Positions 1 through 64,000 of a DNA stretch of 64,000 nt are shown one piece after another. The translations under genes were made by a program, and so were the position numbers. The notes under the pieces were generated by a model. The model was not told where the DNA came from. It saw only the letters and a list, made by a program, of their open reading frames with translations, and did no database searches. Numbering within the stretch: the first letter of the stretch is position 1; each line of letters begins with the position of its first letter. The DNA is from Acidimicrobiales bacterium (lineage in GTDB: Bacteria > Actinomycetota > Acidimicrobiia > Acidimicrobiales > CATQHL01), in NCBI GenBank assembly GCA_965209115.1, contig CBDBQD010000002.1, forward strand, positions 1,223,890 to 1,287,889, written 5' to 3'.

Positions 1-683
1 GGGTACTGGTCTCGCTTCAGCGTCCGGTTGGCGATCGACGCCCTGCTGATCGTCTCGAAGTCCACCCCCGCGGGGTTCTCCCGCACGCCGTCGGAGATGG
101 TGAAGCTGGGCGCCACCGAGTTCACGAGGACGCCGTCGCCGCCGATCTCGCGCGCCAGCGCCTTGGTCATCGCCAGCACCGCGCCCTTGCTGGCCACGTA
201 GTGCAGCAGGAACGGTACGCCGCGGAAGATCGTGCCGGAGGTGATGTTCACGATGCGCCCACCGCCCTGGCGGCGCATGTGCGGAACGACGGCGCGAGTG
301 GCCAGGAACGTGCCGATGACGTTCACCTCATAGACCTGTCGCCATTCCTCGACGGAAATCTCCTCGAAGGGCTGCATCGACAGGGACGTGTAGATGCCGG
401 CGTTGTTGACGAGGATGTCGATGCGCCCGGTGGCCTCGAGGGCTGCGTCCACCATGGCGTCGACGTCGCCGGGATCCGACACGTCGGCGGTCACCCCGAT
501 GCCATCCGGATACCTGGTGGCGGCCTCCTGCGCCCCGGCCAGGTCGGCGATCACGAGGCGGGCGCCCGCGCGGGCCAACCCGTCGGCGATGCCGCGGCCG
601 ATGCCTTTGGCGCCGCCGGTCACGATGGCGGTCCGGCCCGCCAGCGAGAAGTCTTCGTTGCTGGGTGTCACGAGTTCCGGCAT
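1..683 (-). CDS. short-chain dehydrogenase/reductase (SDR), partial; 3' end lies beyond window start
   Basis: Absent from the ORF track because it is open at the window edge. Reverse translation from ATG 683-681 reads MPELVTPSNEDFSLAGRTAIVTGGAKGIGRGIADGL. It carries the TGGxxGIG Rossmann motif, NNAG and a YVASK (YxxxK) catalytic motif. ORF 201..956(+) is its antisense shadow. Confidence 0.85.
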   Translation of the reverse strand, partial: MPELVTPSNEDFSLAGRTAIVTGGAKGIGRGIADGLARAGARLVIADLAGAQEAATRYPDGIGVTADVSDPGDVDAMVDAALEATGRIDILVNNAGIYTSLSMQPFEEISVEEWRQVYEVNVIGTFLATRAVVPHMRRQGGGRIVNITSGTIFRGVPFLLHYVASKGAVLAMTKALAREIGGDGVLVNSVAPSFTISDGVRENPAGVDFETISRASIANRTLKRDQY

Positions 684-703
684 GTGGCTGTCCTCCGGGG
701 CGC

Positions 704-1018
704 TCATTGGATCGGCGAGAAGGCGGTGGGCACCAGGACCCGGTTCTGCTGGGTGTGTACCAGCGGGTGCAGCTTGGGCAGGAAGGCCTGCCAGCGCTCG
801 TCGGCGGCCAGCGCCGCCCGCCGCTGCTCCCGGTCGGCGAAGTTCTCGTACCCCCACATCGCGCAGATCGACGAGAGGGCGCCGATCTCGACGGTGAACC
901 AGCCGATGAGATTCCCGAGGACCTCCTTCTGGATGATGATCCCCTCGGTCTCGTAGAGCCGCAGGACCTCCTTCAGCTTCCCGGTGTAGATGTGGTAGTC
1001 GCGCTGCTCGACGATCAT
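704..1018 (-). CDS. NIPSNAP-family small alpha/beta-barrel protein
   Basis: 104-aa ORF, MIVEQRDYHIYTGKLKEVLRLYE...AMWGYENFADRE, matching the pattern typical of NIPSNAP domains. Sits between the SDR and the nucleoside hydrolase on the same strand. Confidence 0.6.
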   Translation of the reverse strand: MIVEQRDYHIYTGKLKEVLRLYETEGIIIQKEVLGNLIGWFTVEIGALSSICAMWGYENFADREQRRAALAADERWQAFLPKLHPLVHTQQNRVLVPTAFSPIQ

Positions 1019-1085
1019 CGCTCTCCTCGCTTCGAAGGTGGAGAATCGATGGTAGTCGTGGCGCCGCTCCGGACGAGCCGGCTGC

Positions 1086-2036
1086 CTAGGTCCCGGCCGG
1101 GAGATTCATCAGCCGCTCGCGGATGAGGGCGTAGAAGCCGTCGCTGTCCACCTCGCTGATCCAGAGGCAGTTCGGCTCTCGCTCCAAGCGATGCCAGTAG
1201 TCCACGACCGTCATGCCCATGGTGATCTCGGAGTGCGTCTCGACCTCGACGGACACGTCCTTGCCCCCGTAGAGCTCGGGCCGCAGCAGGTAGGCGATCG
1301 TGGCGGGGTCGTGCAGCGGGCCGCCCCGCTCGCCGTAGCGCTTCATGTCGTAGCGCCCGTAGAACGACATCATGGCGGCGGCCTTGAGCCCGACGTCGCT
1401 GCCGAGTGTCCGCACCGAGCTGATCCACTCCGGACTCATCAGCGCCTTGTGCGTGACGTCCAGGGGCATGGTCACGATCGGCACCCCGCTGCGGTACATG
1501 ACGGCGGCGGCGTGCGGGTCCACGTACACGTTGAACTCCGCGGCCGGCGTGGTGTTGCCCCCGACGAAGTAGCCGCCGCCCATGGTCACGATCTGGCCGA
1601 TCTTCGGGACGATGCGGGGCTCGCGGACCATGGCCATGGCAACGTTGGTGATCGGCCCCACGGGGCAGAGAGTGATCTCGCCGTCCTCGGACGCCATGAG
1701 CACCTCGACGAGCCAGTCGACGGCGTGGGTGTCCTGCACCGGCATGGTGGGTTCGTCCCAGTCGGGACCGTCGAGGCCGGTCTCGCCGTGCACCATCTCA
1801 GCGGTTACCAGGTCGCGCACCATGGGGCGTTCGCAGCCGGCGAAGATCTGGATGTCGCGCCGTCCCGCCAGCTCGCAGACCAGCCGGGCGTTGCGGACCG
1901 TCAGCGCCAGCGGCACGTTGCCCGCAACGCATGTGATCCCCAGCACCTCCAACTCGGGGGATCCGAGGGCCAACAGGATGGCGAGGGCGTCGTCCTGGCC
2001 GGGGTCGGTGTCGATGATGATCTTTCGGGGGGTCAT
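1086..2036 (-). CDS. inosine-uridine preferring nucleoside hydrolase family protein
   Basis: 316 aa. The N-terminal IIIDTDPGQDDALAILLAL aspartate cluster (DxDxxxDD) is the hallmark of the IUNH family. Confidence 0.85.
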   Translation of the reverse strand: MTPRKIIIDTDPGQDDALAILLALGSPELEVLGITCVAGNVPLALTVRNARLVCELAGRRDIQIFAGCERPMVRDLVTAEMVHGETGLDGPDWDEPTMPVQDTHAVDWLVEVLMASEDGEITLCPVGPITNVAMAMVREPRIVPKIGQIVTMGGGYFVGGNTTPAAEFNVYVDPHAAAVMYRSGVPIVTMPLDVTHKALMSPEWISSVRTLGSDVGLKAAAMMSFYGRYDMKRYGERGGPLHDPATIAYLLRPELYGGKDVSVEVETHSEITMGMTVVDYWHRLEREPNCLWISEVDSDGFYALIRERLMNLPAGT

Positions 2037-2219
2037 GGCCGGAGGCTAGACCGCGCTCGCCGGCTCTCCGATTACCGCCGGCTTCCGGGACGCGGCGACG
2101 ATGCCCGACACGTCGCGACCCGGCGCTCGGTAGCATTTCGTGCACGCCGGCGCTGCTCGGACACGCCCCGGGGGTCAACCCAGGCGGCGTACGGACCGGC
2201 CCGAGGACTCCGGAGGGAC

Positions 2220-2894
2220 ATGGCTCCTGCACACGAGAGATTCACCCCCGAACGGCTCGCCGAACTGGGCGCGCAGATCGGCTCTTCGCTCGTCTCCGAC
2301 GCTCTCGACGGGGTCGGGCTCCGGCATCAGTCACTGGCGCCGGGATACTCGCCTCTCATCGCCGACAAGGTGCTCATGGGTTACGCCTTCCCCACGCGGC
2401 TCGAGGCCACCGATGAGATCCCGGAGGTGCCCTACGTGGGGCTGCTGGCGGGCCTCGACGCCATCGGGCCTGGCGAGGTCTGGGTCGGTGCGACCGGCGG
2501 GTTCCGGGACGCGGCGCTCTGGGGCGAACTGCTCTCCACGGCGTGCATGGCGTCAGGCGCCGTCGGGGCGCTGCTCGACGGATACATCCGCGATCGCGAC
2601 GTCATCCGCAGCCTCGGGTTCCCGGTGCTGTCCCGCGGGGCGGACCCGCGCGACATCAACGGCAGGGGAGAGGTGGTGGCCCGCAACGTGACCGTCGAGG
2701 TGGATGGCGTCACCGTCAGACCCGGAGACCTCGTCGTGGGTGACGACGACGGTGTGGTGATCGTGCCCGAAGAGGTGATCGACGAGGTCGTCGGCGTCGC
2801 CGTGGAGAAGACGTCCAGCGAGAGCCAGTTCCGCCAAGCCGTGCGCGAGGGCGTGCCGCCCGGTGAGGCCTTCAAGCGATTCGGCGTCCTCTGA
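2220..2894 (+). CDS. RraA-family protein (RNase E regulator / 4-hydroxy-4-methyl-2-oxoglutarate aldolase family)
   Basis: Only the last 224 aa of ORF 1191..2894 look real: MAPAHERFTPERLAELGA...GELLSTACMASGAVGALLDGYIRD...GDLVVGDDDGVVIVP. The upstream part of that ORF is antisense to the hydrolase gene. Confidence 0.7.
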   Translation: MAPAHERFTPERLAELGAQIGSSLVSDALDGVGLRHQSLAPGYSPLIADKVLMGYAFPTRLEATDEIPEVPYVGLLAGLDAIGPGEVWVGATGGFRDAALWGELLSTACMASGAVGALLDGYIRDRDVIRSLGFPVLSRGADPRDINGRGEVVARNVTVEVDGVTVRPGDLVVGDDDGVVIVPEEVIDEVVGVAVEKTSSESQFRQAVREGVPPGEAFKRFGVL

Positions 2895-2934
2895 AAAGCC
2901 GACGCGGAGATCCGAAGAGGAAAGGGAGAGAGCA

Positions 2935-3657
2935 ATGGCCGTGCACATTGGGGACCACACCGCCCTGGTCACAGGCGCTGCCAGCGGGATCGGCCGGGCC
3001 TGCGCCAAGCGCCTCGCCGAAGAGGGCGTGAACGTGGCCGCGGTCGATCTGCAGGTGGACGAACTCCAAGAGATCGCCGGGGACGTGGGCAGCGTCCATG
3101 CGCTGGACGTCACCGACTTTGATGCCGTGCAGGCTGCGGTGGCCGAGATCGGTCATGTCGACATAGTGGTCAACAGCGCCGGCATCATCGGTCCGCAGTT
3201 ACCCATCTGGGAGGTGCCCCTGGAGGGATGGGAACGGACGCTGGCCGTGAATCTCACCGGGACGTTCAACACCATCAAGGCCACGATGGCCGGCATGCGT
3301 GAGCGCGGCTGGGGTCGCATCGTGAACATCGCCAGCATCGCCGGCAAGGAGGGCAACCCGAACATGGTGGCCTATTCGGCCAGCAAGGCCGCCGTGATCG
3401 GCCTCACCAAGTCGGTCGGCAAGGAGGCCTGCACCGACGGTGTGCTCGTGAACGCGATAGCGCCGGCGGTCATTTCCACGCCCATGAATGCCGACACGGA
3501 GCCCGAGGTCCTGGAATACATGCTCTCCAAGATCCCCATGAGGCGCCTCGGCCTGGTCGACGAGGTGGCCGAATTGGTGTCGTGGCTGGCATCGGACTCC
3601 TGCAGCTTCTCGACGGCTGCCGTCTACGACATCTCCGGCGGTCGCGCCACCTACTAG
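2935..3657 (+). CDS. SDR-family oxidoreductase (FabG-like)
   Basis: Start at ATG 2935, preceded by the purine-rich gaggaaagggagag. Motifs: TGAASGIGRA, NSAG, YSASKAAV (YxxxK). Confidence 0.85.
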   Translation: MAVHIGDHTALVTGAASGIGRACAKRLAEEGVNVAAVDLQVDELQEIAGDVGSVHALDVTDFDAVQAAVAEIGHVDIVVNSAGIIGPQLPIWEVPLEGWERTLAVNLTGTFNTIKATMAGMRERGWGRIVNIASIAGKEGNPNMVAYSASKAAVIGLTKSVGKEACTDGVLVNAIAPAVISTPMNADTEPEVLEYMLSKIPMRRLGLVDEVAELVSWLASDSCSFSTAAVYDISGGRATY

Positions 3658-3675
3658 CCGGTCAGGGGCACTCCA

Positions 3676-3987
3676 ATGGCCGGCTTCGTCGCCCCCATCG
3701 TCATCTGCGGGGCGCTACTCGTCCTGCACGTCATCTCCTATGCTGCATACCACGCCGATCGGTACGGTGCCGACGCCAACCTCGGCGAGATCCTGATGGT
3801 GCTCGGTCTCGCCCTGGCGCCGGGCCATCTGAGGAGCATCTGGCCGTGGCTCTACTTGCTCTACGTGCTCCCTCTAATGCTCACGCGTGAGCGGGCCGAC
3901 GGCCGGCGCTGTGCCGCCAAGTACGGCGCTCTCTGGGACCGCTACCGCGAAGAGGTCCCTTACCGGATCATTCCCCGCATCTACTGA
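3676..3987 (+). CDS. small membrane protein resembling only the C-terminal end of the ERG4/ERG24 sterol-reductase / DUF1295 superfamily
   Basis: 103 aa. The hydrophobic N-terminal half is followed by LTRERADGRRCAAKYGALWDRYREEVPYRIIPRIY, which matches the conserved C-terminal signature of that family. The remainder of a full-length enzyme is missing. Confidence 0.5.
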   Translation: MAGFVAPIVICGALLVLHVISYAAYHADRYGADANLGEILMVLGLALAPGHLRSIWPWLYLLYVLPLMLTRERADGRRCAAKYGALWDRYREEVPYRIIPRIY

Positions 3988-4008
3988 GAGTCATGTCGGC
4001 GCGCCTCG

Positions 4009-4046
4009 CTGCGGCCGGGGGCACGCCGTTGTGACCCCGGCCGCAG
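4009..4046. terminator. GC-rich hairpin between convergent genes
   Basis: ctgcggccgggg (4009-4020) is the perfect reverse complement of ccccggccgcag (4035-4046), giving a 12-bp stem with a 14-nt loop. Confidence 0.45.
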
Positions 4047-4065
4047 AGGGTCGAGAGCCTCGGGG

Positions 4066-4480
4066 CTAGCCCTTGGCCTCGGTGAATGCGTCGGAGTAGT
4101 TCACTGAGTAGCCGAGGTACTTCAGCGCCGCGCCGATGGTCTCGCGGGGATCGTTCAGCAGCGAGATCTACCCGGAGTACTCATCCGCGATGGCGGGGTC
4201 GAAGATCAGTCCCCAGGTGCGCGGGACGTCATCGCCCACGACGGCGGTGTCCACGACGATGCCGGTGGTTCCCCAGACGTACACCGGCAGCGTCGTGGCG
4301 CCGGGTCCGGGGGCGAACTGGGTAACGACGTCGTCGAGCGAGAGGGTGAGAGCCAGCAGCGCGCCACCGGCGACGCCCGGTGCGATCTGGGGCAGCGTGA
4401 CGTGGCGGAACGCCTTCCAGCGGCTGGCGTAGAGGTCCATCGCCGCCTCCTCCAGCCACGAGGCCAAGGATTCCCAGGTG
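4066..4480 (-). pseudogene. remnant of a polyamine-type ABC transporter: permease C-terminus fused to a substrate-binding-protein fragment, with an in-frame stop
   Basis: Reverse translation gives ...SWLEEAAMDLYASRWKAFRHVTLPQIAPGVAGGALLALTLSLDDVVTQFAPGPGATTLPVYVWG, a PotB/PotC-like permease end. It runs directly into ...DVPRTWGLIFDPAIADEYSG*ISLLNDPRETIGAALKYLGYSVNYSDAFTEAKG*, which is PotD/PotF-like and has an internal TAG at about 4168-4170. Confidence 0.65.
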
Positions 4481-4529
4481 TGTCGTAGGGGTTGCGTAGG
4501 CTGTCGGCAGGGATCGATGAGGAGGGTGT

Positions 4530-5567
4530 GTGCCAACGACCGAGGATGGTGCGACGGGTATCTGGACAGTATTTCGCGGTGATGCCCTGGACGCCTATGA
4601 CGCTTGGCCGGCACCGACGGTGATTGTTTCCGACGGCGCCTACGGGATCGGGGGCTTTCCGAGCGATCCGCGCACCCCCGACGAACTCGGCGAGTGGTAC
4701 GAGCCCCACGTCGAGGCGTGGTCGAAGCACGCACATCCCGCGACGACGCTGTGGTTCTGGAACACCGAGGTGGGCTGGGCGACGGTTCACCCGCTCCTGT
4801 TGGATCGCGGCTGGACGTACGTCCAGTCGATTGTGTGGGACAAGGGTCTTGGTCACATCGCCGGCAACGTGAACGGGGAGACCATCCGCCGTTTCCCGGT
4901 GGTGACGGAACTGTGCGCTCTCTACCGCCGCCGGCTGGAGTTCGCCACGCCGGACGGCACCATGGGGGCGAAGCAGTGGCTGCGCTACGAGTGGCAGCGG
5001 TCAGGCCTGCCGCTCAGCGCCGCCAACAAGGCCTGCGGCGTGGCCAATGCGGCTACCCGCAAGTATCTGACGCAGGACTGGCTGTGGTACTTCCCGCCGC
5101 CGGAGATGATGGAGCGGCTCGTCGGCTACGCCAACTTGCACGGAGACCCGGCGGGGGTTCCCTATTTCTCCCTCGACGGCAGAGCAGGTGTGACCGCCGC
5201 CGAGTGGGCGGCGCTCCGCGGCCGCTGGAACCACGAGCACGGTCTCACCAACGTGTGGTCGGCGCCGCCCCTCAACGGGCAGGAGCGCTACAAGGGCAAC
5301 GGCGTGCGGTCGGCGCCGCGCGTGTACCGCCCGGGGCGCAACGCGGCCGTCCACCTGAACCAGAAACCGCTGGAATTCATGAGGCGGATCGTCGCGGCCT
5401 CCAGCGACCCGGGCGACGTTGTCTGGGAGCCCTTTGGAGGGCTCTGCACGGCGGCGGCGGCGGCGGTTGAGCTCGGGCGGATCGGGTACGCCGCGGAGAC
5501 CGTGGCGCACTTCGCCGACCTCGCGGAGCAGCGCCTCCGGGCAGGTCTCGTCTCGACGGTCAATTGA
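4530..5567 (+). CDS. site-specific DNA methyltransferase, N4/N6 family (beta-class motif order)
   Basis: 345 aa, GTG start preceded by gaggaggg. An N-terminal VSDGAYG occupies the position of the DPPY-type catalytic motif. C-terminal NQKPLEFMRRIV and VWEPFGGLCT (FxGxG SAM motif) follow it. Confidence 0.8.
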   Translation: MPTTEDGATGIWTVFRGDALDAYDAWPAPTVIVSDGAYGIGGFPSDPRTPDELGEWYEPHVEAWSKHAHPATTLWFWNTEVGWATVHPLLLDRGWTYVQSIVWDKGLGHIAGNVNGETIRRFPVVTELCALYRRRLEFATPDGTMGAKQWLRYEWQRSGLPLSAANKACGVANAATRKYLTQDWLWYFPPPEMMERLVGYANLHGDPAGVPYFSLDGRAGVTAAEWAALRGRWNHEHGLTNVWSAPPLNGQERYKGNGVRSAPRVYRPGRNAAVHLNQKPLEFMRRIVAASSDPGDVVWEPFGGLCTAAAAAVELGRIGYAAETVAHFADLAEQRLRAGLVSTVN

Positions 5568-5583
5568 TCGCAGATCGAGTCCT

Positions 5584-5880
5584 GTGACATCCACTCCTGA
5601 GTCTCCTGCTCCGTCCGCGCCGGATCGCGATGATCGCCGCACTCGCCTGATGGAACGCGTGCGGGAGGCCGTCCTGGCCCTACCCGGATACTTCGACTCG
5701 CACACCAACATCGAAGGTGTCGCCGCTACTGACTTGTTCGCGTTGAACACGGTGCTCGGGGCCACGATTGAAGTGCAGGTCGTCCAAACGCTGAACCGGA
5801 TGCGCGACGTGTGGGACCCGGAGGACGAATGGCCTCTCCATGTGTTCGAAAGACAGGCGCAGACATTCCCGGACGTCATC
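5584..5880 (+). pseudogene. possible truncated type II restriction endonuclease remnant
   Basis: The frame directly after the MTase reads MERVREAVLALPGYFDSHTNIEGVAATDLFALNTVLGATIEVQVVQTLNRMRDVWDPEDEWPLHVFERQAQTFPDVIL. It ends in a PD-like motif exactly where the convergent cupin gene stops (5882). The rest of ORF 5419..5982 is antisense to cupin. The family assignment is inference only. Confidence 0.35.
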
Positions 5881-5881
5881 C

Positions 5882-6289
5882 TCAGCGCTCGACGTGCAGC
5901 GAGGATCCCAACTCGCCGAGCACCAGGTCCCGGTCGAAGTCCGGGACATGGTCGCGAGGCACGGGAGCCAGGGCCTCGATGAACGTGCAGCCCGTCTCGG
6001 AGTACAACTCGTGGGGGACGCGGCGGTTCATGACGGCCACGTCGCCGGCGACCAGGTGGCGCTGCTCGTCACCGATCGTGAGCGTCATCTCACCCTCGGT
6101 CAGAACCACGATCTGCTCTGTGTGGTCGTGGTGGTGGCGCTCGACCGTCGTGCCGGGTTCGTAGGTTACCCGGCAGAGGAGCACCTGCTCGCCGCCGATG
6201 GCGTGCAGGTGCACACCGGGGAAGAACTCGAGGGGCTCCACGCCGTTCCAGGTGCGGAACGGCGAAGCGGCGTCGTCGTCGTTGTTCAT
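5882..6289 (-). CDS. cupin-domain protein
   Basis: 135 aa with the cupin metal motif region TVERHHHDHTEQIVVLTEGEMTL. Confidence 0.75.
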   Translation of the reverse strand: MNNDDDAASPFRTWNGVEPLEFFPGVHLHAIGGEQVLLCRVTYEPGTTVERHHHDHTEQIVVLTEGEMTLTIGDEQRHLVAGDVAVMNRRVPHELYSETGCTFIEALAPVPRDHVPDFDRDLVLGELGSSLHVER

Positions 6290-6313
6290 CGGCTGCGGCA
6301 GGTTGCGGGACCC

Positions 6314-7417
6314 TCAGACCTCCGGCGTCCAGCTCAGGCCGGTGCCGACGGTGTTGATGGATATCTCATCGTCGAAGATCACGTGCTTGCCCTCGCGCCG
6401 CGGCCCACCGCCGGCATCGCGGGCGTCGAGGGCCCGCAGCACGCGTTCGGGGGTGATGGGCAACTCCGTCACCCAGACTCCCACGGCGTCGTACACCGCG
6501 GTGGCGATGGCGGCGGGCTGGGCGTTGTTGGACATCTCGCCGATGCCCTTGGCGCCGTAGGGCCCGTCTGCCGACGGGTTCTCGATGATGATGTTGTGCA
6601 ACTCCGGCAGGTCTGCGCTGGACGGGTTGTAGTAGCTGCCGAAGTCGGCGCCGCGGTGCTCGGCCGACGGGTAGTACGGGTAGCTGTCCTCCAGCACCCC
6701 CAAGCCGAGACCCATGATTGCGCCACCCTCGATCTGGCCCTCCACGAGCGCCGGGTTGATGGCCTTGCCCACGTCATAGGCCTGGGTCAGATTCACGACC
6801 CGCACCTCGCCGGTCTCGTCGTTCACCTCCACCTCCGCCGCGCAGGCGGCGTAGGAGATGGCGGCGTGCGGCACGCCGTCCACCTCGCCGGTGGTCGGAT
6901 CGGAGATGGCGGCGTAGGGATTCAGCTGAGCGCCGGTGCCCGTGATGAGCTCCCCGTGGCCCCACGTGGCGGCGGCCGCCACGTCGCCGACGCTCAGCTT
7001 CTTGGTCGGAGCGCCCTTGGCCATCACCTCGCCGTCGTCGATCTCCAGGTCCTCGGGGCTGATCTCCATCTCCTGGCCGGCCACCTCCAGGATGCGCTCC
7101 CGGACGCGCTGGGCGGCCTTCAACACGGCCTTGCCGGCCACGAAGGTGGCGCGTGAGGCGAAGGTGCCGGTGCACACCGGCGAGGAGTCCGTGTTGGAGT
7201 TGTCATAGGTGACCCAGTCGTAGGGCACCCCGATGGTGTCGGCCACGATCTGTGTCTGGATGGTCTTCGAGCCGTTGCCGATGTCCGACGTGCCGCTGAA
7301 CACGTCGACGCGGCCGTCGGGCTTCACCTTGATCCAGGCCTGCGACGGGTCGCCGTTCTGGTTCATGCCGGTGGGGTACTCGATGGACGCGATGCCGCGT
7401 CCGTTGTGGATGGCCAT
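6314..7417 (-). CDS. molybdopterin-dependent hydroxylase large subunit, C-terminal part (xanthine dehydrogenase/aldehyde oxidase family)
   Basis: The real start is MAIHNGRGIASIEYPTGMNQNGD at ATG 7417-7415; the N-terminal part of ORF 6314..7978 is out-of-frame overlap. The family-typical sequence YGAKGIGEMSNNAQPAAIATAVYDAVG is near the C-terminus. The ATG overlaps the upstream TGA (TGATG). Confidence 0.85.
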   Translation of the reverse strand: MAIHNGRGIASIEYPTGMNQNGDPSQAWIKVKPDGRVDVFSGTSDIGNGSKTIQTQIVADTIGVPYDWVTYDNSNTDSSPVCTGTFASRATFVAGKAVLKAAQRVRERILEVAGQEMEISPEDLEIDDGEVMAKGAPTKKLSVGDVAAAATWGHGELITGTGAQLNPYAAISDPTTGEVDGVPHAAISYAACAAEVEVNDETGEVRVVNLTQAYDVGKAINPALVEGQIEGGAIMGLGLGVLEDSYPYYPSAEHRGADFGSYYNPSSADLPELHNIIIENPSADGPYGAKGIGEMSNNAQPAAIATAVYDAVGVWVTELPITPERVLRALDARDAGGGPRREGKHVIFDDEISINTVGTGLSWTPEV

Positions 7418-8787
7418 CAGTGATCCTCCGAGTGGCTGAGTTGGCCGACGAGGTGCTCGGGCAGCCATTCGCCCGAGCGCATCTCGCGGGTGGCGTCGCT
7501 GTAGGGCGCCGCCAGTTCGGTATCGGTGGCGCCGGCGATGGCGTGCAGCACGTCCACCGTCGACGGGTCCATGTAGCGGATGCCGTTCGGCGAGGTGTCG
7601 CCGATGCGGTTCGCGTTCTTGAGTCGCAACTCGTACGGGTCTACCCCCAACTCTTCGGCGATGCGGCTCATGTGGGTCTCCACCGCGAACGACACCGAGG
7701 TCACCCCGTAACCCCGCATGGCCGAGGTGGGCACCCTGTTGGTGAAGCACACGTAGCCGTCGAAGTGCAGGTTGGGGATGGTGTAGGCGCCGGTGTGGTG
7801 GAAGCTGTGCTTGGTGACGCCGTAGGGCGAGAAGCGGGCATACCCCCCGGAGTCGTGCAGCGTGAGCATCTTGCGGCCCAGTATCCAGCCGTCGCTGGTC
7901 ACGCCGTCGATGATCTCCATGTGCCACGGCGCCCGCGTGCTGGAGCACAGGAACTCCTCCTCGCGGGTCCAGCGCCACTTCACAGGGCGACCGGACTTCT
8001 GGGCCAGCAACGTGCAGAGCGTCTCGGTGGCGGTGTCCACCTTGCCGCCGAAGCCGCCACCCACGGTGCCGCCCACGAACTTGAACTTGTTGAGCGGCAT
8101 CTGCAGGTGCGCCGCCACGACCCCCATGGAGAAATAGAGCGCCTGGGTGCAGGAGTAGATGGTGAAGCGCCCGTCGGGCTCGGGCACCGACAGGCCCACC
8201 TGGGTCTCGAGGGGCATCTGCTCGATGGCCGCGGGGCGGTAGACGCCCTGGATGATCCTGTCGGCCTGCTCGAAGGCCTGCTCGACGTTCCCCTTGCGGA
8301 TCTGCCGGACGTTCATCTCGCCCTCGAAGTGGGGGTAGATCGTGCCCCAGTGGTGGACCTGCGGGGCGTCGGCGTCGAAGGACTTGCGCATGTCGAACAG
8401 CGCCGGCAGTTCCTCGAACTCGATGTCGATGGCGTCCACCGCGGCCTGCGCCGCGTCGGTGTCCTCGGCGGCCACGACGGCGATGGGCTGACCCTTGTAG
8501 CGGACGTCCTCCTTCGCGAGCAGCGGCTCATCGGCGGGGATCCCGAGTGCCGACAGGTGCCCGTACACCAGCAGCGGCACGTCGGCGTGGGTGACGATGG
8601 CCGCCACGCCGGGCATCTGCTCGGCCCGAGACGTGTCGAGCCGCTTGATGGCGGCGTGGTGGTAGGGCGAGCGCAGCGCCTTGACCTGCAGCATGCCGTT
8701 CACTCGGACGTCGTCCACGTAGACGGTGCGGCCGGTGGCGTGGCCGACGCCGTCGTAGCGGGGTAGACGTGCTCCTACTGCTTTCAT
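7417..8787 (-). CDS. molybdopterin-dependent hydroxylase large subunit, N-terminal part
   Basis: 456 aa with the VGGGFGGKVD motif and an N-terminal MKAVGARLPRYDGVGHATGRTVYVDD typical of the a/b-hammerhead domain. Confidence 0.85.
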   Translation of the reverse strand: MKAVGARLPRYDGVGHATGRTVYVDDVRVNGMLQVKALRSPYHHAAIKRLDTSRAEQMPGVAAIVTHADVPLLVYGHLSALGIPADEPLLAKEDVRYKGQPIAVVAAEDTDAAQAAVDAIDIEFEELPALFDMRKSFDADAPQVHHWGTIYPHFEGEMNVRQIRKGNVEQAFEQADRIIQGVYRPAAIEQMPLETQVGLSVPEPDGRFTIYSCTQALYFSMGVVAAHLQMPLNKFKFVGGTVGGGFGGKVDTATETLCTLLAQKSGRPVKWRWTREEEFLCSSTRAPWHMEIIDGVTSDGWILGRKMLTLHDSGGYARFSPYGVTKHSFHHTGAYTIPNLHFDGYVCFTNRVPTSAMRGYGVTSVSFAVETHMSRIAEELGVDPYELRLKNANRIGDTSPNGIRYMDPSTVDVLHAIAGATDTELAAPYSDATREMRSGEWLPEHLVGQLSHSEDH

Positions 8788-8872
8788 GTCGTGCCCCTCG
8801 CCTTCGGTAGCGGGATCTTGTTGTCTTGTGGCGGCCGAACCGCCGGTGGCGGTCGTCCGTCTCTCGGAGCGG

Positions 8873-9369
<497 letters not shown>

Positions 9370-9373
<4 letters not shown>

Positions 9374-10149
9374 GCGCTTGCCTCCAACTCACTCAAGACC
9401 TGCTTCACGAGGGCGGGCAGTGTGCGGGCCCGGTACCAGCCCGACGCCAGCGGATCGTCGGAAGGATCGACTTCACCGCCGGCCGCTTCGCCCGCGGCCT
9501 CGGCATCGTCCGCCGATGATTCGGCGCTCCGGAGCCTCGAACCGACCTCCCCGGCGCCGACGACGGCCAACTGGGTGGCACCGTCGGCGGTACGCACTCC
9601 GGAGACGGCCATCACCGTGTAGTGGTGGGCATGAGGTCGCCCCAGGCTCGCGAAGGCGCCTGCGGCGGGCTCGGCGTAGCTGACGTCGAGCAGCAGCCGG
9701 CCGGCGCGGTCCGCCAGGAAGTCCTCCAGCGATTCGCTGCGCTCTCCACCGGCGCCGGCGGAGCGCGCGGTCGCGCCCAGAGCCAGCAGCGGTCCCTGCA
9801 GGTCGCCGAATCCCGCCGGGGCGCACAGGTTCCCGCCGACGGTGGCCTGGGCCCGGATCTCGTTGTCGCCGATCGAGGCGGCGCACGGCCCGAGCGGCGC
9901 GGCCTCGCCGACGAGGGCGACGATCGGTGTCGTGGCGCCGATGGTCACCGAGCCGTTCGTGCGTGTCACGTAGTCCAGCCCGGCGTCGCGCAGCATGATC
10001 ACCCGCTCGGGCCGCGCCCGGCCGAAGTGCAGGTCGGGCACCAACAGCGTGCCGCCCGCCAGGACGGCGACTCCGGCCCCGTCTCCGAAGGCAGAAGCGG
10101 CTTCGGAAGGCGAACCGGGCTGGATCACCTCAGCGGTAGATCCCATCAA
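9370..10149 (-). CDS. FAD-binding medium subunit of the Mo-hydroxylase (CoxM/XdhB-like)
   Basis: 259 aa with LAGGTLLVPDL and ATVGGNLC motifs. Overlaps the small-subunit start by 4 nt. Confidence 0.8.
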
Positions 10150-10359
10150 CGCACTCCCTTCGCTGTTCTCCGAGGTTGCCGGACTATAGCAAGAGAGGGT
10201 CTCAGGTATCGAAGGTGCAGTACGGAGATCGCGCCCGGTATCGAACTCGGGCGCATTGGCCGCATGTGGAAGATTCCGCTACTTTGTCGATCACTTCCGC
10301 CACGGGGCGGCCACCCCGTCGGCGCGCCCCGCGACCGACCGAACGACAAGGGGGAACAG

Positions 10360-11271
10360 GTGGCAAACGTTCAAGCCCACGCCGAGGCAGTGTGGGAGTT
10401 GGTGGACCAGGACGCCGAAGTGGAACAGGTCGCCACCGGTTTCACCTTCACCGAGGGGCCCATCTGGCATCCCACCGAGAATCATCTCCTCTTCAGTGAC
10501 ATGCCCGGCGATGTGCGGCGCAAGTACACCCCCGATGGCACCGTCGTCGAGGTCATGCGGCCGTCGAACAAGTGCAACGGCATGACCTACGACGCCGACC
10601 TGAACCTGATCGTCTGCGAGCACGTGACCTCGAGCCTCATTCGGGAGAACACCGACGGAACCAGGGAGGTCGTGGCCTCCCACTTCGAGGGCAAGGAGCT
10701 GAACAGCCCCAACGACGTGGTGGTCGGCTCCGACGGCTCCATCTACTTCTCCGATCCCTGGTTCGGGCGGATGCCCGTCTTCGGCCTCGAGCGGGAGCGG
10801 GACCTGGGCTGGCAGGGCGTGTTCAGGGTTCCCCCCGGCGGCGGCATCGAGTTGGTCGTCGACCGGGACGAATACGACCAGCCCAACGGTCTGTGCTTCT
10901 CGCCCGACGAGTCACTCATGTACATCAACGACACCATGCGGGGGCTCATCGACGTCTACGACGTGAACCCCGACGGGAGCCTCGGCAACCGGCGGTTGTT
11001 CTTCGACGGCATCGGCACCGGTGTGATCGAGGACGGCATCCCCGACGGTATGAAGTGCGACGAGCTGGGCAACATCTGGGTCACCGGTCCGGGCGGGGTG
11101 TGGATCATTAGCGCCGCCGGCGAGCGCTTGGGCATCGTGCCCGTGCCCGAGAACGTCGGCAACCTCACCTGGGGCGGCTCCGATTGGCACACCCTGTTCA
11201 TGCCGTCGTGCACCTCGCTGTACACGCTGCGCACGCGGGTGGGCCCCCATCGCGAGCCGTACATGGGCTGA
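10360..11271 (+). CDS. SMP-30/gluconolactonase/LRE-family lactonase
   Basis: GTG 10360 preceded by aaggggga. Motifs: FTEGPIW, NSPNDVVV, PNGLCFSPDE, PDGMKCDELGNIWV. The upstream 245 aa of ORF 9622..11271 is antisense to the FAD subunit. Confidence 0.85.
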   Translation: MANVQAHAEAVWELVDQDAEVEQVATGFTFTEGPIWHPTENHLLFSDMPGDVRRKYTPDGTVVEVMRPSNKCNGMTYDADLNLIVCEHVTSSLIRENTDGTREVVASHFEGKELNSPNDVVVGSDGSIYFSDPWFGRMPVFGLERERDLGWQGVFRVPPGGGIELVVDRDEYDQPNGLCFSPDESLMYINDTMRGLIDVYDVNPDGSLGNRRLFFDGIGTGVIEDGIPDGMKCDELGNIWVTGPGGVWIISAAGERLGIVPVPENVGNLTWGGSDWHTLFMPSCTSLYTLRTRVGPHREPYMG

Positions 11272-11326
11272 GCGGGGCCCGGCGCCGCCGACAACCGAAC
11301 GAGTCACCGACCGAGAGGGGAAGCCG

Positions 11327-11941
11327 ATGAGCGACCTGTCACTGGATGCGAGCCGCTGCGCCCTGATCATCCAGGACCTCCAGAACGATGTCATCACCGA
11401 GGGAGGGGCGTTCGGCGAGTCCGGCTCGCCGCAGCACGCTGACGAGCAGAACGTGGTGGCCAACGTGGCCCGTCTCGCCGACGTGTGCCGTGGCCTGGGT
11501 GTACCTGTCATCCACGTGTGGTACATCGTCGAGCCGGGCGCTCCGGGCCTGAAGCTCAACGCCCCGCTGTTCCAGGGTGTGAAGGACACCGACGGCCTGG
11601 AGCGCGGCTCCTGGGGGGCGGCCGCCGTCGACGGGCTGGAGGCGCAGGACGGCGACTTCATCGTGGAGAAGATGCGCATGAGTGCCTGGCAGGGCACGAA
11701 GCTGGAGAGCCTGCTCGCCGGAACCGGCCGCGACACGATCATCGTGACGGGCGCCTGGACGAACATGTCCGTCGAGCACACCGCCCGCACGGGTGCCGAC
11801 AAGGGCTACTACATGGTCGTGCCCGAGGACGGCTGCTCGACGATGAGCGCCGACTGGCACAACGCCTCCATCAACTACGCTCTTCAGAACGTCTCGACGG
11901 TGACCGACGTGGACGCAGTCATCGCGGCGTTGGGGGGATGA
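11327..11941 (+). CDS. isochorismatase-family hydrolase
   Basis: 204 aa with ALIIQDLQNDV and IIVTGAWTNMSVEHTARTG, patterns typical of the family. Confidence 0.8.
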   Translation: MSDLSLDASRCALIIQDLQNDVITEGGAFGESGSPQHADEQNVVANVARLADVCRGLGVPVIHVWYIVEPGAPGLKLNAPLFQGVKDTDGLERGSWGAAAVDGLEAQDGDFIVEKMRMSAWQGTKLESLLAGTGRDTIIVTGAWTNMSVEHTARTGADKGYYMVVPEDGCSTMSADWHNASINYALQNVSTVTDVDAVIAALGG

Positions 11942-11992
11942 TTAGAAGTCCGCACCGATGGGGGACCATGACCTGATGGGGACGGCCAACTC

Positions 11993-13078
11993 GTGACGAC
12001 CGTCGTGGCCGACGCCGTGAACGCCCTGATCGGGCGCCGGGGGAGGTCGGTGCCCTGGCAGCGGGCGCTGACCCGCTTGCTGATAGCGGCGGCCATCGTC
12101 TTCGTCCTGGTGTGGATCATCTTCCTGGCCGGCAACACCTCCAACGGCCCCGCCGTCGAGGCGCCGAGCGATTTCCTCAAGAGCATCCTCAATGCGCTGA
12201 CGATCAGCGGTCTCTACTTCATCGTGGCCTCGGGATTCACGCTCGTCTTCGGGCTGATGCGCACGGTGCAGATGGCCCACGGGTCGCTGTTCCTGCTGGC
12301 CGGCTACTTCGCACTCGAGTACCAACTCGACTTCGTCGGCGTGACCGCGACGCCCGACCGGAACCAGGTGGCCTGGGCCGATTGGTGGTTGCCCCTCGTC
12401 ATCGGGGTGGTGGTCGTCAGCGGTCTGGGACTGTTCATCCAGCAGGTCTTCCTGCGCTGGAACCAGGGGCAGGACCTGCGCCAGGCGCTGATCACCATCG
12501 CCATCTCGATCGTCCTGGGCGACCAGATGATCCAGCACTTCGGCGGCGTCGCCGAGCCCATCACCTTCACGCACGAGATCCATGGCTACGTGGAATTCAT
12601 CGGGATCCGCTACGGCATCCACCAGTTCTTCGTCATCGGCATGGCACTCGGCGTGGGCGGCTTCCTCTGGCTGCTGTTGAAGAAGACCCGCACCGGAATG
12701 GTCATCCGCGCCGGGGTTGACGACACGCCCATGGTGCAGGCCCTGGGCATCAACGTGCAGAAGGTGTTCGCCGTGGCGTTCGTGCTCGGCTCGGCACTCG
12801 CGGGCCTGGGCGGGGTGATCGCCGGCTCCTCGGTCACGAGCCTCTCCCCCGGGGTGGACGGCCAGTGGCTGCTGCATTCGCTGGTGGTCGTGATCATCGG
12901 CGGCATGGGATCGCTGGGCGGCGCCGCGGCCGGCTCGCTGCTCTACGGCGTCGTCACCGCGTTCGCGCCCGCCTACCTGCCCACCGACTACGCCTACTAC
13001 TCGATCATCGCCACGTTCGTCATCCTGGCGCTCGTGCTGGCGCTCCGTCCCTACGGGCTCTTCGGGAGGCCGGCATGA
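11993..13078 (+). CDS. branched-chain amino acid-type ABC transporter permease (LivH-like)
   Basis: 361 aa, polytopic. LivH-like segments GLMRTVQMAHGSLFLLAGY and IRAGVDDTPMVQALGINV. Confidence 0.85.
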   Translation: MTTVVADAVNALIGRRGRSVPWQRALTRLLIAAAIVFVLVWIIFLAGNTSNGPAVEAPSDFLKSILNALTISGLYFIVASGFTLVFGLMRTVQMAHGSLFLLAGYFALEYQLDFVGVTATPDRNQVAWADWWLPLVIGVVVVSGLGLFIQQVFLRWNQGQDLRQALITIAISIVLGDQMIQHFGGVAEPITFTHEIHGYVEFIGIRYGIHQFFVIGMALGVGGFLWLLLKKTRTGMVIRAGVDDTPMVQALGINVQKVFAVAFVLGSALAGLGGVIAGSSVTSLSPGVDGQWLLHSLVVVIIGGMGSLGGAAAGSLLYGVVTAFAPAYLPTDYAYYSIIATFVILALVLALRPYGLFGRPA

Positions 13079-14349
13079 TCCTGTCCCGCCTGCGAGGCGA
13101 TCCCGGAGGGACGCCGGGCGCTGTCGGCTCCGGCGACTACGCCCGCAACACGCGCCGGATCGCCGCCGCGTTCTTCGTGGTGCTCGTCCTGGTCGGCGTC
13201 TTCCAGGCCGTCACACCGGGGCCGTTCCGCCACTACTTCGTGGATGTCGTGATGACCCGGTCGCTGCTGTTCGGCGTCGCCGCTGCCAGCATCGTGTTCC
13301 TCTCGGCGTTCGGCGGGATGATCTCCCTGGCGCAGACGCTCATGTACGGCGTGTGTGCCTTCACCGTCGGCAATGCCGTGACCACCGGGGGAAGCAAGGG
13401 GCTGAACCTGGGTTGGAACCCCTGGGTCGGGGTCGTACTGGGCATCGGCGTGACGACGGCGCTGGGATTCGTGATGGGACTCATCGCCAGCCGGTCCAGC
13501 GGGCTGTACTACCTCATGATCACGCTCGCCTACGGCGTCATCGGGTTCTATTTCTTCGGCCAGGTGACGGTGCTGTCGGGCTTTGGCGGCGTGAACCAGG
13601 TACGCGCGCCCGCTTTCATCGGCGAACCGACGGATGCCACGAACCCCGAGCGCCTGTTCTTTACGTGCCTGGTCGTCGCCGTGGTGGTCTACCTGCTGCT
13701 GCGGTACGTGTCGCGCACGCCGTTCGGCCTCGCTCTGCAAGGGGTGCGCGACGACCCCGTGCGCATGAACTCCCTGGGCTTCAATGTGGCCATGCACCGT
13801 ACCTGGGCCTTCACGCTGGCCGCTTTCATAGCGTCACTGGGCGGCGTGCTCTACGTCTGGGAGCAGCGGGCGATCTCGCCCACGACGATCAGCCTCGTCG
13901 GCATCCTGAACCTGCTCATCATGGCGATCATCGGCGGGGTGCTCGTCCTGGAGGGGGCCTGGCTGGGGGCCTTCATCTACATCGCGCTGGAGAATTACGT
14001 CCGCAACGTGGTGTTCCTGAACAACTGGATCGAGGAGGCGCGCTTCCGCACGCTGGCCGGAGCGATCGTGCTCGTGCTGGTTCTGGCGTGCCCCGACGGC
14101 GTGGTGGGGCTGCGCAAGGTGCGCGGCGCTGTGGTGCTGTCGCTGATAGGAGCCGCGGTCTGGGGCACCGTGGGAGGTCTGCAGGAGGGCGACCGCGGCG
14201 CCATTGCGGGCGTCATCGTGGGCGCCGTTGCGGGAATCGGGGCTGCGGGATTGGTGGGTTGGCTGACGGGTCACCGCGACACCGTCCGAGGATTCTGGTC
14301 GAAGCTGCTGGCCACCGGGCGGCCCGCCCAGGTCCCGGCAGGACGCTAG
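13075..14349 (+). CDS. branched-chain amino acid-type ABC transporter permease (LivM-like)
   Basis: ATG 13075 overlaps the upstream stop (ATGA). Reads MILSRLRGD...GGMISLAQTLMYG...LQGVRDDPVRMNSLGFNV. Confidence 0.85.
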   Translation: MILSRLRGDPGGTPGAVGSGDYARNTRRIAAAFFVVLVLVGVFQAVTPGPFRHYFVDVVMTRSLLFGVAAASIVFLSAFGGMISLAQTLMYGVCAFTVGNAVTTGGSKGLNLGWNPWVGVVLGIGVTTALGFVMGLIASRSSGLYYLMITLAYGVIGFYFFGQVTVLSGFGGVNQVRAPAFIGEPTDATNPERLFFTCLVVAVVVYLLLRYVSRTPFGLALQGVRDDPVRMNSLGFNVAMHRTWAFTLAAFIASLGGVLYVWEQRAISPTTISLVGILNLLIMAIIGGVLVLEGAWLGAFIYIALENYVRNVVFLNNWIEEARFRTLAGAIVLVLVLACPDGVVGLRKVRGAVVLSLIGAAVWGTVGGLQEGDRGAIAGVIVGAVAGIGAAGLVGWLTGHRDTVRGFWSKLLATGRPAQVPAGR

Positions 14350-14390
14350 ATGGTGGCGTAGCCGGCGGCCGGCGCGCGCAGACGGGCGAT

Positions 14391-14490
14391 CAAGAGGACC
14401 GAAGGGGGAGGGAGACAACGAAAGCACAGGAGCAGAGAACAGGAAGGCAAGCACCGAGATAACGAGAACACGAAGGAGACGCAGGGCGGA
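14391..14490 (+). promoter_or_regulatory. T-depleted, purine-rich leader segment upstream of the binding-protein gene
   Basis: 100 nt containing a single T (at 14460), with many GGA/GAGG/AAGG units. Lies inside the 232-nt gap between the LivM-like gene and the SBP gene. Confidence 0.3.
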
Positions 14491-14581
14491 TCCTCCGACC
14501 TGTCAGAGCAATCGAGCGTGACGACACGAGCACACTCGAGGAACCACTCAAGAAAGCACTGGAAACCACAAGGAGGAGATA

Positions 14582-16363
14582 GTGCGAACTGAACGGAAGC
14601 ATTCAACCTGGCTCAGGTTGTCGGTTGCGGCCATGGCATTGGCCCTGCTGGCCGCAGCCTGTGCCAGCGACACCGGTGCGGAGGACGCTGACGCGGCACT
14701 CTCCGCGGCGCAGTCCGCCCGGGGCGAGGCCTCGACGGCGCTGGCTGACGCGGCTGCTGCGGCTGCCGCGGCCGATGCCGCGCTGGCTGCGGCCGAGGCC
14801 GCACAGGCTGCCGCGGACCTGGCACAGGCCACCGCCGAGGGCAACGAGGCTGCCGTGGCGGCCGCCGAGCAGGCCTTGGCCGAGGCTCAGGGTGCCGCCG
14901 AGGAGGCGCGCACGCAGGCCGCCGCGGCCGAGCAGGAGGCCGCGCAGGCCCGCGAGGCGGCAGCAGCTGCCGAGGCGCAGGCCGCCGAGGCCGCGGCTGC
15001 ACCGCCGCCACCGGAGCCGCCACCGCCGCCACCGGCGGCCGCCGAGCCGACGACGTCCATCAAGCTGGCCATCCTGTCGGACTGCGAGGGCGCCTTCGGG
15101 GCCTTCCACGACAGGGACATCGCCGGCGTCGTGACCGCGTTCGCCGAGCATGCGGGCGCCACGGTCAACGACCGCACCGCTCCGCAGGCGGGCTTCAGCA
15201 ACGCCTCCATCAACGGCGTGGCCATCGAGTTGGTCGGCATCGGCTGTGCGGACGACACCGCCGAGGCGGCCCTGCGTGAGACCCGCCGTCTCATGGAGGA
15301 CATCGGCGCCGAGATCATGATCGGGCCGCTGTCCGGTGACGAGAGCATCGCCGTGGCCAACTACGCCAAGGACCACCCCCACCAGACGTTCGTGAACGGT
15401 ACGTCGGGTGCGCAGGACTCCACCATGGCGGTCCGTGCCCCCAACTTCTTCCGCTTCAACGGTGACGGGGCGCAGTGGAACGCCGGACTCGGCGACATCG
15501 CCCACAACGTCCTGGGGTGGGAGACCGCCGCGGTCATCGGTGACGACTACAGCTTCGCCTGGACCTCCACGGCGGGCTTCATCGCCGAGTTCTGCGCCGC
15601 CGGCGGCGACGTGATCAGCCGGGTGTACCCGCCGCTGAACACCACCGACTACTCCGGTTTCGTCGAGCAGCTGCCCGGCGTGGACGAGGTCGACGGCTAC
15701 TTCTGGGCCGTGGGTGGCGCTGGTCTGGTGCCGGCGCTGAACGCCTTCGAGGACGCCAAGGGCGAGATCGTCGGCCAGCAGCACATGGGCAACCTCTTCT
15801 GGGGTATCCCCGACGTGTTCCGGGCGATCGGCCCGCGCGTCGAGGGTTCCTACTCCGGCGGCTTCGGTAACGCCCCCGACCTGCAGACCGACAAGGCAGC
15901 GGAGTTCCGCGCGATCATCAACCGTCACTTCGACGAGATCCCGTTCGGCGGCGCGCCGGCTCCGGCCGACGCGGCGTACTTCGACGCCTTCTTCATGAAC
16001 TACTACAACAACGCCTGGGGCCTGATCGAGGGCCTCAAGGCGATCGGGGCCGACCTCTCCGGTGGCCACGAGCCGTTGTGGGAGGCGATCAGCAACGTGA
16101 CGCTCGACGCCGCGTTCGGCCAGATCAGCCTGGACTCCAACCGGACGGCCATCCAGGACCAGTACGTCGGTCGCATTTACATCGATGACGGCGGCGAGAT
16201 GCAGTCCAGCACGGTGGCGTTCGTCCCGCAGGTCGACCAGACCTTCGGCGGCACGTTCACGGGTGATCCTCCGCCGAGCAGGGACTTCCCGCCCTGTGAG
16301 GTGCGCGATCTGCCGTGGATCGGCAACGCCACCCCGGTCGTCAACGGCGTGTTGCAGAACTAG
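14582..16363 (+). CDS. ABC transporter substrate-binding lipoprotein (Leu/Ile/Val-binding family) with a long Ala-rich / poly-Pro N-terminal tether
   Basis: GTG start after aaggagg. Signal peptide plus lipobox LLAAAC, then ~120 aa of Ala/Glu/Gln-rich sequence ending PPPPEPPPPPP. The periplasmic-binding-fold body follows: KLAILSDCEGAFGAF...GADDT. Confidence 0.8.
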   Translation: MRTERKHSTWLRLSVAAMALALLAAACASDTGAEDADAALSAAQSARGEASTALADAAAAAAAADAALAAAEAAQAAADLAQATAEGNEAAVAAAEQALAEAQGAAEEARTQAAAAEQEAAQAREAAAAAEAQAAEAAAAPPPPEPPPPPPAAAEPTTSIKLAILSDCEGAFGAFHDRDIAGVVTAFAEHAGATVNDRTAPQAGFSNASINGVAIELVGIGCADDTAEAALRETRRLMEDIGAEIMIGPLSGDESIAVANYAKDHPHQTFVNGTSGAQDSTMAVRAPNFFRFNGDGAQWNAGLGDIAHNVLGWETAAVIGDDYSFAWTSTAGFIAEFCAAGGDVISRVYPPLNTTDYSGFVEQLPGVDEVDGYFWAVGGAGLVPALNAFEDAKGEIVGQQHMGNLFWGIPDVFRAIGPRVEGSYSGGFGNAPDLQTDKAAEFRAIINRHFDEIPFGGAPAPADAAYFDAFFMNYYNNAWGLIEGLKAIGADLSGGHEPLWEAISNVTLDAAFGQISLDSNRTAIQDQYVGRIYIDDGGEMQSSTVAFVPQVDQTFGGTFTGDPPPSRDFPPCEVRDLPWIGNATPVVNGVLQN

Positions 16364-16401
16364 CCGACGCATATTGAACACGAGGTAGAGGGACGCCACT
16401 G

Positions 16402-17170
16402 ATGACGACGGCGACGGCAGCGGACGCGGCACCTGTGCTGCGCCTGCGGGGCCTCAGCATGTCCTTCGGTGGCGTCCACGCCCTGAGCGGCATCGACATC
16501 GATGTCGCTCAGGGCGAACGCCTCGTCATCCTCGGGCCCAACGGGGCCGGCAAGACGACGCTGTTCAACGTCGTGGCCGGCGACCTGCGGCCCACGGCCG
16601 GCACCGTCGAGATCGATGGTCTGAACGTGGAGGAGTTCCCGGCACGGCGACGGCCGCAGCTCGGGATGTCCCGGACCTACCAGCGTTCGCGACTGTTCGC
16701 CGGGCTCACGGTGGAGGAGAACCTCTACCTGGCGGTGCTCGGCAAGGAGGGCCGACGCTTCCGGTTGCGCATGGGTCGCCGGGACGCCGCCTACCGCGAC
16801 CGCGCCCGGCGCGCCGCGGCCAACGTCTGGCTGGAGGGACGCCTCGACACCCCCACAGCGGATCTATCTCACGGCGAGCAGCGCCAGCTGGAGCTCGGGC
16901 TGGCCACGGTCACCGAGCCTCGTGTGCTGATGCTCGACGAGCCCGCCTCGGGACTGTCGCGCGGCGAGCGGGAGCGGCTCACGGAGTTGCTGCTGTCGCT
17001 GGAACGCGACGTGACTCTGTTGCTCATCGACCACGATATGGACGTGGCGCTGCGCGTGGCGGAGCGGGTGGTGGTGATGCACGACGGTGTCAAGATCACC
17101 GAGGGCACGCCCGACGAGATCCGTGCCAACCCGCAGGTGCACGACATCTATCTCGGCCGGGGGATCGAGC

Positions 17171-17178
<8 letters not shown>
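16402..17178 (+). CDS. ABC transporter ATP-binding protein (LivG-like)
   Basis: Walker A GPNGAGKTT, signature LSHGEQRQLEL, Walker B LMLDEP. Confidence 0.9.
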
Positions 17179-17899
<721 letters not shown>

Positions 17900-17950
17900 C
17901 CGACACCGGAGCCTGACTCCGTTGTCATCCCGGCGCCCCCCCTTTGGTCA

Positions 17951-17968
17951 TTCCGGCGAGGGCCGGAA
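17951..17968. terminator. short hairpin between convergent operons
   Basis: ttccggc-gagg-gccggaa, a 7-bp perfect stem lying between the stop at 17899 (+) and the stop at 17988 (-). Confidence 0.35.
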
Positions 17969-17987
17969 TCCAGTCGCTTCCGGCGGC

Positions 17988-20900
17988 CTAGGCGCTGCTT
18001 CCAGCCGGCACTGCGGCACAGAAGCGTTCCACCCGCTCGCTCAACTCCTGCCGGTAGGTCGCCACGCGGCTCATCTTGAGGTCCTCGTAGCCGCGGATCT
18101 GGTCGACAAGGTCGGCGATCCCGACGGCCTCGTCCCGGTTGATGGCGTCAAGCGTGCCCAGCAGCGCCCGGATCGCCTCGCGGTACTCGCCCGGCAGCCG
18201 GCGCTCGCAGCGGCGCACCTTGGCGTAGCCGAAGAGGTCCAGCGGCGTCCCCCGGAGTCGCTTGGCGCCGCGGAGCGCCACGAGCAGGGGGCGAGCCCAG
18301 CGTCCGAGCTTCAGCTTGCGGGACACGCCCAACGCCCGCAGGAACGGCGGGTGCAGGTGCCAGAGGAGGCGGGCGCCCGGGCCGGCGATCGCCTCGGCGT
18401 TGGCCACGGCGTCCGGCTCGAGCAGCAGCCGGGCCACCTCGTACTCGTCCTTGTAGGCCGTCAACTTGTGCAGGCTGCGGGCCACCGTCGCGGTGAGGTC
18501 CCAGCCGTCGAGATCCTCCTCGGCGTCGGCCACCTCGGCGATGAAGCGGAGGAAGTCCTCGGCGTAGCCGGCCGACTGGTAGGCGGACAGGTCGACGGAC
18601 AGCATCTCGAGCAGGTCGCCGAAGCCGGTGCGCGCGGCGAGCGGGTCCAGGATCCTGCGGACCCCGGGGGCCAGGAAATCACCGCTGTCGGGCGGCGCTG
18701 AGCCGGCGTCGTCGGGGGGCGGGGCGGCTCCGGCGGCGGCGGCGTTCGCGGCCGCCAATTCGACGCCGGCGGGATCGATCACCCATTGGCGGCCCCAGCG
18801 GAAGGCCTCACGGTTGCGCTCGGCGGCCACGCCGTTCAGGTCGATGGCGGACTCGAACGAAGCGGCGGTGATCGGCAGCGCCCCGCACTGGTAGGCCACG
18901 CCGATCAGGAACACGTTGGCCGACGTGGTGTTGCCGAAGAGGCGCCGCGTGATGGCGCCCGCGTCCACCCAGCGGTTCTCGCCGGCCCGCGAGGTGCCGT
19001 CGACGACCGACCGCAACTCCTCGGTACGGGGATAGCCCTGTTCGGGGTGCACGACCATCTGGCCCGTGCTGGTGGGTGTGATCGAGGCCACCACCAGCGT
19101 GCGCTTCGCAGAGGCGCCCGCCAGCGCCCCCGGAGCGGCGGCGGTGAGCAGGTCGAAGGCCAGGTAGAGGTCGACCATTCCCTCGGTGGCCTTGTTGGAG
19201 GCGATCGGCTCGTCGGAGCTGATGCGCACGTCGCTCAACACGGGGCCCGCCTTCTGCGACAGCCCGGTCTGGTCGAGTCCCTGCACGTGCCGCCCGCTCA
19301 GCAGCGCGGCGGTTCCCAGCAGATGTGAGGCGGTGACGACGCCGGTGCCGCCGATGCCAGCCATCCGCACGGTCATGTTCGCCGGACCGGCCGGGATCGG
19401 CTCGGGGATGTCGTCGGGGGCTACCGGGCGGACGCGCTCAGTCGTCGACGGCGAGGCCGCGGCCCGCTTGCGGGCGATGCGGCGCTGGCGGCCGGCACGG
19501 GCGGGGCGCACCGTGGCGAAGGAGGGGCAGTCGCCGTCGATGCACGAGTAGTCGAAGTTGCACGTCGTCTGGTCGATCTTGGTCTTGCGGCCGTAGGGCG
19601 TGTTGACCGGCTGCACCGACAGGCAGTTGCTCACGTCGCCGCAGTCGCCGCAGCCCTCGCAGACCCGCTCGTTGATGAGCACCCGGGTCTTGGGTGTGGG
19701 CTGCTGGCCGCGGCGGCGCGCCCGGCGCAGCTCGGCGGCGCAGAACTGGTCGTGGATCAGCACGGTCACGCCCTCGACGGCCTGCAGACGCTCCTGCGCC
19801 TCGATGAGGCGCTTGCGGTCCCAGACCTCCACGCCGGTCGGCAGCGTGACGCGCTTGTAGCGGCCGAGGTCCTCTGTGGTGATCAGCACCTGGCGCACGC
19901 CCTGGGCGAGCAGGATCCTGGCCATCTCGGGGACACCCACGATTCCGGTGGGGTCCTGCCCACCGGTCATGGCGACCGCACCGTTGTACAGCAGCTTGAA
20001 CGTGATGTTCACCCCGGCCGCCACGGCGAACTGGATGCCCAGCTGCCCGGAGTGGGCGTAGGTGCCGTCACCGAGGTTCTGGAAGGAGTGCTCCCGCTCG
20101 GTGAACGGTGACATGCCCACCCAGGTGGCGCCCTCGGCGCCCATCGAGCAGACCGAACTCCACTCGCCGACTCGTTCGGTTTCCATGAGCGAGACCATGC
20201 CGTGGCAGCCGATTCCGACGCCTACCAGCGAGCCGTCGGGCACCCGGGTGCTGGAGTTGTGCGGGCAACCCGAGCAGAAGTAGGGCGTCCGGCGGGCGCT
20301 GACGGGCAGCGACTGCCGGCGGCGCGGCACCGCCGCCGGCGGGCCGAGGCGGTCGCTGCTGAGGTGCGCGGAGAGCCGGGCGTGCAGCGGGCCGGTCAGC
20401 GCGTCGGCGTCGAGGCCGGCGTGGCGGGCCAGCAGCGGCTCGCCCCGATCGTCTCTCTTGCCCACCACGGCGGGTCGGTCGGCCAGCGGGTACAGGGCGT
20501 CCTTGACGAACAGCTCCAGGTGCGGGTCCTTCTCCTCCAGCACGATCACCTCGGATAGCCCGGCGGCGAAGCTCCGCACGAAGGATGGGTCCAGCGGGTA
20601 GGGGAGCGAGAACTTCGCCAAGCGGATGCCGGCGCCGGCGATGTCACCGATGCCGGGAAGGCCCAGCAGGCGCAGCGCCTCCAGCATCTCCTGGTAGCAG
20701 TTGCCCGACGCGACGATCCCCACCCGCGCCGGGCCGCCGGGGGTGGTGAGGCGGTTCAGACCGTTGCGGGCCCCGTAGCTGCGGGCCAGTTCCAGACGAA
20801 CCTCAACGAGGTCCCGCTCGATGTCGTTGGTGTACGGGGGCATGAGGTTGCCGTCGGGCCGGTGGCGGTACGGCTCTGGTGGGCCGTCGTGACCGGGCAG

Positions 20901-21551
20901 GATCGGCAGGCGGTAGGGCGCGCCGGTGGCCTCGCCGCCGTGGCCGTTGGCTGCGCCCCAGCCGTCGGCGCCCAGGTCCACCGAGCCGGTGCCGTCGGCG
21001 ACACCGGCCACGATCCGCAGCGCCGTCACCACCCCGCACGACCGGGACAGGGCGATGGCGTGGCGCCCCAGGTCGAGCGCCTCCTGCGGGTCGCCGGGCA
21101 CCAGGAAGGGCATGCGCAGCGACGCCAGGGTGCCCTCGGAGGAACTGCCCACGGTGGAGGACTTGGCGTAGGGGTCGTCGCCGACCAGCATCACCGCCCC
21201 GCCGAGCGGTGACGTCCCGGTCAGGACGGCGTGGCGCATGGCGTCACAGGCCCGGTCCAGCCCCGGGGCCTTGCCGTACCACACGCCCAGGACTCCGTCC
21301 TTGGTGGCGTCGCTGAACCCTGCCACGAGTTGGCTGCCCATGACCGCGGCGGCGGCCAGCTCCTCGTTGAGGCCGGGCTGGTGGACGAGTTGCAGCCCGG
21401 CGGTCTCGGCCAGACCGGCCACCCGGGTGACCTCCATGTCGAGGGTGGCCAGGGGCGATCCCGGGTAGCCGCAGACGAAGGCGGCGGTGTTTCGGCCGGC
21501 TGCACGGTCCCGCCGCAGCTGCTCGAACGGCAGCCTCGCCAGGATCTGCAC
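17988..21551 (-). CDS. indolepyruvate/2-oxoacid:ferredoxin oxidoreductase family protein (fused alpha-beta)
   Basis: 1187 aa. Motifs: CSGCPHNSS and the ferredoxin-like CEGCGDCGDVSNC. The N-terminus is uncertain because conserved-looking sequence continues upstream of GTG 21551 (see findings). Confidence 0.85.
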   Translation of the reverse strand: MQILARLPFEQLRRDRAAGRNTAAFVCGYPGSPLATLDMEVTRVAGLAETAGLQLVHQPGLNEELAAAAVMGSQLVAGFSDATKDGVLGVWYGKAPGLDRACDAMRHAVLTGTSPLGGAVMLVGDDPYAKSSTVGSSSEGTLASLRMPFLVPGDPQEALDLGRHAIALSRSCGVVTALRIVAGVADGTGSVDLGADGWGAANGHGGEATGAPYRLPILPGHDGPPEPYRHRPDGNLMPPYTNDIERDLVEVRLELARSYGARNGLNRLTTPGGPARVGIVASGNCYQEMLEALRLLGLPGIGDIAGAGIRLAKFSLPYPLDPSFVRSFAAGLSEVIVLEEKDPHLELFVKDALYPLADRPAVVGKRDDRGEPLLARHAGLDADALTGPLHARLSAHLSSDRLGPPAAVPRRRQSLPVSARRTPYFCSGCPHNSSTRVPDGSLVGVGIGCHGMVSLMETERVGEWSSVCSMGAEGATWVGMSPFTEREHSFQNLGDGTYAHSGQLGIQFAVAAGVNITFKLLYNGAVAMTGGQDPTGIVGVPEMARILLAQGVRQVLITTEDLGRYKRVTLPTGVEVWDRKRLIEAQERLQAVEGVTVLIHDQFCAAELRRARRRGQQPTPKTRVLINERVCEGCGDCGDVSNCLSVQPVNTPYGRKTKIDQTTCNFDYSCIDGDCPSFATVRPARAGRQRRIARKRAAASPSTTERVRPVAPDDIPEPIPAGPANMTVRMAGIGGTGVVTASHLLGTAALLSGRHVQGLDQTGLSQKAGPVLSDVRISSDEPIASNKATEGMVDLYLAFDLLTAAAPGALAGASAKRTLVVASITPTSTGQMVVHPEQGYPRTEELRSVVDGTSRAGENRWVDAGAITRRLFGNTTSANVFLIGVAYQCGALPITAASFESAIDLNGVAAERNREAFRWGRQWVIDPAGVELAAANAAAAGAAPPPDDAGSAPPDSGDFLAPGVRRILDPLAARTGFGDLLEMLSVDLSAYQSAGYAEDFLRFIAEVADAEEDLDGWDLTATVARSLHKLTAYKDEYEVARLLLEPDAVANAEAIAGPGARLLWHLHPPFLRALGVSRKLKLGRWARPLLVALRGAKRLRGTPLDLFGYAKVRRCERRLPGEYREAIRALLGTLDAINRDEAVGIADLVDQIRGYEDLKMSRVATYRQELSERVERFCAAVPAGSSA

Positions 21552-21794
21552 GCCCGAGGCGAAGACCCTGCCCTCGTCGCGCAGGTACCGGTCGTCGAGG
21601 CGGTACGCCGGGGTCCCTACGCTCGGGTCACCAGATGTCGCCGGGTTGGTCGTGGGGTCTATGCCTGCAGGCTACCGCGGGGGTCTCCGACTGTCCTGCG
21701 CGGAGTGCTGCGGAGCGCCACGAGCCGCTGTGCATGCAGTGCAGGTGTGTGTCGGTTGCTCGCGGCCTCTCCCGCTCGGCCTAACATCCGCCGC

Positions 21795-22955
21795 GTGAGC
21801 GTGGATCCCGAAGTGGCCGACGAACTGGTCGCCACGATCGCGGCCTGGGTGGATCGGGAGGTCGTGCCCGAGGCGAGCCGCTTCGAGCACGCCGACGAGT
21901 TCCCCGAGGCCATGTTCACTCGGATGTGCGACTTCGGCCTGTTCGGCGCCACGATCGAGGAGGCCTATGGCGGCCTCGGACTCGACGCACTGACCTACGC
22001 CCGCATCGTCGAGGAGTTGTCTCGGGGCTGGATGTCCCTCGCGGGAATCCTCAACACCCACGTGCTGTCGGTGGCCATGATCACCCGCTTCGGAACTCCC
22101 GAGCAGCGGGAGCGATTCCTGCCGCGCATGGTGGACGGCTCGCTGCGGTCCGCCTTCTCGCTGTCGGAACCCGACGCGGGCAGCGACACCCAGAACATTC
22201 GCTGCCGGGCAATCCCCGACGGCGACGAGTGGCTCGTCAACGGCACCAAGATGTGGGTCACCAACGGCATGCGCGCCGGCCTGGTGATGCTGCTGGCGCG
22301 CACCCCCGATGACCGGATCACCTGCTTCGTCGTGGAGAAGACCCCGGGCCCGGCCGACGGGGGGCTGACGATCAGCCGCAAGATCGACAAGCTGGGCTAC
22401 AAGGGCGTCGAGACGGTGGAGATGTCCTACGTCAACCACCGTGTGCCCGACGCCAACATGCTCGGCGGCCCCGAGGGTCTGGGCAAGGGCCTGCGCTACG
22501 CGCTTGCCGCCCTCGAGCTGGGGAGGGTCAACATCGCGGCCCGCGCCGTGGGGGTGGGCCAGGCGGCCTACGACGCCGCAATGGCCTATGCGCAGGAGCG
22601 CGAGACGTTCGGGCGGCCCATATTCGAGCACCAGGCCGTGCGCTTCATGCTGGCGGAGATGGCGACCAAGCTGCACGCCGCCCGGCTGCTGACCCACGAC
22701 GCCGCCCGGCGCTACGACGAGGGCCAGCGCATCGACCTCGAGGCGGGGATGGCGAAGCTGTTCGCCTCCGAGGCCGCCTACGAGATCGCCACCGACGCCA
22801 TGCGCATCCACGGCGGCTACGGCTACACCACCGAGTACCCCGTGGAGCGCTACTACCGGGACACGCCGCTGATGATCATCGGCGAGGGCACCAACGAGAT
22901 CCAGAAACTCGTCATCGCCCGCCAACTGCTCTCCCGCTGGCTGGAGAAGAATTAA
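21795..22955 (+). CDS. acyl-CoA dehydrogenase
   Basis: GTG 21795 (VSVDPEVADELV...). Motifs: SEPDAGSD, KMWVTNG and the C-terminal YRDTPLMIIGEGTNEIQKLVIAR. The upstream part of ORF 21231..22955 is antisense to IOR. Confidence 0.9.
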   Translation: MSVDPEVADELVATIAAWVDREVVPEASRFEHADEFPEAMFTRMCDFGLFGATIEEAYGGLGLDALTYARIVEELSRGWMSLAGILNTHVLSVAMITRFGTPEQRERFLPRMVDGSLRSAFSLSEPDAGSDTQNIRCRAIPDGDEWLVNGTKMWVTNGMRAGLVMLLARTPDDRITCFVVEKTPGPADGGLTISRKIDKLGYKGVETVEMSYVNHRVPDANMLGGPEGLGKGLRYALAALELGRVNIAARAVGVGQAAYDAAMAYAQERETFGRPIFEHQAVRFMLAEMATKLHAARLLTHDAARRYDEGQRIDLEAGMAKLFASEAAYEIATDAMRIHGGYGYTTEYPVERYYRDTPLMIIGEGTNEIQKLVIARQLLSRWLEKN

Positions 22956-23143
22956 TGCCCAGGAACGCGGGCGAGAAGTTTGTGGCCACCGGCGGCGGCG
23001 AGCCGGTGCGGCCCGCGCGGGTCGAACGATCGGGGCGGCGAGAGCTGGGGCAGGACGTCGGGGTGTTCGAGTACCCGGAGGACTTCAATGAGCCGCTGTC
23101 GGCGGGCCTGCTCGGCGCCTTCGAGGGCGAGAGCGCTGATTGA
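22955..23143 (+). CDS. small hypothetical protein with an antitoxin-like C-terminal tail
   Basis: 62 aa. Its ATG overlaps the ACAD stop by 1 nt. The tail RRELGQDVGVFEYPEDFNEPL resembles the (D/E)DFDxPL tails of some type II antitoxins, but no N-terminal DNA-binding fold is recognisable. Confidence 0.3.
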   Translation: MPRNAGEKFVATGGGEPVRPARVERSGRRELGQDVGVFEYPEDFNEPLSAGLLGAFEGESAD

Positions 23144-23252
23144 CATAGGCGTGTGCCATGGATGCGGACGCCGGCCGGTCGCTTAGGGGCGGTCTCGACG
23201 GCTGCGGGAGGTAGCGGCTCGTGCCGCAACCGTTTCGTAGACTGGTTTCCCC

Positions 23253-23325
23253 GCCCCCGTAGCTCAGGGGACAGAGCAGGGGACTTCTAATCCCAAGGCC
23301 GCAGGTTCGAATCCTGCCGGGGGCG
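23253..23325 (+). tRNA. tRNA-Arg (anticodon TCT)
   Basis: Hand-folded cloverleaf: acceptor GCCCCCG/CGGGGGC, D arm GCTC-AGGGGACA-GAGC, anticodon loop CTTCTAA, T arm GCAGG-TTCGAAT-CCTGC, discriminator G. Total 73 nt. Confidence 0.9.
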
Positions 23326-23510
23326 CGGCGCCTCATCGTCGGGTATGGCACCGTGACAGCGGAGTGCACCACCGATCGGGCGACTGGCGGTTGACATCCG
23401 GACGGCGGTTCGGCGTAGTCGTCCAGACCGATGCCCTGCGCAGCGTCCTCGACCCGACCTGCCCACACCGCGGCGGGGGTTGAGCCACCTCGAGGCCGGT
23501 GGCGTCGGAG

Positions 23511-23712
23511 TTGGCGGCGTCCGAGGTGTCGGTAAGGCTGTCTCACCCCGTTCGTACGATCGGGTCCCTCGATCGAGGAGCCGAGACGAAGGCCGTGGCA
23601 GAACATTCGGTCATCGAGCAGACTGAGACGACGTGGAATCCAACCACGGGTTGTGCCCGCACGTCGCCGAGCCGCGACCACTGCTACGCGCTCGCTAAGC
23701 GGCTCAAGTCAG
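23511..23712 (+). pseudogene. decayed copy of the leader and first ~45 codons of the DUF5131 (Gp37/Gp68) gene
   Basis: Aligns by eye with 32981-33190. [38 protein letters not shown] corresponds to [40 protein letters not shown] in the intact gene. The middle Cys is lost, there are 3-nt and 6-nt deletions, and similarity stops at ~23712. Confidence 0.75.
23530..23564 (+). promoter_or_regulatory. conserved 35-nt leader element, copy 1
   Basis: cggtaaggctgtctcaccccgttcgtacgatcggg differs at 2 of 35 positions from 33001-33035. It contains the -10-like hexamer TACGAT. Confidence 0.35.
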
Positions 23713-23818
23713 AGATCCACCTCAGGTACGATCATCGCCGAGGTTCGCGGTGCGCAGTGCGGCGGCACTCACATCCGTCGCCGGTACGCGAGCGCACGTC
23801 GTCGGGAGGAGGCAGCAG

Positions 23819-24772
23819 ATGGCACGTTCAGACCTGCTGTTGAATCTCGTCGAGGCTGAGCGTTCGGGGGACCGGCAGCGGTTCTTGATGGTTGTCGAGT
23901 CGGTAATCGCAGAGGAGCGCCGGAAGCAGCATCATCTCGTTGCGGACCGGCTCGAAGAACTCATCTCGACGGCTGGATCCTCGGCGACCGCCCGGTACCA
24001 GAGCCCACCGGTAGCCCAGGACGGCCTGCTGCTGGAGGTCGTGCCGAGGCGGCGGCTGGCGGACCTGTCGCTGACGTCCGAAACGGCGACAACAGTGTCC
24101 GAGGTCATTGAGGAGCACCGCCGACGTGATGTGCTGAGGGCGCACGGGCTCGAGCCACGGCACCGGCTGATGCTTGTTGGGCCGCCCGGCAACGGCAAGA
24201 CGAGCCTGGCTGAGGCGATCGCCGCGGAACTGATGGTGCCGATGTTGGTGGCCTCGTATGAGGCGCTGATCAGCAGCTACCTCGGTGAGACTGCCAGCCG
24301 ACTCGCTGCGCTGTTCGAGTTCGTTCGATCGCGAGAATGCGTCTTGTTCTTTGATGAGTTCGACACGATTGCAAAGGAGAGGGCGGACGACCACGACACC
24401 GGTGAACTCAAGCGCGTGGTGTCGTCCCTCTTGTTGGGCGTTGATCGGCTACCGAGCCACGTAGTCGTGGTGACAGCGTCGAACCACCCGGAAGTCTTGG
24501 ACCGGGCCGCCGGGCGGCGGTTTCAAGTGCACGCAAACCTGCCGGCGCCGTCGCAGGCCGAGATCCAGCGGTTCGTCGAGCGACAGGAGAAGCGCGGTCA
24601 CGGCTTCGGCGTCAGTTCTGAGACGATCGCGAAGACCATGGTCGGTGCGAGTTACTCCGAGGTCGAAGACCTCCTGCTGGGTATTCGCCGCCGCTATGTG
24701 CTCGGCCTCCCAGATGCCGACCTGAAACGGACGGCACGAGAACGGCTGGATAGGTGGCGGAAGCAGACCTAG
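23819..24772 (+). CDS. ietA: AAA+ ATPase, IetA-like
   Basis: ATG 23819. Walker A GPPGNGKTS, Walker B VLFFDEFD, sensor region VVVTASNHPEVLD. Immediately followed by, and overlapping, an S8 protease gene, which is the IetAS architecture. Confidence 0.6.
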   Translation: MARSDLLLNLVEAERSGDRQRFLMVVESVIAEERRKQHHLVADRLEELISTAGSSATARYQSPPVAQDGLLLEVVPRRRLADLSLTSETATTVSEVIEEHRRRDVLRAHGLEPRHRLMLVGPPGNGKTSLAEAIAAELMVPMLVASYEALISSYLGETASRLAALFEFVRSRECVLFFDEFDTIAKERADDHDTGELKRVVSSLLLGVDRLPSHVVVVTASNHPEVLDRAAGRRFQVHANLPAPSQAEIQRFVERQEKRGHGFGVSSETIAKTMVGASYSEVEDLLLGIRRRYVLGLPDADLKRTARERLDRWRKQT

Positions 24773-27312
24773 TAGCACCGCCTTGGATCGTGCTCGAGGC
24801 GGTGCGGAAGGAGCGTATGCCGCCGCCGCAGCAGACAGGTCGGCCGCGTCTTCATACCCCTGACCATGGTGATCAGGTCACGCGGCGGGATCCTGGTTGG
24901 GCGTCGATCCGCAGAGCGTTCGATGCCGAGCGGATGCGGGTCGAGACTGCTGTCGGGTCGGAGGAGCCCGAACTCGTCGTTGTCATCGAGGTAGCGCGGT
25001 CGGTCGATGACTTCCTCGACACGGTTGAGAACATCGACGGCCTTGAGTTCCTGTTCGAGGACGCGGACGACCGCCCGCCGGACGACGACTTCCACCTGCT
25101 GCAGAAACGGAGGCATGCTGACGAGTACCGGCGGACGGCTTCCACGTCGCTCGCGTCCACCGTGTACTTCGTGTTCACCGACGCTGCCGCAGTCCGCGAC
25201 TTGTTGTCGATGTGGAAGCAGTTCAAGGAGAACCCATCCCTCCGACTTCCTCGGCCGTGGAGGCAGGTCTTCGCTCAGCAGGTCGAGGACGTGCGAGCCT
25301 GGGGGCCCAAGGATCGGTTGACAAAGTCGTTCGACGACGCCGTCCAGGCGGCGGAGTGGGAGGGGCTTGAGCGGATCTCCGTCGAGGTTGAACTCTGGTA
25401 TCGACGAGACCAGGAGGGTCGTGACGAGGCGGGTCGCCGCGTTCGCGACGAGGCGGCGGCGTGTGGGGGAACGGTCGTCAACGAGTGCGTGATTGAGGGC
25501 ATCGACTATCACGCACTGCTCGTTGAACTTCCCGTCGGAGAGGCGAAGTCCTTCTTCTCGGAGAACCCGGGGAATCTCGTCAGTGCGAAACAGGTGATGT
25601 ACCTGCATCGAAGCACGCAGTCAACGGTTCGTCGCCTTGAGGCCGTCGGCGAGTCACCCGCAGTCACCTCGGACGGCCCGAAACCGTCGGGATCACCGCG
25701 GATCGCGCTGCTCGATGGGTTGCCGATGGCGAACCACGACCTGCTCGCGGGCCGTCTCATCATTGACGACCCGGACGACCGCGAGCAGAGCTACCCAGCG
25801 CGGCACCGCCGGCACGGAACGGCGATGGCATCGGTCATCATCCATGGGGACCTGTCGGCGGCGCGGGATGTCTTGAGCCGTCCGCTGTACGTCCGCCCGA
25901 TCCTCGTAGCGCCCGACCGAGACGACGAGCCCGAGCGATACCCGAGAACCGAGTTGGTGTGCGATGTCGTGCACCGCGCGATTGTGCGAATCTGCGAGGG
26001 CGAGGGCGACGCTCCGCCGGTGGCTCCCGGTGTGAAGGTGGTCAACATCTCGATTGGTGATCCGGATCGCCATCTGGCTCGCCGTGTCAGTCCTCTGGCC
26101 CGATTACTGGACTATCTCGCTGACCGCTACGACCTGCTGTTTGTAGTCGCTGCGGGCAATCACCCTAAGCCGATCTCCTACGAGCCTCAGACCGGGGATC
26201 TCACGACCGACCTGCGGCGGGCGATCGTTGACGACTCACTTGATCGCCGGTTGCTTTCGCCGGCCGAATCGATCAACTCTCTGACGGTCGGCGCCCTCAA
26301 TTCGGATCGCAGCAACTCGGTTGTGAGGGCAGCAGACCATGTGGAGCCCGCGCCACCCGGCTCGCCGGCGCTGTATTCCGCGGTCGGCCGTGGCTTCGCT
26401 CGTTCGGTGAAGCCGGAGGTGTTCGCTCCCGGTGGCCGCCAGGTCTACGCGGAAGGCTTCGATAACGGTCAACCGGTACGAACGCTGCGGCCGATCGACA
26501 ACGTGGTGATAGGGCCGGGAGTGCTCCTTGCTCAGCCCAACTCCGCTGGCTCGACGGTCTCAGCTGAGTACTGGCGAGGCACGAGCCCGGCGACGGCCCA
26601 TGTCACGAGGTTCGCGTCCGATGTCCTCGACCGACTGGAACTCCTGCAGGCCGACCGCGGCGACGATGCTGTGCCCGACGAGTCGCTGACCGTGTTGACG
26701 AAGGCGCTTGTCGTCCACGCGGCAAGCTGGGGTGAGCCAATGACCTGGGAGACTGACGCGGGGGTCTCGGGCTCAGAGCGCCGCGGCGGGCTGAGCAGAC
26801 TGCTCGGTTACGGGCGCGTGTCGCCGTCCTGGCTGTTCACCGACGCGCCGCACCGGGCGACCCTGATTGCGACTGACGTGCTCGATGCCAACGAACAGGC
26901 ATTCTTTGACATCCCGCTCCCAGAGGGGCTCCGTTCGTCGACACACCGGCGCCGTCTCCGACTTACCTTGGCATGGTTCTCGCCGATCAACCCGAGGCAC
27001 CAGTCGTACCGCCGCGCTCGACTCGCACTTGAGATTCCGAAGACGAGTCGGACATTGATCGAAGTGGATCGCGCCGAGGTCCACCACGATACGGCGGTGC
27101 GTGGCACCGTCCAGCACGAGCTTCTCGAGGGGACCGATGCGCCGGTGTTCGACGACGGTGACAGATTCGGGGTCTTGGTGACGGCCCGGGCCGGAGCTGG
27201 AGCGCCTGGGGACAACATCCGGTTCGGATTGGTAGCCACCCTCGAGACCGCGATTGAGGCGGGCATCGCAGTGCGCGAGCAGATGCGAGCGAGGGTGCGG
27301 GTACGGCGATAG
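24754..27312 (+). CDS. ietS: S8-family (subtilisin-like) serine peptidase, IetS-like
   Basis: 852 aa. Catalytic-triad contexts are IALLDGLP (Asp), HGTAMASVIIHG (His) and GTSPATAHVTRF (Ser), with VVAAGNH as the oxyanion Asn. A large N-terminal domain of unknown function precedes them. The start codon (GTG 24754) is uncertain. Confidence 0.6.
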   Translation: MAEADLVAPPWIVLEAVRKERMPPPQQTGRPRLHTPDHGDQVTRRDPGWASIRRAFDAERMRVETAVGSEEPELVVVIEVARSVDDFLDTVENIDGLEFLFEDADDRPPDDDFHLLQKRRHADEYRRTASTSLASTVYFVFTDAAAVRDLLSMWKQFKENPSLRLPRPWRQVFAQQVEDVRAWGPKDRLTKSFDDAVQAAEWEGLERISVEVELWYRRDQEGRDEAGRRVRDEAAACGGTVVNECVIEGIDYHALLVELPVGEAKSFFSENPGNLVSAKQVMYLHRSTQSTVRRLEAVGESPAVTSDGPKPSGSPRIALLDGLPMANHDLLAGRLIIDDPDDREQSYPARHRRHGTAMASVIIHGDLSAARDVLSRPLYVRPILVAPDRDDEPERYPRTELVCDVVHRAIVRICEGEGDAPPVAPGVKVVNISIGDPDRHLARRVSPLARLLDYLADRYDLLFVVAAGNHPKPISYEPQTGDLTTDLRRAIVDDSLDRRLLSPAESINSLTVGALNSDRSNSVVRAADHVEPAPPGSPALYSAVGRGFARSVKPEVFAPGGRQVYAEGFDNGQPVRTLRPIDNVVIGPGVLLAQPNSAGSTVSAEYWRGTSPATAHVTRFASDVLDRLELLQADRGDDAVPDESLTVLTKALVVHAASWGEPMTWETDAGVSGSERRGGLSRLLGYGRVSPSWLFTDAPHRATLIATDVLDANEQAFFDIPLPEGLRSSTHRRRLRLTLAWFSPINPRHQSYRRARLALEIPKTSRTLIEVDRAEVHHDTAVRGTVQHELLEGTDAPVFDDGDRFGVLVTARAGAGAPGDNIRFGLVATLETAIEAGIAVREQMRARVRVRR

Positions 27313-27390
27313 TCAATGAGCAACCCACGGTCACGATGAACGCAACCCTCCGGGAGAATCTGAGCGAGTCAACGTCGCCTGGACGGCGCG

Positions 27391-30210
27391 ATGGCTGACC
27401 ATGCCGCTGGCGGGTTGACGCCTGAGCAGGAGGCTCGGCAGGAGATCGACGCGCAGTTGGTGGCGTGCGGGTGGGTGGTGCAGGACCACAGGCACGCGGC
27501 GATTGCTGCCGCTCGTGGGGTGGCGGTACGAGAGGTGCCTACCGATGCCGGGCGCGCTGACTACGTCCTGTTCGTGGACCGCCAAGCGGTGGGCGTGATC
27601 GAGGCCAAGCCGGTTGGGACGACGTTGACCGGGGTGGAGTCGCAGACGCTGCGGTACAGGGTTTCATTCCCCGACGAGCTGCCCGCTGTCCTGGTTAAGG
27701 AGTCGTTGCCTTTCGGTTACGAGTCCACCGGTGTCGAGACCCGGTTCACCTGCGGGTTGGATCCGGTGCCGACGTCGCGGCGGGTGTTCGCATTTCACCG
27801 GCCCGAGACGATGGCTCGATGGATTGACGACCACATCGAGGCAAAGGCCGGCACGCTGCGCGCCGGGTTGCAACTGTTGCCCGATCTCGATCCCCGAGGG
27901 CTCTGGACCGCTCAGGCGGAGGCCATTCGGGGCTTGGAGGAGTCCCTACTAGCCAACCGCCCGCGGGCATTGATCCAGATGGCCACCGGCGCCGGCAAGA
28001 CGTTCACCGCTGTCAACGCCATCTACCGGCTTGTGCGTCACGCCGGGGCGCAGCGTGTGCTGTTCCTGGTGGATCGGGCGACCCTGGGCCGCCAGGCCGT
28101 GCGGGAGTTCGAGGGTTTCGACACGCCTGATGACGGCCGGAAGTTCACCGAGTTGTACAACGTGCGCCGGCTCACCTCCTCGCACCTCGACATGGCCGCC
28201 GAGGGCGCCACGAAGGTGCACGTCTCGACGATCCAGCGGCTGCACTCGCTACTGCGGGGCGAGGAGATCGACGAGGCCGTCGACGAGCAGTCCGGCTTCG
28301 AGGTGGCGCCCGAGCAGCCCGTGGAGGTGGTCTACAACCCGGCGGTGCCCGTCGAGTCCTACGACGTGATCGTCGTCGACGAGTGCCACCGCTCCATCTA
28401 CGGGGTGTGGCGGCAGGTGCTGGAGTACTTCGACGCTTTCCTGGTCGGCCTGACCGCCACGCCGGGCATCCAGACCTTCGCCTTCTTCGAGCAGAACCTC
28501 GTCACCGAGTACGGCCACGCCGAGGCGGTGGCGGACCGGGTGAACGTGGACTTCGACGTGTTCCGCATCCGCACCGAGATCACCGAGGGCGGCAGCACCG
28601 TGCCTGCTGGGTTCGTCACGGGGTTCCGGGACCGTCTGACCCGCTCTGAGCGCCTCGAGCGGATCGACGCAGAGGTGGATTGCGACGCCGCAGAGTTGGA
28701 TCGCAGGGTGGTGGCGACCGATCAGATCCGCACCATCACAGCGACGCTGCGGAACTCGCTGCCGACGATGTTCCCCGACCGCGAGCGACATACCAATGGG
28801 CGGCTGCGCCACATCCCCAAGACACTGATCTTCGCGAAGGACGACAGCCACGCCGACGACATCGTGCAGATGGTGCGGGCGGAGTTCGGCCTCGGCAACG
28901 AGGGGGCGGTGAAGATCACCTACCGTTCGGGCGATTCGGGTCACCGCCCCGAGGACCTGCTGGCGCAGTTCCGGAACTCCTATAGCCCTCGTATCGCGGT
29001 GACCGTGGACCTCATCGCGACCGGCACCGACGTGAAGTCCATCGAGTGCGTGGTGTTCATGCGGCGGGTGCGCAGCCGCAACTACTTCGAGCAGATGAAG
29101 GGGCGTGGTGTGCGGGTCATCGACCCCAATGACCTGCGGGCCGTGACGCCCGACGCCACCGTGAAGGACCGCTTCGTGCTCGTCGACGCCGTCGGCGTAA
29201 CCGACGACGATCTGCACGACACCGTCCCGCTGGAGCGTCAACGCCACGAGAGCTTCGACAAGCTGCTGAGCCGCATCGGCCTTGGCTCCACCGCCGAGGC
29301 CACAGTGTCGTCGGTGGCGTCACGCCTGGCCCGCCTCGACCAGCGGATGACCGCCGGCGACCGCGCGGAGGTGGAAGCGGTCGCCGGGATGAGCCTCAGC
29401 GCTTTGGCCCATCAACTGGTGGAGGCGCTCGACCCCGACCGGCACATCGAAGCCGCCGCCGAGGCCGTCGGCACCGATGATCCCTCCGTCGAGCAGGTCG
29501 CCGCCGCCCGAGAGAGGATCGTCCGCCAGGCCCTGGAGCCGCTGGCCGGCAACCCGGAGTTGCGGCAGAAGCTGATCGAGGTCCGCCGAAGCTACGAGCA
29601 GATGATCGACTCGGCCTCACCCGATACGGTCATCTCCGAAGGGTTCTCCGTCGACGCCACCGACAGGGCCCGCCGCCAAGTCGAGTCGTTCCGAAAGTTC
29701 ATCGACGAGAACCGCGACCAGATCACCGCCCTCCAGGTGCTCTATGGCCAACCCCGTGGCGGGTTCACCTATACCGACGTCAAGGAACTGGCCAACGCCA
29801 TCGCCCGCCCACCCCACCGCTGGACCACCGAGAACCTCTGGGTTGCCTACGAGACTCTCGATGCCAGCAAAGTCCGAGGTTCGGGACACCGGGTCAACAC
29901 CGACCTCGTCAGCCTCGTCCGATTCGCGCTCGGCCGAACCGATGAGTTGGTCGCCTATCCCGAGTTGGTGGATGAGCGCTTCGAGGCGTGGATCCAGCAG
30001 CAGCGAAACGCCGGGCGCACCCTCACCGACGAGCAGATCGAGTACCTCAGCCTGATCCGCGATCACCTCGCGGGGAGTCTCGCGATCGCTCCGCCCGATC
30101 TCCAGAACCCACCCTTCAGCACCCACGGCGGCCTCGGCCGAGCAAGACAGCTCTTCGGGGCTGAACTCACTTCGCTGATGGACGAACTGATGGAAGTGCT
30201 AGTGGCGTGA
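27391..30210 (+). CDS. hsdR: type I restriction enzyme R subunit
   Basis: 939 aa. N-terminal nuclease-type region GRADYVLFVDRQAVGVIEAK, helicase motif I QMATGAGKT, motif II VVDECHRS, and an EcoEI-R-like C-terminal domain. Confidence 0.9.
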   Translation: MADHAAGGLTPEQEARQEIDAQLVACGWVVQDHRHAAIAAARGVAVREVPTDAGRADYVLFVDRQAVGVIEAKPVGTTLTGVESQTLRYRVSFPDELPAVLVKESLPFGYESTGVETRFTCGLDPVPTSRRVFAFHRPETMARWIDDHIEAKAGTLRAGLQLLPDLDPRGLWTAQAEAIRGLEESLLANRPRALIQMATGAGKTFTAVNAIYRLVRHAGAQRVLFLVDRATLGRQAVREFEGFDTPDDGRKFTELYNVRRLTSSHLDMAAEGATKVHVSTIQRLHSLLRGEEIDEAVDEQSGFEVAPEQPVEVVYNPAVPVESYDVIVVDECHRSIYGVWRQVLEYFDAFLVGLTATPGIQTFAFFEQNLVTEYGHAEAVADRVNVDFDVFRIRTEITEGGSTVPAGFVTGFRDRLTRSERLERIDAEVDCDAAELDRRVVATDQIRTITATLRNSLPTMFPDRERHTNGRLRHIPKTLIFAKDDSHADDIVQMVRAEFGLGNEGAVKITYRSGDSGHRPEDLLAQFRNSYSPRIAVTVDLIATGTDVKSIECVVFMRRVRSRNYFEQMKGRGVRVIDPNDLRAVTPDATVKDRFVLVDAVGVTDDDLHDTVPLERQRHESFDKLLSRIGLGSTAEATVSSVASRLARLDQRMTAGDRAEVEAVAGMSLSALAHQLVEALDPDRHIEAAAEAVGTDDPSVEQVAAARERIVRQALEPLAGNPELRQKLIEVRRSYEQMIDSASPDTVISEGFSVDATDRARRQVESFRKFIDENRDQITALQVLYGQPRGGFTYTDVKELANAIARPPHRWTTENLWVAYETLDASKVRGSGHRVNTDLVSLVRFALGRTDELVAYPELVDERFEAWIQQQRNAGRTLTDEQIEYLSLIRDHLAGSLAIAPPDLQNPPFSTHGGLGRARQLFGAELTSLMDELMEVLVA

Positions 30211-31487
30211 GCGACGCGCTGCCCTCCGGCTGGACAACGGCCACCCTTGACAACGTGTCTCGGGTTGTCCTCGGACAGTCTCCCCCAGGCAGTAGCTACA
30301 ACGATCGCGGCGAAGGTATCCCGTTCTTTCAGGGAAAGGCTGAGTTCGGAGATCGATACCCGGTCATTCGGAAGTGGACCACGGAACCGAAGAAGATTGC
30401 GCCAAGGGGATCAGTCCTCGTATCGGTACGGGCCCCGGTCGGGCCAACCAATGTTGCGCCGGTCGACTGCGCGATCGGTCGGGGTCTCGCGGCCGTAGGA
30501 GCGCTTGGAGAGATCTCTTCCGAATACTTGCTCTGGGCGATGCGCCAATCAGCTTCCAACCTCATCAGTGAGGCGACTGGAAGCACCTTCGACGCGATTA
30601 CCGGCGACCAGTTGAGAGCACACAGTCTACGGATCGCTCCACTCGATGAACAGAAGCGGATCGTTGCTGCCATCGAGGAGCACTTCTCCCGCCTCGACGC
30701 TGCCGAGGCCACGCTGACGGCTGCAAGACGAAAGCTCGCCTCTCTTCGACGCTCTGCGGTTGCGCGACTGTTTGATCAATCTGACTGGACATGGACGACT
30801 CTCGGGGAGGTCGCCGAGATCAAGGGGGGTGTGACCAAGGACTCGAAACGTCAGAGCGATCCGAGCTACGTCGAGGTCCCATACCTACGAGTCGCAAATG
30901 TCCAGAGGGGCTACCTGGATCTCTCGGAGGTGTCGCGGATTCGTGTACGTCCCGCCAAGGCCGAACAACTTGCCCTTCGCACCGGTGACGTTCTGTTCAA
31001 CGAAGGCGGTGACCGCGACAAACTCGGCCGGGGCTGGGTCTGGGAAGGACAGATCGACGGCTGCATACATCAGAATCATGTGTTTCGCGCTCGATTGAGC
31101 AGTGGAGAGTTCGATCCGTACTTCGTGTCGGTGCACGGGAACACGTGGGGCCAGCGATGGTTCGAGACTCACGGGAAGCACACCACGAATCTCGCGACGC
31201 TCAACCTGACGACATTGAAGTCGTTCCCGGTCCCGGCGCCACCGCTCGTCGAGCAGCGCAAGGTTGTGGCCGAGTTCCAGTCAATCCGCAGGAGCGAGGA
31301 CCGCCTGCGCGCTGAGATCAGTCGGGCGGAGAGCCGCTCGGCCGCTCTGCGGCGTTCGATCCTCGCTGACGCCTTCTCCGGGCGACTCGTGCCGCAGGAT
31401 CCCGATGACGAGCCTGCGTCGGTGCTCCTCGAGCGCATCGCCGAGTCTCGGCCGGCGAAGCCGCCTCACCGGAGGACGCGATCGTGA
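30207..31487 (+). CDS. hsdS: type I restriction enzyme S (specificity) subunit
   Basis: 426 aa. Two target-recognition halves are separated by conserved helices (PLDEQKRIVAAIEEHFSRLD and PPLVEQRKVVAEFQSI). GTGA overlap with hsdR. Confidence 0.9.
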   Translation: MSDALPSGWTTATLDNVSRVVLGQSPPGSSYNDRGEGIPFFQGKAEFGDRYPVIRKWTTEPKKIAPRGSVLVSVRAPVGPTNVAPVDCAIGRGLAAVGALGEISSEYLLWAMRQSASNLISEATGSTFDAITGDQLRAHSLRIAPLDEQKRIVAAIEEHFSRLDAAEATLTAARRKLASLRRSAVARLFDQSDWTWTTLGEVAEIKGGVTKDSKRQSDPSYVEVPYLRVANVQRGYLDLSEVSRIRVRPAKAEQLALRTGDVLFNEGGDRDKLGRGWVWEGQIDGCIHQNHVFRARLSSGEFDPYFVSVHGNTWGQRWFETHGKHTTNLATLNLTTLKSFPVPAPPLVEQRKVVAEFQSIRRSEDRLRAEISRAESRSAALRRSILADAFSGRLVPQDPDDEPASVLLERIAESRPAKPPHRRTRS

Positions 31488-32941
31488 CCTCCGATCCGAA
31501 GGCGTTGGTGCAGAGGCTGTGGGATTTCTGCGACGTCCTGCGTGATGACGGGTTGTCGTACGGGGAGTACCTGGAGCAGCTCACCTATCTGCTGTTCTTG
31601 AAGATGGCCGACGAGCAGTTCGAGCAGCTCGGCGGGCAGCGGGTGGTGCCGGCGGGGTTCGGCTGGGCGTCGCTGTTGCGGCGCTCGGGCGTCGAGTTGG
31701 AGCAGCACTACAGCACGGTGCTCGAAGAGCTCGGCGCGGGCGAGGACATGCTGGGGGTGGTATTCGGGAAGGCGCGCAATCGGGTGCAGGATCCGGCGAA
31801 GCTGGAGCGGCTCATCAAGGAGTTCGTGGACCGCCACGAGTGGCTGAGCCTGGATGCCGATCTGAAGGGCGACGCCTACGAGGGACTGATCGAAAAGACC
31901 GCGCAGGAGGGCGCCCGCGGGGCGGGCCAGTACTTCACGCCCCGGGCGTTGATCTCGGCCATCGTCGACGTGATGCGGCCGGGCCCCGATGATCGCGTCT
32001 GCGACCCGGCGTGTGGCACCGGCGGCTTCTTCCTCGGCGCCTACCAGTCGATCCTCCAGCGCTTCCCGCACCTGGAGCCGCACCAGACGGCGCACCTGCG
32101 GTCGGGGGCGTTCACGGGTTGGGAGATCGCGGATCTGCCGGCGCGGCTGTGCGCCATGAATCTGCTGCTGCACGGCATCGAGAGCCCCGAGTCAGACTCG
32201 CCGATCCGCGTCGACGACGCGCTGCGGGACTCTCCGAGCGCCCGCTTCGACATGGTGCTCACGAACCCGCCGTTCGGGCGGTCCTCCTCGGATAGCTACG
32301 AGCGGGAGGACTTCTGGGCCGCCACCCGCAACAAGCAACTCAACTTCGTGCAGCACATCGCCGGCCTGCTTCGCATCGACGGCACCGCGGCGGTGGTGGT
32401 GCCCGACAACGTGCTGTTCGAGGCCGGCGCCGGCGAGACGATCCGCCGCCGCCTGCTGGCTGACTGCGAGGTCCACACCCTGCTGCGCCTGCCGACGGGC
32501 ATCTTTTACGCCCAGGGCGTCAAGGCCAACGTCTTGTTCTTCCGCCGCCGCCCCGGCGCCGAGGCGGCCTGGACCCGCGAGCTGTGGGTCTACGACCTGC
32601 GCACCAACAAGCACTTCACCCGCAAGCAGAACCCCCTGCGCCGCGCCGACCTCGACGACTTCGTGACCTGCTACCGCCCCGACGAGTTCCACCGCCGCGA
32701 GGAGTCCGAACGCTTCAAGCGCTTCACCTACGAGGAACTGCTGGCCCGCGACAAGGTCAGCCTCGACATCTTCTGGCTCCGCGACGACAGCCTCACCGAC
32801 ACCGACGACCTCCCACCCCCCGCCGTCCTCGCCGCCGAGATCGCCGAAGACCTCCAAGCCGCCCTAGAAGAAATCCAAACCCTCGCCGACTCCCTGGCAG
32901 CCACCGAAATCGCGTCGGGCGGGGAGCAGACCGGAGACTGA
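31484..32941 (+). CDS. hsdM: type I restriction enzyme M subunit (N6-adenine methyltransferase)
   Basis: 485 aa. N-terminal LWDFCDVLRDDGLSYGEYLEQLTYLLFLKM, motif I DPACGTGGF, catalytic NPPFG. GTGA overlap with hsdS. Confidence 0.9.
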   Translation: MTSDPKALVQRLWDFCDVLRDDGLSYGEYLEQLTYLLFLKMADEQFEQLGGQRVVPAGFGWASLLRRSGVELEQHYSTVLEELGAGEDMLGVVFGKARNRVQDPAKLERLIKEFVDRHEWLSLDADLKGDAYEGLIEKTAQEGARGAGQYFTPRALISAIVDVMRPGPDDRVCDPACGTGGFFLGAYQSILQRFPHLEPHQTAHLRSGAFTGWEIADLPARLCAMNLLLHGIESPESDSPIRVDDALRDSPSARFDMVLTNPPFGRSSSDSYEREDFWAATRNKQLNFVQHIAGLLRIDGTAAVVVPDNVLFEAGAGETIRRRLLADCEVHTLLRLPTGIFYAQGVKANVLFFRRRPGAEAAWTRELWVYDLRTNKHFTRKQNPLRRADLDDFVTCYRPDEFHRREESERFKRFTYEELLARDKVSLDIFWLRDDSLTDTDDLPPPAVLAAEIAEDLQAALEEIQTLADSLAATEIASGGEQTGD

Positions 32942-32980
32942 CAGGACCCCGATTCACGGCGCTGCAACGCGGAGGCCGAC

Positions 32981-33190
32981 TTGGCGGCGCTGGCGGGCAG
33001 CGGTAAGGCTGTCGCACCCCGTTCCTACGATCGGGATCGTGAATAGTCGAGCCGGGAAGAAGGGCATGGCCGACCGTTCGGGCATCGAGTGGACCGAGAC
33101 GACGTGGAACCCGACCACGGGTTGTGACCGCACGTCTCCGGGGTGCGACAACTGCTACGCGCTCGCGCTCGCCAAGCGGCTCAAGGCCAT
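32981..33190 (+). repeat. intact counterpart of the diverged direct repeat at 23511-23712
   Basis: Covers the leader plus the 5' coding region of the DUF5131 gene. By eye it is roughly 70-95% identical to the left copy, depending on the sub-segment. Confidence 0.75.
33001..33035 (+). promoter_or_regulatory. conserved 35-nt leader element, copy 2
   Basis: cggtaaggctgtcgcaccccgttcctacgatcggg. Matches copy 1 at 33 of 35 positions and lies 30-60 nt upstream of the DUF5131 start candidates. Confidence 0.35.
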
Positions 33191-33818
33191 GGGTCAGCCC
33201 AAATATCGCAATGACGGAGACCCCCGCACCAGCGGCCCCGGCTTCGCGCTGACCCTCCATCCCGACACCCTGGACGTCCCCTACACGTGGCGGTCGCCGC
33301 GGCTGGTCTTCGTCAACTCGATGAGCGATCTCTTCCACCCCGACGTGCCGCTGGACTTCATCCGCCGCGTGTTCGAGGTGATGGCTGACACGCCGCAGCA
33401 CACCTACCAGATCCTCACCAAGCGCTCCCGACGGCTGCGCAACCTCTCCGAGGGCCTCGACTGGCCCGACAACGTCTGGATGGGCGTCAGCGTCGAGACC
33501 GAGCGCTACGCCTTCCGCATCGACCACCTCCGCCAAGTCGGCGCCAAAGTCCGCTTCCTCAGCGCCGAACCCCTGCTCGGAGCGCTCCCCGACCTCGATC
33601 TCACCGGCATCGACTGGCTGATCGCCGGCGGCGAGAGCGGCCCCGGTGCCCGGCGCATGGAGGAGGAGTGGGTCCGCGACCTCCGCGACCAGTGCGGATC
33701 CGCCGGCGTCGCCTTCTTCTTCAAGCAATGGGGAGGCCGAACCCCCAAAGCCAACGGCCGCGACCTCGACGGCAAACACCACGACGAGATGCCACAGCGC
33801 TACTTCGCCTTCACATGA
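33039..33818 (+). CDS. DUF5131 / phage Gp37-Gp68 family protein (three-Cys motif)
   Basis: Family hallmarks: IEWTETTWNPTTGCDRTSPGCDNCYA (Cx6CxxC), FVNSMSDLFH, ILTKR, LSAEPLL, IAGGESGPGARRM, FFFKQWGG. ATG 33066 (MADRSG) is an alternative start. Confidence 0.85.
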   Translation: MNSRAGKKGMADRSGIEWTETTWNPTTGCDRTSPGCDNCYALALAKRLKAMGQPKYRNDGDPRTSGPGFALTLHPDTLDVPYTWRSPRLVFVNSMSDLFHPDVPLDFIRRVFEVMADTPQHTYQILTKRSRRLRNLSEGLDWPDNVWMGVSVETERYAFRIDHLRQVGAKVRFLSAEPLLGALPDLDLTGIDWLIAGGESGPGARRMEEEWVRDLRDQCGSAGVAFFFKQWGGRTPKANGRDLDGKHHDEMPQRYFAFT

Positions 33819-34894
33819 CTTCACGCCTGGAGGGGTGGGACTGGTGGTCTGAGGCGAAGCTCCAAGTCTTGGCGGACTACTTGCAGGCGTTCACTCGAGT
33901 CGTCCGAGGCGGATCGGAGGAAGCCATCTACCTCGATCTGTTCGCCGGCAGCTTCGAAAACGACCGGCGCCACGGCACGGGCACCTTCGCGGGCTCGACT
34001 CAGATTGCCCTCCGCACCGAACCGAGGTTCACAAAGCTGGTGTTCTTCGAGTTGCCGGATAGAGCCGCCCGCCTCCGCGCCGACATCCAACAGGCTCGAC
34101 CCTCGGACCATCGCTGGCGCGTCAAGGCGGGCGACTGTAACGAAACGTTGCCATCGGCGCTCTCGATGCTCAGACAGGTCCGGTGGGCGCCAACCTTCGC
34201 GTTCCTGGATCCCCGCGGTCTGCAGGTCGAGTGGAGCACTGTCCGAACCCTCGCCGACTGGCGGCGCGACAAGAAAACGAAGGTGGAGCAATGGATTCTG
34301 ATGCCAGAGCCGGCGATCGCCCGTGTACTCGGCCTACGCGGCGTGCAAGGAACACGCAGCGCAGAGCGTCTGGATCGGCTCTTCGGTTCCCGTGATTGGC
34401 TTCCGATCCACCAGGGCCGGCGGAGCGGCGCACTCACGCCAGAGGACATGCGTGCTGAGTTCGTCAACCTCTACCGGTGGCGGCTCGAGAAGGTGCTCGG
34501 CTACCGCACCACCCACGCGCTCCAGATTGTGGCCACGGGTGGCCAACCCGTCTACACGCTCATCTTCGCCACAGACTCCCCACCTGGCGACGCCATCATG
34601 GGGTATCTCTACAACTCCGCCGCGACCGCGACGATCCCCGCGATGCAAGCGCGGGCCAAGGTCGCTCGACAGCATCGTCGCGACGACGACGCCGGAGTCC
34701 TCCGATTGCCGGGCCTAGACGAATACGAGTTGGCGACTGCCGTGCCTGAGCAGCGTACGTACGAGCATGAGCTGCCTTGGGAGCCCGAGCCGATAGTCGA
34801 CGACACATTCGAACTCGACAGGGACGAACCGGACATTGACCCAGACGACATCAAGTGGAACAGCGAGTTCGACGACCACAATGAGGACACGTAG
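33815..34894 (+). CDS. three-Cys-motif partner protein TcmP-like
   Basis: ATG 33815 overlaps the DUF5131 stop (ATGA). Reads WDWWSEAKLQVLADYLQAFTRV..IYLDLFAGSF....FAFLDPRGL, followed by a very acidic C-terminal tail. Confidence 0.7.
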   Translation: MTSRLEGWDWWSEAKLQVLADYLQAFTRVVRGGSEEAIYLDLFAGSFENDRRHGTGTFAGSTQIALRTEPRFTKLVFFELPDRAARLRADIQQARPSDHRWRVKAGDCNETLPSALSMLRQVRWAPTFAFLDPRGLQVEWSTVRTLADWRRDKKTKVEQWILMPEPAIARVLGLRGVQGTRSAERLDRLFGSRDWLPIHQGRRSGALTPEDMRAEFVNLYRWRLEKVLGYRTTHALQIVATGGQPVYTLIFATDSPPGDAIMGYLYNSAATATIPAMQARAKVARQHRRDDDAGVLRLPGLDEYELATAVPEQRTYEHELPWEPEPIVDDTFELDRDEPDIDPDDIKWNSEFDDHNEDT

Positions 34895-35256
34895 GCCGAA
34901 TTCAATGGATCGCTCCATTCGTACGAGTCCGCGCGCCTCCCTTGAACTGGAAGCGCTGAGCGAGGATCCTGACACCGAATCCGGCAGTGGCGAAGTCGCT
35001 ACAGCGCGCTTAGGTGGTTTACATCTGTTCGACTTTCCCGCAGCGCACACGGTGGACGCCGCACCGAGTCGGAGACAACCCCAACCGGGTCAGTTCGGAG
35101 TCGGTGATCGGGACGGGGTGCGGCACTTGGCCCTCATCGTCTCGTCTGCTACGACCGATCGACACACGCTCGATCGAGGTGGCCACCGCCATACCGAGCC
35201 AACATGCGACCGGTGGTCCCCTCGCCACCATCTCCCGGAGTCAAGCGAGGGTGGAG

Positions 35257-35285
35257 TTCAAGGGCAGTTCAGTCACGGCTATTCT
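35257..35285 (+). promoter_or_regulatory. sigma-70-like promoter, probably giving a leaderless or near-leaderless transcript
   Basis: TTCAAG (35257-35262), a 17-nt spacer, then TATTCT (35280-35285). The -10 element ends 8 nt before ATG 35294, and no Shine-Dalgarno sequence is visible. Confidence 0.35.
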
Positions 35286-35293
35286 CATTTGGC

Positions 35294-36682
35294 ATGAAAC
35301 GGGATGACATACCGATCGGCGAGCTCTTGCTTGACGCTGAGAATCCGCGGCATGGTGAGGTTGAGGACCAAGATGCGGCCTTGGAGCGACTCGTCGCGAT
35401 CCGTCCGCAGCATCTCAGGAGCCTCACTGAAGACATCGCAAAGAACGGACTTCACCCGGGACTCGGCTTTCTGGTCTTCCCGACTGAGGACGGTCGCTTT
35501 GTGGTTCTGGACGGTAATCGGCGACTGGCCGCGATCAAGCTCCTCACGCAACCAGATTCTGCGCCAGCGTCCTGGCGGCCAATCACCACCGAGATCGAGG
35601 TTGACCTCAACTCGTTCGAGAGACTGCCGTGCACCATCTTAGATTCGCGTGAGGACGGGAGGCTGTGGCTCGAACGGATGCACACAGGCCAGATGAACGG
35701 AGTCGGGGTTGTGCAATGGCCGCCAATGGCGCAGCATCGCTTTAGTCCCCGCAACGATCAGCGAGGTCGAGGAGCTGCCGCGTTGGCCTGGTTGAGCAGC
35801 CGAACTGAGCCGGGCGAGGCCGATCTTCATGAAGCGATCGAGACCGTGGAAGGCGAGATCACGACTTTTGGCCGGCTTGTGCAGACCAGTGCTGTGCGGC
35901 CGATCTTGGGGTACGACTTCAAGGGCAATGAACTGGTGCCAACCGAGGGCACCAGCGAACTCGTCCTCTACGAACGCTTGATTTCCGCTGTCAAAGACCT
36001 CGCAGGCGGAAAGGATGTCAACGACCTGCGGACGATTCCGCAGCGCGTCGCATACGCCCACGCCTTGGCCGGTTCAAGCGAGAGCGACGACGAGAGCGAC
36101 CCTCGGGCACAGGAGGAACCTGCCGAGCAGGCCGCAGACGAGTCGGAGGGGGAACAATCCACGGGTGGCGAGGATCAGGAACCGGCGAGCGAGGGTGAGT
36201 CGCAGGAAGCGACCAAGCCCAAGAGGCGGAAGCGGTCGAGTCAGCCGAAGGCGAGCGTTCTCGACGCTCCCCTGCCAGATGTTTTCAGACCTCGAATCGT
36301 GCGAATCTCAGAAGAACTCTGCGCTCTCAACGTTCACGAGCATCCGAACGCTGTGGCCGTACTCCTGCGGCTGCTGATCGAAATGACTACGGAGCAGTGT
36401 CGACGCGCAGAGAATCTCTCAAAGCAGGGCGACCTGAGGGAGCACATCGAACGCGTGGTCCAGCGAGTTCAGACGCCCCAAGACCAGAAGGACAACGTGT
36501 TCCACGGCGTCACGGTAAGTCTGAGCACTCCCAAAGACCGTGACCACACGAAAAACTTCAATCAACATGTCCACAATGTGGACTACCACCCTGTGCCGAC
36601 GGACTTGATCAACACCGCGGAGAACTACCGGCCGTACTTCGAGCGGATCGGTCAACGCCTAGCTGGCAAGGCGGCCAGTTGA
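35294..36682 (+). CDS. ParB N-terminal-domain (ParB/Srx-fold) protein with an acidic linker and an unknown C-terminal domain
   Basis: ATG 35294. LLLDAENPRHGE and VVLDGNRRLAAIKLL are ParB/sulfiredoxin-fold motifs. A low-complexity acidic stretch (SSESDDESDPRAQEEPAEQAADESEGEQSTGGEDQEPASEGESQEATKPKRRKRS) is followed by ~125 aa with no family I recognise. Confidence 0.6.
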   Translation: MKRDDIPIGELLLDAENPRHGEVEDQDAALERLVAIRPQHLRSLTEDIAKNGLHPGLGFLVFPTEDGRFVVLDGNRRLAAIKLLTQPDSAPASWRPITTEIEVDLNSFERLPCTILDSREDGRLWLERMHTGQMNGVGVVQWPPMAQHRFSPRNDQRGRGAAALAWLSSRTEPGEADLHEAIETVEGEITTFGRLVQTSAVRPILGYDFKGNELVPTEGTSELVLYERLISAVKDLAGGKDVNDLRTIPQRVAYAHALAGSSESDDESDPRAQEEPAEQAADESEGEQSTGGEDQEPASEGESQEATKPKRRKRSSQPKASVLDAPLPDVFRPRIVRISEELCALNVHEHPNAVAVLLRLLIEMTTEQCRRAENLSKQGDLREHIERVVQRVQTPQDQKDNVFHGVTVSLSTPKDRDHTKNFNQHVHNVDYHPVPTDLINTAENYRPYFERIGQRLAGKAAS

Positions 36683-36685
36683 GCG

Positions 36686-37549
36686 ATGCCATATGTGAGT
36701 CCGCTGCGATATCCGGGCGGAAAATCGCTGTTGGCGAAATTCGTCGCAGATGTGCTAGCCCGCCTGCCAGACGTCCAGCACTACATGGAGCCGTTCGCAG
36801 GGGGCGCGGCTGTGGCGCTTCGTCTGCTCTACGAAGGCAGCGTGTCATCAGTGACCATAGGCGACTCCGATCCGGCCGTCGCCGCGTTCTGGCGTTGTGC
36901 GGTCCACCGAAGCGACGAGCTGATCGAGAGGGTGACTGAGTGCCAGGTGGTGATCGGCACATGGCACACCCAGTATCAGACTCTGACGAACCCAGACCGC
37001 ACAGACGACCTTGACCTCGGGTTCGCGACCTTCTTCCTCAACCGCACCAACCGATCAGGAATCTTGCGCGCACGACCCATTGGAGGCTTGCGACAGGATG
37101 GCGAGTGGCGCTTGGACTGCCGCTTCAACAAGGACGACCTTGTCCAGCGGCTGCGCAGAGTCGCCCAGTACGCAGCTCAGATCGACATCTTCGAAGGCGA
37201 CGCGATCGACCTACTCGCGCGCGTCGACAAGGCTCGCAGACAGAGCACCTTCGTATATGTGGACCCGCCCTACCTGACGCGTTCCTCGGACCTGTATCTG
37301 GACGAGATGTCATTCGACGGGCACAAGCAGATCGCACAGCTGCTGCGCGACGAATTCCCGTACTGGATGGCGAGTTACGACATCGATGATCGCGTGCGGT
37401 CGGAGCTGTACTCCGAGAGCCCCATATTGACCTTCGCGCTGCGCCACTGCGCATCAAGCAACCATATTGGAACCGAGCAGATCGCGTTCTCTGATGCATG
37501 CGTGCTGGACGACGAAGTCCGCTACCCCAGAGCCGCTGCCTGGGTCTGA
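36686..37549 (+). CDS. Dam-like (D12 class) N6-adenine DNA methyltransferase
   Basis: 287 aa with PLRYPGGK, EPFAGGAAV (SAM motif), FFLNRTNRSG and VYVDPPY (catalytic motif). Starts 3 nt after the ParB-like gene. Confidence 0.85.
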   Translation: MPYVSPLRYPGGKSLLAKFVADVLARLPDVQHYMEPFAGGAAVALRLLYEGSVSSVTIGDSDPAVAAFWRCAVHRSDELIERVTECQVVIGTWHTQYQTLTNPDRTDDLDLGFATFFLNRTNRSGILRARPIGGLRQDGEWRLDCRFNKDDLVQRLRRVAQYAAQIDIFEGDAIDLLARVDKARRQSTFVYVDPPYLTRSSDLYLDEMSFDGHKQIAQLLRDEFPYWMASYDIDDRVRSELYSESPILTFALRHCASSNHIGTEQIAFSDACVLDDEVRYPRAAAWV

Positions 37550-37760
37550 ATTCGGGCAGACTACCTTCAGCCGGTGATGTACCGGCCCCAGGCTGCCATT
37601 GTGGCGTCGCGGGTGAGTAGGTGGCGTCGCTCGTGGACGGCGTCTTGGTCGTGGTGAGCGACGTGAACGGGTAGCCGCCAGGTCCCAGGTCACGGCGTGC
37701 TGTGGATGGTGCCCGGCGTTGGTTCTTGGACCCCGTGAGGGTGGCGCGTAGGATCGGAGC

Positions 37761-40130
37761 GTGCTGGGGGAGTCGACTGTCAAGACGGCGCCGGTCGGGG
37801 CGGTTCCCGATCTGGAGGTTCTGGACAACATCCAGCGGCGTTTGCTGTGGCTGGCGACGCGCATCGTGGACGTGGCGAACCGCCGGGAGGGACTCGAGAT
37901 CAAGGTCGGGGGCCACCAGGCCTCCTCCGCGTCGATGGTGTCGATCATGACGGCGCTGTGGTTCGCCCACATCGACGGCAACGACAAGGTGGCCGTCAAG
38001 CCGCACGCCTCGCCCGTGTACCACGCCATCAAGTACCTCACCGGCGAGTTGGACCGCTCGTACCTCACGACGCTGCGCAAGCGCGGCGGGCTGCAGGCCT
38101 ACCCGTCGCGCACCAAGGACCCCGACGTGGCGGACTTCTCGACGGGTTCGGTGGGGCTCGGGGCGGTCGCGCCCCTCTTCGCGGCCCTGGTGCGGCGCTA
38201 CGCCGACGCCCACTTCGAACCGTCGGCGCCGGCCCGCTTCATCGCCACCGTCGGCGACGCCGAACTCGACGAGGGCAACGTGTGGGAGGCCATCGCCGAT
38301 CCGGTCACCCACGGGCTCGGCAACTTCACGATGGTGGTGGACCTGAACCGCCAGAGCCTCGACCGGGTGATCCCCGACATCGCCGCGATCCGCCTGAAGA
38401 GCTTCTTCAGTCACGCCGGCTGGCACGTGGCCGAGGCCAAGTACGGCGCCCGGCTGCGGCGGCTGTTCTCCGAGACGGGCGGCGATGCCCTGCGCGCCCA
38501 CATCGACGGCATGTCGAACGAGGCCTACCAGGCACTGTTCACCTACCAGGGCGCCGAGCGGCGCAAGAAGTTCCTGGATGGCGCCGACGCGGCGGTGCGC
38601 CGCCTCACCGATGACTTCGACGACGACGAGTTGTTCGCCCATGTCACCGACCTTGGGGGTCACGACCTCGGTCAGCTCATCGACTGCTTCAAGGCTTGCG
38701 ACATCGAGGCCGACCGCCCCAGCGTGGTGTTCGCCTACACCGTCAAGGGCTGGGGGCTGCCGATGGCGGGCGACCCCCTGAACCACGCCGTGCTGCTGAA
38801 CGACGAGCAGATCGACGCCCTCCGGGCCACCGTCGGGCTCACCGAGGCAACCGAATTCGACCGCTTCGACCCCGACAGCCCCGAGGGCCGGGTGTGCGCC
38901 TCGGTCGGCTCGGACATCAACAACCCGCCGCCTGTGCCCCGGCCGCGGTTGGCTGTGCCGGATGCGGCGGGTCCGCCGACGCTGCGCGGCAAGGTCTCCA
39001 CCCAGGAGGCGTTCGGTCGCACGCTCACCCGTCTCGCGGAGGTGCCCGAGGTGGGCCAGCGAATCGTGACCACCGCCCCCGACGTGTCGATCTCCACCAA
39101 CCTGGGCGGCTGGGTGAACAAGGCGGGCGTCTACTGGCACGAGCACCGGGACGACCACGGCGGCGCCGAGCGGCTGCTGCGCTGGGCGCCCTCGCCGGAC
39201 GGCCAGCACATCGAGCTGGGCCTCTCGGAGATGAACATGTTCATGCTGCTGGGCCAGTTGGGTCTGGCTCACGACCACCACGACCGCCACCTGCTGCCGG
39301 TCGGCACGGTGTACGACCCGTTCGTGCTGCGCGGCCTGGACGCCTTCATCTACAGCCTCTACAACGACGCCCGCTTCGTGGTGGCCGGCACACCGTCGGG
39401 CATCAGCCTGGCCCCCGAGGGCGGCGCCCACCAGTCCACGATCACCGCAGGCGTCGGCGCCGAACTGCCGGGGCTCACCTACTTCGAGCCTGCCTACGCC
39501 ACCGAGGTGGACTGGCTGCTGTGCGACGCCCTCGACGGCCTCAGCCGCCCCGACGGCGAGAGCGCCTACTTCCGCCTCAGCACCAGGCCCCTCGACCAGG
39601 CGCCGTTCGCCGCGGCCGGCGAGCGCCTGGGCACCGAGGAACTGCGCCGGCAGGTGCTCTCCGGGGGCTACCGGCTGCGACCCGCACCGCTGACCGACCG
39701 CCCCGGCGTCACCATCGTCACCACCGGGGTGATGGCTCCCGAGGCCCTCGCAGCGGCGGACGCCCTCGGCGAGGAGGGTGTGGATGCAGGCGTCGTGCAC
39801 CTCACCAGCCCCGATCTGGTCTACCGCAGCTGGCAGGGCACCTATCGCGCCGCCGCAAGTGCCGCCACCGTGGTGCGCCGCCCCAGCCGGATGCACCAGC
39901 TGATCCCCCCCGAGGAGCGCCACCGCCCCGTCGTCAGCGTGCACGACGCCGCCAGCCATGCCCTCGCCTGGCTGGGCGCGGCGGTGGGATCGCGGCACAT
40001 ACCGCTGGGGGTGGACCGCTTCGGCGAGTCCGGCACGATCGCCGACCTGCACGCCATCGCCGGGATCTCCGCCGGCGACATCGTCAACGCCGCCCTCATC
40101 GCCATCTACGAGAGCACCGACATCGAGTAG
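37761..40130 (+). CDS. thiamine-diphosphate-dependent 2-oxoacid dehydrogenase E1 component, homodimeric AceE-like
   Basis: 789 aa with GGHQASSASMVSIMTALWF and TVGDAELDEGNVWEA (GDG-type ThDP motif). The 1013-aa ORF on the opposite strand is a shadow. Confidence 0.75.
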   Translation: MLGESTVKTAPVGAVPDLEVLDNIQRRLLWLATRIVDVANRREGLEIKVGGHQASSASMVSIMTALWFAHIDGNDKVAVKPHASPVYHAIKYLTGELDRSYLTTLRKRGGLQAYPSRTKDPDVADFSTGSVGLGAVAPLFAALVRRYADAHFEPSAPARFIATVGDAELDEGNVWEAIADPVTHGLGNFTMVVDLNRQSLDRVIPDIAAIRLKSFFSHAGWHVAEAKYGARLRRLFSETGGDALRAHIDGMSNEAYQALFTYQGAERRKKFLDGADAAVRRLTDDFDDDELFAHVTDLGGHDLGQLIDCFKACDIEADRPSVVFAYTVKGWGLPMAGDPLNHAVLLNDEQIDALRATVGLTEATEFDRFDPDSPEGRVCASVGSDINNPPPVPRPRLAVPDAAGPPTLRGKVSTQEAFGRTLTRLAEVPEVGQRIVTTAPDVSISTNLGGWVNKAGVYWHEHRDDHGGAERLLRWAPSPDGQHIELGLSEMNMFMLLGQLGLAHDHHDRHLLPVGTVYDPFVLRGLDAFIYSLYNDARFVVAGTPSGISLAPEGGAHQSTITAGVGAELPGLTYFEPAYATEVDWLLCDALDGLSRPDGESAYFRLSTRPLDQAPFAAAGERLGTEELRRQVLSGGYRLRPAPLTDRPGVTIVTTGVMAPEALAAADALGEEGVDAGVVHLTSPDLVYRSWQGTYRAAASAATVVRRPSRMHQLIPPEERHRPVVSVHDAASHALAWLGAAVGSRHIPLGVDRFGESGTIADLHAIAGISAGDIVNAALIAIYESTDIE

Positions 40131-40548
40131 CAGGTCCGCCCGGGTCTCCGCCCGCGGGGCTGTCACAGGGCGTGGCTATCCTGCGATGCAGCGGTCCGTG
40201 GGCGCTGCCCGTTGGCCGCCGTCTCGGCCGCCCGCCGTGTCGTTCGGAACGTGACCTCCCCTGCTCACGCCGATCCGAGCCCCTCGCCTCACGGCGCTGT
40301 CGTCTCCGGCCGCTCGCTGCGACGGGCAGAGAGTCGCGGACCGAGACCCACCATCACCGACGAGCGGACGGCGCCTCGCGCGACGGGCCTGATCCGCCAG
40401 CAGGGAGAAACGAATGAGAACGATGCCGAACTCCGCCCGGAGCCAGACCAACGGATCCCAGCCCGCCACACCTCTCGGTCTCGCGGGGGAGTGCGACCCG
40501 CCACCGGGGGAGGAGGGCATCGACGAGTTGGGACCGCCCCCGGTCGTC

Positions 40549-41096
40549 ATGCCTTTCCGTGTGAATGTCATCCGCAGCGCCAACCGGCACAAGACCGTGT
40601 CCTCCCGTCTGACGGGCGGGGTCCTCGAGATCCGGATACCGGCCTGGATGTCCGACTACGACGAGGCCGAGGTCGTCAACAACTTCTGTCGACGATTCGA
40701 AGAGCGCCACCGTTGCTGGGAGGTCGACCTGGGCGCCCGCGCGCGCGACCTCGCTGCCCGCTACGACCTTCCGGAACCTCGCGCCATCCGCTGGTCCACG
40801 CGGCAGCGCCGGCGCTGGGGTTCCTGCAGCACGTTGAAGGGTGAGATCCTCATCTCGCACCGGCTGACCGAGGTGCCCCCGTGGGTACTCGACTACGTCA
40901 TCGTCCACGAGTTGGCCCATCTCCTCGAGTCGGATCACTCGGCGGCCTTCGACGCCTTGGTGCGCGCTACCCGCTCACGGAGCGGGCCATCGGCTACCTG
41001 GAGGCCTTCGGTGCCTGGGCGGATGGCGTCCTCGAGCGGAGCCCGGAGAATCGAGCCGCCGCCCCGAGCGGCCGACGTCGTTCACCACGCGATTGA
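40549..41096 (+). pseudogene. DUF45/YgjP-like M48-family zinc metallopeptidase, frameshifted
   Basis: MPFRVNVIRSANRHKTVSSRL...RWGSCS...DYVIVHELAHLLESDHSAAFDALV is in frame 1. The family-typical continuation ARYPLTERAIGYLEAFGAW is in another frame (ORF 40881..41096). The frame switch lies at about 40958-40966. Confidence 0.7.
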
Positions 41097-41148
41097 CCGC
41101 TCTCCGGGGCTACCTTATGGTTCGCCGAACCGGCTGGTGAGGAGCAAT

Positions 41149-41559
41149 ATGACCATCAACGCGCTCGACCACTACAACATCCAGACGGCGCGGCTCGACG
41201 AGACGGTCGAGTTCTATGTCGACGTGCTCGGCTTCGCCAAGGGCTACCGGCCGGGAGTGCGCGGGACCGGGGCATGGCTCTACGCGGGCGGCCACCCGTG
41301 CGTGCACATCAACGTGATCGACGACGACATGACCGGACCCACCGGTCCCATCAACCACGTCGCCTTCGAGACGGCGAACGAGCCGGGCGACTACGAGGCC
41401 ATGCAGCAGAGGCTGACCGAGCGGGGGCTGCCGTTCGAGGTGAACGACAGCAGGCCCAACATCCCGCTTCGGCAGATATTCCTGCACGATCCCAACGGCA
41501 TCCGCCTCGAACTGAACTACCGAGACGCCCCGCTGGTGCCGGATCCTGTCGACGCCTGA
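41149..41559 (+). CDS. VOC/glyoxalase-family protein
   Basis: ATG 41149 after ggtgaggag. Reads MTINALDHYNIQTARLDETVEFYVDVLGF...HVAFE...IRLELNY. Confidence 0.8.
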   Translation: MTINALDHYNIQTARLDETVEFYVDVLGFAKGYRPGVRGTGAWLYAGGHPCVHINVIDDDMTGPTGPINHVAFETANEPGDYEAMQQRLTERGLPFEVNDSRPNIPLRQIFLHDPNGIRLELNYRDAPLVPDPVDA

Positions 41560-41568
41560 GTCGAGACC

Positions 41569-42357
41569 GTGACCTGGATTCCGGATTGCGCGCTCGTCAC
41601 CGGAGCGACCAGTGGCATCGGGGAGGCCGCTGCACTGGCGCTTGTGGAGGGCGGGGTGGGCAGCATCATCGTGGTGGGCCGCAACGCCGAGCGCGCCGAG
41701 AGGGTGTGCGCCCGCATCGAGGGGATGGGGGCTTCGACGGAGGTCGTCCTGGCCGACCTCTCCGAGGCGGGCGCCGCCGACGCCGTCTTCGCCGAGGTCG
41801 ACGCCCGGGGGCTGCTGGCCGACACGCTGATCAACGCTGCCGGGCTGACCACGCGCACCGAGATCCTGGACATCGACCTGGCCGCCTACGACGACCTCTT
41901 CGCCGTGAACGTGCGCTCGCCGGTGCTGCTGTGCGGGCGCTTCGCCAGGCGACTCCAGCGGGCGGGCCGGCCCGGCACCGTCGTGGACATCCTCAGCAAC
42001 GCCATGCACGGCGGCGCGCCGGACATCAGCATCTACTCCATGACCAAGGCGGCGCTCGGGATCCATACCCGAAACGCCGCCTACGCCCTGCAGGACGACG
42101 GGATCAGGGTCAACGGGTTGGCAATGGGCTGGACGCTCACGCCCGGCGAGGACTCGGTGATGCGTGCCACCCACGGCGCCTCCGACGGCTGGGAGACGGT
42201 CTACGCCGGTCGCAGACCGCTGGGGCGGCTGATGCGCTCGGAGGAGGTGGCCCGCGCCGTCCGCTTCCTGGCCACGGGCGAGTCGGCGCCGATGACCGGA
42301 TCGATCGTGACCTTCGACCAGGTGGCCACCGGCATCACCGACCTGCACCCGCACTGA
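41569..42357 (+). CDS. SDR-family oxidoreductase
   Basis: TGATSGIGEA, NAAG and YSMTKAAL (YxxxK). Confidence 0.85.
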   Translation: MTWIPDCALVTGATSGIGEAAALALVEGGVGSIIVVGRNAERAERVCARIEGMGASTEVVLADLSEAGAADAVFAEVDARGLLADTLINAAGLTTRTEILDIDLAAYDDLFAVNVRSPVLLCGRFARRLQRAGRPGTVVDILSNAMHGGAPDISIYSMTKAALGIHTRNAAYALQDDGIRVNGLAMGWTLTPGEDSVMRATHGASDGWETVYAGRRPLGRLMRSEEVARAVRFLATGESAPMTGSIVTFDQVATGITDLHPH

Positions 42358-42381
42358 GCCGGCAGCAGCCGGCGAGGAGGA

Positions 42382-42993
42382 TCAGCCCAGGGGCCAGAGG
42401 CGCCGCGCCAGGCGCCCGAGCACGGCGCCGGTGAGGGCGCCGCCTGCCACGTCGGAGGCATGGTGGATGCGGACGTGGATGCGACTGAGCGCCACGGCGG
42501 CCGCCAGCAGCCAGAGCAGCCTGCGCCAGCTGCGACCGCCCGACTCGCCCAGCAATAGCGCCGAGACCACGGCGCTGGAGGCATGGCCGCTGGGGAAAGC
42601 CGTGGTGATGGGTTGGCGTAGGTACAAGGGTCGCTCGGCGTCGTCGGCGACCGGCCGGGAGCGGCGCACGAGCGACTTCAGCAGGCCGTTCACGAACAGC
42701 GAGTCCAGCCCCAGAACGGCGGCCAGCCGCAACAGGTTCCGCTCGGCGCGCCGCGAGCCCCCGAGCGCGGCCAGTGCGGCCAGGAGGTGCCAGATCAGCC
42801 CGTAGTCGCCGAGTTGCGACGCGGTGTAGAACGCCCTGTCCGCCCAGCGCCGTCCCCGCAGCTTCTCGAACAGCACGTCGACGCGGTCGTCGAAGCGTGC
42901 CACGGCCGCCAGGACCCGGTCGACGTCGACGCCGCTCACGGGCTCAATGGTACGGGGCGCCCCGCGCCTGCACGAGTCGGAGGTTGCCGGCAT
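42382..42993 (-). CDS. PAP2-family phosphatase (membrane)
   Basis: KxxxxxxRP-type SLVRRSRP, PSGHASS and SRIHVRIHHASDV motifs. The start codon is uncertain. Confidence 0.8.
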   Translation of the reverse strand: MPATSDSCRRGAPRTIEPVSGVDVDRVLAAVARFDDRVDVLFEKLRGRRWADRAFYTASQLGDYGLIWHLLAALAALGGSRRAERNLLRLAAVLGLDSLFVNGLLKSLVRRSRPVADDAERPLYLRQPITTAFPSGHASSAVVSALLLGESGGRSWRRLLWLLAAAVALSRIHVRIHHASDVAGGALTGAVLGRLARRLWPLG

Positions 42994-43085
42994 GAGGCGG
43001 GCGGGGAGCGGGTCGCGTCAGTGCGGAGCCTGGACGTCACCCAGGATCGTTGGCCCCGCCATGAGCGGCTGCTAGATGTAACAGC

Positions 43086-44852
<1,767 letters not shown>

Positions 44853-44862
44853 GAGGTCCGCC

Positions 44863-45285
44863 GTGGACATTGCACAAGCCACTGAGTGGGCGGCCGAGCG
44901 GAGCCTCGGTGTGCTCATCACGATCCGGGCCGACGGCCGGCCACAGTCCTCGGACGTCGTGTACGACCTCGACGACGGCGCGTTCGTCATCTCGGTCACC
45001 GAGGGGCGGGCCAAGACCGCCAACCTGCGGCGAGACCCCCGCGCCGTGCTGCACGTCTCCGACGCCGGATCGTGGTCCTACGTGTCCTTCGACGGTGCTG
45101 TGGAGTTGTCGCCGGCGGCGAGCAGCCCGGAAGACGCCACCTGCGACGCCCTGGTCAGGTACTACGAGCGCGTGACGGGCAGACCGCACCCGGACTGGGC
45201 GGAGTTCCGCCTGGCCATGGTCGACGAGCGCCGCCTCGTCGTCCGGTTCACTCCGAGGGCCGCGACGGGGATGCTGCGCGCCTGA
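44863..45285 (+). CDS. PPOX-class (pyridoxamine 5'-phosphate oxidase fold) probable F420-dependent enzyme
   Basis: 140 aa with LGVLITIRADGRPQSSDVVY...KTANLRRDPRAVLHV, a pattern typical of the family. Confidence 0.7.
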   Translation: MDIAQATEWAAERSLGVLITIRADGRPQSSDVVYDLDDGAFVISVTEGRAKTANLRRDPRAVLHVSDAGSWSYVSFDGAVELSPAASSPEDATCDALVRYYERVTGRPHPDWAEFRLAMVDERRLVVRFTPRAATGMLRA

Positions 45286-45374
45286 GGCCGTACGGGGTCC
45301 GTCCGGTTCGTGGCCCACAGGCCGCCACGCTGCGCAATAGAGTCCGAGAGTCTGGAGCAGGGAGGTTCGATGCG

Positions 45375-47924
45375 ATGCGCGTGATGAAGCAAGGGTCGTG
45401 GACCCGCCGGTGGATGGTGGTCGGGCTGGTCGTCGCCCTGATCGGGGGCGTTCTGGCGGTTGCCGGCACCGGTGCCGCCACGGGCCAGGAAACGGCCACA
45501 GAGCGAGAATCGGCCGAGTGCCCGGTCACGAGCATGGGCGGGCTCGGCGCCCCCGCCGGCAGTGCCGTGCAGGCGGAAGGTCGCTGGACTGGCGAGGACT
45601 GCGACTCGCGTTTCCGTCCGGGCAACGACGCCCACACCTACCGCTTCGAGATCCGCAGCCCGGGCCGGATCCGCGTCGAGTTGTCCTCGCCCGAGGCCGA
45701 CCCGTACCTGTATCTGCTCGCAGCCGACGGCACCCGCCTCGCGGACGACGACGACGGCGGCGCGGGACTCGCCGCGCGCGTGGAGCGCGACCTGTCGCCG
45801 GGCGTCTACCTGGTGGAGGCCACCACGGTCGGTGGCCGCGCCCGCGGCGCGGCGAACTTCACGCTGACCGTGAGCCGAGTCCCCGGCTGCGACACCGTGC
45901 ATCTGGGGACGCTTCTGCCGGATTCCGACCTGACCGCGATGGGTTCCTGGTCCCTTGACACCTGTGGTTCCCGGATCGTGGCGACCCACCCTGCGCACAA
46001 CTACTCGTTCGTGCTGCCGGCCGACGGTCGTGTGCGGGTTGATCTCGTGTCGGAGAACGGCGACGCCGTGCTGTCCATGGCGTCACTCGAAGGCGCGGTG
46101 ATCGGCGCCAACGACGACGGCGGAGGTGCACGCAACTCGCGCATCGAGCAGTACCTGCCGGCCGGCGTGTACTTCCTCGAGGCCACTACTTACCTGGCGC
46201 GCGACCTCCAGCCGTTGCGGGCCGAATTCACCCTCACCGTGCGTCTCGTGGACGAGTTGGCGCAGCAGCAGGACTTCCAACTCAAGGTCGAGAAGGTCCA
46301 CATCCCCGACGAGGTGGTCGCGGGGGATCCGGTCGCGGTGAACTACCGGGTGGGCAACGCCGGAGGCGGCGACCTGCCGGGCGGCGGGAACCTCACCTTC
46401 GTCTACGCCGTGGGACGCGTCGAGGGAGCGCGCCGCGTCATCGACTTCCATGGGCCGGTCGCCGGCGCCGGAGGTAGCTGGCCGGCGAGGACCTCGTACC
46501 ACTCCGATGATGTGGCTGCGAGCGCCACGAGCGTGCCGAACCCTGCCATGAGACCTCTTGAGATCACCTTCGACGACTCCGGCCCGGCCTGGCTGTTCGT
46601 CGGCATCTTCACGGAGGACGCGGACGAGAACGAGATCGGCTTCCATGGTGTCTGGAACAACCTGATGGTGCTCAGCGCCCCGACCTTCGAGCCGGTCAAG
46701 GTGGACGTCGACGGGACGGACTACTGGGTGTCCGCCGAGGCCGACGCCGAGGGGATGGTGACGACATCGGTGAAGTCCGTCGACGACCCCGCAGCGGAGG
46801 CCGACGAGGCGGACCGGGCGACGGCGATCTACACGGCGGGCGTGCGCACGCAATTGCTGGACGGCGTCTTCGAGCGGCCCGCCCTGGGTGGTCTGGCCGG
46901 CGCGGACGATCCCCCGGTGACGCCGGTCGTGGCTCTGCCGTCGGACCCGTCCTCCGGCAGCCTTCTCGAGACGTTCGGGGCGGCGTACGCGGCGTTGGTC
47001 GGCTCATCCGGGCCGGCCGAGTCGGTGTCCGCGGGCGAGGCGATCAACCCGGTCGCAGCCGAGGAGTTGGTGCTCGCAGTCGCCGCGCGGTCATCGGGCC
47101 TCTTCGCTTCGCTGGCGTCCTCGTGGGGCGCGCTGCTGGGGAGGCTTGAGGCGGGCGAGGCGCTGCGCCTCGGTGAGGCGTTGGCCTTGCAGTCCGAACT
47201 CTCCTACACAGAGGCGGTGCTCCCGCCGCTAGTGACCGCGGGGAGGATCGTCGCCGCGGCCCGCGAGGCCGAAACCGGTTGGGAGGATCCGGGCGTTCGC
47301 GTCATGGTCGTCGAGTTGGGGTCCTGCGCCGACGTGGGCGCCGGTCTCGCCTCCGCCCTCGCCGCGGCCACCGGGGCCGCCGTCGACGAACTGGTGGTGC
47401 TCGACGCCGAGATGCGCGCGGTGCTGCCGGTCTGGGGTCCCGTTGTCGACAGCATCCTTTGCGCCGCCTCGGCCGCTGACGCGGCCAACTACCGGTTCCT
47501 GGAGCGGCTGGCGCTGGAGGAGAGCGAGGAGCTGCTCGAGCTGCTGCTGCTGACCGGGGAGGAGCCGATCGAAGAGGATCCCGAACCGCGGACGTACCGG
47601 CTGCGCGTTATCGCCCGCCTGGGCGCCGACGGGCGGGTCGAGCACGGCGTCGAACTCGTCGGTGGCCTCCGACTGCTGCCGGCCGTCCGATACCTGCGGG
47701 CGGACGCGCTGGCCGGCGAATGGCGGGAGAGCAGCGACGTCGAGTCGGGCGACGAAGTGCTGGGGAGGGTCCGCGCCCGGCGACTGGCCGACGGTCGCAT
47801 CGAGATGGGCTTCGTCGCCGGCGGCGAGGAGCAGCAACTCGACATCCGCTACCTGCCCGCCGCCCTCCCCGAGGGCGTCTGGTTCCGCAGCAGCGAGATC
47901 GAGGTGACGGTGGGTTCGGGGTAG
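45375..47924 (+). CDS. large secreted or membrane-anchored repeat protein (two PPC/collagenase-type beta-sandwich-like repeats plus C-terminal ADGR[IV]E repeats)
   Basis: ATG 45375 after ggagcagggagg, then a signal/anchor segment WMVVGLVVALIGGVLAVAG. Repeated modules contain H-Y-F, DPYLYLL/DAVLSM, DDDGG/NDDGG and PGVYLVEATT/AGVYFLEATT. The C-terminus has two copies of RVxARxxADGR[VI]ExG....RYL.A....W..SS..E. Confidence 0.65.
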   Translation: MRVMKQGSWTRRWMVVGLVVALIGGVLAVAGTGAATGQETATERESAECPVTSMGGLGAPAGSAVQAEGRWTGEDCDSRFRPGNDAHTYRFEIRSPGRIRVELSSPEADPYLYLLAADGTRLADDDDGGAGLAARVERDLSPGVYLVEATTVGGRARGAANFTLTVSRVPGCDTVHLGTLLPDSDLTAMGSWSLDTCGSRIVATHPAHNYSFVLPADGRVRVDLVSENGDAVLSMASLEGAVIGANDDGGGARNSRIEQYLPAGVYFLEATTYLARDLQPLRAEFTLTVRLVDELAQQQDFQLKVEKVHIPDEVVAGDPVAVNYRVGNAGGGDLPGGGNLTFVYAVGRVEGARRVIDFHGPVAGAGGSWPARTSYHSDDVAASATSVPNPAMRPLEITFDDSGPAWLFVGIFTEDADENEIGFHGVWNNLMVLSAPTFEPVKVDVDGTDYWVSAEADAEGMVTTSVKSVDDPAAEADEADRATAIYTAGVRTQLLDGVFERPALGGLAGADDPPVTPVVALPSDPSSGSLLETFGAAYAALVGSSGPAESVSAGEAINPVAAEELVLAVAARSSGLFASLASSWGALLGRLEAGEALRLGEALALQSELSYTEAVLPPLVTAGRIVAAAREAETGWEDPGVRVMVVELGSCADVGAGLASALAAATGAAVDELVVLDAEMRAVLPVWGPVVDSILCAASAADAANYRFLERLALEESEELLELLLLTGEEPIEEDPEPRTYRLRVIARLGADGRVEHGVELVGGLRLLPAVRYLRADALAGEWRESSDVESGDEVLGRVRARRLADGRIEMGFVAGGEEQQLDIRYLPAALPEGVWFRSSEIEVTVGSG

Positions 47925-48017
47925 AACTCCGAACCTCCCATGATTCGGGGAGGTCGAGCTGCGCGCCGCGTTCCGCCCGAGCGCGGCGCACCCGGCCACT
48001 TGACGGGAGGGGCGGCC

Positions 48018-49757
48018 GTGGCCGCTGAGCGAGACGACAGGGCCGTCCGGTACGAGCCGGAGGACAGGCCACCGGTGCTCGTGACCGCCGGTGTGGGGTT
48101 GCAGGCGGCGATGACGATCATCGCGCCGGTTGCCCTGAGCGTCGTGATCGTGGCGCGGATCGCCGGGCAACCGGACTCCTACATCTCGTGGGGGGTCGTC
48201 GCGGCGCTGGTGGTCAGCGGGGTCGCAACCATCCTGCAGGTGGTGCGACTCGGGCGGATCGGGTCGGGACACGTGCTGGCGATGGGCACGTCCGGTGCGT
48301 TCATCGCGGTCTGTGTCGCCGCGCTGGAAGCGGGCGGCCCGCCCCTGATGGCGTCGCTCATCGTCGTCTCGTCGCTGTTCCAGTTCGCGCTGGCCGCGCG
48401 GCTCTCGTTGCTGCGCCGAGTGTTCACGCCGGTCGTCTCCGGGACGGTCGTCATGCTCATAGCGGTCACCGTGGCCCCCGTCCTCTTCGACACCATGGCG
48501 AGCGTGCCCGACGGCACGGCGCGCGCCGCGGCCCCGGTCGCCGCACTCGTCACCGTGGTGACGGTCGCCGCTCTGGTCCTTCGCGGCTCCCCATCGGTGC
48601 GGCTGTGGTCGCCGGTCGTCGGTATCGCCGTGGGCTGCGCGGTGGCGGCACCGTTCGGGATCTACGACACGAACGCCGTGGCGGCGGTGCCCTGGATCGG
48701 TTTCCCGGTGGCCTCCTGGCCGGGATTCGACCTGTCTCCGGGGGCCGACTTCTGGGCCCTCCTCCCGCCGTTCGTGGTGGTCACGATCGTGGGGGCGGTC
48801 GAGACCATCGGCGACGGCATCGCGATCCAGCAGGTGTCGAGGCGGACCCCGCGGGCCACCGACTTCCGGGTCGTGCAGGGGGCTATCAACGCCGACGGCG
48901 TGGGCAACCTGCTCTCGGGCGTCGCGGGCACGCTCCCCAACACCACGTACTCCTCCAGCGTGGCGCTCGCGGAGGTCACGGGAGTCGCGGCGCGGCGTGT
49001 CGGGGTCGTCATCGGCGGCGTCTTCGTCGCAGTGGCGTTCTGCCCGAAGATCTCCGCCCTGCTCATCGCCATCCCCGGACCGGTGGCGGCGGGCTACCTG
49101 ATCGTCCTGATCGGAATGCTCTTCGTCCAGGGCATGCGGCTCGTCCTTCGAGACGGCCTCGATCACCGGAAGGCGGCCGTCGTCGGACTGTCGTTCTGGC
49201 TGGGTGTCGGTTTCCAGAACCAGTGGATCTTCCCCGATGTAATCGGGGACGGTTTCGTCGGCGTGCTGCTCGGGAACGGCATGACCGCGGGCACGATCTC
49301 GGCGGTAGCGATGGTCGTCTTCATGGACCTGACGGGCTCGCGCCGGCGGCGTCTGCGGGTCCCGCTCGACGCCGCGGCCCTGCCGCAGGTGCGAGAGTTC
49401 CTCAGTGCGTTCGCCTCGAGATCCCAGTGGGGCGAGACCGCGACCGGGAGGCTGACCTCAGCGGGCGAGGAGGCCCTTGCCGTCCTCCTGCAGGAGAGCG
49501 GTGATCCCGTCGAAGGCGCCCGGCGGCGCCTGGCCGTGACCGCTCGCATCGAGGGTGCATCGGCGGTCGTGGAGTTCGTGACCGTCCTGGAGGGACAGAA
49601 TCTGGAAGACCATCTCGCCTATCTGAGCGAACTGCCTCCCGCTCCCGATGAGCGCGAGGTGTCGTTCCGGCTGCTCCGGCATTACGCCTCCGCCGTGCGC
49701 CATCAGAAGTATCACGGCGTCGACATCGTCGAGATGACAGTGGACCGGCGCGCCTAG
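48018..49757 (+). CDS. nucleobase:cation symporter-2 (NCS2, xanthine/uracil permease) family transporter with an extra C-terminal soluble domain
   Basis: GTG 48018 preceded by gggagggg; ATG 47940 from the ORF track is the alternative start. A polytopic body is followed by a ~150-aa non-membrane tail starting about RRRRLRVPLDAAALPQVREFL. Confidence 0.7.
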   Translation: MAAERDDRAVRYEPEDRPPVLVTAGVGLQAAMTIIAPVALSVVIVARIAGQPDSYISWGVVAALVVSGVATILQVVRLGRIGSGHVLAMGTSGAFIAVCVAALEAGGPPLMASLIVVSSLFQFALAARLSLLRRVFTPVVSGTVVMLIAVTVAPVLFDTMASVPDGTARAAAPVAALVTVVTVAALVLRGSPSVRLWSPVVGIAVGCAVAAPFGIYDTNAVAAVPWIGFPVASWPGFDLSPGADFWALLPPFVVVTIVGAVETIGDGIAIQQVSRRTPRATDFRVVQGAINADGVGNLLSGVAGTLPNTTYSSSVALAEVTGVAARRVGVVIGGVFVAVAFCPKISALLIAIPGPVAAGYLIVLIGMLFVQGMRLVLRDGLDHRKAAVVGLSFWLGVGFQNQWIFPDVIGDGFVGVLLGNGMTAGTISAVAMVVFMDLTGSRRRRLRVPLDAAALPQVREFLSAFASRSQWGETATGRLTSAGEEALAVLLQESGDPVEGARRRLAVTARIEGASAVVEFVTVLEGQNLEDHLAYLSELPPAPDEREVSFRLLRHYASAVRHQKYHGVDIVEMTVDRRA

Positions 49758-49868
49758 CGGCCGGGACCGTTTGGCCCGTCCCGTGCACGAGAACGGGGGA
49801 GGTAAAGGGGCGTGTCCCTCGTGAGCGAGGCGGTGTTCGCCGGCTGGCTGGTTCGGGCGAGGAAGCGT

Positions 49869-50777
49869 TCAGTCCTGGTCCGCAACCGCCGCGACGGGTT
49901 CGCGGCGGCGGGCGAGCAGGCTGTTGACGACGGCCCCCACGAGCAGGCCCATTGCCAGCAGGTAGAGCCAGAACAGCAGGCTCAGAACCCCGCCCAGCAG
50001 GCCGAACACCGTGTTCATCCCGCTGGAGGCGACGCCCAGATAGAGGCGGAACCCTGTCGAGACCACCAGCCACCACGCCGTCGCCACCGCCGCGCCCGGC
50101 AGCTCGAACCGCAGCAACGACTGGCGGCGCGGCGCGAAGTGGTAGACGCAGGCCGCCCACACCACGACGACGGCGGCCACCAGCGGCCAGCGCAGCCACA
50201 CCCAGGCCGTGGCGAACCCCGAACCTCGCCCGACGCGTGCGGCGACCTCCTGACCGCTCCCCAGCAGCGGTCCCACCACCACCATGACGGCCACCAGCGC
50301 CGCAACGACCACCGTCACGATGGTGATGGTGAAGCCCACGATGCGGGTGGAGAGCCAGCGCCGGCGGTGCTCGTGGCCGTACACCACGTCGAGGGCGCGC
50401 ACCACGGCGATGAAGCCGCGCGACGAGGCGTACAGCGTCAGGACGGCACCCAGGGTGATCACACCGGCGTTGGACTGGGTGAACAGGTCGGTGACGGTCC
50501 GGCGCAGCGTGCTGTCGGCGCCGAAGGATTCGATGACGCGGTCCAGCAGCCAGTTCTCGACATCGGCGGCGGCGCCCGCGCCGATGATGGCGTCCAGAGA
50601 GCCGAGGGCTCCGGCGAAGACGATCACCGCCGGGAACAGCCCCAGCAGGGCGTAGAACGCGATCTCGGCGGAGAGCCCCGGCAGCCGTACCCGCAGCCAG
50701 TGACGGCGGAACTCGTCCGCCAGCGCCAGGATCCGTCGCCAGAGGGGCCGCAGGCGGGAAAGATCGGGTCGGATCAT
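49869..50777 (-). CDS. YihY/BrkB-family membrane protein
   Basis: 302 aa with GLSAEIAFYALLGLFPAVIV, typical of the family. Polytopic. Confidence 0.8.
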   Translation of the reverse strand: MIRPDLSRLRPLWRRILALADEFRRHWLRVRLPGLSAEIAFYALLGLFPAVIVFAGALGSLDAIIGAGAAADVENWLLDRVIESFGADSTLRRTVTDLFTQSNAGVITLGAVLTLYASSRGFIAVVRALDVVYGHEHRRRWLSTRIVGFTITIVTVVVAALVAVMVVVGPLLGSGQEVAARVGRGSGFATAWVWLRWPLVAAVVVVWAACVYHFAPRRQSLLRFELPGAAVATAWWLVVSTGFRLYLGVASSGMNTVFGLLGGVLSLLFWLYLLAMGLLVGAVVNSLLARRREPVAAVADQD

Positions 50778-50869
50778 GTGCCGCCGATGCTATGGGCGCC
50801 GACTTGACGCATCCGGGACGGCGGTCCGGTCCGCGCGGAGGGCGACGGCGCCGCTGGTCAGCTGACGGC

Positions 50870-51553
50870 TCAGCGCAGCGTGATGACCGTCAGCCCGTCG
50901 CCGACGGGCAGCATCGCCACCTGCGAGCGAGGATCGGCTGCCGCATGGGCGTTGAAGGCGCGCAGCGACTCGGTTGTGTCGTCGTCCTGGTCGGGGTCGG
51001 CCACGCCGCCTCCCCAGAGCACGTTGTCCACCAGGATCACGCCCCTGGGCGTCAGCCGGGGCAGCAGTTCCTCGTAGTAGTTGATGTAGTTGGCCTTGTC
51101 GGCGTCGATGAAGGCGAAGCCCACCTCGGGCCCGGGCGGCAGGGCTCGCAGCGTCTCCAGCGCCGGGGCTATGCGCAGGTCGATGCGGTCGGCCACGCCG
51201 GCGCGCTCCCAGTAGGACCGGGCGATGGCCGTCCACTCCACCGAGACGTCGCAGCACAGCAGCCGCCCGCCCGGCGGCAGCCCCCTCGCCACCGCCAGCG
51301 CCGAGTAGCCGGTGAAGGTGCCCACCTCCACCGCCAGTGAGGGCTGCAGCAGCCGCACGAGCATCGTCATGAACGATCCCTGCACGGCGCCGATCTGCAT
51401 CCGGCCGGCGTCACCCATCGCCTCGGTGGCGGCGATGAGGTCCTGCTGCAGTGCGTCGGGCCTGCTGGAGTGGGCGTCCATGTAGGCCAGCAGGGCCTCG
51501 TCGATCTGCGTGATCTGCGAACTCACCGGGCCGATCCTACGAGCCGCCGCCAT
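50870..51553 (-). CDS. class I SAM-dependent O-methyltransferase (caffeoyl-CoA OMT-like)
   Basis: VEVGTFTGYSALAVA (SAM motif), FAFIDADKANY and ILVDNVLWGG. GTG 51526 is an alternative start that avoids the 17-nt overlap with the upstream gene. Confidence 0.85.
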   Translation of the reverse strand: MAAARRIGPVSSQITQIDEALLAYMDAHSSRPDALQQDLIAATEAMGDAGRMQIGAVQGSFMTMLVRLLQPSLAVEVGTFTGYSALAVARGLPPGGRLLCCDVSVEWTAIARSYWERAGVADRIDLRIAPALETLRALPPGPEVGFAFIDADKANYINYYEELLPRLTPRGVILVDNVLWGGGVADPDQDDDTTESLRAFNAHAAADPRSQVAMLPVGDGLTVITLR

Positions 51554-52349
51554 CCGGGCGACGGGCGGCGCGGCGGGGAGGCAGGGGTACGAAGGCGCTG
51601 GTGCGTCGCACGTATCCGGCGTAGCCGGGCCGGCGATCGGCGATGGTGCTCTCCAGCATCCGCACCCCCGAGACGCGCACCAGCAGGACCGACATCACGA
51701 CGGGGCCGGCGATCGTCCAGGCGCCGCCGCCAGCGGCGGCCACCAGGTACACGCCCCACCAGACGCAGAAGTCGCCGAAGTAGTTGGGGTGGCGGGTGTA
51801 CCGCCAGAGGCCGCGGTCCAGGACAGCGGACCGGTTCGCCGGATCGGACTTGAAACGCCGCAACTGCTCGTCACCGACCGTCTCGAACGCCAGCCCCGCG
51901 GCCCAGACCGCGCAGCCGAGCCAGTCGAGCGGTCCCAGCCCCGGCGGATCGCCCGACGCGCCCACGACTGCCTGCACGGGCAGCGATACCACGACGATCA
52001 TGCCGCCCTGCAGGCCGAAGACCGTCACGAGGCTCCACCAGGTGAAGGTCCGCCGGGAGCGACGGGCGCGCATCGCCGCGTAGCGGTAGTCCTCGGGTTC
52101 ACCCCACTTCCGTGCCGACAAGTGCCCGCCCAGGCGGAGTCCCCACACGGTCACCATCACCAGCATGAGCCAGGTGCGGGCTGTCACCGTCACCGACGCG
52201 TCCCACAGCCAGACCGCCCAGGCGGCCGCAACGTACGTGATTCCCCAAAGGGGATCCACGATGGAGGCGTCCCGCAGCCGCAGGCTCGCCAGCCAGCCGG
52301 CGGCCATCACGACCCCGACGGTCGCGGCGGTGACGGCGAACGCGTTCAC
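51537..52349 (-). CDS. DUF1295-family membrane protein (steroid 5-alpha-reductase-like fold)
   Basis: 270 aa with GLWRYTRHPNYFGDFCVWWG, the family hallmark. Confidence 0.8.
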   Translation of the reverse strand: MNAFAVTAATVGVVMAAGWLASLRLRDASIVDPLWGITYVAAAWAVWLWDASVTVTARTWLMLVMVTVWGLRLGGHLSARKWGEPEDYRYAAMRARRSRRTFTWWSLVTVFGLQGGMIVVVSLPVQAVVGASGDPPGLGPLDWLGCAVWAAGLAFETVGDEQLRRFKSDPANRSAVLDRGLWRYTRHPNYFGDFCVWWGVYLVAAAGGGAWTIAGPVVMSVLLVRVSGVRMLESTIADRRPGYAGYVRRTSAFVPLPPRRAARRPDGGGS

Positions 52350-52407
52350 AGTCTCGACGCTACGGTCCCCGGTCGGCGAATGCCCCAGGTGGCGCCGCCG
52401 GACGGTC

Positions 52408-53784
52408 CTACCTCGCCCTCGCCGGCTGCGCCCGCCCGACCGCGGCCACTGGGATGGCGGCCACCGCCAGGAGACCGGCGGCGGTCGCCAGGGTCACAGG
52501 CAGCGAGACGAACTGCGCCACGAGGCCGAGCGTGACGCCTCCCAGTACCTGTCCGAGCGCTTCTGCCTGACCGAGGAAGGAGATCACCGTGGCCCGCACC
52601 CCCGAGGAGGCCTCGCGGTTGGCCATGGCTTCGGCCAGGGGATAGGTCGTCTCGCCGGCCACGTCCAGGACCGTCCAGCCGGCCAGTGCCACGGCGAAGA
52701 TCGGGCTGACCGCCAGGGCCAGCGCGCCGGCGCCCGCCACGATCAGCAGCCGGGCGAGCAGTCTGGCGTCCCGAGCCGTGTCGGGACTCGCCAGGCGGCG
52801 GCGCAGCCAGATCATCACGGGAATCGACAGCGCGGCCATGATGAACCACACCACGCCGAAGAAGAGGACCGCCTCGCCGCCGTCATAGTCGGGGAGTCCC
52901 AACTCGACGAGCCGCAGCACCTCGAGTCGCTCGATCGCCTCGCCGGCGAAGCCGGTGATCGCCGCCGCCGACACCACCGCCAGCAGCGTCCGGCGACGCA
53001 ACGCCAGCGCGGCGCCGTGGCGAAGGATCGTCAGTGCCTCGTGCCAGGCACCTCCTGCGCTCAGGCCTCGGAGACTCCCCCGAATGAACCCTGTCTCGGT
53101 CATGGCGACGGCGAGGTAGACTGCGAAGGCGAGGCTCAGCGCCCCCACGACGACCAACGCGCCGCGCAACGACCAGGTTCCGACCCCTGCAGCGAGGGCG
53201 AGACCGACCATCACGCCGATCGCCCGCCAGGTGGCGTGCCGCACGATCAGTTGATCCAGCCCGCCGACGCCCGGCGTGCCGCCGGGAACCTCGGGGGAGC
53301 CGGCGGGGGAGTCCCCGGCTGAAACGCCGGATGCCGCCGCAGCGTCCGTCGAGGGCACCGGTCCGGCCAGCAACTCGTCAGTCACCCAGGCGGTGGTCGC
53401 GCCGCTCTGCATGGTCCAACCCACGGCCCAGACCGCCTGCCAGACCATCATCGAGGCGAAAGCCGGCGAGGTCGCCATGAGTCCGATCGCCGCCCCCATC
53501 ACGGCGAAGGAGACCACGACCGACAGCCTGCGACCGTAGAGGTCGGCCAGCACGCCCGTGGGGGCTTCCGCCACCAGGATCGTGAGTACCAGCGCGGTTC
53601 CGAGGAGCGCCAGCCGCAGCGGCGGGAAGCGCAACTCCACGACCCACCACACCACCGCCGGAAGACCCGCAGACCAGACGAGTCCCTGCGCCGCGCCCAT
53701 GAGGAGGAACAGGCGATCGGGTCGGCGGCGCACGACCGCGCAGCATAGGAACCGGCGCCCGGCGCTTACGGTTCGCCGGACCAC
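52408..53784 (-). CDS. MFS transporter
   Basis: 458 aa, about 12 hydrophobic segments, with the loop motif GVLADLYGRR. The start codon is uncertain. Confidence 0.75.
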   Translation of the reverse strand: MVRRTVSAGRRFLCCAVVRRRPDRLFLLMGAAQGLVWSAGLPAVVWWVVELRFPPLRLALLGTALVLTILVAEAPTGVLADLYGRRLSVVVSFAVMGAAIGLMATSPAFASMMVWQAVWAVGWTMQSGATTAWVTDELLAGPVPSTDAAAASGVSAGDSPAGSPEVPGGTPGVGGLDQLIVRHATWRAIGVMVGLALAAGVGTWSLRGALVVVGALSLAFAVYLAVAMTETGFIRGSLRGLSAGGAWHEALTILRHGAALALRRRTLLAVVSAAAITGFAGEAIERLEVLRLVELGLPDYDGGEAVLFFGVVWFIMAALSIPVMIWLRRRLASPDTARDARLLARLLIVAGAGALALAVSPIFAVALAGWTVLDVAGETTYPLAEAMANREASSGVRATVISFLGQAEALGQVLGGVTLGLVAQFVSLPVTLATAAGLLAVAAIPVAAVGRAQPARAR

Positions 53785-53811
53785 GAGCGAACGGGCGCCC
53801 TCGCGTATTCG

Positions 53812-54087
53812 CTACGAAAGGTCCTCGCCGATGTAATGGACCAGCGGACCGCGCTCGGTCGCGCTCCACAAGATCAGCCAGTCGTCTTCTGTGCCTCCGG
53901 AGGTCACCACAACACCCCAAATGGGAGGCTGTTGGTAGCGCCGCCTGCGGAGCCGACGGTTGCCGGGATCGTCCTCGATGAGGTCGAGGATGTCGTTGAC
54001 GTGGTTGTACAGCTCTTGACGTTCCAAATCTGCCGCGAGCGCTGTCAGCCGCCGATCGGCGTCGACGCTGAAGAGAAGTGACGCCAT
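53812..54087 (-). CDS. small protein with a RelE/ParE-toxin-like sequence pattern
   Basis: The real part of ORF 53812..54288 starts at ATG 54087: MASLLFSVDADRRLTALAADLERQELYNHVNDILDLIEDDPGNRRL...WLILWSATERGPLVHYIGEDL. The layout resembles RelE/ParE-superfamily toxins, but this is a weak assignment. Confidence 0.35.
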   Translation of the reverse strand: MASLLFSVDADRRLTALAADLERQELYNHVNDILDLIEDDPGNRRLRRRRYQQPPIWGVVVTSGGTEDDWLILWSATERGPLVHYIGEDLS

Positions 54088-54247
54088 GCGGGGTATTGTA
54101 CCGACTGGGCCGAGGGGCGATACGGATCGCGTCCTATCGGGCATTGCTCCAGCTGCATCCTGGTGGTACACTGTGCACCACGACGCGGCACGCGCGGACA
54201 TGGAAAGGCCGGGTAGCGGTGCCGCCGAGTCGCCAAGGGAACGAATC

Positions 54248-54493
54248 ATGCAGCACCTCGTAGAACTCGATTCGCGGCGACGCATCACGTTGGGACGCCT
54301 CGGGAACCCCGAACATGAGCGCTACCTCGTACACGAGGAATCTGATGGGACCCTCGTCCTCACACCGGCGGTCGTGATGCCGGCCCACGAAGCAGCCCTG
54401 TTGCGTCACCCGGAACTGGTTGAGCAGATCAAGGCCGATCTGGCAGATCCGTCGGCGACCCTGTCTTCCTCAGCAGGCCGGCGCGAGCGCTGA
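54248..54493 (+). CDS. AbrB/MazE/SpoVT-type antitoxin-like protein
   Basis: ATG 54248. MQHLVELDSRRRITLGRLGNPEHERYLVHEESDGTLVLTPAVVM is the typical swapped-hairpin SpoVT/AbrB pattern. No cognate toxin gene lies downstream. Confidence 0.5.
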   Translation: MQHLVELDSRRRITLGRLGNPEHERYLVHEESDGTLVLTPAVVMPAHEAALLRHPELVEQIKADLADPSATLSSSAGRRER

Positions 54494-54575
54494 CTCGCCG
54501 CGTTTGGCGGCCTCTCTCGCGGCCACGAGCAAGGAATTCAGGCTCGGCCGCCGGCCCTCGGTTACCTTCTAAGTT

Positions 54576-55017
54576 GTGCGCCTGTCGTGGAACGAGGTCC
54601 GTGGCCGAGCGACTGCGTTCGCCGAACAGTGGCGGGATGCGGCCGATGAGGTGCGCGAGGCGCAGAGCTTCTACAACGACTTCTTCCGGGTCTTCGACGT
54701 CGAGCGCCGCAGCGTGGCGCGCTACGAGGAGCACGTTCGAAAACTCGATGACAAGGACGGGTTCATCGACTTGTTCTGGCCGGGGGTGCTCCTCGTCGAG
54801 CAGAAGAGCGCCGGGCGCAGCCTCGCCGGAGCTTACGACCAGGCCGGCGAGTACTTCGACGCGCTGAAGATGCGCGATCGGCCTCGGTACATCCTGGTGA
54901 GCGATTTCCAGAACTTCGAGTTGCACGACCTCGACGAGCGCAGGACGGTCGCGTTCCCGCTGAGAGACCTGCCCGACAACGTCGAGGCGTTCGGGTTCAT
55001 CATGGGCGTTCAGCCCG
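54576..55017 (+). pseudogene. N-terminal (nuclease-domain) fragment of an MmeI-family type IIL restriction-modification enzyme
   Basis: MRLSWNEVRGRATAFAEQWRDAADEVREAQSFYNDFFRVF...GFIDLFWPGVLLVEQKS...PRYILVSDFQNFELHDL...FGFIMG parallels the MmeI N-terminus, including its D...ExK nuclease motif. The methyltransferase and TRD parts are absent. Confidence 0.75.
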
Positions 55018-55348
55018 CGACATTCGCGGGCAGCGGCTCGAATTGCTGGAGTTCGGCTAGCAGACGCTCGAACCGGGGCCTCTCTGACTCGATGAAGTGG
55101 AACACGAACTGCCGATGGCCAAACCGGGAGAACGCCCCGTGTTGCAGGAGCGCTCGTAGCGCGATCACCGGGGACCCTGGCTCGCCGCCCTCGTAGATAC
55201 CCGGTCCGGCAAATCCGTCGATGAAGACGAGCCGTCTCTCTCGTGAGGCCATGATCGGAAACCAGGCACCCAAGTAGTGGCGGAGCAACTCGTGTTTCGC
55301 CTGCGTGTGCGGCTCAATAGGCCAGACCGCTCCACGAGGCGCACTCAC
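55010..55348 (-). pseudogene. N-terminal fragment of a second TcmP-like gene
   Basis: 112 aa: WPIEPHTQAKHELLRHYLGAWFPIMASRERRLVFIDGFAGPGIY..GSPVIAL. It parallels residues ~1-110 of the TcmP at 33815 and ends abruptly against the MmeI fragment. Confidence 0.65.
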
Positions 55349-55482
55349 CGCCGGGCACTCTAGCGGGGCTACTCACCCTTAGCGGTTTTTCATGTCATTC
55401 CATGGAGAACACCGGCCTTGTCAAGATCAGTGCAGCCGGGTCGCCGGGAACGCGCGGTGCGCCGCTCCCGAGGTGGCTGCAC

Positions 55483-55683
55483 CTAGCTGAACACAGTTGA
55501 TCGTGGCCAGCCCGCGACGTAGTCGTCGACCTCCGACCGCCACCACCCGACGGCTGCGCTGCGGACGTCGCCGAGGCGCACTGGCGGTGGATGGTCGTCA
55601 TCCCGCACCCACCGAGACAGCGACGACCTGCCCAGGCCGGTCGCTCTGAGCACCTCGGGCATCCGTCGAACTTGATCAGCCAT
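55483..55683 (-). CDS. AlpA-family helix-turn-helix regulator / excisionase-like protein
   Basis: 66 aa. RMPEVLRATGLGRSSLSRWVRDDDHPPPVRLG.RS.VGWWRSEVDDYV matches the AlpA/Xis HTH pattern. Lies 165 nt from the tRNA-Gly 3' end. Confidence 0.7.
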   Translation of the reverse strand: MADQVRRMPEVLRATGLGRSSLSRWVRDDDHPPPVRLGDVRSAAVGWWRSEVDDYVAGWPRSTVFS

Positions 55684-55847
55684 GGTGATATTGCTTCGTA
55701 GTCAAGGGCTGCAGTGCCGCTCCAAGTGAACCTCCCCGGGTTTGGTGGAGTTCCCAGGGGCTCCTGAAGAGCCCACAGTCGCGCCAGAACAGCGCGCCAA
55801 GCCATGACTGGCCAACACGGCGAGCCGCAATTCGCCAACAGGCGCTG

Positions 55848-55918
55848 AGCGGGCGAGGGGAATCGAACCCCCGTCATCAGCTTGGAAGGCTGAGGTTCTG
55901 CCGTTGAACTACGCCCGC
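55848..55918 (-). tRNA. tRNA-Gly (anticodon TCC)
   Basis: The reverse complement folds by hand: acceptor GCGGGCG/CGCCCGC, D arm GTTC-AACGGCA-GAAC, anticodon stem-loop TCAGC-CTTCCAA-GCTGA, T arm GGGGG-TTCGATT-CCCCT, discriminator T. Total 71 nt. Confidence 0.9.
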
Positions 55919-56075
55919 GGTCATCGATCAGGCTAGCGAGGCCGCGGGCGGTCCCCGGCGGCAACGGCAGCGACCCGGCACCGACAATCCGCGCTGATGC
56001 GACCGGCGGGAGGGCGGTCGGAGGTCCCCGGCGCCCAAAACCGGCGAGTCCGACCGCGCCGGTAGGGTTTTCGCC

Positions 56076-57734
56076 GTGGAGAGCACGCTGGCGCAGGCCG
56101 ACGGCGGCAGGGTCAGGATCTCGATCCACCTCGACCGCCGGGAGATGGAGGCGGCCGAGGAGGCGGCTTACCGCAGGATCGTCCGGCAGGTGCGCCTCCC
56201 CGGGTTCCGGCCCGGTCGGGCGCCGCGCAAGGTGCTGGAAGCCCGCCTAGGGTCCGGATACATCCGCGCCGAGGCGATGCAGGACGCCCTGGGCGACTGC
56301 TACCGGCAGGCGGTGGTCCGCCACGGCGTGGACGTCATCGCCCCGCCCGAGATCGACATCACGGACGGGCGCGACGAGGGTGCGGTGAGCTTCGAGGCGC
56401 TCGTCGAGGTGCGCCCGACAGTCGCTGTGGACGGCTACGACACACTGACCGTGGAGATCCCGAACCCGCTGCCGAGCGACGAGGAGGTCGACGCGGCCGT
56501 CGACAACCTGCTTGTGCAGTTCAGCGAATTGGAGACCGTCGGCCGGCCGGCCGTCGACACCGACCACGTCACCATCGACGTTTTCGGAAGCCAGAACGGC
56601 GTCGAGGTGGAGGGTCTGTCCGTGTCGGACTACACCTACGAGGTCGGGTCGGGCGCCGTCGTTCCCGAGATCGACGAGAACCTGCGCGGGGCCCGCCCCG
56701 GCGACATCCTGGAGTTCAACGCCCGCCACCCCGACGAGTCCGTCGAGGACCTGCTGCGGTTCCGGATCCTCGTCAAGGAGGTGCAGGCCCGGATCCTGCC
56801 GGACTTCGACGACGAGCTGGCGTGCTCGGTCAGCGAATTCGAGACGGCCGCCGAGTTGCGCGACGACCTCGCCGAGCGTCTCGGGGAGGAGAAGCGTGCG
56901 AGGATCAGGATGCTGCTGCGCCAGCGGGTCTCCGAAGCCGTCGCCGGACTCGTCGTGGCCGATGTGCCCGAGACCCTGGTCGCCTCCGAGACCGACCGGC
57001 GTCTGGAGCAGCTGCAGAATGCGCTGGAGGGCCAAAACGGCGACCTCGAGGGTTACCTGGGCGCAAGCGGCCTGACCGAGGAGCAGCTGCGCGCCGAACT
57101 GCGCCGGGATGCCGAGGCGAGCGTGCGGCTCGACCTCGGGCTGCGGGCGGTGGCCGACGCCGAGGCCCTGGAGGTGAGCGAAGCCGATCTGGCCGCTGAG
57201 GCCGACCGCATCGCCGCGCGGGCCGAACTCGACCCCGAGGCGTTCCGCGACGGGCTCGATGAGAGCGGCGGCTGGTCGCAGATGCGCGCCGGCTACCGCA
57301 AGGAACTCGCTCTCCAATGGCTGGTGGGGAGCGTTGCGCTGCGCGACCCCGACGGCGGGAGCATCGCCGGGGAACTGCTGCGGGTGCCGGAGTCGGAGGG
57401 TCTCGCCGCCGTCGCCTCCTCCGACCCCGACGGCGCCGTGACCTTGGACCTCTTCGACGGGGGCCGCGGCGACGATTTCGACGAGGGAGACCTCGAAGGC
57501 GGCGAATTGGACGGCGGCGAACCGGACGGAAGCGGCCCCGGCGACGGTCCGCCCGGCCGCCGGGCACCCGACGCGGGCGATGAGGCCGGTCACGCGGCCG
57601 GCGGCGATGCGCTCGTCGCCGGCGATCACGGCGAGGCGCCGCAGGGCGAGGCTGAGACCGTATCCTCCAGTGAGCAAGACGAGCCCGAGGACGCCCGCCG
57701 CTCGTGGCTGCGTCGCCGCCCAGACAGGCCCTAG
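56076..57734 (+). CDS. tig: trigger factor
   Basis: [19 protein letters not shown] ribosome-binding signature (GFRxGxxP), followed by clpP-clpX. Has a long acidic C-terminal extension. Confidence 0.85.
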
Positions 57735-57747
57735 GAGTCACCCACCC

Positions 57748-58392
57748 GTGAGCGCACCGCGCAACTATCTCGTGCCGACGGTCATCGAGCAGACGTCCCG
57801 AGGCGAGCGGGCCTTCGACCTCTACTCCCGCCTGCTCAAGGAGCACATCATCTTCCTGGGCACGCCGATCGACGACACCATTGCCAACCTCACCTGCGCC
57901 CAGTTGCTGCACCTCGAGTCGGAGAATCCCGACAAGGACATCAGCCTCTACATCAACTCGCCCGGTGGCGACATCAACGCCCTGTTCGCCGTCTACGACA
58001 CCTTGCAGTACATCCGCCCGGATGTGACGACCATCTGCTTCGGCCAGGCCGCCTCGGCGGCGGCGGTGCTGCTGGCGGCCGGAGCCCCGGGCAAGCGGCT
58101 GGCCCTGCCGCACGCCCGCATCCTCATCCACCAGCCGTACGCCGGGGCGCACGGCCAGGTCTCCGACATCGAGATCGCCAGCCGGGAGATCCAGCGCCTG
58201 AAGACCCAACTCGAGGAGGTCCTCGCCCGCCACACGGGCCAGAGCCTCGAGAAGATCGAGACCGACACAGACCGTGACTACGTTATGACCGCGGCCGAAG
58301 CGCAGGAATATGGGATAATCGACGAGATCATCGAGTCTCGCGGCCTGACCACTGGCGCGGACGGATCGCCGAGGATCAGCGCCGTGCCCTAG
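57748..58392 (+). CDS. clpP: ATP-dependent Clp protease proteolytic subunit
   Basis: GTG 57748 after aggagtca. Reads [27 protein letters not shown], with catalytic contexts GQAASAA and IHQP. Confidence 0.9.
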
Positions 58393-58454
58393 GAGGTGCG
58401 GAGCCGGGAACCAAACGATCAGCACGATCGGCACGAGCAGCGGGAGGAGGACTG

Positions 58455-59717
58455 TTGGCCAAACTCGGTGAGGGCGAACTCCTCAAGTGCTCCTTCTGCG
58501 GGAAGACCCAGAAGCAGGTCAAGAAGCTCATCGCCGGTCCCGGTGTCTACATCTGCGACGAGTGCATCGATCTCTGCAACGAGATCATCCGCGAGGAGCT
58601 CGAACCGCCCGAGGTCCCGATGGGCGACCTGCCGAAGCCGGCGGAGATCTTCGAGTTCCTGAACGACTACATCGTGGGCCAGGAGCGGGCCAAGAAGATC
58701 CTCTCCGTGGCGGTCTACAACCACTACAAGCGTCTCCAACTGGGCTCGGGCGGCGGCGAGGACGTGGAGCTGGCCAAGTCCAACGTGCTCCTCATCGGCC
58801 CCACGGGTTGCGGCAAGACCCTCATGGCCCAGACCCTGGCGAAGATCCTGAACGTGCCGTTCGCCATCGCCGACGCCACGGTCCTCACCGAGGCCGGCTA
58901 CGTGGGCGAGGACGTCGAGAACATCCTGCTGAAACTCATCCAGGCCGCCGACTACGAGGTGAAGCGGGCCGAGACGGGCATCATCTACATCGACGAGATC
59001 GACAAGATCGCCCGCAAGAACGAGAACCCCTCGATCACCCGGGACGTGTCCGGTGAGGGTGTGCAGCAGGCGCTGCTGAAGATCCTGGAGGGCACCACCG
59101 CCTCGGTGCCGCCCCAGGGAGGGCGCAAACACCCGCATCAGGAACTCATCCAGATCGACACCACCAACATCCTGTTCATCTGCGGCGGGGCGTTCGCCGG
59201 CCTCGACGCGATCGTGGAGAACCGCATCGGCCGCAAGGGCGTGGGATTCGGTGCGGACGTGCGCCCGGTGGAGGAGAAGGACCTCGGCGAGCTCTACAGC
59301 AAGGTCCAGCCGGAGGACCTGCTGCGCTTCGGCATGATCCCCGAGCTGGTCGGGCGGCTGCCGGTGGTGGGCGCCGTGTCGAACCTCGAGCAGGACGCGC
59401 TGGTGCGCATCCTCGTGGAGCCCAGGAACTCCCTCACGAAGCAGTACCACAAGAAGTTCGAGTACGAGAACGTGGAGTTGGAGTTCACCCAGGAGGCTCT
59501 CGAGGCCGTGGCGGAGGTGGCGATGGCCCGGGGCACCGGGGCCCGCGGCCTGCGGGCCGTCATGGAGGAGGTGCTGCTGGACCTCATGTTCGAGCTTCCG
59601 GGGCGCTCGGACATCGAACGTTGCGTCATCGACGACGCCACCGTGCGGGCAAACGCCAACCCCACCCTGGTGCCGCGTCTGCGTCCCGCAGAGGCTTCGA
59701 GGCGCGCTGCTTCCTGA
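58455..59717 (+). CDS. clpX: ATP-dependent Clp protease ATP-binding subunit ClpX
   Basis: TTG start after gggaggagg. Zinc finger CSFCGK...CDECI, Walker A GPTGCGKT, Walker [10 protein letters not shown]. Confidence 0.95.
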
Positions 59718-59798
59718 GCCCGGGCTCACTACAGTCCCGCTCCATCGATTGCGTGAATCGTCTGTTCCACGACGCCGCGGCGCGGTTCCCCGCAGGCC

Positions 59799-61106
59799 AT
59801 GACACTGCGTGATGCCGTGGCGTGGCTCGACCGCCACGTCAACCTGGAGGCCACCGCCGGAAAGGTGCACGGGCTGTCCCTGGACCGGATGCGGTCGCTG
59901 GCGGCGGTGCTGGGGGACCCCCAGCGGGACTTCCCGGCGGTGCACATCACCGGCACCAACGGCAAGGGGTCCACGGCGCACCTGATCAGCCGCCTCTTCG
60001 CGGCGCAGGGCCTGTACGCAGGGACCTACACGAGCCCGCACGTCAGCAGCATCAACGAGCGCATACAGCTGGCGGGCGCTCCCGTGGACGACGACGCGCT
60101 CGCCGGACTGCTCGGTGACGTGCGGCGGGTGGTCGAGGCCGCCGGTGTCGAACCCTCCTGGTTCGAGATCATGACCGGCGCGGCGCTGCGCTGCTTCGCC
60201 GACGCGGCGGTGGACGTGGCCGTCGTGGAGGTGGGCAAGCTGGGTCGCTACGACGCCACCAACGTGGTCGACGGCGACGTGGCGGTGGTCACGAACGTGG
60301 GGGAGGACCACACCGACGGCGGTCCCGGATGGCGGGCGGCGGTTGCGTGGGAGAAGGCCGGCATCGTGAAACCCGGAGCGGTCCTGGTTCTCGGCGAGAC
60401 CGATCCGGCCCTGCGCGAGGTGTTCTGCGAGGTCGGACCCTCCCGGACGTTCCTGCGGGACGAGCACTTCGCCTGTGCCCGCAACGACCTGGCCGTGGGC
60501 GGCAGGCTGCTGGACATCAGCGCCGGCGGGCGCTACGAGGACGTGTTCCTGGAGTTGCACGGCCGGCACCAGGGCGACAACGCGGCGCTGGCGCTGGCAA
60601 CCTGCGAGGCGTTCTTCGACGCCCCGCTTCCCGCCGAGGTCGTGAGCGAGGCGTTCGCCGGCGCCGGGCTGCCGGGGCGCCTGGAGGTCGTCGGGCGGGC
60701 GCCGCTGACCGTGGTCGACGGCGCGCACAACCCCGACGGGGCCTCCGCCGCCCGTATCGCGCTGGAGGAGGACTTCGCCGGCGTGGCCCGCACGCTGATG
60801 GTCATCGGCATGATGCGTGAGCGCGACCCGGAGCGGATGTTCTCCGAGATCGGCGCCGATCGTTGCGATCTCCTCGTCACCACCACCGCTCCGTCGCCCC
60901 GCGGCATCCCGGCGGGAGAACTGGCCCGAATCGCCGGCGAGGCCGGCATCCGCTGCGAGGCCGTCGAGGATCCGGCCGCCGCCGTCCGGTGTGCCCGGGC
61001 GCAGGCGGACGACGGCGACCTGGTCTTCGTGTCGGGCTCGCTCTACGTGGCCGGCGCGGCCCGCAGCGCCGAGACGATCGAGTCGGCCACCACTTGGAGC
61101 TTCTGA
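59799..61106 (+). CDS. folC: bifunctional folylpolyglutamate synthase/dihydrofolate synthase
   Basis: HITGTNGKGST P-loop of the Mur-ligase family, in the actinobacterial folC-ndk context. Confidence 0.85.
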   Translation: MTLRDAVAWLDRHVNLEATAGKVHGLSLDRMRSLAAVLGDPQRDFPAVHITGTNGKGSTAHLISRLFAAQGLYAGTYTSPHVSSINERIQLAGAPVDDDALAGLLGDVRRVVEAAGVEPSWFEIMTGAALRCFADAAVDVAVVEVGKLGRYDATNVVDGDVAVVTNVGEDHTDGGPGWRAAVAWEKAGIVKPGAVLVLGETDPALREVFCEVGPSRTFLRDEHFACARNDLAVGGRLLDISAGGRYEDVFLELHGRHQGDNAALALATCEAFFDAPLPAEVVSEAFAGAGLPGRLEVVGRAPLTVVDGAHNPDGASAARIALEEDFAGVARTLMVIGMMRERDPERMFSEIGADRCDLLVTTTAPSPRGIPAGELARIAGEAGIRCEAVEDPAAAVRCARAQADDGDLVFVSGSLYVAGAARSAETIESATTWSF

Positions 61107-61216
61107 CACCGCCGGAGGTGCCCGGTCGACGACGGAGCACCCGGCACGGCGAGCGGCGCAGGTAGCCTGCATCCTGGTCCCCGGGAGGGTGCCTCGGAGC
61201 GAATCGGAGCGGAACG

Positions 61217-61630
61217 ATGGGTGCAACGCTGGTGCTGTGCAAGCCGGACGCGGTCGAGCGGGGCTTGGTCGGCGAGATCCTGGGCCGGTTCGAGCGCAAG
61301 GGGCTGCGGATCGCCGCGGCCCGGCTCCTCCGGATCGACGCCGACCTGGCGGCACGCCACTACGCCGAGCACGTCGAGCGGCCGTTCTACCCCGAGCTGC
61401 GCGACTTCATCGGCCGCTCGCCGACGCTGGCCCTCGTGCTGGAGGGGCCCGAGGAGACCTACGCCATCGTCCGCACGCTGATGGGCCCGACGAACCCTGC
61501 GGCCGCCCCGCCGGGCACGATCCGCGGCGACTTCGGCCTGGAGGTCACCGAGAACCTCGTGCACGGCAGCGACAGCGAGGCCGCCGCGGCGCGGGAGATC
61601 GCCCTGTTCTTCGGTGACCTGGACGTCTGA
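61217..61630 (+). CDS. ndk: nucleoside-diphosphate kinase
   Basis: TLVLCKPDAVERGLVGEILGRFERKG and NLVHGSDS (catalytic His). Confidence 0.95.
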   Translation: MGATLVLCKPDAVERGLVGEILGRFERKGLRIAAARLLRIDADLAARHYAEHVERPFYPELRDFIGRSPTLALVLEGPEETYAIVRTLMGPTNPAAAPPGTIRGDFGLEVTENLVHGSDSEAAAAREIALFFGDLDV

Positions 61631-61635
61631 GCGCC

Positions 61636-62934
61636 ATGTCACTGCAGGCGCCGCGGGGCACACGCGACATCCTGGCGCCGGAATCCGCCAGGCTCCGCGC
61701 CCTGGTTGACGCCTTCGCCACCTCTGCCGAACTGGGGGGTTACGGCCAGGTCCTCTCACCGATGTTCGAGCAGATCGAGGTCTTCCAGCGTGTGGGTGAG
61801 GCCACCGACATCGTCTCCAAGGAGATGTACGAGTTCCGGGACCCCGGTGACCGGCACCTGGCGCTGCGTCCCGAGTTGACCGCCTCGCTGGCCCGGGCCT
61901 TCGTGCAGCACCGCCCGGCCCTGCCGTGGAAGGCCTGGTACGAGGGCCCGCAGTTCCGCTACGAGAAGCCCCAGGCGGGCCGCTTCCGGCAGTTCAACCA
62001 GGTGGGCGCCGAGCTGTTCGGCAGTGATGATCCCCAAGCCGACGTGGACGTGATCGCACTGGCGTGGCGCTTCTGTACGGGTCTCGGCCTCCGGCAGCTG
62101 CGCCTCGTGGTGAACTCCCTGGGCGACCGCGCCGACCGTGAGTCCTACCTGGCGGCGCTGGCCGCCTACTTCGAGGAGCGGGCGGGGGAGTTGTCGGCGC
62201 AGGGCCGCGAGACGCTGGGCCGCAACCCGCTGCGCCTGCTGGACTCCAAGCGCCCCGCGGACCGGGCCGTCACCTCCGGCGCCCCGGACATCGAGGACTA
62301 CTGGAGCCCGGCGGCGGCCGAGCACTTCGCGGCGGTGCTGGCCGGACTGGAGGCGCTGGGCGTCCCGTTCGAACGCAACCCCCGGCTGGTGCGCGGGCTG
62401 GACTACTACCGGCGCACCGCCTTCGAGCTGGCCTCCGATGCGCTCGACGGTGCCCAGGACGCAGTCGGCGGGGGCGGTCGCTACGACGGTCTGGTTGCCG
62501 ATCTGGGCGGTCCGGAGGTACCGGGCGTGGGGTTCGCACTCGGCGTGGACCGCCTGCTGCTGGCCTGCGACGCCGAGGGCACCTTCCCGGCGCCTCCGGG
62601 TGCGGCGGACGTGTTCGTGGTGGACGTGACCGGCGGTCGACAAGCCACGCTGCTGGCCGAGGAGTTGCGCCGGGCGGGCATCCGGGTGGAGCGGGCCTTC
62701 GACGGCCGCTCCATGAAGGCGCAGATGAAGGCGGCGGACCGTTCCGGGGCGCGCTGGGCGCTGCTGGTCGGTGCCGACGAGTTGGCCGGCGGCGTGGTGT
62801 CGCTGCGCCGGATGCGCGGCCACGCGGCCGCCGAGGCGCCGGAGTCGGTCCAGCGGCGGATCCCCCGTGCCGGCATCGTCGAAGAGTTGGCCCGGCTGCT
62901 GGCCGAAGGTGCCGCAGAGGGGAGCGGGTCGTGA
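61636..62934 (+). CDS. hisS: histidine--tRNA ligase
   Basis: PRGTRD, FRYEKPQAGRFRQFNQ (motif 2) and GGGRYD (motif 3). Confidence 0.95.
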   Translation: MSLQAPRGTRDILAPESARLRALVDAFATSAELGGYGQVLSPMFEQIEVFQRVGEATDIVSKEMYEFRDPGDRHLALRPELTASLARAFVQHRPALPWKAWYEGPQFRYEKPQAGRFRQFNQVGAELFGSDDPQADVDVIALAWRFCTGLGLRQLRLVVNSLGDRADRESYLAALAAYFEERAGELSAQGRETLGRNPLRLLDSKRPADRAVTSGAPDIEDYWSPAAAEHFAAVLAGLEALGVPFERNPRLVRGLDYYRRTAFELASDALDGAQDAVGGGGRYDGLVADLGGPEVPGVGFALGVDRLLLACDAEGTFPAPPGAADVFVVDVTGGRQATLLAEELRRAGIRVERAFDGRSMKAQMKAADRSGARWALLVGADELAGGVVSLRRMRGHAAAEAPESVQRRIPRAGIVEELARLLAEGAAEGSGS

Positions 62935-64000
62935 ACGAGGCGAGAGGCCTGCGGACCGGCTACTGCGGCGAACTCGGCGCCGCCGACGCCGGCAGTCCCG
63001 TTGTCGTCTGCGGTTGGGTGGATCGGCGCCGCACCCACGGCGAGCATCTGGCCTTCCTGGACGTGCGCGACCACACCGGCGTGGTGCAGTGCGTCGTGGA
63101 CGAGCGCATCGACGCCCGCAGCGAGTACGTCGTGCGCGTCGCCGGGGTCGTGAGGGAGCGGCCCGAGGGCACCGCCAACCCGGCGCTGGCCACCGGCGAG
63201 ATCGAGATCGGCGACTGCAGCGTGGAGATTCTCAAGCGGGCCGAGCCGATACCGATCCCGCTGCAGGGCGACGTGGACGAGAACCTGCGCCTGCGCTACC
63301 GCTACCTTGACCTCCGCCGGGCGCGCATGCAGCGCAACCTGCGCATCCGGGCCCGGGTCAACGCCGCCATCCGGGAGGCCATGGACGCGCAGGGATTCGT
63401 GGAGGTCGAGACCCCGATGCTCGTGGCCTCGACCCCCGAGGGGGCGCGCGACTTCGTCGTGCCCTCCCGGCTGCACCCGGGCAACTTCTACGCCCTGCCG
63501 CAGAGCCCGCAGCTCTTCAAGCAGCTGTGCATGGTGGGCGGCCTCGACCGCTACTACCAGATCGCCCGCTGCCTGCGCGACGAGGACCTGCGGGCCGACC
63601 GGCAGTTCGAGTTCATGCAGCTCGACGCCGAGGCCGCCTTCGTGGGCGCGGAGGAGGTCATCGACTTCATCACCACGGCCGTCAGCCACACGGTGGACGT
63701 GGTGACCGGCTCCCCCTTGGGCGAGGTGCCGATCATCACCTGGAACGACGCCATGGACCGCTACGGCAGCGACAAGCCCGACACCCGCTTCGGCATGGAG
63801 TTGGTCGACTGCACCGACCTGTTCGCCGGCACGCAGGCCCGTGTCTTCCAGGTGCCCTGCGTCAAGGGGATCACGGTCGCCGGCGGGGCCGAGATGGGCC
63901 GCAACCGGATCGACGAACTGACAGCGTCGTGCAAACGCTGGGGGGCCAAGGGTCTGGCGTGGTTCCGGCTGGCTGAAGGCGGCGAGGACGGTGCGCCGGC
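62931..64000 (+). CDS. aspS: aspartate--tRNA ligase, partial; continues beyond window end
   Basis: Absent from the ORF track because it is open at the edge. GTG 62931 overlaps the hisS stop (GTGA). Reads FLDVRDHTGVVQ, FYALPQSPQLFKQLCMVGGLDRYYQIARCLRDEDLRADRQFEFMQLD. Confidence 0.9.
   Translation, partial: MNEARGLRTGYCGELGAADAGSPVVVCGWVDRRRTHGEHLAFLDVRDHTGVVQCVVDERIDARSEYVVRVAGVVRERPEGTANPALATGEIEIGDCSVEILKRAEPIPIPLQGDVDENLRLRYRYLDLRRARMQRNLRIRARVNAAIREAMDAQGFVEVETPMLVASTPEGARDFVVPSRLHPGNFYALPQSPQLFKQLCMVGGLDRYYQIARCLRDEDLRADRQFEFMQLDAEAAFVGAEEVIDFITTAVSHTVDVVTGSPLGEVPIITWNDAMDRYGSDKPDTRFGMELVDCTDLFAGTQARVFQVPCVKGITVAGGAEMGRNRIDELTASCKRWGAKGLAWFRLAEGGEDGAP

Follow-up and report, generated by a model that had tools for sequence, protein, structure and literature searches.

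A stack of defence modules behind tRNA-Arg(TCT) in an uncultured Acidimicrobiia lineage points to a genus-wide hotspot without mobility functions

How does a stack of defence genes come to lie directly behind a tRNA gene when no machinery for its insertion is found nearby? The question is raised by a 14.5-kb island in the genome of an uncultured, high-GC Acidimicrobiia lineage related to sponge-associated MAGs. Its first base, 23327, directly follows tRNA-Arg(TCT), and it extends to approximately 37797 in the 64,000-nucleotide stretch analyzed here (the window). A preliminary description had proposed serial cassette acquisition at a tRNA hotspot. Our comparison with relatives (labeled G001-G017; the genome under study is G000) supports this proposal through empty sites, varied cargo and mosaic sharing, with the refinement that separate acquisition by this genome does not hold for every module. 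We consider it probable, at roughly 70%, that the interval between tRNA-Arg(TCT) and a core E1 gene is a genus-wide defense hotspot without a mobility function of its own, built stepwise via homologous recombination.

Anatomy and composition of the island

The island contains nine genes in one orientation (+ strand) and no mobility genes. These genes form four defense modules: IetAS, a type I restriction-modification (R-M) system (hsdR-S-M), DUF5131-TcmP (the PADLOC candidate PDC-M41) and PD-Lambda-5. The four modules, described earlier as spanning about 14 kb from the tRNA 3′ end, were all found present and intact. The features of the locus are as follows.

23253-23326, + strand: tRNA-Arg(TCT), left anchor (ARAGORN; Rfam RF00005, 68.8 bits)
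23327-23439, no strand: left island edge, non-coding (blastn)
23530-23708, + strand: orphan DUF5131 leader/promoter and first ~50 codons (Pfam PF07505, E=5.7e-9, profile positions 2-51)
23819-24772, + strand: IetA, AAA+ ATPase (PADLOC PDLC04232, 1.2e-132, 440 bits; Pfam AAA)
24754-27312, + strand: IetS, S8 subtilase-family protease (PADLOC PDLC04233, 2.3e-254, 844 bits; Pfam Peptidase_S8)
27391-30210, + strand: hsdR, restriction subunit of the EcoEI/EcoAI-like family (Pfam ResIII, Helicase_C, EcoEI_R_C; NCBIfam NF008521)
30207-31487, + strand: hsdS, specificity subunit with two target-recognition domains (PADLOC Specificity_I, 1.5e-84)
31484-32941, + strand: hsdM, N6-adenine methyltransferase (Pfam N6_Mtase, 8.5e-65; PADLOC MTase_I, 8.6e-182)
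33001-33818 (CDS 33039-33818), + strand: DUF5131 gene, PADLOC PDC-M41B (PF07505, 5.5e-101; PADLOC, 2.2e-112)
33815-34894, + strand: TcmP (three-Cys-motif partner), PDC-M41A (TIGR04474, 169.8 bits against a cut-off of 53; PADLOC, 1.6e-27)
34895-35254, no strand: 360-bp non-coding spacer between cassettes (ORF and fold checks)
35255-37558, + strand: PD-Lambda-5 cassette (PADLOC, A 2e-77, B 4.2e-96)
35294-36682, + strand: PD-Lambda-5_A (PADLOC, 2e-77, 463/466 profile positions)
36686-37549, + strand: PD-Lambda-5_B, D12 methyltransferase with DPPY motif (PADLOC, 4.2e-96, 277/291 profile positions)
37647-37797, + strand: right island edge, common to the occupied genomes G012, G003, G010, G009 and G015
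37761-40130, + strand: core E1-component/transketolase-like gene, right anchor (Pfam, NCBIfam; trees, AU tests)

Divergence from the empty-site genomes begins at 23327, and blastn aligned the left edge with the 23.5-kb island of congener G012 (23327-23384 at 90%, 23400-23439 at 85%). Within the genus, tRNA-Arg(TCT) matches at 92-100%, with an exact full-length copy in eight relatives. The right border had been placed at 37549; it actually lies at approximately 37797, a point within the 5′ end of E1 from which the sequence is again homologous to empty-site relatives. The right edge replaces the start of the E1 gene, now GTG 37761, along with its upstream region.

IetA and IetS are adjacent and co-oriented with a 19-nt overlap, which is the gene arrangement of IetAS, and IetS covers 843 of the 855 PADLOC profile positions. 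The Walker A (GPPGNGKT), HGT and GTSPA motifs were detected, while simple patterns returned neither a Walker B nor an Asp motif. The system reportedly goes back to Gao et al. 2020, and its name is used in PADLOC and NCBIfam. The longest IetA ORF starts at GTG 23750. Between the tRNA and IetA lies an orphan DUF5131 fragment that was missed in the first reading: 23530-23708 is a direct repeat of 33001-33185 (83% identity; 62% by BLASTP), in which the Cys motif has degenerated, and its junction is conserved in G009. The fragment is the scar of an earlier DUF5131 cassette, and its promoter may now drive IetAS.

The type I R-M system is complete, with hsdR, hsdS and hsdM all matched by Pfam, PADLOC and NCBIfam models and free of internal stops; hsdR carries a DECH helicase box and hsdM the motifs NPPF and DPACGTG. 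Its most variable part among paralogues and orthologues is hsdS, of which only short central segments are kept in the paralogues and in G012. Three loci of this genome carry the same hsdRSM family, two of them followed by DUF5131, and an R-M methyltransferase precedes DUF5131 at all three full-length DUF5131 copies. The DUF5131 gene, which belongs to the radical-SAM superfamily (PMC9477430), contains a Cys cluster, and leader alignment revealed a conserved leader/promoter at 33001-33038. TcmP is coupled to it through an ATGA overlap, giving the PDC-M41 order of a three-Cys DUF5131 protein followed by TcmP. In the spacer at 34895-35254, no ORF matched a known family and no fold was significant; a 90-bp piece of it matches G001 at 83%.

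The pair previously called "ParB-like/Dam" is real and corresponds to the described system PD-Lambda-5, although the ParB-like label itself is sub-threshold. Genes A and B lie adjacent on one strand with a 3-nt gap, as expected of this system, and a predicted promoter (TTCAAG ... TATTCT) is located ~8 nt 5′ of ATG 35294. Copies of the 2.3-kb unit were found in unrelated contexts at 92, 78 and 72% identity; in these, homology stops no more than 9 nt past the stop codon. A genome with an rpoB identity of only 77% carries a version of the cassette that reaches 92%. These sequence comparisons indicate that PD-Lambda-5 was horizontally transferred. A second PD-Lambda-5 copy, 31-54% identical, is present elsewhere in the genome.

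The compositional shift noted earlier persisted under proper computation of GC and tetranucleotides. Island GC was 0.648, against 0.700±0.017 in genome windows of the same size (0.2 percentile), and the tetranucleotide L1 distance fell at the 99.5 percentile of the genome, while both flanks were typical. GC3 was layered by module: core genes reached 0.90-0.94, hsdM 0.92, DUF5131 0.88 and hsdR 0.86, with lower values for IetA (0.78), IetS (0.76), TcmP (0.78), hsdS (0.71) and PD-Lambda-5 (0.70/0.75). The proposed sub-blocks are real and sharpest in GC3; in total GC, however, IetAS (0.652) resembles the R-M block (0.661), and only PD-Lambda-5 (0.608) stands apart.

The same site in related species

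We located the site in 15 congeners, that is, in 16 genomes together with G000. It was empty in seven of them (G008, G017, G013, G001, G005, G014 and G011), where the E1 gene begins 1-2 nt past the tRNA, and held different content in eight (including G003, G016, G002, G010, G012, G009 and G015). The cargo in occupied congeners ranges from 0.5 kb to 23.5 kb or more, and Shango, a second type I R-M system, STAND and PDC-S01 are among its contents. Gene order across the interval is not conserved among relatives, in agreement with the earlier proposal; the core flanks are constant, and the cargo between them is variable or absent. Since the same site is empty or differently filled in related species, the locus represents a clear case of a known kind of defense hotspot. 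At this site, G015 retains a truncated IetS with hsdR/hsdM remnants and G003 a 560-bp remnant, and the G012 island holds IS5 and ISL3 transposases.

Occupancy showed no phylogenetic signal, and sister pairs differed. On the rpoB tree, junction type required four changes among ten taxa, equal to shuffled labels; rpoB and a second core gene produced the identical species tree, all trees being of single genes with one genome per species. The cargo itself is shared as a mosaic: a block comprising the DUF5131 fragment, IetAS and hsdR is common to G009 (87.2% over 6.2 kb) and G015 (90.5%), and hsdR and hsdM are shared with G012 at 84% and 91%, respectively. No DNA-level homologue of TcmP or PD-Lambda-5 was detected in the 20 other genomes of the family, so that both are private to G000. 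The left two-thirds of the island constitute an old block, inherited or exchanged whole.

The E1 flank tree paired G009 with G012 (support 99/95), and AU tests on E1 rejected species-tree groupings (p=0.002 and ~1e-102), which indicates that the E1 flank was exchanged between these two species, both of which carry occupied alleles. Between G000 and its sister G008, identity is 93.3-93.4% over the 5′ 1.1-1.3 kb of E1 and 96.3-96.7% over the 3′ part, a drop with p=0.0004-0.002 at cut points picked after seeing the data, and the 5′ half no longer places the two as sisters. The whole E1 of G000 groups with G008 (support 100/100). On the left, the flank tree is congruent and G000 is uniformly 95-96% identical to this empty-site sister; no long imported tract was visible in the G000 flanks. 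We infer that flank recombination also moved this particular island.

Mobility searches and possible routes of assembly

Searches for mobility functions bore out the earlier statement that no integrase, transposase or recombinase ORF could be found. No match to PF00589 or PF00239 was found anywhere in the window, and no Pfam match for the ten longest unassigned ORFs (nine antisense, one on the + strand in the spacer); PF00239 had no match in the whole G000 genome. Around the located site, no tyrosine or serine recombinase was present within ~100 kb in nine genomes (G000 and congeners). The reported lack of a tRNA 3′ end copy at the right border was likewise confirmed, as 23327-41000 contained no tRNA segment of at least 12 nt exactly, nor any of 14-30 nt when 1-8 mismatches were allowed. 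Both hallmarks of a tRNA-targeting integrative island, a recombinase and a distal repeat of the tRNA 3′ end, were thus missing.

These results bear on the possibility that the island descends from a decayed tRNA-targeting integrative element, or from tandem accretion of such elements, whose integrase and attR were later lost and whose cargo became fixed. The island does open at the first base past the tRNA, the classical position of integrase insertion, decay is visible at the site in G015 and G003, and transposases lie within the G012 island. Against this stand the absence of tyrosine and serine recombinases within ~100 kb of the site in all nine genomes (0/9) and of any repeated tRNA segment; the right end, moreover, swaps the E1 5′ end for unrelated sequence without a target duplication, and cassettes of the PD-Lambda-5 type occur in other islands as bare promoter-plus-gene units. 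We regard this origin as unlikely. An integron-like array (CALIN) or another site-specific cassette system would suit nine co-oriented genes, short spacers and discrete, reusable units, but it is very improbable: neither an IntI-type recombinase nor attC-like hairpins were found, the spacers folded no better than shuffles (z -1.2 to +1.4), and the cassettes carry their own predicted promoters, with homology that stops at the stop codon and no common end motif.

Vertical inheritance from the genus ancestor, with patchiness produced by differential loss and without transfer, must be weighed against the same comparisons. The identity of the IetAS-hsdR block to G009 and G015 lies inside the core-gene range of 85.5-93%, so that its divergence (87-90%) also fits vertical descent with repeated loss; deletion remnants in G003 and G015 and the near-native GC3 of hsdR, hsdM and DUF5131 point in the same direction. 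Yet the empty allele, with the E1 N-terminus MSQRTDTAR..., is not a deletion junction but a homologous haplotype in its own right, and it is found in the basal lineages G013 and G011. Furthermore, the E1 flank tree disagrees with the species tree, PD-Lambda-5 was clearly transferred, the right-end genes TcmP and PD-Lambda-5 are private to G000, and island GC remains at the 0.2 percentile. Purely vertical descent is accordingly quite doubtful.

We favor stepwise assembly in which homologous recombination, rather than site-specific insertion at the tRNA, is the likely mechanism. The host's own recombination would build and exchange the island, with the near-invariant tRNA on the left and E1 on the right serving as homology arms for DNA from related species. 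Shared sequences within islands, namely the conserved edges, paralogous hsdR/hsdM and the ~180-bp DUF5131 leader repeat, would then allow the swap, addition or deletion of whole blocks or single cassettes. At least three layers can be proposed for this genome: an old DUF5131 cassette surviving only as a scar; the IetAS-hsdRSM(-DUF5131) block common to other species; and the private right end, TcmP and PD-Lambda-5, probably from outside the genus.

The modules are presumably active, as far as their sequences allow a prediction. Each consists of a promoter and its genes and would be predicted to work on its own against incoming DNA or infected cells, the type I R-M system by cutting unmethylated DNA, PD-Lambda-5 as an R-M/Abi-like pair and IetAS as an ATPase-protease pair. 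DUF5131-TcmP, a radical-SAM-family pair regularly next to R-M systems, is a candidate defense.

More tentatively, and with a low probability, the occupied and empty states could represent two old haplotypes, a trans-specific polymorphism, combined with portable homology handles and with DUF5131-TcmP as an R-M accessory. Recombination with the near-invariant tRNA and E1 as its anchors may exchange the two states, and the handles may be the ~180-bp DUF5131 leader/5′ repeat together with paralogous hsdR/hsdM. Were such handles in use, the 9.5-kb IetAS-R-M block could move among those defense islands of one genome that bear DUF5131 or hsdRSM, and between genomes; DUF5131-TcmP would be a dedicated R-M accessory and not a stand-alone defense.

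Comparison with known systems

Individual modules resemble described systems to different degrees. The adjoining AAA+ ATPase and S8 protease genes are those of IetAS, whereas the copy here belongs to a divergent subfamily that stays below the NCBIfam equivalog cut-offs (206 vs 510 bits and 82 vs 900 bits) and scores strongly on newer PADLOC models. Similar to type I R-M loci with embedded or attached defense genes, hsdRSM abuts other defense genes and has a variable hsdS; the attached pair in this case is DUF5131-TcmP. The adjacency of R-M methyltransferase and DUF5131 could steer functional work on this uncharacterized pair. PD-Lambda-5 shares with the original (Vassallo et al. 2022, PMC9519451) the two-gene unit of a D12-type methyltransferase and its partner, with near end-to-end PADLOC matches; the putative copy here resides in a high-GC actinobacterial chromosome, while the original came from an E. 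coli prophage, and phage protection has been tested for E. coli homologues only (PMC9519451). Exact cassette borders were obtained for PD-Lambda-5, hsdRSM and DUF5131.

With classical tRNA-anchored islands, the locus has in common a site directly 3′ of a tRNA, atypical composition and accessory cargo, but the integrase and the duplicated tRNA 3′ end are absent in G000 and eight congeners. Integrase-less hotspots with recombining flanks have been documented, both as horizontal-transfer hotspots (Oliveira et al. 2017, PMC5635113) and as the core defense hotspots cDHS1/2 of P. aeruginosa (Johnson et al. 2023, PMC10250203). The locus resembles them in its conserved core flanks by a tRNA, variable size and cargo, low GC, stacked defense without mobility genes, and signs of recombination in one flanking gene. 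The comparison of genomes suggests that a tRNA may mark a hotspot without an integrase because it is the longest near-invariant stretch and thereby an anchor for recombination between species. Unlike in these known hotspots, the variation here extends across species of an uncultured Acidimicrobiia genus instead of strains of one species. Fully empty sites are common, in contrast to cDHS, which nearly always contain cargo, and in the occupied allele the downstream core gene has a replaced 5′ end as well. Collectively, the hotspot logic of E. coli, Vibrio and Pseudomonas, in which a site without mobility machinery accumulates defense genes and is refilled one cassette at a time, is now seen in uncultured high-GC Acidimicrobiia.

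Four defence modules downstream of tRNA-Arg(TCT)

The genome holding the window comprises 3.81 Mb at 70% GC in two contigs. Nine genes, all co-oriented, follow its tRNA-Arg(TCT), and the four stacked modules recognized there in a preliminary description from the sequence alone were confirmed by Pfam, PADLOC and NCBIfam matches. All island ORFs were open, and the motifs GPPGNGKT, DECH, NPPF and DPPY and an 11-residue Cys cluster were found.

Features of the tRNA-Arg(TCT)/E1 island and its flanks (window coordinates)
ends 22955: acyl-CoA dehydrogenase, core-like left flank
23253-23326, +: tRNA-Arg(TCT), the sole Rfam match in the search
23819-24772, +: IetA of IetAS (PADLOC 1.2e-132; Pfam AAA)
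24754-27312, +: IetS of IetAS (PADLOC 2.3e-254; Pfam Peptidase_S8)
27391-30210, +: type I R-M hsdR (ResIII/Helicase_C/EcoEI_R_C)
30207-31487, +: type I R-M hsdS (Methylase_S)
31484-32941, +: type I R-M hsdM (N6_Mtase)
33039-33818, +: DUF5131 (PF07505 at 5.5e-101), with TcmP forming PADLOC candidate PDC-M41
33815-34894, +: TcmP (TIGR04474 above cut-off), PADLOC candidate PDC-M41
35294-36682, +: PD-Lambda-5 A (PADLOC 2e-77, nearly full length)
36686-37549, +: PD-Lambda-5 B (PADLOC 4.2e-96, nearly full length)
37761-40130: E1-component/transketolase-like gene (E1), core-like right flank

The last pair, initially labelled ParB-like/Dam, corresponds to the described system PD-Lambda-5, and the ParB-like label has only sub-threshold matches behind it: Pfam returned GmrSD_N at E=0.076 (three of five members) and ParB_N at E=0.18 (one of five) for the A protein. 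A PDB sequence search with A gave no match, and its AlphaFold2 model from a five-sequence alignment (pLDDT 51) was too poor for structure search. In E. coli, PD-Lambda-5 provides broad protection and has been interpreted as R-M and Abi compacted into one system (PMC9519451). A second, divergent pair lies on contig C2 of the same genome (C2:1541026-1543271), with 31% (A) and 54% (B) amino-acid identity to the window copy. DUF5131 is a member of the radical-SAM superfamily (PMC9477430); TcmP found no relatives in a PDB sequence search. Beyond E1, a 381-aa ORF (40414-41559; GC3 0.85, a little under core values) encodes both a YgjP-like metallopeptidase and a glyoxalase domain. YgjP-like genes often lie beside type I R-M systems.

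The proposed shift in composition relative to the flanking core persisted when computed. Compared with 400 random genome windows of the same size as the island (23327-37760), its GC content of 0.648 lay at the 0.2 percentile (0.700±0.017 for the genome) and its tetranucleotide distance at the 99.5 percentile, while both flanks were ordinary for the genome. GC3 further resolved layers within the island: 0.92, 0.88 and 0.86 in hsdM, DUF5131 and hsdR, 0.78, 0.76 and 0.78 in IetA, IetS and TcmP, 0.71 in hsdS, and 0.70 and 0.75 in PD-Lambda-5 A and B, with core genes at 0.90-0.94. The suggested sub-blocks are real and stand out best in GC3.

Occupancy and borders of the site across the genus

Sampling one genome per species, several of them fragmented MAGs, we compared the tRNA-E1 interval among congeners.

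Content of the tRNA-E1 interval in congeners
G008, G017, G013, G001, G005, G014, G011: empty
G003: 560-bp remnant; occupied-type right edge retained
G016, G002: DUF1214 and sulfotransferase genes, in G002 also a beta-lactamase-family gene; GC3 core-like
G010: 7.3 kb; PDC-S01, DUF222-HNH protein, trypsin-like proteins
G012: 23.5 kb; IS5 and ISL3 transposases, orthologous hsdRSM (hsdR 84%, hsdM 91%), STAND NTPase of 2167 aa with AAA ATPase, HepT- and HicB-type genes
G009: >25 kb over three contigs; second type I R-M, Shango SngABC, then DUF5131-fragment/IetAS/hsdR as in the study genome (87% over 6187 bp)
G015: IetAS at 90.5%, IetS truncated; hsdR and hsdM as remnants only

In the G003 remnant (locus L035, ~560 bp), one minus-strand ORF of ~100 aa is possible, and the stretch ttctactacggaaaaatatctggtcagtgtagaaagatttc is AT-rich, which is unusual at such GC content.

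Single-gene trees of two unlinked markers, a gene 21 kb from the site and rpoB on the other contig, recovered the same well-supported sister groups: the study genome (G000) with G008 and G017, G003 with G005, G009 with G016, and G002 with G014. Each of these groups has one occupied member and another that is not occupied, and junction type changed four times among 10 taxa, the mode of shuffled labels. These empty and differently filled sites, together with the mosaic layers, support, with refinement, the original proposal of serial cassette acquisition at a tRNA hotspot.

All relatives stay identical to the end of the tRNA and diverge from 23327, the first base after it; across the genus, the tRNA is matched at 92-100%. 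Homology with empty-site relatives returns at ~37798, within the 5′ end of E1. Where the site is empty, 1-2 nt separate the tRNA from the E1 start codon, and the gene encodes "MSQRTDTAR..."; in the occupied allele, another segment, 37647-37797, provides the E1 upstream region and a new start (GTG, 37761). This right edge is common to G012, G003, G010, G009 and G015, and a left edge of 58 bp is common to the study genome and G012. When the displaced E1 5′ end was sought at the left junction, alignment stayed at noise level. At five empty-site loci (L031-L033, L042 and L043), the 1-2 nt between the tRNA 3′ end and the E1 start leave no room for a promoter, so that E1 would be co-transcribed with the tRNA or started internally.

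The left side of the tRNA is variable too, since 2-10 kb separate it from the dehydrogenase in several congeners. Between dehydrogenase stop and tRNA lies a segment of 278 bp (22955-23232) that overlaps a 105-aa minus-strand ORF without family match; this segment is missing in G008, G003 and G015 and found at 73-79% identity in G017, G002, G011 and G007.

Layers and cassettes

Between the tRNA and IetA, positions 23530-23708 carry a DUF5131 promoter and first ~50 codons with a degenerated Cys motif, 83% identical to 33001-33185. We read this stretch as the scar of an earlier DUF5131 cassette; its junction with IetA is kept in G009, so the event is old.

Two paralogues of the hsdRSM block (homology 27373-32904) lie elsewhere in the study genome, with nucleotide identities of 85-88% for hsdR and 93-94% for hsdM and differing hsdS TRDs. 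One, at C2:358-368 kb (C2:358132-367699; hsdR 88%, hsdM 94%), is followed by DUF5131 (86%). A PsyrTA pair (C2:353485-356644; RecQ-like PsyrT 1.2e-267, PsyrA 6.8e-81) adjoins this locus, marking it as a second composite defence island. The other, at C2:842-847 kb (C2:841750-847304), has hsdR over two frames, probably through a frameshift; weak integrase-like fragments occur nearby (C2:840103-840258 and C2:847755-847943). A third full-length DUF5131, with the TcmP-like PDC-M30A, comes right after a type IIG R-M in the C2:935-940 kb region (C2:937890-939852). Full-length DUF5131 therefore lies downstream of an R-M methyltransferase in three of three cases in this genome (window 33001-33818, C2:358116-358907 and C2:937890-939852), twice a type I hsdM and once the type IIG enzyme, which suggests that DUF5131(-TcmP) serves R-M systems as an accessory pair rather than being an independent module.

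TcmP, the 360-bp spacer and PD-Lambda-5 had no DNA-level counterparts in 20 other family genomes. The 2.3-kb PD-Lambda-5 unit (35255-37558) recurs with the same extent in three other Acidimicrobiia genomes, within other defence islands carrying type I R-M, AbiEii, KwaB-like or LmuB-like genes; homology runs from the promoter, ~40 nt before the ATG, to ≤9 nt past the stop codon. Related records are Acidimicrobiaceae and Candidatus Poriferisodalis MAGs with rpoB ~76-78% identical. The closest unit is 92% identical whereas its host's rpoB is 77% identical, which shows horizontal transfer of the cassette. The predicted promoter (35255-35293; TTCAAG ... TANNNT) ends ~8 nt before the start codon and is conserved in four unrelated genomic contexts (the window and L055-L057), an arrangement that would fit a leaderless transcript.

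Proposed mode of exchange at the tRNA-E1 interval

The reported lack of an integrase, transposase or recombinase ORF withstood profile searches: Phage_integrase (PF00589) and Resolvase (PF00239), run on nine whole genomes, had no match in the window nor, for eight congeners, in the vicinity of the homologous site (closest matches >100 kb away), and the Resolvase profile found no serine recombinase anywhere in the study genome. The ten longest unassigned ORFs (nine antisense, one in the spacer) had no Pfam match. Likewise, fuzzy matching of all tRNA sub-segments over 23327-41000 yielded no repeats even with mismatches allowed, in agreement with the absence of a tRNA 3′-end copy at the right border. 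A decayed integrase island would be a less likely founding event, with no supporting trace in the nine genomes. An integron-like array was rejected because the island spacers folded no better than shuffled sequence and had no significant hairpins; a consensus promoter/terminator scan stayed at background. A phage vehicle was also set aside for PD-Lambda-5 and IetS, as IMG/VR contigs held no close relative of PD-Lambda-5 A or IetS in a single-protein query, which detects close relatives only.

Given no recombinase, no att site, conserved edges and core flanks, double homologous recombination is the simplest mechanism. The island would be exchanged via these edges and flanks, with the tRNA (92-100% matched in the genus) as the obvious left homology arm. 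The E1 tree placed G009 and G012 together (support 99/95), unlike every other marker, and AU tests on E1 rejected the species-tree groupings (p=0.002 and ~1e-102); G012 thus has a G009-like E1 beside its island and a native left flank. Between the study genome and its empty-site sister G008, identity was 93.3-93.4% over the 5′ 1.1-1.3 kb of E1 but 96.3-96.7% beyond (Fisher p=0.0004-0.002, with cut points picked after inspection), and their sister relation disappears in the E1 5′ half; the left flank is 95-96% identical throughout, up to the dehydrogenase stop codon, beyond which comes the 278-bp segment missing in G008. This pattern fits, but does not prove, a replaced tract that begins shortly before the tRNA and extends ~1.2 kb into E1. 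Pure vertical descent with loss would also explain patchy occupancy and agrees with a shared block that is 87-90% identical, but is opposed by the E1 incongruence, by the transfer of PD-Lambda-5 and by the presence in basal lineages of an empty haplotype that is distinct.

The interest of the island lies in a cross-species view of turnover, in cassettes whose borders are exact and in the repeated occurrence of DUF5131 next to R-M genes. Homologous recombination has been proposed as the mechanism for integrase-less hotspots (PMC5635113) and core defence hotspots (PMC10250203), and the tRNA-Arg(TCT)/E1 island is a well-resolved case of a phenomenon already known.

Follow-up and report, generated by a model that had tools for sequence, protein, structure and literature searches.

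An intact DUF5131-TcmP gene pair behind a type I restriction-modification operon in an Acidimicrobiales bacterium: a candidate radical-SAM-type module on a defence island

Introduction

The association of DUF5131 (Gp37/Gp68; PF07505) with TcmP is on record in two resources. The NCBIfam family TIGR04474 (TcmP) is named for its pairing with PF07505, and PADLOC-DB v2 lists the pair as PDC-M41, with PDC-M30 as its sister. PDC-M41 is a candidate found by guilt-by-embedding, and PMC10855318 calls the PDC systems "putative, nonexperimentally validated". In the literature, we found no paper that tested PDC-M41 or PDC-M30 and none that gave the DUF5131-TcmP pair a function. Within the radical SAM superfamily, DUF5131 is listed as a curated subgroup (SFLD, RadicalSAM.org) and shares one RadicalSAM.org megacluster (megacluster 5) with spore photoproduct lyase (PMC9477430). 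According to PMC8989533, action on DNA was at that time known for just two radical-SAM enzymes, spore photoproduct lyase and phage M6 gp53, the latter of which itself matches the former.

Here, we describe a copy of the pair in a window of 64,000 nucleotides from an Acidimicrobiales bacterium (contig CBDBQD010000002.1). Both components of PDC-M41 (M41A and M41B) were found side by side in the window, and the TcmP gene scored above the curated cutoff of TIGR04474 and is adjacent to a PF07505 gene. A preliminary description of this DNA had proposed the pair as an uncharacterised candidate defence module. The candidacy agrees with the related loci, which are rich in defence and mobility genes, albeit the module is not new: the pair type is already catalogued as PDC-M41 in PADLOC-DB, and the window adds one more copy of the candidate.

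Results

The gene pair and its surroundings

The locus is an intact copy of the two-gene DUF5131-TcmP module. The type I restriction-modification (R-M) operon upstream ends with hsdM at position 32941, and thus the pair lies directly after it. The features are as follows.

27391..32941, + strand: type I R-M operon hsdR-S-M (Pfam matches), a recurrent upstream companion of the pair
27391-30210, + strand: hsdR (Pfam)
30207-31487, + strand: hsdS (Pfam)
31484-32941, + strand: hsdM (Pfam)
32978..33065, + strand: upstream region of the pair, with a 35-nt core CGGTAAGGCTGTCGCACCCCGTTCCTACGATCGGG also present in the remnant at 23.5 kb
33066..33818, + strand: gene A, DUF5131 / Gp37-Gp68, 250 aa (PF07505, E 4.8e-101; PDC-M41B, E 1.9e-112)
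33815..34894, + strand: gene B, TcmP, 359 aa (TIGR04474, 170.3 bits; PDC-M41A, E 9.9e-28, or ~1e-27)

The DUF5131 gene comes first and overlaps the TcmP gene by the 4 nt ATGA (33815-33818). Both the coupling of the two genes through this overlap and their position directly behind the R-M operon had been pointed out in the preliminary description and were found as described. Gene A has an alternative start upstream, GTG at 33039, but ATG at 33066 is the likelier one because the homologues open with MADRSGIEW. The defence systems around the pair are, in order, IetAS, type I R-M, DUF5131-TcmP itself, and PD-Lambda-5, which bears out the earlier view that the pair is embedded among defence systems. 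The copy in the window is probably functional.

DUF5131

Gene A matched PF07505 with 337.8 bits (cutoff 28.9), residues 5-243 being aligned to profile positions 2-243 of 243. All of the motifs listed earlier for this gene, namely GCDRTSPGCDNCYA, FVNSMSDLFH, ILTKR, GGESG, and FFFKQWGG, are present, and the Cx6CxxC cluster consists of C20, C27, and C30, which were invariant among 33 homologues. The cysteine spacing is non-canonical and departs from the CX3CX2C of the radical SAM superfamily, and PF04055 was absent among the Pfam matches of gene A. Neither phmmer nor profile searches with gene A against the PDB sequences gave a match, including none to spore photoproduct lyase. The AF2 model (pLDDT 76) is a TIM-like barrel in which the cluster region is of low confidence (pLDDT 52-60). 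The best natural match of the modelled fold was spore photoproduct lyase, a weak one with a TMq of 0.46-0.47 and an E of 4e-3 to 1e-2, and a further natural match was lipoyl synthase with a TMq of 0.40. The family is large: a single search gave scores for over 8000 close homologues.

TcmP

Gene B matched TIGR04474 well above the cutoff of 53 bits, with residues 11-268 covering profile positions 2-261 of 263. As reported before, it carries IYLDLFAGSF and FAFLDPRGL and ends in an acidic tail, the final 50 residues containing 20 D/E and 3 K/R. The AF2 model (pLDDT 82.9) shows a class I methyltransferase fold, seven-stranded and Rossmann-like, of which the core has a pI of 10. Beyond the core, gene B possesses an extra N-terminal helix, a C-terminal helix, and a C-terminal extension with a conserved PPWEPP-like motif. 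In TcmP in general, a short motif, Y-H-PPWEPP, is conserved after a disordered linker and G258 is invariant, while conservation is lowest in the C-terminal region. In the Foldseek search against the PDB, all of the significant matches of gene B were class I SAM-methyltransferases (probability 1.0, best E 4.5e-5) with modest TMq values of 0.30-0.36, the rRNA methyltransferases KsgA/RsmA being among the top matches. The search against the BFVD folds returned generic methyltransferases alone, none of which reached E <= 1e-3. Altogether, the structure predictions suggested as a check in the preliminary description fit a radical-SAM-type barrel for DUF5131 (by a weak match) and a Rossmann methyltransferase fold for TcmP.

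Five residues, D41, G45, E79, D107, and D132, are conserved over 54 diverse TcmP members and sit at the ends of beta-strands 1 to 4, the places at which SAM and the target are bound in methyltransferases. E79 (after strand 74-79) and D107 (after strand 101-105) were conserved in at least 90% of these members, and D132 was invariant. The glycine-rich motif I, GxGxG, is absent from gene B (LDLFAGSFEN) and only D41 and G45 are kept family-wide, albeit some relatives retain FAGEGSG or FAGRGRY at this place. Motif IV reads DPRG in gene B with no aromatic residue following, and departs from (D/N/S)PP(Y/F/W). Since FAGSFEN and DPRG replace GxGxG and the aromatic motif IV, respectively, SAM binding and base flipping by this TcmP are uncertain. 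A degenerate glycine loop and an acidic tail characterize the clade to which gene B belongs. The two motifs had been taken earlier as methyltransferase motifs, but TcmP falls short of the definition of a methyltransferase: neither GxGxG nor (D/N)PP(Y/F) is present in this copy, and no Pfam methyltransferase match was found.

No Pfam methyltransferase family was detected in 10 diverse TcmP members at E values up to 5. The sole real Pfam match in these ten was a GMT-like wHTH domain in two relatives of the PDC-M30A type, in which it forms a C-terminal winged-helix domain. Single-sequence and profile searches of TcmP against the PDB sequences gave no match, and no tie to nucleic-acid enzymes was seen at the sequence level in Pfam or the PDB. 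A kinship of TcmP with RlmJ was considered; hhalign against rlmJ of E. coli MG1655 gave a colinear alignment (GSP...E...D...DPPY), but the probability was just 14%, and the kinship is thus a lead only. The TcmP superfamily comprises ~3500 clusters at 50% identity.

Pairing and neighbourhood across genomes and phages

The DUF5131 gene was found beside a TcmP gene in 77 of the 77 testable genome loci, and 38 of the 79 IMG/VR loci had an adjacent TcmP-superfamily gene. Three kinds of gene arrangement, plus one in-frame fusion fragment, were observed. No dominant replacement partner of DUF5131 was found in the IMG/VR loci lacking TcmP, in which the neighbour clusters had at most 4 members. Besides 421 plasmids, DUF5131 was detected in 181 phage records, but TcmP in only 5, and most of the phage DUF5131 genes are thus devoid of TcmP. 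Phage DUF5131 genes sit among replication and DNA-metabolism genes, and in phage Bakery DUF5131 has another base-flipping partner, a C5 DNA methyltransferase: the last base of the methyltransferase gene is also the first of the DUF5131 gene. In phiE125, gp38 lies upstream of gp37, after which the family is named, and gave no match when tested as TcmP.

No conserved third gene was found near the pair. The commonest neighbour, the tyrosine integrase, occurred in 16 of 79 loci, and at most loci none lies within 10 kb; recurrent neighbours at related loci are integrases, HsdRMS, transposases, and relaxases. In plasmid pNK546b, the integrase, DUF5131, and TcmP genes form a tight co-directional array, and in a Gordonia prophage, the TcmP gene lies directly downstream of the immunity repressor gene in the lysogeny module. 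A distant relative bears the name 'radical SAM mobile pair protein A'. In the comparison of the neighbourhoods for defence genes, 151 PADLOC families were matched by 120 near neighbours and 28 by 120 far neighbours, the counts being of families, not proteins, over phylogenetically non-independent loci with genes called by a GC3 heuristic. The module is accessory, mobile, and patchy in distribution, not a housekeeping one.

Linkage to type I R-M and divergence of TcmP

The gene order hsdR(S)M-DUF5131-TcmP seen in the window was found in ~12 other species, while an R-M link was seen at only ~16% of TcmP loci. HsdM and DUF5131 co-diverge, their identities being correlated (r = 0.93). The median identity to the proteins in the window was 71% for DUF5131 and 40% for TcmP, and at the nucleotide level the identity drops from 75-83% to ~50% where DUF5131 gives way to TcmP. 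TcmP has been swapped at the gene boundary, while HsdM and DUF5131 diverged together. With its low identity and the drop at the boundary, TcmP appears to behave like a specificity subunit.

Upstream region and remnants at island edges

Two remnants of related modules were found in the window.

23511..23729, + strand: older DUF5131 module remnant, upstream region plus the first 47 codons (tblastn, E 8e-13)
55010..55348, - strand: N-terminal TcmP-superfamily remnant, 112 aa (TIGR04474, 85 bits)

In the former, 23595-23729 (+) codes for residues 1-47 of a DUF5131 with 64% identity and is preceded by ~85 nt of upstream sequence in common with the intact copy, to which the remnant is 84% identical at the nucleotide level. 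It has decayed: the second cluster cysteine (C27) is lost, a 6-nt deletion is present, and the reading frame is cut off where ietA starts. The remnant begins ~185 nt past the tRNA-Arg gene (23253-23326). The latter remnant, aligned to profile positions 1-100 of 263, exceeds the TIGR04474 cutoff; it belongs to the PDC-M30A subtype (73 bits), has an intact motif I, FAGPG, and adjoins an MmeI_N fragment and the tRNA-Gly gene (55847-55918).

The first island extends from the tRNA-Arg gene at 23.3 kb to 37.6 kb, and the second, at 54-55.85 kb beside the tRNA-Gly gene, is a decayed islet; the core genome occupies 37.7-53.8 kb between them. The preliminary description had placed the pair or its fragments at three island junctions. 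The remnants at 23.5 kb and 55.0-55.3 kb are real, but these junctions belong to two separate islands, not to one. The remnants at the island edges represent module turnover, in line with the horizontal shuffling proposed before.

In the alignment of the upstream region of the intact copy with the remnant at 23.5 kb, 33 of the 35 positions of the core are identical. The core was absent upstream of DUF5131 in all the other loci even when up to 8 substitutions were allowed, which rules it out as a conserved regulatory element; we thus ascribe it to the common descent of the intact copy and the remnant. The promoter scan around the pair found no promoter-like site and no match to the sigma-70 consensus in the upstream region, and terminator-like sites occurred at the chance level only. 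The region 32978..33065 may serve the pair as a promoter or leader of its own.

Discussion

We tentatively favour, at slightly less than an even chance, that the pair is a two-subunit radical-SAM enzyme in which TcmP is the variable recognition subunit and which acts on DNA in defence or counter-defence. We infer the complex, the DNA substrate, and the role in defence from the pairing, mobility, and context observed above together with the modelled folds. DUF5131 and TcmP would make up one enzyme, in which DUF5131 would be the conserved catalytic subunit, a small radical-SAM-type barrel with the Cx6CxxC holding a [4Fe-4S] cluster that would generate the 5'-deoxyadenosyl radical by cleavage of S-adenosylmethionine. 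TcmP would be the variable subunit, of which the basic methyltransferase-fold core appears to keep the residues that hold the adenosyl cofactor. In other methyltransferases, a flipped-out base is bound in this fold, and in the pair TcmP would pick the target and present it for the radical chemistry; the likeliest target would be a base or sugar of DNA. The module would be mobile cargo in phage-host or mobile-element conflict; in the window, as in about a dozen other species, it travels as an appendix to a type I R-M operon. A bolder version strikes us as rather unlikely: a new enzymatic class of nucleic-acid immunity, in which a radical-SAM subunit directed by an exchangeable methyltransferase-fold specificity subunit would mark or damage DNA, serving as a second arm of type I R-M cassettes and as a prophage exclusion system.

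Other substrates and roles were weighed against the same evidence. The target may be RNA, the pair modifying host or phage tRNA or rRNA with TcmP as an RNA-binding subunit like RlmJ or KsgA. RNA is modified by many radical-SAM enzymes, and both the KsgA/RsmA matches and the weak colinear alignment to E. coli RlmJ point in this direction; nevertheless, the latter has a probability of only 14%, the module is accessory, mobile, and patchy instead of housekeeping, and the winged-helix domains and DNA-methyltransferase partners of the relatives, as well as the R-M linkage, speak for DNA, and we regard an RNA target as improbable. To the same degree improbable is a viperin-like or abortive-infection role, in which DUF5131 would make an antiviral or toxic product from a nucleotide or metabolite and TcmP would be a fast-evolving sensor or regulator of infection. 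Prokaryotic viperins are a precedent of radical-SAM defence, the pair sits in a defence island and bears no nuclease or toxin domain, and fast divergence and swapping as seen in TcmP are frequent in sensors. Nonetheless, no similarity to viperin was found and the nearest fold is that of the DNA-acting spore photoproduct lyase, the neighbours include neither a nucleotide kinase gene nor any other gene for a small-molecule partner, and the basic core of TcmP and the wHTH domains of its relatives likewise speak against it.

The same lyase, being the best natural structural match and a member of the same megacluster, together with the phage DUF5131 genes among those for replication and DNA metabolism, may instead hint at DNA repair on mobile elements, with DUF5131 reversing a lesion found by TcmP. 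As this would leave the hypervariable partner, the allele swapping, the R-M linkage, and the position in a prophage lysogeny module unexplained, we give it a low probability. Only marginally less probable is a selfish function in the maintenance or transfer of integrative elements, as an addiction module or an accessory of integration and excision rather than in defence. The frequency of tyrosine integrases (16/79 loci), the array in pNK546b, the tRNA genes adjoining the remnants in the window, and the distant relative named 'radical SAM mobile pair protein A' agree with such a function, but at most loci an integrase is missing within 10 kb, the pair often lies within chromosomal arrays of R-M operons, and clustering next to integrases is also seen for defence cargo. 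Finally, TcmP may be the protein substrate of DUF5131, which at 250 aa is of the size of an activase and would install a radical or modification, for instance on the C-terminal motif, like glycyl-radical activating enzymes. The conserved Y-H-PPWEPP past the disordered linker and the invariant G258 are compatible with this, yet the glycyl-radical motif is absent, many DUF5131 genes have no TcmP, and the C-terminal region of TcmP is its least conserved part; we consider it the slimmest prospect of all.

If the pair is a radical-based system that modifies or targets DNA, as we favour, it would bring new chemistry to bacterial immunity or phage counter-defence and would also account for the recurrent appendage of type I R-M operons. 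As DUF5131 is a large radical-SAM subgroup, the pair is of wider interest. The Gordonia prophages BaxterFox and PantheRoc, in which the pair lies beside the repressor gene, offer a tractable natural test system.

Comparison with known systems

The PrrC anticodon nuclease at EcoprrI resembles the pair as an accessory conflict gene physically tied to type I R-M, and for prrC the link to an R-M locus is invariable (PMC3458546). The proteins are unrelated, and R-M linkage applies to only ~16% of TcmP loci. TcmP has the same fold as class I amino-methyltransferases (RsmD, RlmJ, and N6-adenine DNA methyltransferases) and likewise bears acidic residues after beta-strands 1, 2, and 3 and D-P after strand 4. 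It differs from them in having DP(R/K/N)G with no aromatic residue and, in this copy, no GxGxG; the TM-scores to class I methyltransferases were only 0.3-0.5 and methyltransferase HMMs did not detect TcmP. Two radical-SAM barrel enzymes, namely spore photoproduct lyase and gp53 of phage M6 (an isomerase of hypermodified thymidine in DNA), act on bases within DNA, and a barrel of this type is predicted for DUF5131 by a weak match. In contrast to DUF5131, which is shorter and has an N-terminal Cx6CxxC, these two possess CX3CX2C and no methyltransferase-fold partner, and the likeness of the lyase to DUF5131 is a weak one of fold with no match at the sequence level. PDC-M41 fits the pair in the window in full: both profiles were matched by adjacent genes and no defining difference was found. 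Within PDC-M41, the copy described here is one with DUF5131 first, an ATGA overlap, a degenerate glycine loop, and an acidic tail.

Gene pair and its surroundings

The DUF5131 (Gp37/Gp68) gene and the TcmP gene were found where the preliminary description had placed them, joined by the ATGA overlap it reported, and all of the motifs it quoted were recovered; the observation as a whole was confirmed, and its interpretation was supported in part. The pair belongs to the following series of features.

Features of the island (assignments of protein-coding systems by PADLOC/Pfam scans)
23253-23326, tRNA-Arg
23511-23729, DUF5131 remnant
23750-27312, + strand, IetA and IetS
27391-32941, hsdR, hsdS and hsdM
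33066-34894, DUF5131 and TcmP, comprising:
33066-33818, DUF5131 gene, preferred ATG start
33815-34894, TcmP gene, ATG start inside the ATGA overlap
35204-37549, + strand, PD-Lambda-5 A and B

The ATG at 33066 is regarded as the best start of the DUF5131 gene because the homologues begin with MADRSGIEW. The G+C content of the island stretch is 0.61-0.67, against approximately 0.70 on both flanks. PD-Lambda-5 lies directly 3' of TcmP, and its proteins A (492 aa; E 2e-77) and B (E 4e-96) were both detected, the latter being a D12-class adenine methyltransferase.

The Pfam scan assigned the first gene to DUF5131 (PF07505, E 4.8e-101) and gave no match for the second. Among the PADLOC profiles, the components of the candidate system PDC-M41 matched the DUF5131 gene (PDC-M41B, E 1.9e-112) and the TcmP gene (PDC-M41A, E 1e-27), and the former also matched PDC-M30B of the sister candidate PDC-M30. 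The nearest homologues of both proteins were mainly in Acidimicrobiia metagenome-assembled genomes. Thus, the pair, which had been put forward as a candidate defence module, is already listed as a candidate in PADLOC, and this copy adds a member to a known candidate family. The statement that no function has been assigned to the pair still holds in the literature searched: we found no paper naming PDC-M41 and only two naming PDC-M30, and the published validation studies of PDC systems that we examined dealt with other PDC systems. A search for 'DUF5131' found it only in a list of radical-SAM superfamily subgroups, marked as uncharacterised and placed by RadicalSAM.org in Megacluster-5-2 beside spore photoproduct lyase in 5-3 (PMC9477430).

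Pairing of DUF5131 and TcmP

We analyzed 80 loci, one genome per species, containing TcmP relatives at 36-75% identity, with genes called by an in-house GC3 heuristic. In the 77 loci in which the flanking sequence is present, DUF5131 adjoined TcmP without exception; 76 have it 5' of TcmP on one strand and one has it in convergent orientation, and no conserved third gene was found around the pair in the related loci. The association is obligatory for TcmP, but the reverse does not hold, as phage records with DUF5131 numbered 181 and those with TcmP five. Among the IMG/VR contigs recovered with DUF5131, 38 of 79 had an adjoining TcmP-superfamily gene, arranged with TcmP first, with DUF5131 first or convergently. 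In one metagenomic cluster representative (P0374, a 260-aa fragment), a DUF5131 C-terminus (GGESG...FFFKQWGG) runs in frame through a linker of approximately 10 residues into a TcmP N-terminus; with one fragment only, this could be a true fusion or a frameshift/sequencing error.

Some phages carry DUF5131 without TcmP. In Gordonia phage Bakery (L086, 1421-3975), the final base of a C5 DNA methyltransferase gene doubles as the first base of DUF5131, and in Mycobacterium phage Bipper (L088, 2516-3924), a DUF1643 gene precedes DUF5131 and overlaps its start by 4 nt. In the namesake, Burkholderia phage phiE125 (L087, 1952-3993), the gene for the 350-aa gp38 precedes and overlaps gp37 (DUF5131), both near an integrase. 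The gp38 protein showed neither a Pfam match nor similarity to TcmP, and it may represent another, unrelated partner family.

Mobile and defence contexts

In Gordonia phages PantheRoc and BaxterFox, TcmP is located directly downstream of the immunity repressor, convergent with DUF5131 and beside the integrase, and a PDC-M30A-type partner occupies the same slot in phage ThankyouJordi. This repressor-integrase region is the lysogeny module, which in actinophages is a site of prophage-expressed exclusion genes. DUF5131 was detected on 421 of 72,556 plasmids, 161 of the 421 being conjugative. The Pseudomonas aeruginosa plasmid pNK546b (L170, 5000-8086) bears a tight co-directional array of a site-specific integrase, DUF5131 and TcmP; this array is inside a mercury-resistance region, and its 439-aa TcmP has a GMT-like wHTH domain. 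The 120 scanned proteins whose genes lie within 2.5 kb of the pair matched 151 PADLOC families, and 120 others with genes at least 6.5 kb away matched 28 (E <= 1e-10), a crude measure because families were counted and one protein can match many profiles. A published table of Sinorhizobium meliloti genes elevated in a nolR+ strain lists tcmP (SMa2243) beside hna (SMa2245) (PMC12445080).

Remnants and turnover

Both of the fragments noted earlier, at 23.5 kb and 55 kb, proved to be real. The former (23595-23729, + strand; E 8e-13) codes for residues 1-47 of a DUF5131 protein; over these codons and the approximately 85 nt preceding them, it is 84% identical to the intact copy at the nucleotide level. 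C27 is lost, 6 nt are deleted, and the fragment ends at the start of ietA, where IetAS begins. IetAS is itself complete, with an AAA ATPase (IetA, PADLOC E 1e-132) and a subtilase (IetS, E 2e-254). In the simplest interpretation, an older module beside the tRNA-Arg was overwritten by an incoming ietAS-hsdRSM-DUF5131-TcmP block that carried a pair of its own.

The latter fragment (55010-55348, - strand) is an N-terminal portion of TcmP of 112 residues, scoring above the family cutoff; it retains FAGPG, is of the PDC-M30A subtype, which differs from that of the intact pair, and adjoins a tRNA-Gly (55847-55918). We regard it as part of a second, decayed islet, because core genome fills the intervening 37.7-53.8 kb, with genes for a transketolase- or E1-like enzyme, a class I aminoacyl-tRNA synthetase and permeases. 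An N-terminal domain fragment of MmeI (PF20464, E 9e-35; 54576-55196, + strand) is convergent with the TcmP remnant, and a small ORF (55483-55683, - strand) lies between the remnant and the tRNA; all three resemble the remains of a second island. Copies of DUF5131 or TcmP that are pseudogenised, truncated or split were also found in other genomes (L001, L009, L044, L072 and L084), including a 90-aa DUF5131 stub beside an IS21 element (L001, 9769-10041), and therefore the module is often inactivated. Altogether, the remnants in the window and the truncated copies elsewhere bear out the rapid turnover inferred earlier.

Predicted folds

C20, C27 and C30 (Cx6CxxC) of the DUF5131 protein, as well as SMSDLFH, LTKR, SAEPLL, GGESG and F-F-x-Q-W-G, were invariant in 33 homologues. 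Its AlphaFold2 model, from a shallow alignment of 33 close homologues all at least 74% identical, is a (beta/alpha) barrel with a pLDDT of 76, falling to 52-60 around the cysteine loop. The top natural PDB matches by TM-score were spore photoproduct lyase (TMq 0.46-0.47) and human lipoyl synthase (0.40), with weak E values of 4e-3 to 1e-2. The predicted fold thus agrees with the curated radical-SAM placement, short of independent proof.

The TcmP model, also from a shallow alignment (pLDDT 82.9, pTM 0.83), opens with a helix at the N-terminus and continues into a Rossmann-like core of seven strands, which contains a helical insert; beyond the core come a long C-terminal helix and then a disordered tail. 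All of its significant PDB matches were class I SAM-dependent methyltransferases (KsgA, LCMT-1, SgvM and COMT-like; best E 4.5e-5, TMq 0.30-0.36), and a viral structure library gave the same picture. The family is large (3531 clusters at 50% identity in an exhaustive profile search), and the residues invariant or near-invariant in 54 diverse members include D41, G45, E79, G106-D107-x-N109 and D132, which sit in the model just after beta-strands 1, 2, 3 and 4, the positions at which SAM and the target atom are bound in methyltransferases. The motifs nevertheless depart from those of methyltransferases: the protein has FAGSFEN in place of GxGxG, and its motif IV, DPRG, is devoid of an aromatic residue. 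The family was detected by neither Pfam methyltransferase models nor PDB sequences. TcmP therefore fails the definition of a methyltransferase and is called here a methyltransferase-fold protein, the adenosyl-ligand site of which is probably retained. A resemblance to RlmJ was unconfirmed (hhalign probability 14%).

Within TcmP, conservation is highest in the Rossmann core and lowest in the C-terminal helix and tail. Residues 1-300 have a pI of 10.0 and the last 50, including 20 D/E, a pI of 4.05; a winged-helix domain replaces this acidic tail in PDC-M30A-type relatives. One metagenomic relative (P0323, 552 aa) consists of two near-identical tandem copies of approximately 270 residues each, which probably reflects either an artefact of assembly or a duplication of recent date.

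Putative function

We tentatively propose, at a little under an even chance, that DUF5131 and TcmP constitute a two-subunit enzyme. DUF5131 would generate a 5'-deoxyadenosyl radical, and TcmP would bind the target, most likely DNA, and present it to DUF5131, yielding either a protective mark on DNA or a harmful lesion on foreign DNA. Rival readings are that the target is RNA, that TcmP itself is the substrate, that the pair is a small-molecule or abortive-infection system, or that it serves DNA repair or the maintenance of the element. We favor DNA as the target because a published account (PMC8989533) knows of no radical-SAM enzymes acting on DNA other than spore photoproduct lyase and the lyase-like M6 gp53; because DUF5131 is grouped with the lyase; because the partners of DUF5131 have base-flipping-type folds or carry wHTH domains; and because its genomic company is restriction-modification (R-M).

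Linkage to type I R-M genes and exchange of TcmP

The commonest neighbours of the pair in 79 loci were tyrosine integrases (16), HsdM (15) and HsdR (9), followed by Mutator transposases (8), HsdS (6) and TrwC relaxases (6). The one-strand order hsdR(S)M, DUF5131, TcmP seen in the window recurs in approximately 12 species. A gene for a NUDIX and D-glutamate-cyclase fusion was also observed a few genes 3' of TcmP in five loci (L023, L032, L034, L035 and L064), all with hsdM upstream, suggesting a larger conserved composite island.

Pairwise identities of HsdM across the R-M-linked loci, which are not independent of one another, correlated with those of DUF5131 at r = 0.93 and with those of TcmP at 0.54. 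The locus L065 is 79% identical to the window in HsdM and 81% in DUF5131 but 40% in TcmP, and nucleotide identity to L065, L040 and L038 is 75-83% across hsdM and DUF5131 and approximately 50% from the DUF5131/TcmP boundary. With all loci taken together, DUF5131 had a median identity of 71% to its counterpart in the window and TcmP one of 40%. Judged from these sequence comparisons among non-independent loci, the pattern appears to be that of a conserved catalytic gene whose partner can be exchanged. The co-divergence of hsdM and DUF5131 with an exchanged TcmP was not found described in our literature search and offers a testable prediction on specificity, besides the interest in what DUF5131 does. 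The relation of DUF5131 to TcmP would be much like that of hsdM to its exchangeable hsdS.

Follow-up and report, generated by a model that had tools for sequence, protein, structure and literature searches.

The window analyzed here is a 64,000-nt stretch of a contig from an Acidimicrobiales bacterium (CBDBQD010000002.1, positions 1,223,890 to 1,287,889). Two genes, called A and B below, lie next to each other on its forward strand, separated by the 3 nt (GCG, 36683–36685) that the earlier note had counted. Gene A ends with a TGA at 36680–36682, and gene B runs from an ATG at 36686 to a TGA at 37547–37549. The start of A at 35294 (MKRDDI...) is backed by homologs that begin there; an in-frame ATG upstream, at 35204, was rejected for this reason. 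The features of the locus, with the parts of A as delimited by structure prediction, are as follows.

34895–35293, + strand: intergenic region upstream of A, 399 nt from the TcmP stop to the A start, presumed promoter region
35255–37558, + strand: apparently mobile two-gene cassette, defined by the sole blastn match between the window and a second locus, L001 (92.2% identity, 2317 nt)
35294–36682, + strand: gene A, 462 aa, assigned to PD-Lambda-5_A, ParB/Srx-HEPN-like protein
35294–35743, + strand: predicted ParB/Srx-fold N-terminal domain (A residues 1–150), with NPR and GNRR motifs and an HTGxxxGxGxxxW loop
35744–36079, + strand: predicted helical middle domain (A residues 151–262), AlphaFold2 pLDDT mostly 85–95
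36080–36256, + strand: predicted disordered acidic linker and basic patch (A residues 263–321), the patch being KPKRRKR at 308–314
36257–36679, + strand: predicted C-terminal helical, HEPN-like domain (A residues 322–462), pLDDT 89 and pTM 0.85 when modeled alone
36686–37549, + strand: gene B, 287 aa, assigned to PD-Lambda-5_B, D12-class N6-adenine DNA methyltransferase

The GC content of the pair, judged by hand count in the earlier note to be lower than that of the core genome, was calculated to be 0.606 (0.603 for A and 0.609 for B), compared to 0.69–0.70 in the flanking core (0.688 on the left and 0.704 on the right). GC3 values were 0.70 for A and 0.75 for B versus 0.86–0.94 in core genes. 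The pair is the distal end of a defense island, as that note had stated: it is the last element before a transketolase/E1-like core gene at 37761. The island starts at a tRNA-Arg gene (23253–23326), and it also carries IetAS, a type I R-M system, and DUF5131-TcmP. The type I R-M system is complete (27391–32941), lies 2.3 kb upstream of the pair, and is unrelated to it. At the island's right edge, a search for an att-type repeat of the 3′ end of the tRNA-Arg gene gave no result. In the window, the neighbors of the pair are defense genes, and there are no phage structural or integrase genes around it. No sigma-70–type consensus was found upstream of A, a result that is uninformative for a high-GC actinobacterial-type genome; a scan for terminators was equally uninformative.

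Both proteins matched PADLOC profiles of the PD-lambda-5 system. A aligned with PDLC03998 (E = 1.6e-77; residues 1–452 onto positions 1–463 of the 466-position profile) and with a further 24 PD-Lambda-5_A models, while B aligned with PDLC04018 (E = 4.2e-96; residues 2–277 onto positions 2–278 of 291). By these alignments, A belongs to the PD-Lambda-5_A family and B to the PD-Lambda-5_B family, each over its full length. A also aligned over its full length with the E. coli homolog P0237 (26% identity, E = 5e-26). For RCQ13837.1 and RCQ13838.1, the ECOR7 proteins that were validated and are encoded at QOWS01000001 264599–267059, the tie is indirect and runs by way of P0237 and of the PADLOC models that were named for them; the cluster look-up of E. 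coli homologs did not contain these two accessions. PD-lambda-5 was validated by Vassallo et al. (2022) as a “ParB/HEPN, methyltransferase” system from a P2-like prophage of E. coli ECOR7 and was read by them as a compacted R-M and abortive-infection system, a reading that later papers echo. The prototype was isolated through selection for phage resistance, reduced plaquing of nearly all ten test phages, and could be maintained only in a host without the mrr region. No mechanistic paper on PD-lambda-5 was found in the literature searched, and a search for “ParB-HEPN” returned nothing.

The association of the two genes turned out to be conserved well beyond the window. Among 80 related loci from many phyla, 74 have a D12 methylase gene directly downstream of the A homolog and in the same orientation, and the A-then-B order is also found in E. 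coli. The six exceptions are one contig end, one methylase gene inverted 2 kb away, and four matches to the N-terminal part only. Across 65 loci, the identities of A and B homologs to the window proteins co-vary (Pearson r of 0.79, Spearman of 0.52). The family match and the conserved gene order together are far beyond chance. Linkage of PD-lambda-5 to the adjoining DUF5131-TcmP pair was considered and rejected, as DUF5131 was nearby in just 2 of the 80 loci. Also rejected as the same system were tblastn matches in P2-like phages (P2 isolate, Wphi, L-413C, and vB_EcoM-12474): only A residues ~1–165 are common, and since these loci carry other partner genes and a C5 methylase, they represent a different system. 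An E. coli ICE-borne pair gave no match in a megablast search against 5,426 complete E. coli genomes.

The match to L001, a locus in an Acidimicrobiaceae metagenome-assembled genome, delimits the pair on both sides. It begins 39 nt before the ATG of A, so that only the final 39 nt of the 399-nt upstream region are common to both loci, and ends 9 nt past the stop of B; the flanks are unrelated. In L001, the cassette lies inside the operon of a type I R-M system and is flanked by genes of this type on both sides. The cassette is therefore a discrete, sharply bounded 2.3-kb unit. On the strength of family membership and gene order, we consider it highly probable that the pair is a PD-lambda-5–type anti-phage defense cassette, a self-contained two-gene unit moving between defense islands.

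A tight two-gene cassette that travels whole, with sharp edges and near-obligate linkage of A and B, could also be mainly an addiction (post-segregational killing) module, with the methylase as antidote and A as a toxin once methylation lapses, so that the island is stabilized and defense is secondary. R-M systems are known to act in this way. HEPN domains, moreover, were treated as toxins by Anantharaman (2013). The prototype, however, came from phage-resistance selection and protects broadly, which makes addiction an improbable main function. Since addiction and defense are not mutually exclusive, addiction is better seen as an additional role than as a competing explanation.

B is a complete D12 methylase, as first read, with RYPGGK (8–13), EPFAGGAAV (35–43), and DPPY (193–196) all in place. 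It matched Pfam PF02086 with an E value of 1.1e-17, and the solved structure nearest to it is that of the adenine methyltransferase 7m6b (E = 1.8e-15). RYPGGK, E35, P36, G39, G40, and DPPY are at least 95% conserved in 67 family members. Conservation across phyla is strong in the hairpin region, the part by which Dam-family enzymes contact DNA; this would fit a shared fixed methylation target, as opposed to the diversifying specificities of ordinary R-M systems. B reached neither the TIGR00571 “dam” cut-off (60.4 bits versus 114.85) nor that of NF008152 (17.4 versus 441). Since it falls below the curated Dam cut-offs (TIGR00571/PRK10904), we regard it as a D12-class enzyme rather than an orthodox Dam. 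The methylase is not accompanied by a restriction endonuclease, in agreement with the earlier note: no classical domain of this kind was found in A or beside B, and Pfam, NCBIfam, PDB sequence, and fold searches with A revealed no PD-(D/E)XK, HNH, GIY-YIG, or PLD domain. The pair thus lacks the recognizable endonuclease that is combined with a methylase in classical type II R-M systems.

The motifs of A that had been noticed at first reading are present: ENPRH (residues 16–20), DGNRRLAAIKLL (73–84), and an acidic low-complexity stretch (about 263–307) followed by KPKRRKR. Pfam and NCBIfam contained no family matching A at threshold, and searches of PDB sequences, whether the query was A itself or a profile of the C-terminal domain, returned low-complexity noise only. 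Pfam ParB_N (PF02195) was not matched by A at the gathering threshold; among 103 diverse representatives of the family, ParB_N matched 3 (best E of 0.062) and GmrSD_N gave weak, sub-threshold matches in 9. With the AlphaFold2 model of A (pLDDT of 81), Foldseek retrieved for the N-terminal domain ParB-CTP, Noc, KorB, sulfiredoxin, SbnI, and PadC with probabilities of 0.97–1.00 and E values of 2e-3 to 1e-1. The domain contains an arginine-rich nucleotide-binding motif (GxxR, “GERR”-like) and an upstream NPR-type motif, both characteristic of the ParB/Srx group; G74, N75, R76, R77, H130, G136, and W142 are invariant, and N17 and R19 nearly so, in the 103 representatives. By its predicted structure, the N-terminal domain of A has a ParB/Srx fold.

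C-terminally truncated ParB, Noc, and KorB structures, consisting of the N-terminal and DNA-binding domains, align to A across 260–280 columns, and the modeled middle domain is possibly DNA-binding. R194 in this domain is invariant, and G206 and R251 are nearly invariant. The linker that follows is poorly modeled (pLDDT below 50 for residues 265–317) and poorly conserved (column conservation of 0.14–0.24), and in homologs a K/R-rich patch recurs directly before the C-terminal domain. As the best Foldseek matches are partition or CTPase ParB, Noc, and KorB, DNA-binding domain included, A might be taken for a partition-type ParB that lies by chance beside an orphan Dam-like regulatory methylase. 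There is no adjacent ParA, however: TcmP is upstream and the D12 methylase downstream. The ParB_N threshold was not reached, and B, at 60 bits, falls short of the 114.85 bits required for “dam”. In addition, 74 of 80 loci show the obligate pairing with a D12 methylase, and the surrounding island is low in GC. This reading was rejected: the family matches and the conserved gene order in effect refute it, and we give it next to no probability.

The C-terminal domain, which the earlier note could not place, is carried by 2454 cluster representatives. Its best fold matches are HEPN proteins, and the match is weak; this is the domain to which Vassallo et al. (2022) gave the HEPN annotation. About two-thirds of 30 PDB matches found by Foldseek were HEPN proteins (E values of 1.3–10, TM scores of 0.40–0.56), with TM0613, HepT toxins, ST0689, and the sacsin HEPN domain at the top, and none of the matches had an E value below 1. 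The sole viral match with a comparable TM score (0.44, E = 2) is annotated as HEPN. No Pfam family of the HEPN clan was matched at threshold; sub-threshold matches were to DUF4145 in 10 of the 103 A representatives (best E of 0.016) and to Csm6 HEPN in 2. Similarly, HHsearch by Vassallo et al. (2022) gave DUF4145 at 35.6% probability for the PD-lambda-5 protein. R359 and H427 are invariant in the 103 representatives, and E363 and N428 are nearly invariant. The consensus around His427 is NLNQYVHN; the canonical Rx4-6H motif lacks its arginine here, as N, S, T, H, or Q occupies the positions 4–6 residues before the histidine. Arg359 and Glu363, a possible alternative, are located in an earlier helix. 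Some HEPN families retain the histidine without the arginine (Anantharaman 2013). Taken together, these results make the HEPN assignment a weak one.

An invariant arginine and histidine in a conserved, effector-like domain would be superfluous if the pair served self-methylation alone, which bears on the anti-defense alternative raised in the earlier note: a phage or mobile element would pre-methylate its own DNA against host restriction, with the ParB-like protein aiding the element. Phages commonly carry ParB-like domains beside or fused to methylases, homologs are found in prophages, as Pseudomonas and Vibrio phage records show, and PD-Lambda-5 is frequently prophage-borne in Actinobacteria. 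Against this, the E. coli prototype reduces plaquing of foreign phages, and the pair in the window is in a chromosomal defense island, among defense genes and with no phage structural or integrase genes. Self-protection was not supported, and we consider it very unlikely. The other proposal of the note, a non-canonical R-M–like pair with the ParB-like protein as effector or sensor of a methylation-dependent system, was supported: it coincides with the literature proposal for PD-lambda-5, a family that the pair matches over its full length.

The window pair resembles E. coli PD-lambda-5 in having the same two genes, one for a ParB-like/HEPN-like protein of about 460–500 aa and one for a D12 methylase of about 285 aa, and in showing weak ParB and DUF4145/HEPN similarity in the same regions as in the HHsearch table of Vassallo et al. 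It differs in identity to the E. coli homolog (about 26%), in the length of A (462 aa versus about 489–506 aa) and its strongly acidic linker, and in location: a tRNA-linked defense island of a high-GC Acidimicrobiia-like chromosome here and a P2 prophage hotspot there. The ParB-HEPN fusions and ParB, methylase, and HEPN operons of Anantharaman (2013) show the same pairing of a ParB fold with a HEPN-type helical domain, linked to a methylase in an R-M–like context. Set beside that group (Saro_3948 and MAE_28990, likened by architecture), the C-terminal domain of A is different in that the arginine of Rx4-6H is missing and every Pfam HEPN family stays below threshold. With type II R-M systems that have a Dam-family (D12, alpha-class) methylase, such as DpnII, the pair shares a stand-alone D12 methylase with motif I and DPPY and a single partner gene, presumably acting on unmethylated DNA; the partner here combines a ParB/Srx fold with a HEPN-like domain in place of a PD-(D/E)XK, HNH, GIY-YIG, or PLD nuclease. 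Like A, the defense proteins of the GmrSD, DndB, and DUF262 type have an NTP-binding N-terminal module of the ParB/Srx fold that contains a DGxxR motif and serves in DNA-modification–aware defense. A differs from them in that it has no HNH (DUF1524) domain and, instead of acting on modified DNA, has a methylase as its partner.

If the pair works as a defense cassette, B would methylate adenines of the host chromosome as a self mark. The ParB/Srx nucleotide-binding module and the helical middle domain of A would engage DNA and detect unmethylated, invading molecules. A might then nick DNA or act as a nuclease, as some ParB/Srx proteins are known to do, or it might act through its HEPN-like domain, in which the invariant His427 and Arg359 would be the basis of a putative metal-independent RNase, or in both ways; the outcome could be restriction, abortive infection, or both. 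A more specific version, in which A is a new type of restriction effector, is tentative, and we rate it as rather unlikely: a nucleotide-gated ParB-type clamp or scanner would read the absence of m6A and free the HEPN-like domain across an autoinhibitory acidic linker, with Arg359, Glu363, and His427 replacing Rx4-6H. The clamp or scanner part of this proposal is drawn from the fold matches of A to CTP-dependent ParB, Noc, and KorB, DNA-binding domain included.

As a clear copy of PD-lambda-5, a system whose function in E. coli was demonstrated in 2022, the pair is already known in kind, and the value of the result is modest: it extends the E. coli-validated system to high-GC Acidimicrobiia-type genomes. 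For annotation, two “hypothetical/ParB-like + methylase” genes can be relabeled as PD-lambda-5, part of a five-system defense island. The invariant residues (GNRR 74–77, H130, G136, W142, R194, R359, and H427) provide a shortlist for mutagenesis. Two features of A, its CTPase-ParB-like fold and its weak HEPN assignment, deserve the attention of those who study how PD-lambda-5 works. For the family, the results indicate that PD-lambda-5 travels as a sharply bounded 2.3-kb cassette, landing beside or within type I R-M loci.

The pair comprises two co-directional genes, delimited from the ORF listing and by direct reading of the sequence:

35294–36682, + strand: A, the ParB/Srx-HEPN-like protein gene (462 aa; stop codon TGA at 36680–36682)
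36686–37549, + strand: B, the D12 adenine methyltransferase gene (287 aa)

The 3-nt spacing reported in the earlier note corresponds to the bases GCG, and all motifs quoted there were found in the two proteins. An alternative in-frame ATG for A is present at 35204; the start at 35294 was favored since homologs start at MKRDDI. The reduced GC content noticed by eye was also borne out, being 0.606 for the pair compared to 0.688 and 0.704 for the flanks, and GC3 values of A and B were 0.70 and 0.75 compared to 0.86 to 0.94 for core genes.

Pfam and NCBIfam searches with A returned no family match. The protein matched PADLOC PD-Lambda-5_A models over its full length, with PDLC03998 scoring highest (E = 1.6e-77; A residues 1–452 aligned to positions 1–463 of the 466-position profile), while B matched PD-Lambda-5_B (PDLC04018, E = 4.2e-96). 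PD-lambda-5 was found in E. coli by functional selection, and its prototype, from ECOR7, is labeled “ParB/HEPN, methyltransferase” in Supplementary Table 1 and was shown to protect against phage (Vassallo et al. 2022, PMC9519451). The prototype required MG1655 lacking the mrr region as a host (Vassallo et al. 2022, PMC9519451), suggesting that the methylase modifies host DNA. Later papers restate the same reading of PD-lambda-5 and add no mechanism; a survey already recorded the system in Actinobacteria, often on prophages. That the pair is a phage self-protection or anti-restriction module, as the earlier note had offered as its alternative, is highly improbable. Given the full-length family matches and the published prototype, the pair belongs to a defense system that already has a name and experimental validation and that standard defense-annotation tools detect.

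The earlier note had treated the two genes as coupled, and a survey of their co-occurrence upheld this. Scanning one genome per species yielded 408 relatives; among the best 80 of these, a B homolog (34 to 91% identity) lay directly downstream on the same strand in 74 loci. In one further locus the B homolog was inverted and 2 kb away, and in another the contig stopped 86 nt past A. In the remaining four, the match was restricted to the ParB part at the N terminus of A, and these loci encode different proteins. The loci came from Acidimicrobiia, Proteobacteria, Chloroflexota, Gemmatimonadota, Bacteroidota, Acidobacteriota, Cyanobacteria, Saccharibacteria, and others. Across loci, the A and B homologs co-varied in their identity to the window proteins (Pearson r = 0.79, Spearman 0.52, leaving out a near-identical locus). 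A 489-aa E. coli homolog aligned to A over its full length (26% identity, E = 5e-26); the next gene, within an ICE-like region, encodes a 284-aa D12 methylase.

The four loci with N-terminal-only matches (L060, L071, L054, and L051, around position 6001) encode 260- to 416-aa proteins with the ParB-like N-terminal part only, and no D12 methylase was found near these genes. An ORF with a C5-methylase–like motif lies upstream in L060, L071 carries an HsdM-like gene, and DUF5131-TcmP adjoins the gene in L054.

The AlphaFold2 model of A (28-sequence alignment) had a mean pLDDT of 81, with residues 265–317 disordered. Residues ~1–260 matched ParB-CTP/CDP, Noc, KorB, sulfiredoxin, SbnI, and PadC in Foldseek (probability 0.97 to 1.00, E = 2e-3 to 1e-1), the KorB match spanning both the N-terminal and the DNA-binding domains. 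Across 103 representatives, mostly 22 to 30% identical to A, the invariant residues were G74, N75, R76, and R77 (the ParB arginine motif), H130, G136, W142, R194, R359, and H427; N17, R19, E363, and N428 were nearly so. The linker was the least conserved part of the protein (0.14 to 0.24), with a recurrent basic patch at its end.

The C-terminal domain, which the earlier note could not place, was modeled alone (residues 322–462; pLDDT 89, pTM 0.85). Its PDB fold matches were mostly HEPN proteins (TM0613, HepT toxins, ST0689, YutE, and sacsin HEPN), but all were nonsignificant (E = 1.3 to 10, TM 0.40 to 0.56). The single viral-library match of similar TM-score (0.44) is annotated as HEPN (E = 2). 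Pfam DUF4145 recurred below threshold in 10 of the 103 family members, and the published HHsearch assigned DUF4145 a probability of 35.6% (Vassallo et al. 2022, PMC9519451). The canonical Rx4-6H motif was not found in this domain: the His is invariant and the Arg position variable, with a separate invariant Arg in an earlier helix. The same kind of variant occurs in some HEPN families (Anantharaman et al. 2013). Because of the nonsignificant matches and the departure from Rx4-6H, we call the domain HEPN-like, with putative RNase activity. A total of 2454 cluster representatives contained it, in most cases at the C terminus of 430- to 520-aa proteins.

The assignment of B as a D12 adenine methylase was confirmed by Pfam MethyltransfD12 (E = 1.1e-17) and by the full set of D12 motifs (PLRYPGGK, E35/P36/G39/G40, and DPPY), conserved in 95% or more of 67 family members; among solved structures, adenine methylase 7m6b was nearest (E = 1.8e-15). 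B scored under the curated “dam” cut-off and is therefore D12-class rather than a Dam orthologue. A partition ParB next to an orphan Dam is an extremely improbable reading of the pair. Across phyla, segment 118–146 (LNRxNxSG...IGGxxQxG...R) ranks with the most conserved stretches of B. We take it to be the counterpart of the DNA-contacting hairpin in Dam-family structures, and its conservation hints that the homologs may share a methylation target.

The pair very probably represents a PD-lambda-5–type defense cassette with an R-M–like mode of action; we would commit to any one effector chemistry for A with far less confidence. B would place m6A on self DNA as a mark, and the ParB-like module of A would hold DNA, presumably in a nucleotide-controlled manner. 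Where the DNA is unmethylated, A might nick or cut it, or its HEPN-like domain might be switched on, leading to RNA cleavage and aborted infection. A CTPase-ParB–type scanner coupled to a noncanonical HEPN-like effector is a tentative, rather unlikely version of this scheme. That the pair is primarily an addiction module, which would be compatible with a defense role, is improbable.

P2-like coliphages (a P2 isolate, vB_EcoM-12474III, Wphi, and Yersinia L-413C) encode a 357- to 372-aa protein whose similarity to A is confined to the ParB-like N-terminal region of ~165 residues (profile E = 3e-26):

228–3266 of L083: P2-like coliphage ParB-like locus
2986–6022 of L081: P2-like coliphage ParB-like locus

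In vB_EcoM-12474III, the gene directly follows portal gene Q. Next come an unrelated ~330- to 340-aa protein and a convergent C5-type methylase. From these gene neighborhoods, the ParB-like module thus appears to recur beside different partners and different methylases. Pseudomonas phage OQ658368.1 (L082) encodes a 464-aa A homolog annotated as hypothetical; in its “empty” downstream stretch, on the opposite strand, is an unannotated B-homologous ORF (4469–5230, − strand; 36% identity, E = 7e-57).

In the window, the pair closes an island of the following order:

23253–23326: tRNA-Arg(TCT), with the island starting directly after it
directly after the tRNA: 5′ fragment of a DUF5131 gene, the first element
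23750–27312: IetA (AAA ATPase) and IetS (subtilase), overlapping genes (PADLOC E = 1.2e-132 and 2.3e-254)
27391–32941: complete type I R-M locus, hsdR-hsdS-hsdM, with overlapping stop/start codons
33039–33818: DUF5131/Gp37Gp68-family gene (PF07505, E = 5e-101)
33815–34894: TcmP, three-Cys-motif partner protein (TIGR04474, E = 7.5e-50)
3′ of DUF5131-TcmP: A and then B, the last elements
from 37761: transketolase/pyruvate-dehydrogenase-E1–like core gene, where GC returns to about 0.70

The distal position proposed for the pair was thus correct. HsdR (939 aa) carries an EcoEI_R_C domain; HsdS and HsdM have 426 and 485 aa. Neither an integrase nor an att repeat was found in searches of the island, which is a chromosomal defense island and not a prophage.

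DUF5131 and TcmP overlap by ATGA and fit PDC-M41 and PDC-M30, PADLOC candidate systems of unknown mechanism. A link between DUF5131-TcmP and PD-lambda-5 was rejected, DUF5131 being nearby in just 2 of the 80 loci (best of 408). A ~190-nt repeat (~83% identity; 23520–23716, just past the tRNA, and 33001–33185) spans the first ~50 codons of the DUF5131 gene together with the sequence preceding them. Between the copies lie IetAS and the type I R-M locus, as though insertion or recombination had brought this block into a DUF5131 locus. Farther along, ORF 40414–41559 combines a YgjP-like metallopeptidase domain (PF01863) with a glyoxalase/dioxygenase domain (PF00903) and could represent either a fusion or a merged call of two genes.

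The nearest relative among the loci compared, L001 (1–9831) from an Acidimicrobiaceae MAG, shares with the window exactly 35255–37558 (92% identity) and nothing else. There, the pair is embedded in a type I R-M locus, with an hsdM-like N6_Mtase gene and an unassigned 411-aa ORF, probably a specificity gene, on its 5′ side and, on its 3′ side, an HsdR of 1149 aa that carries a Schlafen/AlbA_2 domain at its C terminus. Judged by this shared segment in different surroundings, A and B form a sharply bounded, mobile 2.3-kb cassette. PD-lambda-5 itself was already known; what this copy contributes is a new host lineage, the boundaries of the cassette, and a list of conserved residues.
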